DNA of 30,365 bases. Source: Octopus sinensis (lineage: Eukaryota). Below the pieces are notes generated by a model. It made no database searches. It was not told the origin of the DNA and worked only from the letters and a program-made list of their open reading frames with translations. The DNA lies in NCBI RefSeq assembly GCF_006345805.1, contig NW_021832708.1, positions 1 to 30,365 of the forward strand. Direction: 5' to 3'. How positions within the stretch are numbered: position 1 is the stretch's first letter; every line of letters begins with the position of its first letter. Both the position numbers and the translations under genes were made by a program. Positions 1 to 30,365 of this stretch are shown piece by piece.

Positions 1-84
1 ACATGTGTACAATCCACTGTCTTCAATTTCAACATCTTTGATGCGGAGTCCCATCTCCTGGATACAAAACCTCTCCCATGCAAT

Positions 85-3027
85 GTGGATGTATGCTGTA
101 TCCAGGAAGTAAGGTGGAGAGGAGGTTCTGCTAGGCTCCTCACAGGCAAGGAACACAGGTACAAGATTTTCTGGGCAGGGAACACTGACGGAGTCGGGGG
201 CGTGGGTATACTTCCTGTGGAGAAATGGGTAGGTAAGGTAATCGAGGTAGTCAGAGTAAGTGACAGAGTAATTAAAATTAGATTAGTTCTTCACCATAGG
301 ACAGCTACCATCATCTCGGCATATGCCCCTCAACCAGGGCTACCGGAAGGACAAAAAGACCAATTCTATGACACCCTATTGCGGACTACCTCATTGACAA
401 ATGACAGTGACCTTCTCTTCGTGGCAGGTGATTTCAATGGACATGTTGGACGACATGTCGGGGGCTTCCATGGCGTCCATGGAGGCTACGGTTTTGGCTC
501 TCGAAATGAGGAAGGAACCAGGCTGCTGGAGTTCTGCGATGCAAATGACCTTATGGTCTGCAATACCCACTTCAGGAAACCCACCTCTCATCTAGTCACC
601 TACCGTTCTGGCAGACACACCAGCCAGATTGACTACATCCTTGCCAGAAAAAGGGAAAGAGGGCTGATTATAAATGCCAAAACCTTCCCAGGTGAAGAAT
701 GTACTCCCCAACATAGATTAGTAGTTAGCGACTTCAGGATCAGAGCTAAATGGTTGCCCAGAAGAAGACCAGCTTGGAGGAGAAGGGTCTGGAAGCTTAA
801 AGATCCTGCAAATGGACAGAGATTTAGAGACATACTACTCAAAGCCTCTGACGAAATAGAAGGGGATATAGCTTCACTTAATGTGGAAGACAACTGGAGA
901 TTCCTACGGGACAACCTGCTGACAGCCACTGACCAGATCTGTGGATGGAGCAAAGTACCATCTCGACCCAGAGTAACATGGTGGTGGAACACTGTGGTTG
1001 ACAGGGCTATTAGACAAAAGAGACAGGCTTGGAAGGACTGGAAGAACGGTGGTAGCAGGGAATTGTATCAGACAGCCAAAAGGGAAGCTAGGAGACAGGT
1101 TATTTAGCCAGAGGGGAAGCGGATAAGAAAAAATTTGCCAATGTTCTGAGCCGTGAGGATGAAAGACTTGAGGTATTTCGTGTTGCAAGACAGTGTGTGA
1201 GAGAGAATCATGATGTGGTAGGAGAGAAGTGTGTTCGCATGGATGATGGTTCACTTGCGCTAAATGAGGATGCAAAGAGAGAGGTTTGGAGATGCCACTA
1301 TGAAAGGTTGCTGAATAAAGAAAATGAGTGGGATAAAGAGAGTCTGCCGAATGTTGACCCAACAGAGGGACCAGCTATCCGAGTTGATAGTTCCGTGGTA
1401 GCTAAGGCAATTAGAAGCATGAAGACAGGGAAAGCCCCAGGCCCATCAGGAATTACTGCAGAGATGCTCAAAATATCTGGCAGTGTCGGCTATAACCTAG
1501 TCACCCGTATAGTCAACCAGGTGATACGAAGGAGTCATACCCAATGACTGGTGTAGCAGCATACTAGTCAACTGCTACAAAGGTAAAGGTGATGCCCTGG
1601 ATACAAATAATTACAGAGGTATCAAGCTGTTGGATCAGGTAATGAAGGTTACGGAGAGGGTCATAGCCCAACTAATTAGAGAGAGAGTTAGTTTAGATGA
1701 GATGCAGTTTGGGTTTGTCCCAGGGAAAATCACCACTGATGCTATATTCCTGGTAAGGCAGCTGCAGGAGAAATAGCTAGCCAAAGATAAGCCCCTGTAC
1801 CTGGCTTTCGTTGACATGGAGAAAGCCTTTGATAGGGTCCCCCGATCCCTCATCTGGTGGTCAATGAGGAAACTAGGAATAGATGAATGGCTGGTGAGGG
1901 CTGTGCAAGCCATGTACAGAGATGCCGTAAGTAAGGTTAGAGTTGGCAACATGTACACAGAAGAATTCAAAGTAGAGGTTGGGGTCCACCAGGGTTCAGT
2001 ACTCAGCCCCCTCCTATTTATCATAGTCCTCCAGGCAATTGTGGAGGAATTCAAGACAGGTTGCCCCTGGGAGCTCCTCTATGCTGACGACCTCGCTCTA
2101 ATCGCTGAGTCACTAACAGAACTGGAGGAGAAGTTCCAGGTGTGGAAGGAGGGTTTAGAATCGAGGGGCCTTAGAATCAACCTAGCTAAAACCAAAGTAC
2201 TAATAAGTAGAAAGGTAGACAATCCACAAATATCCTCAGGAAGATGGCCCTGCTCGATCTGTAGAAAAGGTGTAGGTAGAAACTCTATAAGATGTACCCA
2301 GTGTAAGCTATGGACACATAAGAGGTGCAGCAATGTCAAAGGTAGGCTAACTGGGAAGATAGTTTTTGTATGTGGCAGATGCTCTGGAGCATTGACCTCC
2401 GAAAATCTGCAGAAAACAACTTCCGTCACTTTCCGGGGGAAAAACTAGAAGTAGTTGATAGCTTCCGCTATCTAGGTGACCAAGTAGTGGGGGTGGTGGG
2501 CGCTGAAAGTGTAACTGCTAGAATAAGAATAGCCTGGGCAAAGTTTAGGGAGCTCTTACCTCTGCTGGTGACTAAAGCCTCTCGCTCAGAGTAAAGGCAG
2601 ACTGTATGATGCATGTGTACGAACAGCTATGCTACATGGCAGTGAAACATGGGCCGTGACTGCTGAAGACATGCGTAAGCTCGTGAGGAACGAAGCCAGT
2701 ATGCTCCGATGGATGTGTAATGTCAGTGTACTTACTCGACAGAGCGTTAGTACCTTGAGAGGAATGTTGTACCTAAGAAGCATCAGTTGTGGTGTGCAAG
2801 AGAGACGATTGCGCTGGTATGGTCATGTGGCGAGAATGGATGAAGATAGGTGTGTGAGAAAGTGCCAATCCCTAGCAGTTGAGGGAACCCGTGGAAGAGG
2901 TAGACCCAGGAAAACCTGGGACGAGGTGGTGAAGCACGACCTTCGGACGTTAGGTCTCACCATGGAAATGACTGGAGACCGAGACCTATGGAAGTATGCT
3001 GTGCATGAGAAGACCCGGCAAGACTAG
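85..3027 (+). pseudogene. Disrupted APE endonuclease / reverse transcriptase ORF of the RTE element, with internal PHD-type zinc finger
   Basis: ORF pieces 85-1107, 1197-1547, 1816-2448, 2370-2594 and 2629-3027 join into one EN-RT polypeptide via several frameshifts; in-frame TAG at 1774-1776. Confidence 0.9.
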
Positions 3028-3125
3028 TGTAGCCATAATCCGTGGCCCCTACCTGGGAAGTAGTCAGTCCACCTGTGCATACCTTCCTTCTTGTGACACT
3101 TGTGAAGACCTGTTGAGGCAAGTGA

Positions 3126-3165
3126 GAATCGAATCAAATCAAATCAAATCAAATCGAACCAAATC
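3126..3165 (+). repeat. (AAATC)n/(GAATC)n pentanucleotide microsatellite
   Basis: About 8 units read directly. Confidence 0.9.
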
Positions 3166-3292
3166 AAAATAGATGAACATCAATGGAATTTGTATCCTTG
3201 TGGTACCAGTGCCGGTGGCACATAAGAAAACCATCTGAACGTGACCGTAGCCAGTGCCGCAACGACTGGCCTCCATGCTGAGGGCACGTAAC

Positions 3293-3483
3293 AAACACCA
3301 TCCGAGCGTGGCCGTCCGCCAGCCTCGTCTGGCACCTGTGTCGGTGACACATAAGAAAACACCATCCGAGCGTGGCCGTCAGCCAGCCTCGTCTGGCACC
3401 TGTGTCGGTGGCACATAAAAAACACCATCCGAGTGTGGCCGTCTGCCAGCCTCATCTGGCACCTGTGTCGGTGGCACATAAAA
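3293..3483 (+). repeat. 63-64 bp tandem repeat, 3 copies plus diverged upstream copies from about 3205
   Basis: AAACACCATCCGAGYGTGGCCGTC.GCCAGCCTC.TCTGGCACCTGTGTCGGTG.CACATAA recurs at 3293, 3357 and 3420. Confidence 0.9.
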
Positions 3484-3659
3484 TCACCCACTACACTCTC
3501 GGAGTGGTTGGCGTTAGGAAGGGCATCCAGCTGTAGAAACACTGCCAGATCTAACTGGCCTGGTGCAGCCTTCGGGCTTGCCAGACCCCAGTTGAACCGT
3601 CCAACCCATGCTAGCATGGAAAGCGGACGTGAAACGATGATGATGATGATGATGATGAT

Positions 3660-3752
3660 ACATATATATATATATAATATATATATTATATATATATATA
3701 TAATATATATTATATATATATATATATTATATATACATATATATATATACAT
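3660..3752. repeat. (TA)n microsatellite
   Basis: Read directly. Confidence 0.95.
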
Positions 3753-4454
3753 CAGGGGCGTGCACTCTCAGCAATGCAAGGTATGCGCTGCATGCCTTCT
3801 TTGTTTCAAAGAAAATACGTCCAGTTGTTTTAGAAATATTGTCTCCACTTCGTACATCTGCTTTGATAAATGCTTTTAGAAGATGGCATGATACACACTC
3901 CCTCTCTGTCTGTATTAGTTTGTCCTTCCTTCCTCTCTCTCTCTCTCTCTATCTTAGTGACTCGAGAAATTTATCGCTTGTCATGCGTTGGGAAGACAGC
4001 ATGAGTCCCTTCTCTCTGTCTTTGATAGTTTGTCCCTTCTTCCTCTTTCTTTGTTTAAAAGATATACTACGAGGAATGGTCACCCCCTTCTCTCTCAGCG
4101 ATTCGACAAATTCAGTTTGGCGTGTCATGCTGTGCTAAAATCGCATTTCACGCCTCTCTGGCTACTTTGACCGGAACAAGAGCCGTCCCATAATTCTTGT
4201 TTTAGCCAGCTGAAATGTTGGAATAGCCTTCGCATGTAAGTTTGAAATTTTTTATCCAAAACATCCGTTTGCACTATCATATTTTTAGAAAGTTTTGAAA
4301 GCAAAAATATCTACATTATATTTCTTATTTCAGAAATAGCTAATTAATCTTAAATTAATTTAACAAAGGGTATTTTTCCGTTTTGTTGAAATTGACTTAA
4401 AATTTACGCCGGCGCTTCCACGTGGGTCCTTAAATAAGAGCAGCCTTTTTCAAA

Positions 4455-6597
4455 ATGAGTGAAATGTGTGCTATAAACGATATTTTGAGAACTAGTTTTT
4501 CTAAAAGGGACTTCGATGGGAAAAAATTAATTATAATCGCGGGAGACCAACACCGAATTTACCTAATTTGCGAAGCTACAACTAGAAATTCACGAGACAA
4601 TTTCAGGTTAATTCGTATGAAAAGAAGAAATGGTTAACTGGAAGTGTTGCTCTTAATAAATTATTCTGTTGGCCGTGTTTACTTTTTGGCTTAGAAAAAA
4701 ATGTTTGGAATGATAAAGGCTATGATGATTTAAATAATTTACATATGGCTATGCTAAAGCACGAGCGTTCTCAAAGGCATATAAAATGTTTGATAGACCT
4801 TAAAATATTCGGGAATGTTCGCATAGACTTACAATTAGATGCACGTAAAAATCAAAGCATACAACAGCATAATGAGAAAGTTCGACGAAACAGATCCATT
4901 CTGCAACGATTGATCGATGTTGTTATTTTTTTAGGCCTCCAGGAATTATCGTTTCGGGGTCATTTTGAATCTGAAGGCTCTAATAATCGGGGAAATTATA
5001 AAGAACTCGTTTATTTGATCAGTAAGTATGACAAACAAATGGAAAGTCATTTAGATACAGCTTCTATCTTCACTGGTCTGTCGAACAGAATTCAAAATGA
5101 CTTGATCGAAGCAATTCATAAAGTTATGTTGAATGAGATGCAGAAGGAAATTGACCAAGCTAAGTTTGTTTCTATTCTTGTTGATGAGACATCTGATGTC
5201 TCAGCATCTTCACAACTGTCAACAGTTTTACGTTATGTTACAGAAGACTGTGTGACGAAAGAACGATTTATCGGTTTTAGTGATGTTAGTGCAGATCGAT
5301 CTGCAAATGCTTTATCTGAACATGTTTTTAAATGCATTGAGACGTGGGAATGTGGAAACAAATTGATTGCGCAGACATATGATGGTGCCGCTACAATGGC
5401 AGGACAACTAAATGGGTTACAGGCAAAAGTAAGAAATAAATATGAATGTGCGATCTTTATTCATTGTTGTGCCCATATCCTAAATTTAGTTCTTTCACAA
5501 TCATGCTCTGCTATGAAAGAATGCAAGATATTTTTTTCTACAATAAACGGACTCGGTACATTTTTTACGAAATCACCGAAAAGGACTAATGCATTAGATA
5601 ACATTGTTAAAAAAAGATTTCCGAAAGCAACAGCAACTAGATGGAATTACTCCTCACGTCTTATTATTACCACAAAGGAAAATTATAATTTCATAATCAG
5701 CCTTTTTGAACACACATCATTGAAAATCCTGAAGCATGGGATGATATCACCATAAATTCAGCAATTGGATTCTTACACACTTTAAAAGCTCCTGATTTCT
5801 TATTTTTGTTAGAGGTATTCAGTGACATTTTTTCTTTTACTGACGTCTTATTTAACATACTCCAGAGTAAAAGTCATGACATAGTGTATTGTAAACAGCA
5901 AATAGATAAAACTAGAACTGTACTCGAAAACAAACTTGATAATTTTTCAGTCTTTTATGATAGGTTAGGGGAAAAATATGGAGTCGATGCAGGAATCGGA
6001 ATTCAGAGATCCAAGAATATATCTATTGATCCCCAACGACATTATAGAACGCTTTATAACAAAATTATAAGTACAATAGTTGACCAAATAAAAGCACGAT
6101 ATTCATCCTTAGAAGAGTTTAAATTCATGGAACTTTTGAATTTCAACAAAGTTGATGAGTATTGCAAACAATTTCCTGTGGACTCTTTAGATTCTTTAAG
6201 AACAACTTATGGCAGATTTTTTGATGTAATACGATTACAAAGTGAGCTCAATGTGATGTTTTCAATGAAAGATTTTAAAAAACCAAGTGTAAGTCATTTA
6301 ATGAGTTACATTAACAGCACTGATCTTGTTGAAGCTATGCCAGAACTCTTCAATCTGTGCAAGTTGATTTTGACAATTCCGTCTACCACTGCTTCTGTAG
6401 AGCGATCCTTTTCTGCATTAAGCAGAATTAAAACATACCAAAGAAATGCGACAGGAGAAAGAAGACTGTCTGGGTTAGCACTAATGTCAATTGAAAAAGA
6501 TTTATTACAAGAATTGATGAAAAGAGAAGATTTCTATGAAAATGTGATAGATATATTTGCCCAGAAAGATCGAAGAATTGAATTAATTTATAAATGA
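4455..6597 (+). pseudogene. hAT transposase (ZMYM1/DUF4371-like), frameshifted
   Basis: TTF-type Zn-finger remnant (WLTGS..LFCWPCLLF..KHERSQRH), FRGH..GNYKEL, SNRIQNDLI, catalytic VDETSD and YDGA, HCCAH, TRW, and the hAT dimerisation motif SVERSFSALSRIKTY..RLSGLALMSIE. Indels near 4540-4590 and 5715. Confidence 0.9.
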
Positions 6598-7364
6598 GCT
6601 AAGTAACATTTTAAAACATTAAAAAAAAATATATTAAAGAGCATATATTACAGGTTTTGCTAAGTGTTTGTTATAACGTAAGGTTCGACCTTCTTACATC
6701 AGTATTGTTTCGCAGGAGAAATGTTTTGATTTCTTCGTGAAACCTAACCTACATAGATTTCCCTTTCTGTGCTGCTGGTGTAGTCTATTTACGGCCGTAA
6801 ATAAGTGTTTTGTTTCACTTTCAATAAGTGTCTTGTTTCAATCTCAGAGATGTTGACTTCTGCCACAACAGTTTTGGGAGGCTTTTTACGATGTTGAATT
6901 TTCGCTGTCTTTCATTGTGTGCGTATTCATGTATATGCGTGTATTTTCAATGTTTGTGCGTGAGACGTAGTCCTTTAATGTACGGAGTTCAGTAAGTCTC
7001 AGAACAGTCAATAATTTTCCCGGAATTGACAAGTAGCATGATAAAGAACCTGACTTGTCTTCGAGAGCGTAACGATCTAAAACCATGGCCATATAATGTA
7101 ACTAAATGTGTTCTTTTAATGAAATCATTTCATTCAGCTCAACCGACAGGTATAGGGGCTAATTCAGAATCGCACCCCTTTGAAAAACGAATTTATGTGA
7201 AAATTTTTTTTCGGATTCCTACCTTTAACAGAGATTCTGAATATGCAAAAATATTGACAGAATCCAATTTCATCTTTATTACATTTCACTTATGATTTTT
7301 AGACTTTTCTAAGGGAGAATGAGGATGGGAAAGTACTGACGTTTCGAAGAGCAAAGAATAATAC

Positions 7365-8585
7365 TGTTACGGAATCACCCGTCGTCTCCCGTCCCGAACG
7401 GCTCACACAAGTCCCGCCACGGAACCCAAAGAGGCGGAGAGAGGAGAGATACAGATACAACAACAACCACAACCTCAGCAGCACAGAGATACAGAGGCAC
7501 AACCCAAAGAGGCAAGGCAACAGAGACACTGGCTTATATTCAAACAACAGTTTATACGACAATTACAATTGTTACAACATCAAAGCATTTAAGGCAAACA
7601 ACAAATCAATACATCATACGGTATACCACAGATCAAAGCATTTAACAACATGCATGTAACAATATAACAGTGTTCAGTAACGACACAACAAGTCCAGATC
7701 AAATAATGTTCACGATACGTCACAGTCCAATCAGAACACTTCGATACATTATACAATGTTCGTATCACAACAATTCACGTTACAATTCAACAAGTCCTTT
7801 ACTCAATTCACAATGTTCTTTATCGACTACATCGACAGAGTCCTTCTTTTTCTCTTCACTGTCCAATACACAAATCACATACCTTAATTCCTAACTGAAT
7901 CTGCCAGTGTCCCATTCCTCTCAATGCTGCTAATTCCTCTGAATACTGCTAATTCCCCTCTGCGCCGCCAAGCTTTCTCGCACCCAACTTGCTCCTAAGA
8001 ATTCCAACGCTTGCTCCTTAAATCCAAGGTCCGTCTGTCTTCTTCGAGGACCGGCCAGCGACTGCAAGATCCGTCTGCGTTCCTCGACGACCGCTCAACG
8101 ACTGCCCTTCTTGACGACCAACTACCAACTGCCCAGATCCGTCCTTCCTGACGACCAACTGCGAACTACCAGACCTCACTTCGTCTCTGTCCTTCTTCCA
8201 CTCCCCCCATCTCCCTCTGTCTATATCGCTCTTTCCCTTTCTAACTGCCCTGGTCCTTATACCCTATCTATATCGCCTGCTGTCTCTTAGCCTTTCTATT
8301 TGCTATCTGATTCCTTACTCTATCTATATCGCCTGCTGTCTCTTAGCCTCTCCATCCGTCCCCTACTGCTTATACCCTATCTCTATTTGCTCTCAGCCCT
8401 TAATCTGTCTTCCTCTTCTTTCACTTCTCACTGACCCTCTTATCAACCACACGAGGTCACAGGTCATTCCAAAACCCATCAGTCCTCCATTAGACAAAGA
8501 ACCCGTCACATTTCACCAGACATCATGATGTCTTTATTCCTATGTGGGTCACCAGAAATGCACCTAGCCAGCCGTAACGACAACA
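7365..8585 (-). mobile_element. Probable solo LTR (Gypsy-like) nested in the hAT 3' non-coding region
   Basis: Begins TGTTACGG and ends CCGTAACGACAACA (TG..CA, imperfect terminal IR). Flanked by 4-bp ATAC at 7361-7364 and 8586-8589. Abrupt compositional shift, no coding potential, TATAAG-like motifs on the minus strand (orientation inferred). Confidence 0.65.
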
Positions 8586-8767
8586 ATACACTTATTTCAG
8601 GATCATCTCTGCACAGCCATTTTTTATTCCCTGTTTATTCTGCATATTCAGAATCTCTTATATGTAAATCGTAGGAATACGAAAATGTTTTACTGAAAAA
8701 TTGCCGGGGGGGGGGGGGCAATGAAATTAATTGCATGCCCAACGCCGGAAGTCACCGCACGCCACTG

Positions 8768-8773
8768 ATATAC

Positions 8774-8807
<34 letters not shown>

Positions 8808-8819
8808 ATATACATATAC

Positions 8820-8850
<31 letters not shown>

Positions 8851-8922
8851 CATATACAAATATATATACATATATATATATACATATACTATATATATAC
8901 ATATACATATATATACATATAC

Positions 8923-8953
<31 letters not shown>

Positions 8954-8996
8954 CATAACATATATATATATATACATATACATATATAACATATAC

Positions 8997-9043
<47 letters not shown>

Positions 9044-9076
9044 ATTATATATATACATATACATATATATTATACA

Positions 9077-9108
<32 letters not shown>

Positions 9109-9202
9109 CATATACATATATATAACATATACATATATATATACATATACATATATATATCTATATACATATATATATATATATATATATACATATATAT
9201 AT
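8768..9202. repeat. (TA)n/(TACA)n compound microsatellite
   Basis: Read directly. Confidence 0.95.
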
Positions 9203-9508
9203 GGTTGATTGATTGATTGATTGATTCTAGTTTCAGCTTATGAGCTGTGGCCATGCTGGGGCACCGCCATTTGGTGTTGGTACTTGGTTTCACTTCATGG
9301 AGGCTTTCTAGCAACTGCTATTTGGTGCATGAGAGAGTTCGATGCAGCTGCCCTCATCTGCCCCTCCTGCCGTGAAGTTGGTTCATCTGGGACACCTGAC
9401 AGGAAGAGATCCAGCTTCATTTTAAAGACATCTGTATCCACCTCATGCAGGTCTCTCAGGTTCTTCGGGAGGATATTGAAGAGCTGTGGGCCTCGGAAGC
9501 CCAGGCTA
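9203..9508 (-). mobile_element. 5'-truncated 3' end of a CR1-group LINE (same family as 25170-29105)
   Basis: Highly similar to 25170-25471. Encodes [25 protein letters not shown]; (CAAT)n tail on the minus strand. Confidence 0.92.
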
Positions 9509-12340
<2,832 letters not shown>

Positions 12341-12346
<6 letters not shown>

Positions 12347-12565
12347 AAAAAAGGAAATGAAGAAAATGCTGACAAATAATTGAAGTAATTTAAGTAATTT
12401 AATTAGGTGAAAGTTCTTTTTACCGGTTGCGCATTTGTTATGCTTATCAAAATATTTTGATAAGCATAACAAATGCGCAACCGGTAAAAAGAACTTTCAC
12501 CTAATTAAATTACTTAAATACTTCAATTATTTGTCAGCATTTTCTTCATTTCCTTTTTTATATAT
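12341..12565. repeat. Near-perfect spacerless palindrome with 112-113 bp arms
   Basis: Centre ATCAAAAT|ATTTTGAT at 12453/12454; the arms differ by one 1-nt indel. Confidence 0.95.
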
Positions 12566-12627
12566 CGCCACTCGTGTTCGACATCTCCTTTTTTTATATA
12601 CATATATATATATACATATATATATAG

Positions 12628-12660
<33 letters not shown>

Positions 12661-12857
12661 CATATATTATATAAAAGGGCTTAGTAAAATAAATTACTTT
12701 GCCACATACTGAACTCATTAGAAATAGCAGCTAAAAAAATTTTTTCAGCTATTTCTAATACTTAAAGAAAAATCTCTCTCAGATAGTGTTTGCTCAAACC
12801 AACTCACGAAGGTATGGGGTAAAAGCATTAAAAAAAAAAACAAGTGCAAAGGTTATT

Positions 12858-12909
12858 TGAGAACGTACGTTTCTAGATTGGTCAAATCGACATTTCTTTC
12901 ATCAGCTCA
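12858..12909 (-). ncRNA. Type I hammerhead ribozyme motif, family A copy 1
   Basis: Minus strand reads UGAG-CUGAUGA-A-AGA.aau.GUC.gauuu.GAC.caa.UCU-A-GAA-ACGUACGU-U-CUCA. Stem I UGAG/CUCA continues after an internal loop as AAGG/CCUU. Predicted cut after GUU (12862/12861). Confidence 0.75.
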
Positions 12910-13414
12910 GAACTCCTTGATTCGGATTTGGGAACACCGAAAGTGGGAGCATACCCTTTTGGCTTCTTATCATCTCCTGAGGTCCGCTCGAACTGACAGT
13001 GCTCACAATTCAAAATATGCAAGCCAAGAATTTCTGCTCTCCCCTTTCCACCAGCGTGGGTTAAAATCGGCAAACACTGTTTTATCGGTAAAAACCGAAG
13101 CATTAAACAGAGAGAAATGAATAATAATTTCAACAATTGAGGGTAAATTTAATTAATTATTAATCAATTTCACCAAGTATTCAGTATGTAAAGGGACCTT
13201 TTAAGGCGAATTCAAAATATTACATTATATAAAAGGGCTTAGTAAAATAAATTAATTTGCCACATACTGAACTCATTAGAAATAGCACCTAAAAAAATTT
13301 TTTCAGCTATTTCTAATACTTAAAGAAAATCTCTCTCAGATAGTGTTTGCTCAAACCAACTCACGAAGGTATGGGGTAAAAGCATTAAAAAAAAAAACAA
13401 GTGCAAAGGTTATT

Positions 13415-13466
13415 TGAGAACGTACGTTTCTAGATTGGTCAAATCGACATTTCTTTCATCAGCTCA
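13415..13466 (-). ncRNA. Type I hammerhead ribozyme motif, family A copy 2
   Basis: Identical to copy 1. Confidence 0.75.
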
Positions 13467-13972
13467 GAACTCCTTGATTCGGATTTGGGAACACCGAAAG
13501 TGGGAGCATACCCTTTTGGCTTCTTATCATCTCCTGAGGTCCGCTCGAACTGACAGTGCTCACAAATTCAAAATATGCAAGCCAAGAATTTCTGCTCTCC
13601 CCTTTCCACCAGCGTGGGTTAAAATCGGCAAACACTGTTTTATCGGTAAAAACCGAAGCATTAAACAGAGAGAAATGAATAATAATTTCAACAATTGAGG
13701 GTAAATTTAATTAATTATTAATCAATTTCACCAAGTATTCAGTATGTAAAGGGACCTTTTAAGGCGAATTCAAAATATTACATTATATAAAAGGGCTTAG
13801 TAAAATAAATTAATTTGCCACATACTGAACTCATTAGAAATAGCACCTAAAAAAATTTTTTCAGCTATTTCTAATACTTAAAGAAAATCTCTCTCAGATA
13901 GTGTTTGCTCAAACCAACTCACGAAGGTATAGGGGTAAAAGCATTAAAAAAATCACAAGTGCAATGGTTATT

Positions 13973-14024
13973 TGAGAACGTACGTTTCTAGATTAGTCAA
14001 ATCGACATTTCTTTCGTCAGCTCA
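13973..14024 (-). ncRNA. Type I hammerhead ribozyme motif, family A copy 3 (CUGACGA core)
   Basis: Same fold; the core differs only at the freely variable N7 position. Confidence 0.75.
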
Positions 14025-14052
14025 GAACTCCTTGATTCGGATTTGGGAACAC

Positions 14053-14116
14053 ATATATATATATATATATATACATATTATATATATACATATATATATA
14101 TAATATACATATATAC

Positions 14117-14147
<31 letters not shown>

Positions 14148-14168
14148 CAAATATATATACATATATAC

Positions 14169-14203
<35 letters not shown>

Positions 14204-14230
14204 CGTATATATATATATATATATCTTTAC

Positions 14231-14285
<55 letters not shown>

Positions 14286-14298
14286 CATATATATATAC

Positions 14299-14333
<35 letters not shown>

Positions 14334-14350
14334 CATATATATATACATAT
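14053..14350. repeat. (TA)n/(TACA)n microsatellite between the two arrays
   Basis: Read directly. Confidence 0.95.
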
Positions 14351-14472
14351 AACGATTTAGGAGTGACCCCAACAGGTCACTCGTCCACCAGAAAGAGCAG
14401 CCATAACTCACACCGCCAAGTATTAGTAATTCAGAAATTAGGTGAAAATTTAAAAACATTTACCCTAATTCA

Positions 14473-14574
14473 TCTTTTAGACGTTGCAACGTTTCTGTGT
14501 CATTAATGATTAAATTAGCTTAATTAAATTAAATTAAGCCAATCTACCATAGGTTACACTTCATCAGTAAAAGA
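14473..14574 (-). ncRNA. Type I hammerhead ribozyme motif, family B
   Basis: Minus strand reads UCUUUUA-CUGAUGA-A-GUGU..long stem II..ACAC-A-GAA-ACGUUGCAACGU-C-UAAAAGA; 7-bp stem I, GUC cleavage triplet. Confidence 0.8.
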
Positions 14575-14945
14575 CCTGGGAGAGACAAATATACACGAGG
14601 CGTCTGTATCGATGCCTACGGGATATCTGACTTAAAATTTTCAAGACTGACGTATTCGCGCCAAACTTATCAACAGTAAATATAAACTGCCGATTCAATC
14701 TCAGAATTATTCAGAAAATTATCAATTAGTCAGTTTAGGGTAGCAAAAAAATTCAATAGAAATTTATCGCAACCAGCGGCCTGGTGAAAAAGAGAAAATA
14801 GTCATCGACTAATATATAAATATAACGATTTAGGAGTGACCCCAACAGGTCACTCGTCCACCAGAAAGAGCAGCCATAACTCACACCGCCAAGTATTAGT
14901 AATTCAGAAATTAGGTGAAAATTTAAAAACATTTACCCTAATTCA

Positions 14946-15047
14946 TCTTTTAGACGTTGCAACGTTTCTGTGTCATTAATGATTAAATTAGCTTAATTAA
15001 ATTAAATTAAGCCAATCTACCATAGGTTACACTTCATCAGTAAAAGA
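14946..15047 (-). ncRNA. Type I hammerhead ribozyme motif, family B
   Basis: Identical motif in unit 2. Confidence 0.8.
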
Positions 15048-15419
15048 CCTGGGAGAGACAAATATACACGAGGCGTCTGTATCGATGCCTACGGGATATC
15101 TGACTTAAAATTTTCAAGACTGACGTATTCGCGCCAAACTTATCAACAGTAAATATAAACTGCCGATTCAATCTCAGAATTATTCAGAAAATTATCAATT
15201 AGTCAATTTAGGGTAGCAAAAAAATTCAATAGAAATTTATCGCAACCAGCGGCCTGGTGAAAAAGAGAAAATAGTCATCGACTAAATATATAAATATAAC
15301 GATTTAGGAGTGACCCCAACAGGTCACTCGTCCACCAGAAAGAGCAGCCATAACTCACACCGCCAAGTATTAGTAATTCAGAAATTAGGTGAAAATTTAA
15401 AAACATTTACCCTAATTCA

Positions 15420-15520
15420 TCTTTTAGACGTTGCAACGTTTCTGTGTCATTAATGATTAAATTAGCTTAATTAATTAAATTAAGCCAATCTACCATAGGT
15501 TACACTTCATCAGTAAAAGA
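15420..15520 (-). ncRNA. Type I hammerhead ribozyme motif, family B
   Basis: Same motif with a 1-nt deletion at the tip of stem II. Confidence 0.8.
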
Positions 15521-15890
15521 CCTGGGAGAGACAAATATACACGAGGCGTCTGTATCGATGCCTACGGGATATCTGACTTAAAATTTTCAAGACTGACGTA
15601 TTCGCGCCAAACTTATCAACAGTAAATATAAACTGCCGATTCAATCTCAGAATTATTCAGAAAATTATCAATTAGTCAATTTAGGGTAGCAAAAAAATTC
15701 AATAGAAATTTATCGCAACCAGCGGCTGGTGAAAAAGAGAAAATAGTCATCGACTAAATATATAAATATAACGATTTAGGAGTGACCCCAACAGGTCACT
15801 CGTCCACCAGAAAGAGCAGCCATAACTCACACCGCCAAGTATTAGTAATTCAGAAATTAGGTGAAAATTTAAAAACATTTACCCTAATTC

Positions 15891-15991
15891 ATTTTAGACG
15901 TTGCAACGTTTCTGTGTCATTAATGATTAAATTAGCTTAATTAAATTAAATTAAGCCAATCTACCATAGGTTACACTTCATCAGTAAAAGA
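15891..15991 (-). ncRNA. Type I hammerhead ribozyme motif, family B (shortened stem I)
   Basis: Core intact; 2-nt deletion in the 3' strand of stem I. Confidence 0.7.
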
Positions 15992-16643
15992 CCTGGGAGA
16001 GACAAATATACACGAGGCGTCTGTATCGATGCCTACGGGATATCTGACTTAAAATTTTCAAGACTGACGTATTCGCGCCAAACTTATCAACAGTAAATAT
16101 AAACTGCCGATTCAATCTCAGAATTATTCAGAAAATTATCAATTAGTCAATTTAGGGTAGCAAAAAAATTCAATAGAAATTTATCGCAACCAGCGGCCTG
16201 GTGAAAAAGAGAAAATAGTCATCGACTAAATATATAAATATAACGATTTAGGAGTGACCCCAGGTCACTCGTCCACCAGAAAGAGCAGCCATAACTCACA
16301 CCGCCAAGTATTAGTAATTCAGAAATTAGGTGAAAATTTAAAAACATTTACCCTAGGTGGACGAGTGACCTGTTGGGGTCACTCCTAAATCGTTATATTT
16401 ATATATTTAGTCGATGACTATTTTCTCTTTTTCACCAGGCCGCTGGTTGCGATAAATTTCTATTGAATTTTTTTGCTACCCTAAATTGACTAATTGATAA
16501 TTTTCTGAATAATTCTGAGATTGAATCGGCAGTTTATATTTACTGTTGATAAGTTTGGCGCGAATACGTCAGTCTTGAAAATTTTAAGTCAGATATCCCT
16601 AGGCATCGATACAGACGCCTCGTGTATATTTGTCTCTCCCAGG

Positions 16644-16745
16644 TCTTTTACTGATGAAGTGTAACCTATGGTAGATTGGCTTAATTTAATTTAATTAAGC
16701 TAATTTAATCATTAATGACACAGAAACGTTGCAACGTCTAAAAGA
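16644..16745 (+). ncRNA. Type I hammerhead ribozyme motif, family B (inverted block)
   Basis: TCTTTTA 16644-16650, CTGATGA 16651-16657, GAAAC 16723-16727, GTC 16736-16738, TAAAAGA 16739-16745. Confidence 0.8.
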
Positions 16746-17113
16746 TGAATTAGGGTAAATGTTTTTAAATTTTCACCTAATTTCTGATTACTAATACTTG
16801 GCGGTGTGAGTTATGGCTGCTCTTTCTGGTGGACGAGTGACCTGTTGGGGTCACTCCTAAATCGTTATATTATATATTTAGTCGATGACTATTTTCTCTT
16901 TTTCACCAGGCTGCTGGTTGCGATAAATTTCTATTGAATTTTTTTGCTACCCTAAATTGACTAATTGATAATTTTCTGAATAATTCTGAGATTGAATCGG
17001 CAGTTTATATTTACTGTTGATAAGTTTGGCGCGAATACGTCAGTCTTGAAATTTTAAGTCAGATATCCCGTAGGCATCGATACAGACGCCTCGTGTATAT
17101 TGTCTCTCCCAGG

Positions 17114-17214
17114 TCTTTTACTGATGAAGTGTAACCTATGGTAGATTGGCTTAATTTAATTAATTAAGCTAATTTAATCATTAATGACACAGAAACGTTG
17201 CAACGTCTAAAAGA
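17114..17214 (+). ncRNA. Type I hammerhead ribozyme motif, family B (inverted block)
   Basis: CTGATGA 17121-17127, GTC 17205-17207, stems intact. Confidence 0.8.
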
Positions 17215-17585
17215 TGAATTAGGGTAAATGTTTTTAAATTTTCACCTAATTTCTGAATTACTAATACTTGGCGGTGTGAGTTATGGCTGCTCTTTCTGGT
17301 GGACGAGTGACCTGTTGGGGTCACTCCTAAATCGTTATATTTATATATTTAGTCGATGACTATTTTCTCTTTTTCACACGGCCGCTGGTGCGATAAATTT
17401 CTATTGAATTTTTTTGCTACCCTAAATTGACTAATTGATAATTTTCTGAATAATTCTGAGATTGAATCGGCAGTTTATATTTACTGTTGATAAGTTTGGC
17501 GCGAATACGTCAGTCTTGAAAATTTTAAGTCAGATATCCCGTAGGCATCGATACAGACGCCTCGTGTATATTTGTCTCTCCCAGG

Positions 17586-17686
17586 TCTTTTACTGATGAA
17601 GTGTAACCTATGGTAGATTGGCTTAATTTAATTTAATTAAGCTAATTTAATCATTAATGACACAAAACGTTGCAACGTCTAAAAGA
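17586..17686 (+). ncRNA. Hammerhead motif family B, defective (G12 missing)
   Basis: ACACAAAACGTT instead of ACACAGAAACGTT; mutation or sequencing error. Confidence 0.6.
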
Positions 17687-17905
17687 TGATTAGGGTAAAT
17701 GTTTTTAAATTTTCACCTAATTTCTGAATTACTAATACTTGGCGGTGTGAGTTATGGCTGCTCTTTCTGGTGGACGAGTGACCTGTTGGGGTCACTCCTA
17801 AATCGTTATATTTATATATTTAGTCGATGACTATTTTCTCTTTTTACACCAGGCCGCTGGTTGATAAATTTCTATTGAATTTTTTTGCTACCCTAAATTG
17901 ACTAA

Positions 17906-17936
17906 CATATATATATACATATATATCTATATATAC

Positions 17937-17975
<39 letters not shown>

Positions 17976-18427
17976 ATTCATATATTATAAATATACATAT
18001 ATATTATACATATTATATATATATACATATATATATATATTACATATATATACATATACATATACATATAAACATATACATATATACATATACATATATA
18101 TATACATATACATATATACATATACATATATACATATACATATATATATACATATACATATATATATATACACATACATATATATATATACATATACATA
18201 TATATATATATACATATACATATATACATATACATATACATATATACATATACATATACATATATACATATACATATACATATATACATATACATATATA
18301 TATATACATATACATATATATATATACATATACATATATACATATATACATATACATATATCATATACATATATACATATACATATATATATATACATAT
18401 ACATATATACATATACATATATATATA

Positions 18428-18460
<33 letters not shown>

Positions 18461-18645
18461 ATACATATACATATACATATATACATATACATATACATAT
18501 ATACATATACATATATACATATACATATATACATATATACATATACATATATACATATATATATACGTATACATATATACATATATATATACATATATAT
18601 ACATATATACATATATATATATATGCATATATATATATATTATAC

Positions 18646-18678
<33 letters not shown>

Positions 18679-18713
18679 CATATATATATATATTACATAT
18701 AATATATATATAC

Positions 18714-18760
<47 letters not shown>

Positions 18761-19083
18761 CATATATTATATATACATATATATATACATATACATATAT
18801 ATATATACATATACATATATATATATACATATACATATATTATATACATATACATATAGATATATACATATATATATATACATATACATATATACATATA
18901 CATATATATATATATACACATATACATATATACATATACATATATATATATACACATATATATATATATACATATACATATATATATATACACATATATA
19001 TATACACATATATATATATATACACATATATATATATATATACACATATATATATATATACACATATATATATATATATACAC

Positions 19084-19114
<31 letters not shown>

Positions 19115-19209
19115 CACATATATATATATACATACACATATATACATATACATATACACATATATATATACATATACATATATACATATACATATACATA
19201 TATACATAT
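17906..19209. repeat. (TA)n/(TACATA)n compound microsatellite
   Basis: Read directly. Confidence 0.95.
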
Positions 19210-19299
19210 AAAAAATTTAAAAAAAAAAAAAATATTACTTATTTTGTTATCATTAGTGTTCTTTCAAACAGAAAATAATAATATATCTATGTGTATGTA

Positions 19300-19537
19300 T
19301 ATGCGTGTGTTAGAAGTATAGCCGCAATTATTTTTAGAAGACATTGTTTTAGCGACGGACAAATGTATATCTTCTTTTCTCTTTTTCTCTGCTTAAATTC
19401 TGTAAAATCTCTGTGTATGGATATGCGTGTGTTAAAAGTATAGTCGCAATTAGTTTTTATTTTAGAATACATTGTCTGTAGCGACAAATACATATTTTCT
19501 TTTCTTTTTTTCTCTGCTTAATTTCTGTAAAATCTCT
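19300..19537. repeat. Diverged direct duplication of about 120 bp
   Basis: TATGCGTGTGTTA.AAGTATAG.CGCAATTA...CTCTGCTTAA.TTCTGTAAAATCTCT occurs twice (from about 19300 and 19422). Confidence 0.8.
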
Positions 19538-19704
19538 TGGATTGTTTTCTTTCAGCTATTTCATTATTATTATTATTGTTTCTTTATATACTCACTTGGT
19601 ACTACTGTTTATATATGTGCGTGTGCACACATGTGTACATGTGTGTATGTGTATATATGTATACGCGTGTGTGTGTGTGTGTGTACAAATAGCTTCGCTT
19701 AGAA

Positions 19705-20380
19705 TTCTCCCCTCTCTCTCTCTCTCTGTCTGTCTCTTCAGTTTCTCTCACTCACGCTTCTCCTTGTCTCTTCATAGCTCTCATTCTATCTTACTCCCCT
19801 CTTTCAAATATATATTCTCTCTATATTTCTTCCTTCTCTCCCTCTATCTCTTCAGTTCTCTCCCGCTTCTCTTGTCTCTCCATTACTCTCTTCTATCTCT
19901 TCAGTTTCTCTCCCGCTTCTCCTTGTCTCTCCATTTCTCTCTTCTAACTTACTCTCCTCTCTCGGATACATATAAGGACATAGACGCTCTCTCTCTCTTC
20001 CTTCAGCTCTCGGTCTCTCCCCTTCCTCTTCTCTCTTACTCTCGGCTCCCAATTTCTCCTTAAGTACATAGACGCTCCCTTTCTCTTCTAACTTACTCTC
20101 CTCTCTCGGATACATATAAGGACATAGACGCTTTCTCTCTCTTCCTTCAGCTCTCAGTCTCTCCTCTTCCTCTTCTCTCTTACTCTCGGCTCCCAATTTC
20201 TCCTTAAGTACATAGACGCTCCCTTTCTCTACTTTCTCCCTACCCCCTATTGCACTATTAGATTAATATAAATTAATATAATATAATATAATATAATTCC
20301 TCCCTTCCTCACAATCACAATCTCTTCCTCTCTCCTCCCTTCTCCCTTTTTCCCTCACAGCTTCTCTCTCTCTCCCCGCT
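19705..20380 (+). repeat. CT-rich low-complexity region with a 144-bp tandem duplication; possibly the 5' UTR of the downstream LINE
   Basis: CTTCTAACTTACTCTCCTCTCTCGGATAC at 19941 and 20085. Confidence 0.8.
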
Positions 20381-20388
20381 ACAACGGA

Positions 20389-21321
20389 ATGGACAACATG
20401 CAAAAATTAGAGGTGAATGCAAACACTGGCGTCAACAAAAGCCAGCGTAACTGGACGAAAGTAGAGCTGGAAGTTTTCATCAGAGGATGGAGCTCGGCCG
20501 ACAGATCGCAACCAACTAAAAACATAGCGGCGACCCTGAAAAGCCATGGCTTTATGAGGACGTTGGCGCAAGTAGAGAGGAAGAAAAGAGAAGTCGAAAG
20601 GGCCTACACTCTCATTGCACCACACATGGCTTTGCTAAGCCAAGTCCTCAAGGTGGACAAAGACAAAGAGAGAGAGATGGAAACAGGAAACACCAACCAC
20701 AGAGTGTCAAAAAATGACACGCCCACTGCCACAGTTGAAGAAGGCAAGCAGGGCAAACAACAGATAGGCGGCGATGGGGAAACAGAAAATAACCACCCGG
20801 ATGAAAAGACCTATGCAGAAAGGAACCAGTGGACAACCGTCCAACGGAGGAAGAAAAAACAGAGAGGAACTGGGGACAAGAAAACCCAGATAACATGCAA
20901 ATTCTTCCGGAATGGAACCTGCTGGCATGGAGAAACAGGGGAAGGATGCAGGTTCGCTCATCCCAGGCCCTATGGAAATTGCATCAAACCCACTCGACCA
21001 AAATGCCTTAACCAAAACCAGAACAAATACAAGCTGCCCCAGAAATATGCAGACATAGTGCGTAATGCCCCAACAAGAAGGCGCACATTTGCAGAGGAAA
21101 TGCAGACGGCGGCAGCAGAACAAAGAAATTTTGTGGAAATGGCAGAGAAAATTGTGGGACAACTGGCCTGGATACATCGTCTTCAGAGCCAGGGGCACTC
21201 ACAACAGCACTCAAGACCACCACAATCAAGGGACCCAGGGTGGCCACCGCTGACGCCGGCCCAGGTGCCACACCGTCAGCCTTTATTGACACCCCGGGTG
21301 TCTCACCAGTGCTTCTGCTGA
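20389..21321 (+). CDS. LINE ORF1 protein: N-terminal Myb/SANT (trihelix)-like domain plus CCCH zinc finger
   Basis: Open 310-aa ORF; RNWTKVELEVFIRGW..IAATLKSHGFMRTLAQVERK; CKFFRNGTCWHGETGEGCRFAH (C-x7-C-x8-C-x3-H); homologous ORF in element B. Confidence 0.8.
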   Translation: MDNMQKLEVNANTGVNKSQRNWTKVELEVFIRGWSSADRSQPTKNIAATLKSHGFMRTLAQVERKKREVERAYTLIAPHMALLSQVLKVDKDKEREMETGNTNHRVSKNDTPTATVEEGKQGKQQIGGDGETENNHPDEKTYAERNQWTTVQRRKKKQRGTGDKKTQITCKFFRNGTCWHGETGEGCRFAHPRPYGNCIKPTRPKCLNQNQNKYKLPQKYADIVRNAPTRRRTFAEEMQTAAAEQRNFVEMAEKIVGQLAWIHRLQSQGHSQQHSRPPQSRDPGWPPLTPAQVPHRQPLLTPRVSHQCFC

Positions 21322-24251
21322 ATGTCAGAGGTCTGGTGAAACCCACTAATATGGGTAAAATTCCTTACCTTAGGGACTTGAGCACAAGCAACCATGCAAT
21401 ATGCATAGCGCTGACTGAAACGCACCTGTCAAGCAGTATAGCAGATGCAGAAATACACATACCGAAGTATACTGTTTTCGGGTCGGACAGGAAGGAAAGA
21501 ACTCATGGTGGGGTTGCCCTGTACGTCCGTGAAGATGTCACACCCATAGTACTGTTGACACACTCAACTCAGTCTGTGACACACTGATAGTACACATGAA
21601 ACAACCGAAAATAGTAATATGTGTCACATATCGGCCACCAGACACCCCTAGTCATGAAGGAGTGTTTGAAGATAGCCTCAGAAGAATAGAAGAAGTCCTG
21701 GACAAACTGGACCAGGGTAACACCATTCTACTGCTGGGAGATTTTAACCTTCCGAAAGTCAAATGGCCAGATGGCCATCTCCTCCCTGGAATGACATCAC
21801 TTGAACAGAGACAGAGAGTCCTTGTTGGCTCTCACACGCAAGTTTTTCATGGAGCAAGCAGTGCTTTGGCCAACAAGAGGTGAGAATGTCTTGGACCTCT
21901 GTTTCACAAGCAACCCGATGCTCATCCACAACATAATGGTAACACCAACAATTCTCTCAGACCACAACTTAGTAGAGGTAATGATATATGGTATGAGAGA
22001 GTTATTGAGACGCAGCCATTAGAAAATACCACAGGCCTATCCAGTCTAAACTCCATAAGGCAAACTGGAAGAAGATCAACGAAGAGATCCGAAAACATGA
22101 CTGGAGTGACTTCATCACCACACAAGACACCAACACACATTTCCAACATTTCATGACAACAATACAGAACATATGCCATAAGTTTGTCCCGGAGAAAAAA
22201 GCCAGCGGGCATAGGAACGTTATTCCCAGAGACAGGAAAATACTTATGAGGCGAAGAGCTAAGCTCTCGAAGCAACTGAATGCACGGCAGAGAAACAATG
22301 AGGGACTCCACCTGAAACTTTTTGAAACGGAAACTGCACTCAAACTTTCCTATGAGAAGGAGAGGGCAGAGAGAGAAGCCAGGGCCATAGAGAATATTAA
22401 AACAAACCCTAAAGCCTTCTTTAATTTGCGAAAGAAACCACCTCAGTACACTGCAAGATTGGCCCACTCTTTGATAAAAAGGGCTCTCTAACTGAGGACC
22501 CCCAAGGGATAAGTGAAATACTAAAGGAACAGTATAAAAGTGTGTTCACATCCCCTCTGGGGCACATGCAAATCACAAACCCAGAAGTTTTCTTTGGCCA
22601 CAACACTCCAAAACCAAACAACAACCATCGACCACATAGACATAACAGAGAGGGATGTAATATCTGCCATAGAAGAAATGAGAATAAACTCAGCTGCTGG
22701 ACCAGATGGATCCCAGCAGTCCTCCTAAAGACATGCAGGCATGCCCTAGCGGGACCACTGAAGAGCTCTTCAGTGGTTCCTTGGCTAACGGTAACTGCCC
22801 AGGGCGCTAAAAGAAGGCACCATATGCCCTATCCACAAAGGAGGGAGTAGAGCAGAGGCCAAAAACTACAGGCCAGTCTCCCTGACGTCACACATAAGTA
22901 AGGTCATGGAACGAATCATCAGAAAAAAACTGATCACGTTCCTCGAAGAAACTAACCGTCTCACTGACACACAGCATGGCTTTCGCCCAGGAAGAAGCTG
23001 CCTTACGCAGCTGTTACAACACTACGACTGGGTACTGAAACAACTACTGGATCGCTCACAGGTAGATGTGGTATATCTCGACTTTGCGAAGGCCTTTGAC
23101 AAAGTCGACCACGGAGTGATATGTCACAAATTACTCAGACTCGGCATAACAGGAAAAGTAGGTGAGTGGATACATGACTTCCTGAAGGACAGAAGCCAGA
23201 TGGTTGCAGCCAATGGAGCCCTCTCGGGAAAGACACCAATAGCAAGCGGGGTGCCACAGGGCACAGTCTTGGGACCCTTGCTGTTTTTGGTGGCGCTCTC
23301 TGACATGCCCTTGGTAGCACAAACAACATCCCTCACTAGCTATGCTGATGACACAAAGGTAGCACAGGCAATCAAAAACCCAGCTGATGCTGACCTTTTA
23401 CAACAAGATCTGGATGCCATATACAAATGGGCTGAAGACAACAACATGCAATTTAATGCTGGTAAATTTCAAGCCTTACAATATCAGCTGTAAACACATA
23501 TACATTACAACACAACTATACTGGTCCAGGAGGGATCGAAATCCCAGTATCGAAATCAATACGGGACCTGGGGATAGACATGAGTGACGATGCATCTTTT
23601 TCTTCACACATCGCGAAGGTGGCGACAATGTGCAGACGACTCACTGACTGGATCCTGAGGACATTCCGGACAAGAGACTGCGAGACCATGTTGACACTAT
23701 GGAGGACATTTGTCCTAAGCCGCCTGGACTACTGCTCCCAACTGTGGTCACCGCATAGTGTCAAACCAACCACAGAGCTTGAGACAATCCAAAGACATTT
23801 CACCAAGAGGATTTCCACCATGAAAGAAAAGAACTATTGGGAGAGGCTTAGGGAACTCAATTTGTACTCCTTGGAACGAAGACGAGAGAGATATGCAGTG
23901 ATATACATATGGAAAATCCTGGAGGGACTAGCACCAAATTTTGGAATTGAGAGCTGTTCCAATCCCCGTACAGGACGTCACTGTGTGGTGCCAAAGGTCC
24001 CGTCTTCCACATCCAGGGTAAGGAGCAGATACTGTAATAGCCTGGGGTTCAGGGGCCCTCAGCTGTTCAACAAACTGCCAAGAAAACTAAGAGATCTACA
24101 TGATGCGGATGTGGACATTTTCAAAAAACATCTAGACAAGCTGCTTTCCGGGATCCCAGATGAACCCACTGCAAGGTACGAAGGTAACCTAAGGGCAGCA
24201 GCTACAAACTCTCTCTTAGATCAGTGGCCAGCCACGGCAAACTGGACTTAG
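21240..24251 (+). pseudogene. LINE ORF2 (APE endonuclease plus reverse transcriptase), frameshifted
   Basis: LLNVRGL, LTETHL, GGVALY, YRPP, GDFNLP, LDLCFT, SDHNLV; NYRPVSLTS, QHGFRPGRSC, YLDFAKAFDKVDH, GVPQGTVLGPLLF, YADDTK; CR1-type C-terminus LDYCSQLWSP..YWERL..LYSLERRR. Confidence 0.92.
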
Positions 24252-24327
24252 AGAGGGTAGCAACAAGGGCGGTGCCCCAGCATGGCCTCAGCCGGATGGC
24301 TGAAACAAGTAAAAGAGTAAAAGAGTA

Positions 24328-24355
24328 TATATATATATATATACATATATATACA

Positions 24356-24387
<32 letters not shown>

Positions 24388-24417
24388 CATATATATACAT
24401 ATATATATATATATTAC

Positions 24418-24449
<32 letters not shown>

Positions 24450-24460
24450 CATTATATATA
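24328..24460. repeat. (TA)n microsatellite
   Basis: Read directly. Confidence 0.95.
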
Positions 24461-24870
24461 TACTCTTTTACTCTTTTACTCTTTTTACTCTTTTACTTGT
24501 TTCAGTCATTTTGACTGCGGCCATGCTGGAGCACCGCCTTTAGTCGAGCAAATCGACCCCGGGACATATTCTTTGTAAGCCCAGTACTTATTCTATCAGT
24601 CTCTTTGCCGAACCGCTAAGTGACGGGGACGTAAACTCACCAGCATCGGTTGTCAAGCAATGCTAGGGGGACAAACACACACAGACACACATATATACAT
24701 ACATATACACGACAGACTTCTTTCAGTTTCCGTCTACCAAATCCACTCACAAGGCATTGGTCGGCCCGGGGCTATAGCAAGACACTTGCTCAAGATGCCA
24801 CGCAGTGGGACTGAACCCGGAACCATGTGGTTGGTTAGCAAGCTACTTACCACACAGCCACTCCTGCGCC
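24461..24870 (-). mobile_element. tRNA-derived SINE with LINE-derived 3' tail
   Basis: Minus strand starts GGCGCAGGAG. A-box-like TGGCTGTGTGG (24850-24860), B-box-like GGTTCAGTCCC (24807-24817), CORE-like CTTGAGCAAGT. 3' end GGCGGTGCTCCAGCATGGCC..CTGAAACAAGTAAAAGAG matches element A. Confidence 0.85.
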
Positions 24871-25077
24871 TATATATATACATATATATATATATATAAT
24901 ATATATATATACATATATATACATATATATATATACTATATATATACGTATATATACATATATATATAATATACATATATATATACGTATATATACATAT
25001 ATATATATATACATATATATACATATATATATATACATATATATACATATATATATATATACATATATATTATATAC

Positions 25078-25128
<51 letters not shown>

Positions 25129-25169
25129 CAATATATACATATATATATATATATATACATATATATATA
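24871..25169. repeat. (TA)n/(TACA)n microsatellite
   Basis: Read directly. Confidence 0.95.
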
Positions 25170-25262
25170 GATTGATTGATTGATTGATTGATTCTAGTTC
25201 CAGCTTATGAGCTGTGGCCATGCTGGGCACACCGCCATTTGGTGTTGCTACCTGGTTTCACT

Positions 25263-28240
25263 TCATGGAGGCTTTCTAGCAACTGCTATTTGGTGCATGA
25301 GAGAGTTCGATGCAGCTGCCCTCATCTGCCCCTCCTGCCGTGAAGTTGGTTCATCTGGGACACCTGACAGAAAGATCCAGCTTCATTTTAAAGACTCCTT
25401 ATCCACCCCATGCAGGTCTCTCAGGTTCTTCGGGGGATATTGAAGAGCTGTGGGCCTCGGAAGCCCAGGCTATCACAGTATCTTGTCCTACATCTTGATG
25501 GCAGTTTGGAGTCCTAGGCACCACGCAGTGGCGCCCAGTTCTGGCATTTGCGTAACTCTCGATGCCAAAGTTCAGGACTTCCCTCCAGGATCTTCCAGAT
25601 GTATATTATGGCATATCTTTCCCGCCTACCTCCAGGGATATAATTTTAATCTCTTGAGTCTTTCCGTAGCTTACATTCTGCATAGAGGCTATCTTCTTTG
25701 TGTAGCTTCGTTGGATCGCCTCAAGTTCTGTGATCAACTTGACACTGGATGGTGACCATAGCTGAGAGCAATAGTCAAAGTGGCTTAGGACAAGTGTCTT
25801 CCAGAGGACCATCATGGTTTCTTGTTCTCTTGTTCTAAAGGTTCTAAGAATCCATCCAGCCAGCCGTCTACATTTCATTGTCAGTTTAGCAACATGTACA
25901 TGAAAGGTCGCGTCCACTCATGTGAATACCCAGGTCACGCACTGATTGTGCCTCTGGGATTGCAATCCCTCCGGGTCCAGTGTATTCATTGGGTATTGCA
26001 TTCAGCTTTGCATGCTGATAGTATAAAGCTTGAAACTTTCCAGCATTGAACTGCATGCTATTCTTTTCAGCCCACTTGTATATTCGTCGTCCAGCTCACA
26101 TTGCAGGTGTTTAGTGTCCTCAGGGTTCTGTATTGCCTGTGAAACTTTTGTATCATCTGCATAACTTGTGATCGTGGCTCTCTGCGTGGCTGAGGGCATG
26201 TCTGAGAGGGCCATTATGAACAGTAGTGGTCCCAGAACAGTGCCCTGCGGAACACCGCTCACTATTTGTGTGTAATGGAGGTGGCCCCATTGGCTACTAC
26301 CACCCTGACTTCTATCCTTCAGAAAGTCATGAAGCCATTCTCCCAGTTTTCCAACTATGTTGAGATCCGCAGTTTGTGACATATCATTCCATGATCGACT
26401 TTATCAAAGGCCTTTGCAAAGTCGAGATATATCATCTTCCACATTTGAGTGGTTGAGCAGCCGTTTCAGCACCCAGTCATAGTGTTGTAGGAGCTGAGTT
26501 AAACAGCTTCTCCCTGGTCGGAAACCATGTTGGGTGTCGGGAAGCAAGTCATTCTCTTCAAGGAAGGTGATCAGCTTCCTTCTGACTATTCGTTCCATGA
26601 CCTTGCTGATGTGTGAGGTCAGAGAGATAGGTCTATAGTTCTTGGCTTCCGCTCTTGCTACCTCCTTTATGAATGGGGCATATTTAGCTTCCTTCAGTTT
26701 TCCTGGAAGTTTGCCAGCTGCAAGGAAGCTCTGAAAGAGGAACTGCAGTGGTCTTGCTAGGACTCTCTTACATGCTTTTAGGAGGATTGCCGGGAATCCA
26801 TCGGGGCCAGTAGCTGAGTCTGTTTTCATTTCATCTATAGCCTTGGTTACATCGTCGTCTCCTTTATATCGATGTAATCTATCGTCGCCGCCTCTGATTT
26901 TATATCTGCAGTGGTAAAAAAGTTAGTTGGATTGGTGATTTGGAGATGCCCAAGGGGTGGAGTGAAAACACTCTTGAATTGCTCATTCAGTATTTCACTT
27001 ACCCTCATTGGTTTTCCTGTAAGTGTGCCATCCTTTTCGAGGAGTGGCCCTATTCTACAGTGCACTGTAGCTGTTTCTTTGGCATACCTGTAGAAAGCTC
27101 TGGGGTTAGATTTTATGTTTTCTATAGCCCAGGCTTCTTTGTCTGCTCTTTCTTTTTCATGGGAGAGTTGCAGACATTTTTCGATTTCCAACAGTTTTAT
27201 TTTTAGGCGGGACTTTTCACTGCTTTCAATCTGTTTGTTTAGGCGATTTGAAAATTTCGTACGCCGTCTCATTAAAATTTTCCTCTCTCTGGGGATTTTG
27301 TTCTTGTGTACAGTGGCCTTTCTCTCTGGGACACATTTGTAGCATATGGCTTGCATTACAGACATGAATTGTTGAAGTTTCACGTCGATGTCTGGCGAGG
27401 AGAGACATTTAGGCCAGTTTTGTTTGAGGATCTCTTTCTCAATTTGTTTCCAGTTTGCCTTATGGTAGTTCAAGCTGGAAAGATTTTGAGGGTTTCTTGT
27501 AGGCTGCATGTCCGTGCTCTCTTTTGCCGTACATGGTCAGCTCTATCATGTTGTGATCCGAGAGTAGTGTCGGTGTCACTTTCACATTATGGATGAGATC
27601 CATGTCATTTGTGAAGCAGAGATCCAGTGTGTTACCTGCCCTGGTTGGTTGGAGTATTACCTGCTCCATGTACAGGGTGTTGAGGGTTCAGGAGGACCTC
27701 GCCTGTCCTCGTTCACATCTTGTCATTCCTGGGAGAGAAAGGCCCTCGGGCCATCTGACATTGGGCAGATTGAAGTCTCCCATAACAAGCACACCTATGT
27801 GTTGTTCTAATGTGGTTAGAACTTCTATTTTTATAAGGCAGTCTTCAACTTGCCCACATGGCTTGGGCATCTGGAGGGCGATATGTAGCACACACAACTA
27901 CATCAAGTTGCCTAATATGTACAATTAGTGTGTCACACACCGAGTTTGAGTATGACAAGAGGACCTGGGGTGTGAGGTCCTCACGGATGTACATAGCAAC
28001 ACCTCCATGACTCCTTTCTTTCCTGTCGTTCCGTAGTACAGCATACTGTGGTATGTGTAACTCCGCATCTGCTATGTCCGGTTTCAGGTGCGTTTCTGTA
28101 AGTGCTATGCATAAGGCTTGATTGCATGCAACAAAGTCTCTCAGGAACGGGATCTTTGTCCTGTTACTGAGTGTTTGCAGTCCTCTGATGTTCAGTAGGA
28201 GTATCGAGGTGAGGTGTACGTTGTTGCCGGCGGTGTCCAT
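25263..28240 (-). pseudogene. LINE ORF2 (APE endonuclease plus reverse transcriptase), frameshifted
   Basis: Fragments LLLNIRGL/LTETHL/YRPP, GDFNLP, LDLCFT/SDHN, NYRPISLTS/QHGFRPGRSC, GVPQGTVLGP/YADDTK, FDYCSQLWSP. Confidence 0.92.
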
Positions 28241-29105
28241 CCTGTGTCTGTTTGCTGTGGTGGTCTGTTATATAGTGGGTAGTCCCACCTGTGGGCTTGG
28301 GTTTGATGAAGCCAGGTCAGCTGCTGTACAATCTTTTGTGCCATGCACAAAAAAGATTGTTGCTCAGCAGCTGCTCTTTCGACAACATCATGTTGGCTGT
28401 TTGTGCGCGCACAACATCTGCGTACCTCCGCTTTGGGGCAGGTGGTGCGTGGTCCATCCCTTTTCTTTGTGTTGATGGTTTGTCCATCTGCCTCGTGTCT
28501 CTGTGGCAGGGTCCCCGATGTGCAAAGCGGCAGCCTGCACCTTCCTTTCCATGCCAGCAGGAACCTCTCAGGTAGAACATACCCACCCTGTGCGCTGTTT
28601 GGTTCCATCCTTTGCGGTTCCACTTCTATTTCTGGTTGTTTCATTCATCTTTGGTCCTGCTTGAGCTTTTTCTTTTCCTTTAGCTCTTCCAGTCCTTCTT
28701 TTAGTACTTCTTCTCCCTCTACTCTACCTCTTCACCGGTTCTCCGTCTCCATGGCCCTGGCTGCCGGTTGGAGAACTTGCACCTGGGTTCACTTCCGGGC
28801 AGGTTTCTCATTCAAAACCTCCTCCCGGGCGTCCACCAGGTGGGGGTGACTTCTTTCATCGTCTCCATTCTTGCCATCTTTGCTCCGCTCGTTCTCAAAG
28901 ATGGCATCAAGTGCGCCAATGTGTGACCGTACAAGCGCATATAAGCGCACGAATTCCTGTCTCTTTCGCTCCATCTGAGCCGCTGTCCTCTTGTAGCCTC
29001 TGCTCTTCAGCGCAGCCGCAATCACCTCCTAGGCTATCTCCGCCGGCGCACCCCCATGCTCGTACGAATAATCCAGCTCTCGTCACGTCTCCATGCTCTG
29101 GACAT
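28192..29105 (-). pseudogene. LINE ORF1 (Myb/SANT-like plus CCCH finger), frameshifted
   Basis: IAAALKSRGYKRTAAQMERKRQE, FYLRGSCWHGKEGAGCRFAH and AAAEQQSFLCMAQKIVQQLTWLH align with element A ORF1. Confidence 0.8.
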
Positions 29106-29164
29106 GCTGGATAATCCGTCTATCCGTTTATCTATCTAATTATGTTCGAGAGAAGACAGGAAGA

Positions 29165-30250
29165 TATTAAGGCTAATTAGAAGATAGAGTACTTGAAAAA
29201 GAAATATTAACAATATTAAAGTTTGTGTAAAAACGTTATTTGGGTAAAAACGTTATTTAATCTTAAGGCTAATTAGGGGATAGAGTATCTGAAAATGTAT
29301 TAGCAATATTAATATTATATTAGAGTGTGGGTAGAAAAAAAAACAAAAAAAAAAACGTTATTTAATCTTAAGGCTAATTTGGAGATAGAGTATCTGAAAA
29401 TATATTAGCAAAATTAATATTATATTAGAGTGTGGGTAATATTAAACGTTATTTAATTTAATCTTAAGGCTAATTAGAAGACAGAGTATCTGAAAAATTA
29501 TATATACAATATTTAGCAATATTAACCGTTAATTTAATCTTAAGGCTAATTAGACGTTATTAATATTAAACGTTATTTAATTTAATCTTAAGGCTAATTA
29601 GAAGATAGAGTATCTGAAAATATATTAGCAATATTAATATTATATTAGAGTGTGGATAAAAACGTTATTTAATCTTAAGGCTAATCAGGAGATAGAGTAT
29701 CAGAAAATATATTAGCAATGTTAATATTATATTAGAGTGTGGGTAATATTAAACGTATTTAATTTAATCTTACTTAAGCTAATTAGAAGATAGAGTATCT
29801 GAAGAATTATTAACAATATTAAAACAATATTAAACGTTATTTAATTTAATCTTAAGGCTAATTAACAGTAATTATTAACAATATTAAACAATGTTAAACG
29901 TTATTTAATTTAATCCTAAGGCTAATTAACAATAATTATTAACAATATTAAACGTTATTTAATTTAATCCTAAGGCTAATTAGACGTTTTTAATATTAAA
30001 CGTTATTTAATTTAATCTTAAGGCTAATTAGAAGATAGAGTATCTGAAAATTATTAACAATTTAAAACAATATTAACGTTATTTAATTTAATCTTAAGGC
30101 TAATTAACAATAATTATTAACAATATTAAACAATATTGAACGTTATTTAATTTAATCCTAAGGCTAATTTAAGGTATGACGGTATCAATATTAAACGTTA
30201 TTTAATTTAATATTAAGGCTAATTAGAAGATAGAGTATCTGGAAAATTAT
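29165..30250. repeat. AT-rich modular minisatellite, possibly the 5' UTR of element B
   Basis: Recurring modules TAAGGCTAATT, AGAAGATAGAGTATCTGAAAA, AATATTAAACGTTATTTAAT and TATTAGAGTGTGG in variable order. Confidence 0.85.
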
Positions 30251-30365
30251 TATATCGAGAACAGATATTGAAAATGTAAACAAACAAAATGACGATCGCA
30301 ACTTTAACTAAGATGTGGACCTAAGTGAAAGATAAAATAGAATAATAAATAAAATATGAAATAGA

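What the first reader, a model, noticed from the sequence alone, without database searches (positions are those of the whole stretch)
14351..17905. Tandem array B is a hammerhead-ribozyme repeat (retrozyme-like self-cleaving RNA element)
Seen: each full 473-bp non-coding unit contains UCUUUUA-CUGAUGA-[stem II]-GAAACGUUGCAACGUC-UAAAAGA, a complete type I hammerhead layout with 7-bp stem I and GUC site; 7 copies. Established: tandem hammerhead repeats (Schistosoma Sm-alpha, newt satellite 2, cricket pDo500, metazoan non-LTR retrozymes, Penelope pseudo-LTRs) are transcribed as multimers and self-cleave to monomers, some of which circularise. Inference: this is a non-autonomous retroelement yielding a 473-nt, possibly circular, RNA. 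I do not recognise this family, but cannot confirm it is undescribed.
Basis: partly seen in the sequence, partly recalled or inferred. Interest (0 to 1): 0.9.

Follow-up and report, generated by a model that had tools for sequence, protein, structure and literature searches.

The report
Two-armed hammerhead retrozyme with Penelope ends
This is one of a few hundred scattered insertions of a 473-base non-coding repeat that carries a conserved hammerhead-ribozyme fold (cutting untested) and lies as two back-to-back arms ending at two different fixed points, which likely records a Penelope-type enzyme copying one, probably circular, RNA into both sides of a DNA break.

Summary
The seven hammerhead motifs are real, but the array is two head-to-head arms (4 motifs on −, 3 on +) inside a (TA)n tract, not one tandem run. 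It is a young dispersed family (735 hammerhead matches). Rfam misses the motif, and the base of stem II is A·A. A 71%-identical sister family keeps the core, varies only N7 and H17, and shows compensatory changes in all three stems, so the fold is under selection; cleavage is untested.

New here: arms end at two fixed sites 95 nt apart (X, Y), the Penelope 'tail' signature. 65 of 67 complete two-armed insertions have one X and one Y end, none X/X or Y/Y (33 of 35 in sets chosen blind to ends). All 67 centres compared differ. Variants are fixed across both arms 230 times and in one arm once. Best reading: a non-autonomous Penelope-like retrozyme, primed from both target strands on one RNA and copied repeatedly, probably round a circle. 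No autonomous partner and no RNA circle was found. Known kind, informative new variant.

The parts
14349..16356 (-). Left arm, about 4.2 units; RNA-sense 3' end faces outward and stops at site X, 5' end truncated at unit position +13
16357..17905 (+). Right arm, about 3.3 units; starts at unit position +91, 3' end stops at site Y
16356..16357 (.). Central 5'-to-5' junction of the two arms (blunt here; at other loci 0-6 nt overlap or short inserts)
16644..16745 (+). Type I hammerhead, full layout: stem I 7 bp, core from 16651, A.A then 4-bp stem II with ~55-nt insert, palindromic stem III, predicted cut after 16738
17114..17214 (+). Hammerhead, full layout, predicted cut after 17207
17586..17686 (+). 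Hammerhead copy lacking G12 in this assembly
14473..14574 (-). Hammerhead, full layout, C17 at 14480
14946..15047 (-). Hammerhead, full layout, C17 at 14953
15420..15520 (-). Hammerhead, full layout, C17 at 15427
15890..15991 (-). Hammerhead copy with 2 nt missing from the 3' strand of stem I, C17 at 15897
14349..14382 (-). Site X (unit position about +131): 9-bp hairpin followed by the end motif that runs into the TA tract; inferred first reverse-transcription start
17810..17905 (+). The ~95-nt 'tail' between X and Y, with a conserved small hairpin (17847-17861) and the Y end motif (17890-17905, unit position about +226); inferred second start
14053..14351 (.). Left half of the TA-rich microsatellite target
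17906..19210 (.). Right half of the TA-rich microsatellite target

Best explanation
The array is one insertion of a dispersed 473-bp non-coding repeat with a conserved hammerhead fold, laid down as two back-to-back arms in a TA microsatellite, most likely by a Penelope-like reverse transcriptase-endonuclease acting in trans that likely started copying one, probably circular, RNA at two different fixed sites from the two cut DNA strands. Steps: (1) an array is transcribed through several units (inferred); (2) the hammerhead cuts once per unit and the monomer is ligated into a circle (inferred from known retrozymes; about 0.7 for cutting, 0.65 for a circular template); (3) the PLE protein nicks both strands of (TA)n (target shown; enzyme inferred, about 0.9); (4) one nick primes at X (+131) and the other at Y (+226), two similar short motifs on the RNA (fixed ends and their one-and-one pairing shown; priming inferred); (5) each copy runs on through the hammerhead site for up to about 9 units (continuity shown); (6) the two cDNA 3' ends are joined with 0-6 nt microhomology or a short insert (junctions shown; repair route inferred).
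For: Ends: of 60 two-armed insertions in 79 loci, 57 are X/Y, 0 X/X, 0 Y/Y, 2 have one odd end and 1 is cut by the stretch end (L120 is one insertion duplicated). 9 of 9 more are X/Y among 18 loci picked by the hammerhead alone. In sets chosen blind to ends, 33 of 35 are X/Y. (TA)n lies on both sides of 78 of 81 insertions. 67 of 67 centres differ, and either arm can be the longer. A variant is fixed in both arms in 230 variant-by-locus cases and in one arm only in 1; 14 variants private to one locus are fixed across both arms, e.g. 12/12, 10/10 and 9/9 pieces. Unit distance is 0.34% within an arm, 0.42% between arms and 2.08% between loci, with 32 haplotypes in 40 loci. No 5' end falls at the cleavage site among the 36 within 45 nt of it. 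The same two-end pattern is seen in sister families and the array A family (17 of 19), and in an intact RT+GIY-YIG family N1. PMC11167929 shows in vitro that a PLE protein cuts and extends both strands, starts internally at two RNA sites that define the tail, and is predicted to be a dimer. Hammerhead: 98.3% of cells paired, 7 pairs with double changes, 0/500 shuffles; stem II covaries when read from the core.
Against: No autonomous element sharing sequence with the unit was found in 72 PLE-bearing stretches or near 20 loci with the shared tail motif. No listed holder is on record as RNA, and contigs of three guessed-RNA runs cover it only at depth 0-74, except uncovered bins in one run. The 10.1-11.1 pair is a mismatch, loop 2 is not canonical, and in the circular fold the active form costs 3.8 kcal/mol, with stem I probability about 0.05. 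Only 1 of 9 Xenopus retrozyme dimers cleaved in vitro. Eleven variant-by-locus cases are partial, some present in both arms in no common period, which a pure monomer circle does not predict. 15 of 67 centres are within 25 nt of symmetric (7.2 expected, p 0.005). The rule has exceptions in other families: one Y/Y in array A's family and one in N1. In vitro the two strands showed no difference in start site.
Confidence: 0.68

Rival explanations
1. Same PLE-driven double priming at X and Y, but the template is an uncleaved linear multimer read from a donor array that was already uniform; no circle is needed and the hammerhead plays no part in copying.
For: Hammerhead mutants did not affect insertion in vitro, and unprocessed RNA was the main substrate (PMC11167929). 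Partial variants shared by both arms fit mixed multimers. No RNA circle was observed.
Against: Daughter arms cannot be longer than donor arms, and a new variant sits in one unit, so long arrays fixed for private variants need a one-unit bottleneck followed by re-amplification. DNA-level re-amplification would leave variants fixed in one arm only, seen 1 time against 230. 32 haplotypes in 40 loci mean that this bottleneck is passed often.
Confidence: 0.2
2. One cDNA is primed, then folds back on itself to make the inverted arm, and the tail arises when the endonuclease resolves the intermediate (self-priming as proposed in PMC3846280; tail by resolution as suggested in PMC8557442).
For: Proposed for PLE palindromes. 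Near-symmetric centres are in excess: 8 of 67 within 10 nt against 3.0 expected.
Against: 52 of 67 centres are more than 25 nt from symmetric. Either arm may be many times longer than the other (179 vs 3776 nt; 2317 vs 475 nt). One-armed copies end at Y as well as X (5 of 22). The two sites match two in vitro start sites in a related PLE. Hairpins in the unit would also favour near-symmetric joins of two cDNA ends (inference).
Confidence: 0.08
3. A satellite or foldback-type DNA element amplified at DNA level, or palindromes made by long-read assembly error; the hammerhead is a relic.
For: Tandem units, indel noise between copies and long inverted arms.
Against: The two outer ends differ in sequence, so they are not terminal inverted repeats, and a mirrored read would give identical ends and flanks. 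Every centre is new. One-armed copies have a fixed 3' end and a variable 5' end. The fold covaries.
Confidence: 0.04

Closest known systems
Metazoan non-LTR retrozymes (coral, mussel, axolotl; PMC7229834) and their vertebrate survey (bioRxiv 10.64898/2026.07.22.740005)
   Same: Non-coding, low-GC tandem unit with one type I hammerhead per unit, dispersed as short multimers, co-existing with PLEs; a rolling-circle route is hypothesised there.
   Different: The unit (473 bp) is above the 150-450 bp of PMC7229834, though inside the 51-972 bp of the preprint. The hammerhead has an A.A base of stem II and a ~55-nt insert instead of a short loop 2. Head-to-head arms and two fixed ends are not described for retrozymes in the parts I read. 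There the PLE link rests on co-occurrence and pLTR similarity; here it rests on the insertion footprint. No circle has been shown here.
EN+ Penelope-like elements (Penelope/Poseidon, Neptune): pLTR, inverted 5'-truncated copy and 30-40-bp tail (PMC8557442, PMC3846280, PMC11167929)
   Same: Inverted 5'-truncated copy, tail often at one end only, AT-rich or microsatellite target, hammerhead about 100 nt upstream of the start sites.
   Different: No ORF. The tail is ~95 nt. Two-armed insertions are the majority (60 of 82), where for autonomous N1 I found a paired other end for only 10 of the 100 listed X ends. Each arm holds several near-identical units. No shared sequence with an autonomous family was found.
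PLE-type atypical hammerheads (PMC4209133)
   Same: Long helix II, extra purine after A9, palindromic helix III, pairs of motifs close together on opposite strands.
   Different: Those keep G10.1-C11.1 and have a minimal helix III. This one has a 4-bp helix III that could fold as a monomer, and an A.A (sister family A-U or A.C) at the base of helix II.
Non-autonomous Chlamys PLEs such as MRC1 (PMC8557442 passage)
   Same: Non-coding PLE derivative forming multicopy head-to-tail insertions.
   Different: Naiad/Chlamys mostly lack canonical hammerheads, and those derivatives share 3' sequence with their partner.

Membership tests
Type I hammerhead ribozyme | Conserved core C3 U4 G5 A6 N7 G8 A9 / G12 A13 A14 A15.1 / U16.1 H17 | tested here: met
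   6 of 7 window copies. Kept in 12 of 12 aligned variants of this and the sister family, with N7 = U, C or A and H17 = C or A.
Type I hammerhead ribozyme | Helices I, II, III around the core, supported by covariation | tested here: met
   98.3% of cells paired, 7 pairs changed on both sides, 0/500 shuffles, slid controls 25-50% (the structure counted covers helix I, helix III and the insert hairpin, and rows are related, so this is not a probability). Helix II paired at pairs 2-4 in 12 of 12 and at pair 5 in 11 of 12, with changed letters. A double change in helix III in 7 of 7 pieces, one event.
Type I hammerhead ribozyme | R10.1-Y11.1 pair closing helix II | tested here: not met
   A.A in this family; A-U (5 of 7) or A.C (2 of 7) in the sister family; A.A also in two other families of this genome.
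Type I hammerhead ribozyme | Loop 1-loop 2 tertiary contact of canonical motifs; match to an Rfam hammerhead model | tested here: not met
   Loop 2 is a ~55-nt branched insert; no Rfam hammerhead hit. A non-canonical contact cannot be excluded.
Type I hammerhead ribozyme | Mg2+-dependent self-cleavage after H17 | not testable with these tools
   Only folding energies: the active fold costs 0.7 kcal/mol locally and 3.8 in the circle.
Non-LTR retrozyme | Short non-coding tandem unit, GC <50%, one type I hammerhead per unit, at least two consecutive units | tested here: met
   473 bp, GC 35%, longest ORF 59 aa; 4 + 3 consecutive motifs.
Non-LTR retrozyme | Dispersed copies across the genome | tested here: met
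   735 hammerhead-half matches, 0 control; 850 first-look candidates, 39 scored.
Non-LTR retrozyme | Expressed as linear and circular monomer RNA | tested here: inconclusive
   No listed holder is on record as RNA; only contigs could be laid, which cannot show ends, strand or circles.
Non-LTR retrozyme | Target-site duplication; absence of LTR, PBS and PPT | not tested
   A duplication cannot be read inside (TA)n; PBS and PPT were not searched for.
Non-autonomous Penelope-like element | Two alternative fixed 3' ends (tail) and variable 5' truncation | tested here: met
   X and Y ends ~95 nt apart; 259 and 149 pattern matches, 0 control, some X matches internal.
Non-autonomous Penelope-like element | Inverted 5'-truncated copy; AT-rich or microsatellite target | tested here: met
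   60 of 82 insertions two-armed and head-to-head; (TA)n on both sides in 78 of 81.
Non-autonomous Penelope-like element | Sequence shared with the pLTR of an autonomous PLE | tested here: inconclusive
   None in 72 PLE-bearing stretches, but only 150 of 5029 GIY-YIG candidates were scored and several clades were not sampled.
Foldback-type DNA transposon or satellite | Identical inverted termini and an inherited centre, or one large array locus | tested here: not met
   Termini differ, 67 of 67 centres differ, arrays are short and dispersed.

The most novel reading that the evidence does not exclude
These arrays are a genomic record of how Penelope-like elements integrate: a protein dimer holds one circular ribozyme-made RNA by two similar motifs, primes one cDNA from each cut strand (one at X, one at Y), rolls round the circle several times in both directions from the break, and the two cDNA ends are then joined. 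This would explain the PLE tail, the inverted copy and partial tandems in one model, and would be direct evidence that retrozyme circles are the transposition template, using a hammerhead variant with an open base of helix II.
Probability: 0.5. Interest if true: 0.82.

Novelty: new variant of a known kind. Interest (0 to 1): 0.62.

Why it matters
Two questions are open in the papers read: what mobilises animal retrozymes and from what template (PMC7229834 and the 2026 preprint leave both as hypotheses), and how PLE insertions acquire a tail and an inverted copy (PMC11167929 finds two start sites but leaves the later steps open). This family links the two with countable genomic evidence: a near-strict one-X-one-Y rule and clonal arms. 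It also supplies a 473-nt RNA with mapped start sites for a direct test (circular versus linear template, X or Y motif removed). It further shows a genome rich in hammerhead families, this one among them missed by Rfam, with a relaxed 10.1-11.1 pair.

Tried and rejected
Rfam scans found no hammerhead. An apparent pile-up of 5' ends at the cleavage site (10 of 141, p 0.0009) was an artefact of where my ruler began; with a dimer ruler none lies at +1, so I dropped the idea of cleaved linear monomers as templates. The single X/X cluster in the pattern lists (1 of 37) resolved to X/Y when fetched (L111). Partner search: a GIY-YIG family search, 40 follow-up stretches, a pattern for a short-stem II relative (2 hits, both deleted copies of this family), 20 loci with the shared tail motif and a Poseidon-type RT search gave no element sharing sequence with the unit; a hammerhead near one N1 copy (L093) lies beyond N1's usual end. 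RNA: no RNA holder listed; the 'goes back 469' joint in contigs cannot tell a circle from a tandem. Partial variants showed no single period, so I do not claim multimeric circles. Within-family core conservation alone is not significant (p about 0.09 on a rough table). Earlier scan findings: nothing by sequence or place. One held-out locus (L231) was left out of the centre-symmetry count because its inner end was not resolved.
Full report
OBSERVATION. The window is a whole 30,365-bp contig of a 2.72-Gb animal genome. My guess that the animal is a cephalopod mollusc is recalled from genome size and repeat content and comes from no call. TRF finds two arrays, 14339-16355 (period 473, 4.3 copies) and 16356-17905 (period 471, 3.3 copies), between TA-rich tracts. 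They are the same unit in opposite orientation. Seven hammerhead motifs are present, four on - and three on +, with C17 at 14480, 14953, 15427, 15897, 16738, 17207 and 17679. The unit is 35% GC, and its longest ATG ORF is 59 aa. Rfam reports no hammerhead in the window (122 matches at E<=1, none a ribozyme) or in 16400-17000 (7 matches at E<=10). Below, +1 is the first base after C17.

IS THE HAMMERHEAD REAL? It is atypical: A faces A at the base of helix II, then 4 bp and a ~55-nt insert with a long hairpin. A pattern from the tail region found 4812 matches (1 in the control) and led to a sister family (unit 482-492 bp, 71% identical). Across 12 aligned variants (5 of this family, 7 of the sister, chosen by me as distinct) the core is invariant except N7 (U, C, A) and H17 (C, A), the two positions free in known hammerheads. 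For helix I, helix III and the insert hairpin, 98.3% of 300 cells pair, 7 of 25 pairs change on both sides, 0 of 500 shuffles reach this, and slid controls pair 25-50% (rows are related). Helix II, read from the core, pairs with different letters in the two families, and its first pair is A.A, A-U or A.C. Within the family, variants fixed in a locus fall 0 times in 22 core and helix II base columns and 50 times in 371 other columns (p about 0.09). The two fixed stem I variants make G-U pairs, and a double change in helix III co-occurs in 7 of 7 pieces from 4 loci. A type I descriptor found more than 20 other hammerhead families in 1.05 Mb of fetched loci and 0 hits in the reversed control; two of them also have A.A. 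The active fold costs 0.7 kcal/mol in the isolated motif and 3.8 in the circular monomer; the linear monomer folds better than all 100 shuffles (z -4.1). Cleavage is untested, and only 1 of 9 Xenopus retrozyme dimers cleaved in vitro.

THE FAMILY. A DNA search gave 850 candidates, of which 39 were scored, with full units 94-100% identical on many chromosomes; a pattern for the hammerhead's 3' half gave 735 matches and 0 controls. I fetched all 38 other scored loci, 40 loci picked from lists of end patterns (not blind) and 18 loci picked by the hammerhead and absent from the end lists. RNA-sense 3' ends face outward into (TA)n (both sides in 78 of 81 insertions) and stop at one of two places: X near +131 and Y near +226 (Y ends run on to +250 in a few cases, which I counted as Y). 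Of 60 two-armed insertions in the first 79 loci, 57 are X/Y, none X/X or Y/Y, two have one odd end and one is cut off; 22 one-armed insertions end at X (17) or Y (5) (L120 and L054 each hold one insertion twice). The 18 held-out loci give 9 of 9 X/Y. That is 65 of 67 complete independent two-armed insertions, and 33 of 35 in the sets blind to ends (24 of 26 plus 9 of 9). Pairing the pattern lists for contigs C1-C5 gave 36 X/Y of 37 head-to-head clusters; the exception resolved to X/Y. All 67 centres compared differ, with 0-6 nt overlap or short, sometimes element-derived, inserts. Either arm can be the longer, up to 4352 nt. X and Y are similar short motifs 10-12 nt after a CCT, and their surroundings (a hairpin before X, a small hairpin in the tail, the Y motif) are conserved in sister families G and H and the 71% sister, whose X end has little or no TA overlap with the target. 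Those families show the same pairing: 5 of 5 and 13 readable X/Y cases among 20 loci (selected for the tail motif, so X/X could not appear).

ONE TEMPLATE PER INSERTION. In 431 pieces from 78 loci, a variant is fixed in both arms in 230 variant-by-locus cases and in one arm only in 1. Fourteen variants private to one locus are fixed across both arms, including 12/12, 10/10 and 9/9 pieces; 11 cases are partial. Full units differ by 0.34% within an arm, 0.42% between arms and 2.08% between loci, and 40 loci carry 32 fixed haplotypes. No arm's 5' end falls at the cleavage site once the ruler artefact is removed (36 ends within 45 nt, none at +1), so the template was continuous across it. A new mutation arises in one unit, and to fill a 12-unit, two-armed insertion it must pass through a single unit and be re-amplified. 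DNA-level amplification would leave arm-restricted variants, which are nearly absent. Repeated copying of a circular monomer is the simplest fit (inference). The partial variants, which show no common period, are not explained; they may be mixed multimers, repeated misreading of one base, or assembly noise.

MECHANISM. PMC11167929 (parts 1-2 of 4 read) shows that a Poseidon PLE protein cleaves and extends both strands of AT-rich DNA, starts internally at two RNA sites without homology to the target, that the stretch between them is the genomic tail, that the protein is predicted to be a dimer, and that hammerhead cleavage was not needed in vitro; it saw no strand difference in start site. PMC8557442 (passages) and PMC3846280 (passages) describe the inverted 5'-truncated copy and a 30-40-bp tail often at one end, and propose resolution by the endonuclease or self-priming. 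The present data favour double priming: fold-back predicts symmetric centres and a dependent second arm, but 52 of 67 centres are more than 25 nt from symmetric and arm lengths are free. The excess of near-symmetric centres (15 of 67 against 7.2) counts for fold-back in a minority, or for joining at hairpins. The one-X-one-Y rule is what two active sites sharing one RNA would give (inference). The genome has intact RT+GIY-YIG ORFs (781 and 775 aa; the label Neptune-like is mine, from the linker motif, recalled). Family N1 also inserts in (TA)n with a hammerhead upstream of X and a second end 57 nt further on. In the listed range it gives 10 X/Y pairs, no X/X and one Y/Y. It shares no detectable sequence with the unit, so the partner is not identified.

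EXPRESSION. No listed holder is on record as RNA. Contigs of three guessed-RNA runs and one unlabelled run cover the unit, and two contigs' loose ends show further helix III variants, but contigs cannot show strand, ends or circles.

COMPARISON AND NOVELTY. It works like a non-LTR retrozyme (PMC7229834: abstract, passages, sections 13 and 17) and meets the sequence-level criteria; the RNA criteria are untested. It carries PLE insertion marks, which fits the 2026 preprint 10.64898/2026.07.22.740005 (parts 1-3 of 5) that infers a PLE origin from co-occurrence and pLTR similarity in 35 genomes, none a mollusc. PMC4209133 (parts 1-2 of 4) already notes motifs on opposite strands and hypothesises circular templates for PLEs. 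I found no description of this family, of a counted one-and-one end rule, or of clonal arms in eight searches. Passages of PMC6962438 list 235 Rfam hammerheads in giant squid without analysis, and passages of 10.1101/2022.05.23.493040 do not treat priming. The library lacks most subscription papers, Repbase and Dfam were not available, and I read no supplements (those of the preprints are closed); these may list this family or similar architectures.

VERDICT. A real feature of a known kind; a new variant whose insertion pattern bears on two open mechanistic questions. Interest 0.62.

Noticed in passing
window 12663-14052 (- strand): Array A: a second hammerhead repeat family (557-558-bp unit, cores at 12905 and 13462, A.A at the base of helix II, GUU triplet), one-armed here and ending at its X site. 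1875 first-look candidates. Of 19 fetched loci, 17 are X/Y, 1 Y/Y-like and 1 cut off, with a ~100-nt tail and a Y motif like that of array B.
   Followed up: partly
window 12348-12594: A 247-bp near-perfect palindrome in (TA)n with ~35 extra bases on one arm: a very short two-armed PLE-type insertion. Each arm holds a hammerhead-like motif with the U3-A8 core and an A13-to-C change (read). A related end sequence flanks L124.
   Followed up: no
L093:2732-5074 and L092-L106 (family N1): Young autonomous PLE with an intact 781-aa RT+GIY-YIG ORF, a 479-aa upstream ORF of no clear Pfam family, and a U3-A8 hammerhead about 60 nt before its X end; 457 X-end matches.
   Followed up: partly
L087:2072 (+); L123:5941 and L169:5873 (+): Hammerhead-like motifs with A3-U8 and G3-C8 cores; with C3-G8 and U3-A8, all four Watson-Crick versions of the 3-8 pair appear in this genome.
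   Followed up: no
L171-L200, L201-L220: The sister families (482-492-bp and ~535-bp units) are several times more abundant than array B's family: 4812 matches to their shared tail motif.
   Followed up: partly
L033, L046, L047, L055, L057, L121, L122: Variants carried by some but not all units and present in both arms, without a common period; unexplained.
   Followed up: partly
window 1-3027, 4586-6597, 20287-24251, 25444-28644: Other mobile-element remnants by ORF look alone: an RTE-like LINE, a hAT-like transposase, and two CR1/L2-like LINEs facing each other. Labels recalled, not tested.
   Followed up: no
L134 and L243: Apparently one-armed insertions carry a Y arm of only about 15-20 bases at the other end, so the share of two-armed events is underestimated.
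   Followed up: partly

What the first reader, a model, noticed from the sequence alone, without database searches (positions are those of the whole stretch)
16651..16727. Both hammerhead families share a non-canonical A.A junction at the base of stem II
Seen: family B reads CUGAUGA-A-GUGU...ACAC-A-GAAA and family A reads CUGAUGA-A-AGA...UCU-A-GAAA. Established: canonical hammerheads have a Watson-Crick pair (usually G10.1-C11.1) here. Inference: the same deviation in two unrelated families suggests a tolerated lineage-specific variant that strict descriptor searches would miss, possibly with attenuated cleavage.
Basis: partly seen in the sequence, partly recalled or inferred. Interest (0 to 1): 0.75.

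Follow-up and report, generated by a model that had tools for sequence, protein, structure and literature searches.

The report
Relaxed hammerhead base pair in retrozymes
Two unrelated jumping repeats in this animal genome carry hammerhead RNA motifs with an A-A mismatch where a base pair normally sits, but their relatives show U-U, A-U, A-C or G-C at the same spot, so the pair is simply optional here and the RNAs likely still cut themselves (not yet tested).

Summary
Both tandem repeats (473-bp family B, 557-bp family A; unrelated outside the core) carry type I hammerheads with A opposite A at positions 10.1/11.1. It is not a shared A.A motif. Genome-wide, B's clan is A-U in 2450 and A.A in 864 of 4674 matches; A's clan is U.U in 1975 and A.A in 1072 of 4041. 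Across 54 motif clusters, 10.1-11.1 pairs no more often than chance (25 vs 27.6 expected), while the next pair holds in 52 of 54. G-C is about 17-20% of 21,203 matches. The state flips at least 6-7 times per clan. The elements are young non-LTR retrozymes in (TA)n tracts. Locus-wide shared variants suggest copying from a monomer, so cleavage is likely but unshown; a cut-site footprint test was not significant. A U.U mismatch at this place in a cleaving axolotl retrozyme is already published. Rfam misses paired relatives too. The scan noted the two-armed insertions and phage hammerheads mismatched at this pair before, on other DNA. Verdict: a modest new variant of a known kind, and a good natural mutant series for kinetics.

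The parts
16643..16746 (+). Family B type I hammerhead (type copy): stem I 16643-16650/16739-16746, core C3-A9 16651-16657, stem II 16658-16722, G12-A14 16723-16725, stem III 16726-16737, predicted cut after C17 at 16738
   Evidence: (hammerhead fold 0.7 kcal/mol above MFE for the 17121 copy, one base shorter in the distal loop)
16658..16658 (+). A10.1, 5' side of the A.A mismatch
   Evidence: register from relatives
16722..16722 (+). A11.1, 3' side of the A.A mismatch (U in the sister subfamily L128)
16659..16721 (+). Rest of stem II: 4 bp GUGU/ACAC, 5x5 internal loop, long distal hairpin (-22.4 kcal/mol, z -6.2)
14339..16355 (-). Family B left arm: 4.3 tandem 473-bp units, ribozyme on the minus strand (C3 at 14567, 15040, 15513, 15984); 3' end at unit position 141 against (TA)n
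16356..17905 (+). Family B right arm: 3.3 units (C3 at 16651, 17121, 17593; the last lacks G12); 3' end at unit position 227 against (TA)n
12666..14052 (-). Family A array: about 2.5 units of 557 bp, three hammerheads (C3 at 12905, 13462, 14020), between (TA)n tracts; the 14020 copy differs from the other two
13415..13466 (-). Family A type I hammerhead (type copy): 4-bp stem I, A10.1 at 13455, A11.1 at 13431, 3-bp proximal stem II, 2-bp palindromic stem III, predicted cut after U17 at 13419 (GUU)
14053..14351 (.). (TA)n-type microsatellite between the two insertions; further tracts at 9509-12347 and 17905-19210

Best explanation
The A.A is a one-by-one mismatch at the first pair of stem II (10.1/11.1) in type I hammerheads of two unrelated tandem repeat families, one of several states (A-U, U.U, A.A, A.C, G.U, G-C) that this position takes across the genome, and these ribozymes likely still cleave because the rest of the stem holds the fold. 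Shown: register, frequencies, repeated flips on trees, conservation of neighbouring pairs, young dispersed two-armed insertions with fixed 3' ends. Inferred: 10.1/11.1 serves mainly as a stacking platform under the sheared A9.G12 pair, so three or more pairs behind it make up for a mismatch. C at 10.1 is likely excluded because it would pair with the general base G12. Rates are likely lower than for G-C, and family A likely needs a dimer. Cut monomers would circularise and be reverse-transcribed in trans, probably by a Penelope-like element, into tandem arms in (TA)n. The state drifts, mostly one step from A-U, and the match between A and B is convergence.
For: Register: where the two bases can pair, the helix runs one pair longer than when both are skipped; B's sister subfamily has A-U. 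Counts: clan B A-U 2450, A.A 864 of 4674; clan A U.U 1975, A.A 1072 of 4041; G-C 4318 of 21,203 general matches, 1740 of 10,094 on the forward strand. In 54 clusters: 10.1-11.1 paired 25 (27.6 expected if independent), 10.2-11.2 52 (22.8 expected), 10.3-11.3 49; C10.1 in 0 of 54. B alignment: 10.1-11.1 unpaired in 9 of 15 rows, next two pairs 15 of 15 with 4 and 3 two-sided changes. Trees with both positions masked: 6 changes in 41 rows, 7 in 32. Youth: 33 of 40 scored hits are 100% identical over all 141 bp, on many contigs. Monomer bottleneck: in 35 multi-unit B loci, 164 variants are shared by all units, 10 of them private to a locus yet on both arms, against 16 partial variants seen at other loci. 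Precedent: axolotl HHR_Amex2, U.U at the base of helix II, 22% cleavage in 1 h as monomer, better as dimer, circular RNA in vivo. The 7-deaza change at G10.1 costs about 30-fold.
Against: No cleavage was measured and no RNA ends were seen. Arm 5' ends are not clearly enriched at the cut site: B 12 of 79 in unit positions 1-45 against 8.0 expected (p 0.10; 11 against 6.2, p 0.043, in one of four windows tried); A 4 of 80 against 6.2. Some family A arrays are mosaic (window, L084, L208), which fits multimer templates or template switching. Locus-wide variants could also come from gene conversion or from already uniform source arrays. The position is not wholly free: A.A (14) and U.U (11) outnumber A.C (2) and A.G (2), and G.A is absent (biased, related sample). 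The family A monomer fold is 3.4 kcal/mol above its MFE and ends in GUU. No autonomous partner was identified.
Confidence: 0.68

Rival explanations
1. Mismatch-bearing families have dead or nearly dead ribozymes and spread as passengers, copied from uncut multimeric transcripts or cut in trans by co-expressed paired relatives.
For: No significant cut-site footprint; mosaic family A arrays; G10.1-C11.1 is called highly conserved in PLE minimal hammerheads; PLE hammerheads cleave poorly in vitro.
Against: In mismatched clusters 10.2-11.2 and 10.3-11.3 stay paired in 28 of 29 each, with two-sided changes between A.A subfamilies (GUGU/ACAC, GCGU/ACGC, UCUA/UAGA). Family B insertions look copied from one unit. 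The axolotl U.U ribozyme is active.
Confidence: 0.15
2. The mismatch is selected: an unpaired 10.1/11.1 tunes cleavage down so that circles stay intact, and lineages move between A.A and U.U while avoiding strong pairs.
For: 75% of clan A matches are A.A or U.U (3047 of 4041). U.U arises at least three times on the clan A tree. G-C is reachable in clan A (four-copy array at G000:C3:126331135) but stays rare.
Against: Clan B is mostly A-U (2450 of 4674), and G-C families with thousands of matches coexist (4178). The observed states lie mostly one mutation from A-U, as drift in an AT-rich repeat would give. Copy counts reflect a few bursts, not independent events.
Confidence: 0.12
3. A.A is a specific structural element: a non-canonical A.A pair, or in family B the known bulged A after A9, then G10.1-C11.1, then a new extra A before G12.
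For: Family B has G-C just inside the two As; an unpaired nucleotide between 9 and 10.1 is conserved in PLE minimal hammerheads and present in CChMVd; A.A recurs in several sublineages.
Against: Family A has A-U, not G-C, inside the As. Other clan B subfamilies have U-A there. The two outer bases pair in register in relatives. A.A is a minority in both clans.
Confidence: 0.05

Closest known systems
HHR_Amex2 of the axolotl retrozyme Rtz_353 (Cervera and de la Pena 2020, PMC7229834; seen: passages, sections 14 and 15; supplement not readable)
   Same: Type I hammerhead in a tandem non-coding repeat, 2-bp stem III with tetraloop, mismatch at the base of helix II.
   Different: U.U in one family there, with cleavage and circular RNA shown. 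Here A.A, U.U, A.C and paired states recur across many families, units are longer (473, 557 bp), stem II is extended, and cleavage is untested.
Animal non-LTR retrozymes (PMC7229834; Li et al. preprint 10.64898/2026.07.22.740005, seen: parts 1-2 of 5)
   Same: Tandem low-GC units with one type I hammerhead each, dispersed in thousands of copies; lengths fall in the 51-972 bp range of the preprint.
   Different: Two-armed head-to-head insertions with two fixed 3' ends in (TA)n were not in the parts I read. The preprint's pipeline uses canonical and minimal descriptors; whether they allow a 10.1/11.1 mismatch was not seen.
Minimal hammerheads of Penelope-like elements (Cervera and de la Pena 2014, PMC4209133; seen: parts 1-2 of 4, no figures)
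   Same: Type I, palindromic short stem III, longer helix II, predicted dimer activity; tandem and inverted arrangement typical of PLEs (PMC8557442, passages).
   Different: Their consensus has an unpaired base between 9 and 10.1 and a conserved G10.1-C11.1. Here there is no bulge and the pair itself is relaxed. A motif of the classic kind does occur in this genome (L078).
CChMVd (+) hammerhead with extra A10 (PMC1636495; seen: passages)
   Same: An extra A follows A9, with a moderate loss of rate.
   Different: A one-sided bulge before an intact G-C pair, not a symmetric mismatch.

Membership tests
Type I hammerhead ribozyme | Core CUGANGA and GAAA around a three-way junction, open at stem I | tested here: met
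Type I hammerhead ribozyme | Stems I, II, III with compensatory changes among relatives | tested here: met
   (stem III ends were imposed by the search pattern; stem II was not imposed in clan B)
Type I hammerhead ribozyme | NUH triplet at the cut site | tested here: met
   GUC in B, GUU in A; the rule itself is recalled
Type I hammerhead ribozyme | Watson-Crick pair at 10.1-11.1 (quasi-conserved, not invariant) | tested here: not met
   A.A in the window; published exception; called quasi-conserved
Type I hammerhead ribozyme | Loop 1-loop 2 tertiary contact | not tested
   Internal loops in stem II are candidates only
Type I hammerhead ribozyme | Site-specific self-cleavage | not testable with these tools
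   Indirect only: favours it, not significant
Rfam hammerhead families | Gathering score of a curated model | tested here: not met
   No hammerhead hit at E<=1 in the window; 0 hits in 6 loci, including G-C and A-U relatives
Non-LTR retrozyme | Tandem low-GC repeat with a type I hammerhead in each unit | tested here: met
   (GC 0.33-0.35)
Non-LTR retrozyme | No protein coded | tested here: inconclusive
   no frame of 100 aa inside the B arms apart from microsatellite overlaps; two stop-to-stop frames of 124-130 aa antisense to A were not scanned against Pfam
Non-LTR retrozyme | Dispersed multi-copy mobile family | tested here: met
Non-LTR retrozyme | Expressed as circular and linear monomer RNA | not testable with these tools
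   Only contigs of runs not on record as RNA were available
Non-LTR retrozyme | Mobilised by an autonomous Penelope-like element | not tested
   No partner search was completed; by eye none of the 70 longest of 80 frames listed looked like a PLE protein, and they were not scanned
PLE minimal hammerhead (Cervera 2014 consensus) | Unpaired base between 9 and 10.1 plus G10.1-C11.1 | tested here: not met
   Register test

The most novel reading that the evidence does not exclude
Retrozymes of this lineage have released the 10.1-11.1 pair across dozens of families and use it as an evolvable rate dial: homo-mismatches (A.A, U.U) are selected to slow cleavage and protect the circular intermediate, and most active hammerheads of this genome lack the G-C pair regarded as quasi-conserved.
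Probability: 0.15. Interest if true: 0.62.

Novelty: new variant of a known kind. Interest (0 to 1): 0.36.

Why it matters
It loosens the hammerhead consensus: in one animal genome about 80% of some 21,000 motif matches lack a G-C directly at 10.1-11.1, and mismatches there are common, so searches that demand that pair will undercount retrozymes. Near-identical natural sisters with A-U, A.A, A.C and U.U (L103, L189, L197, L199) form a ready mutant series to measure what this pair is worth in a full-length ribozyme. It is not a new ribozyme class or a special A.A motif.

Tried and rejected
Bulge-plus-G-C reading of family B: rejected by register. Common origin of A and B: no similarity outside the core. 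Cut-site footprint in arm 5' ends: not significant. RNA evidence: no RNA holder listed; contigs of X1, X3, X9, X16 cover the units but cannot show ends, and the go-back joints fit tandem DNA as well as circles; not used as evidence. Rfam: only spurious microRNA hits on the AT tracts. My 100-row hand tally gave 12 G-C, below the whole-genome 25-29%, so whole counts are used. The search for an autonomous Penelope partner was not completed. Stem II inversion as a route from A.A to U.U: rejected, since the interior keeps its orientation. Literature: 9 searches showed no report of an A.A at 10.1/11.1 or of these families in the listings and passages I read; that is weak evidence of absence. Lunse et al. 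2017 on small PLE hammerhead variants, Nelson and Uhlenbeck 2008 and Tuschl and Eckstein 1993 were not held, and the figures and supplements of the Cervera papers were not seen; any of them may already show this mismatch. PMC9901934 passages gave no value for this pair.

Full report
Observation. The window is contig C9179 of G000, a 2.72-Gb genome whose repeats look animal; any closer taxon is my guess and comes from no test here. At 16651 the plus strand reads CUGAUGA, A16658, GUGU, a long hairpin, ACAC, A16722, GAAAC, then a palindromic stem III and a GUC triplet, closed by an 8-bp stem I. This type I hammerhead lies in a 473-bp unit arranged as 4.3 copies on the minus strand and 3.3 on the plus strand. 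Six of 7 copies have the full core with A.A; the 17593 copy lacks G12. A 557-bp repeat at 12666-14052 carries three minus-strand hammerheads, 3 of 3 with A.A, a 2-bp stem III and a GUU triplet. Outside the core the two units are unrelated (score 32, shuffle mean 33.6, 118 of 200 shuffles as high).

Register. The two As could be a bulged A before G10.1-C11.1 plus an extra A, since a bulge after A9 is conserved in PLE minimal hammerheads (PMC4209133). Relatives decide against this. Where the two outer bases can pair, the helix runs one pair longer than when both are skipped, and B's sister subfamily L128 has A-U in front of the same GUGU/ACAC. So the As are 10.1 and 11.1, a one-by-one mismatch.

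Genome-wide state. Clan B: 4674 matches, A-U 2450, A.A 864, other 1360. Clan A: 4041 matches, U.U 1975, A.A 1072, other 994; my hand tally of the first 100 rows gave U.U 58, A.A 27, A-U 10, G.U 3, G-C 1, C.A 1. The clan A pattern misses 2 of the window's 3 A copies, which carry a private change in stem II. Reversed controls were 0. A general pattern gave 7020 and 14,183 matches for short and long stem II against 414 and 292 controls. Direct G-C accounts for 140 and 4178 of these: 20% overall and 17% on the forward strand, because one G-C family is counted twice on the reverse strand. Matches are copies from a few bursts, not independent events, and the patterns impose the core.

Pair-by-pair test. 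From 220 fetched loci, 175 distinct motifs fell into 59 clusters; 5 with a poor stem I were dropped. In the 54 left, 10.1-11.1 paired in 25 (27.6 expected from independent letters), 10.2-11.2 in 52 (22.8 expected), 10.3-11.3 in 49. C never stood at 10.1; G stood at 11.1 twice. The loci were chosen partly for A.A and for variety, and clusters were split by state, so frequencies are biased, but the contrast between neighbouring pairs is large. In a 15-row clan B alignment 10.1-11.1 failed in 9 rows, while the next two pairs held in all 15 with 4 and 3 two-sided changes. Trees with the two positions masked need 6 changes in clan A (41 rows from 86 usable loci) and 7 in clan B (32 rows from 91); one clan B change is a single-base deletion in one copy (L020), and some rows have truncated flanks. 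A.A recurs in several multi-copy sublineages of clan B. In contigs of four coded runs U was the majority letter at clan A's 10.1; these are depth sums over contigs, so only a hint.

The elements. Arm 3' ends fall at two fixed unit positions: 71 of 75 in B (139-146 or 224-240; 46 loci given) and 75 of 80 in A (191-207 or 286-295; 43 loci given). Two-armed insertions mostly use one of each. 56 of 71 B 3' flanks are TA-rich (no control was run). Tandem and inverted arrangement and (TA)n targeting are PLE traits (PMC8557442), and animal retrozymes are argued to be non-autonomous PLE derivatives. Earlier scan notes described such two-armed insertions in other genomes; I tested the fixed ends here. 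The partner PLE was not identified.

Are the A.A ribozymes alive? For: B is very young (33 of 40 scored hits identical over all 141 bp). In 35 of 43 B loci with multi-unit cover, 164 variants are shared by all units of an insertion, 18 of them private to the locus and 10 of those on both arms; 85 are partial, 69 of them private and nearly all single-unit. This suggests each insertion was copied from one unit, as from a circle, which would need cleavage. For A (39 of 43 loci) the figures are 273, 21, 10, 89 and 70. The B hammerhead fold lies 0.7 kcal/mol above the MFE. The axolotl U.U ribozyme cleaves. Against: 5' ends are not clearly enriched at the cut site (B 12 of 79 against 8.0, p 0.10; A 4 of 80 against 6.2), which a circular template would also give but which proves nothing; some A arrays, including the window's, are mosaic; the A monomer fold is weak; no RNA data were available.

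Mechanism. In crystal structures A9 forms a sheared pair with G12 next to a standard G10.1-C11.1 pair (PMC11300833, passage), and G10.1 N7 helps bind a metal, whose removal costs about 30-fold (PMC6795133, passages). I infer that 10.1/11.1 is mainly a stacking platform; with three or more pairs behind it a mismatch is affordable, at some cost in rate. A10.1 keeps N7 and U10.1 does not, yet U.U is common. I infer that C10.1 is excluded because it could pair with G12; that an inverted C-G pair is harmful is recalled from Tuschl and Eckstein 1993, not read here. The excess of A.A and U.U over other mismatches is unexplained and keeps a selected-attenuation reading open.

Comparison and verdict. 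It works like an animal non-LTR retrozyme hammerhead, closest to axolotl HHR_Amex2. It is not a PLE minimal hammerhead by the 2014 consensus. Rfam finds neither these nor paired relatives, so the A.A is not what hides them from Rfam. Papers seen: PMC4209133 parts 1-2 of 4; PMC7229834 passages and sections 14-15; preprint 10.64898/2026.07.22.740005 parts 1-2 of 5; passages only of PMC3088659, PMC6765202, PMC544870, PMC2837043, PMC9901934, PMC11300833, PMC6795133, PMC1636495, PMC8557442. Figures were not seen, nor the Cervera supplements or Lunse 2017; they may hold prior A.A cases. New variant of a known kind; interest 0.36.

Noticed in passing
window 12346-12565: Near-perfect inverted repeat (arms about 105-120 bp) in the (TA)n tract; a 95-96% copy, also inverted, lies in L073. 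It looks like a short two-armed insertion of a third family without a hammerhead portion.
   Followed up: partly
window 14339-17905 and 89 loci: Two fixed 3' end sites per family, about 90 nt apart, one per arm, both in AT-rich unit segments: suggests double priming on one template.
   Followed up: partly
window 12666-14052: The family A array is mosaic: the 14020 unit matches the genome's major variant, the other two share private changes. The cut triplet is GUU, common in clan A.
   Followed up: partly
window 17593-17679 and 15888-15984: One B copy lacks G12; another has a 2-nt deletion in stem I. Decay or assembly error.
   Followed up: no
L078:1500-1545: Classic PLE-type minimal hammerhead with a bulged A and G10.1-C11.1; 2 of the first 100 rows.
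   Followed up: no
G000:C3:126331135-126332864: Four-copy clan A array with canonical G-C at 10.1-11.1: a natural control.
   Followed up: no
window 1-3027, 20287-24251, 25444-28644: Broken endonuclease and reverse-transcriptase frames of LINE-like elements; named from recalled motifs, not scanned.
   Followed up: no
window 4586-6597: Two frames (389 and 295 aa) that resemble a split hAT-type transposase; recalled resemblance, not scanned.
   Followed up: no
window 29132-30252: AT-rich irregular repeats, 13 copies of a 75-nt motif with variable spacing; unexplained.
   Followed up: no
window 3283-3483: 63-bp tandem, 3.2 copies, just behind the first LINE-like element.
   Followed up: no
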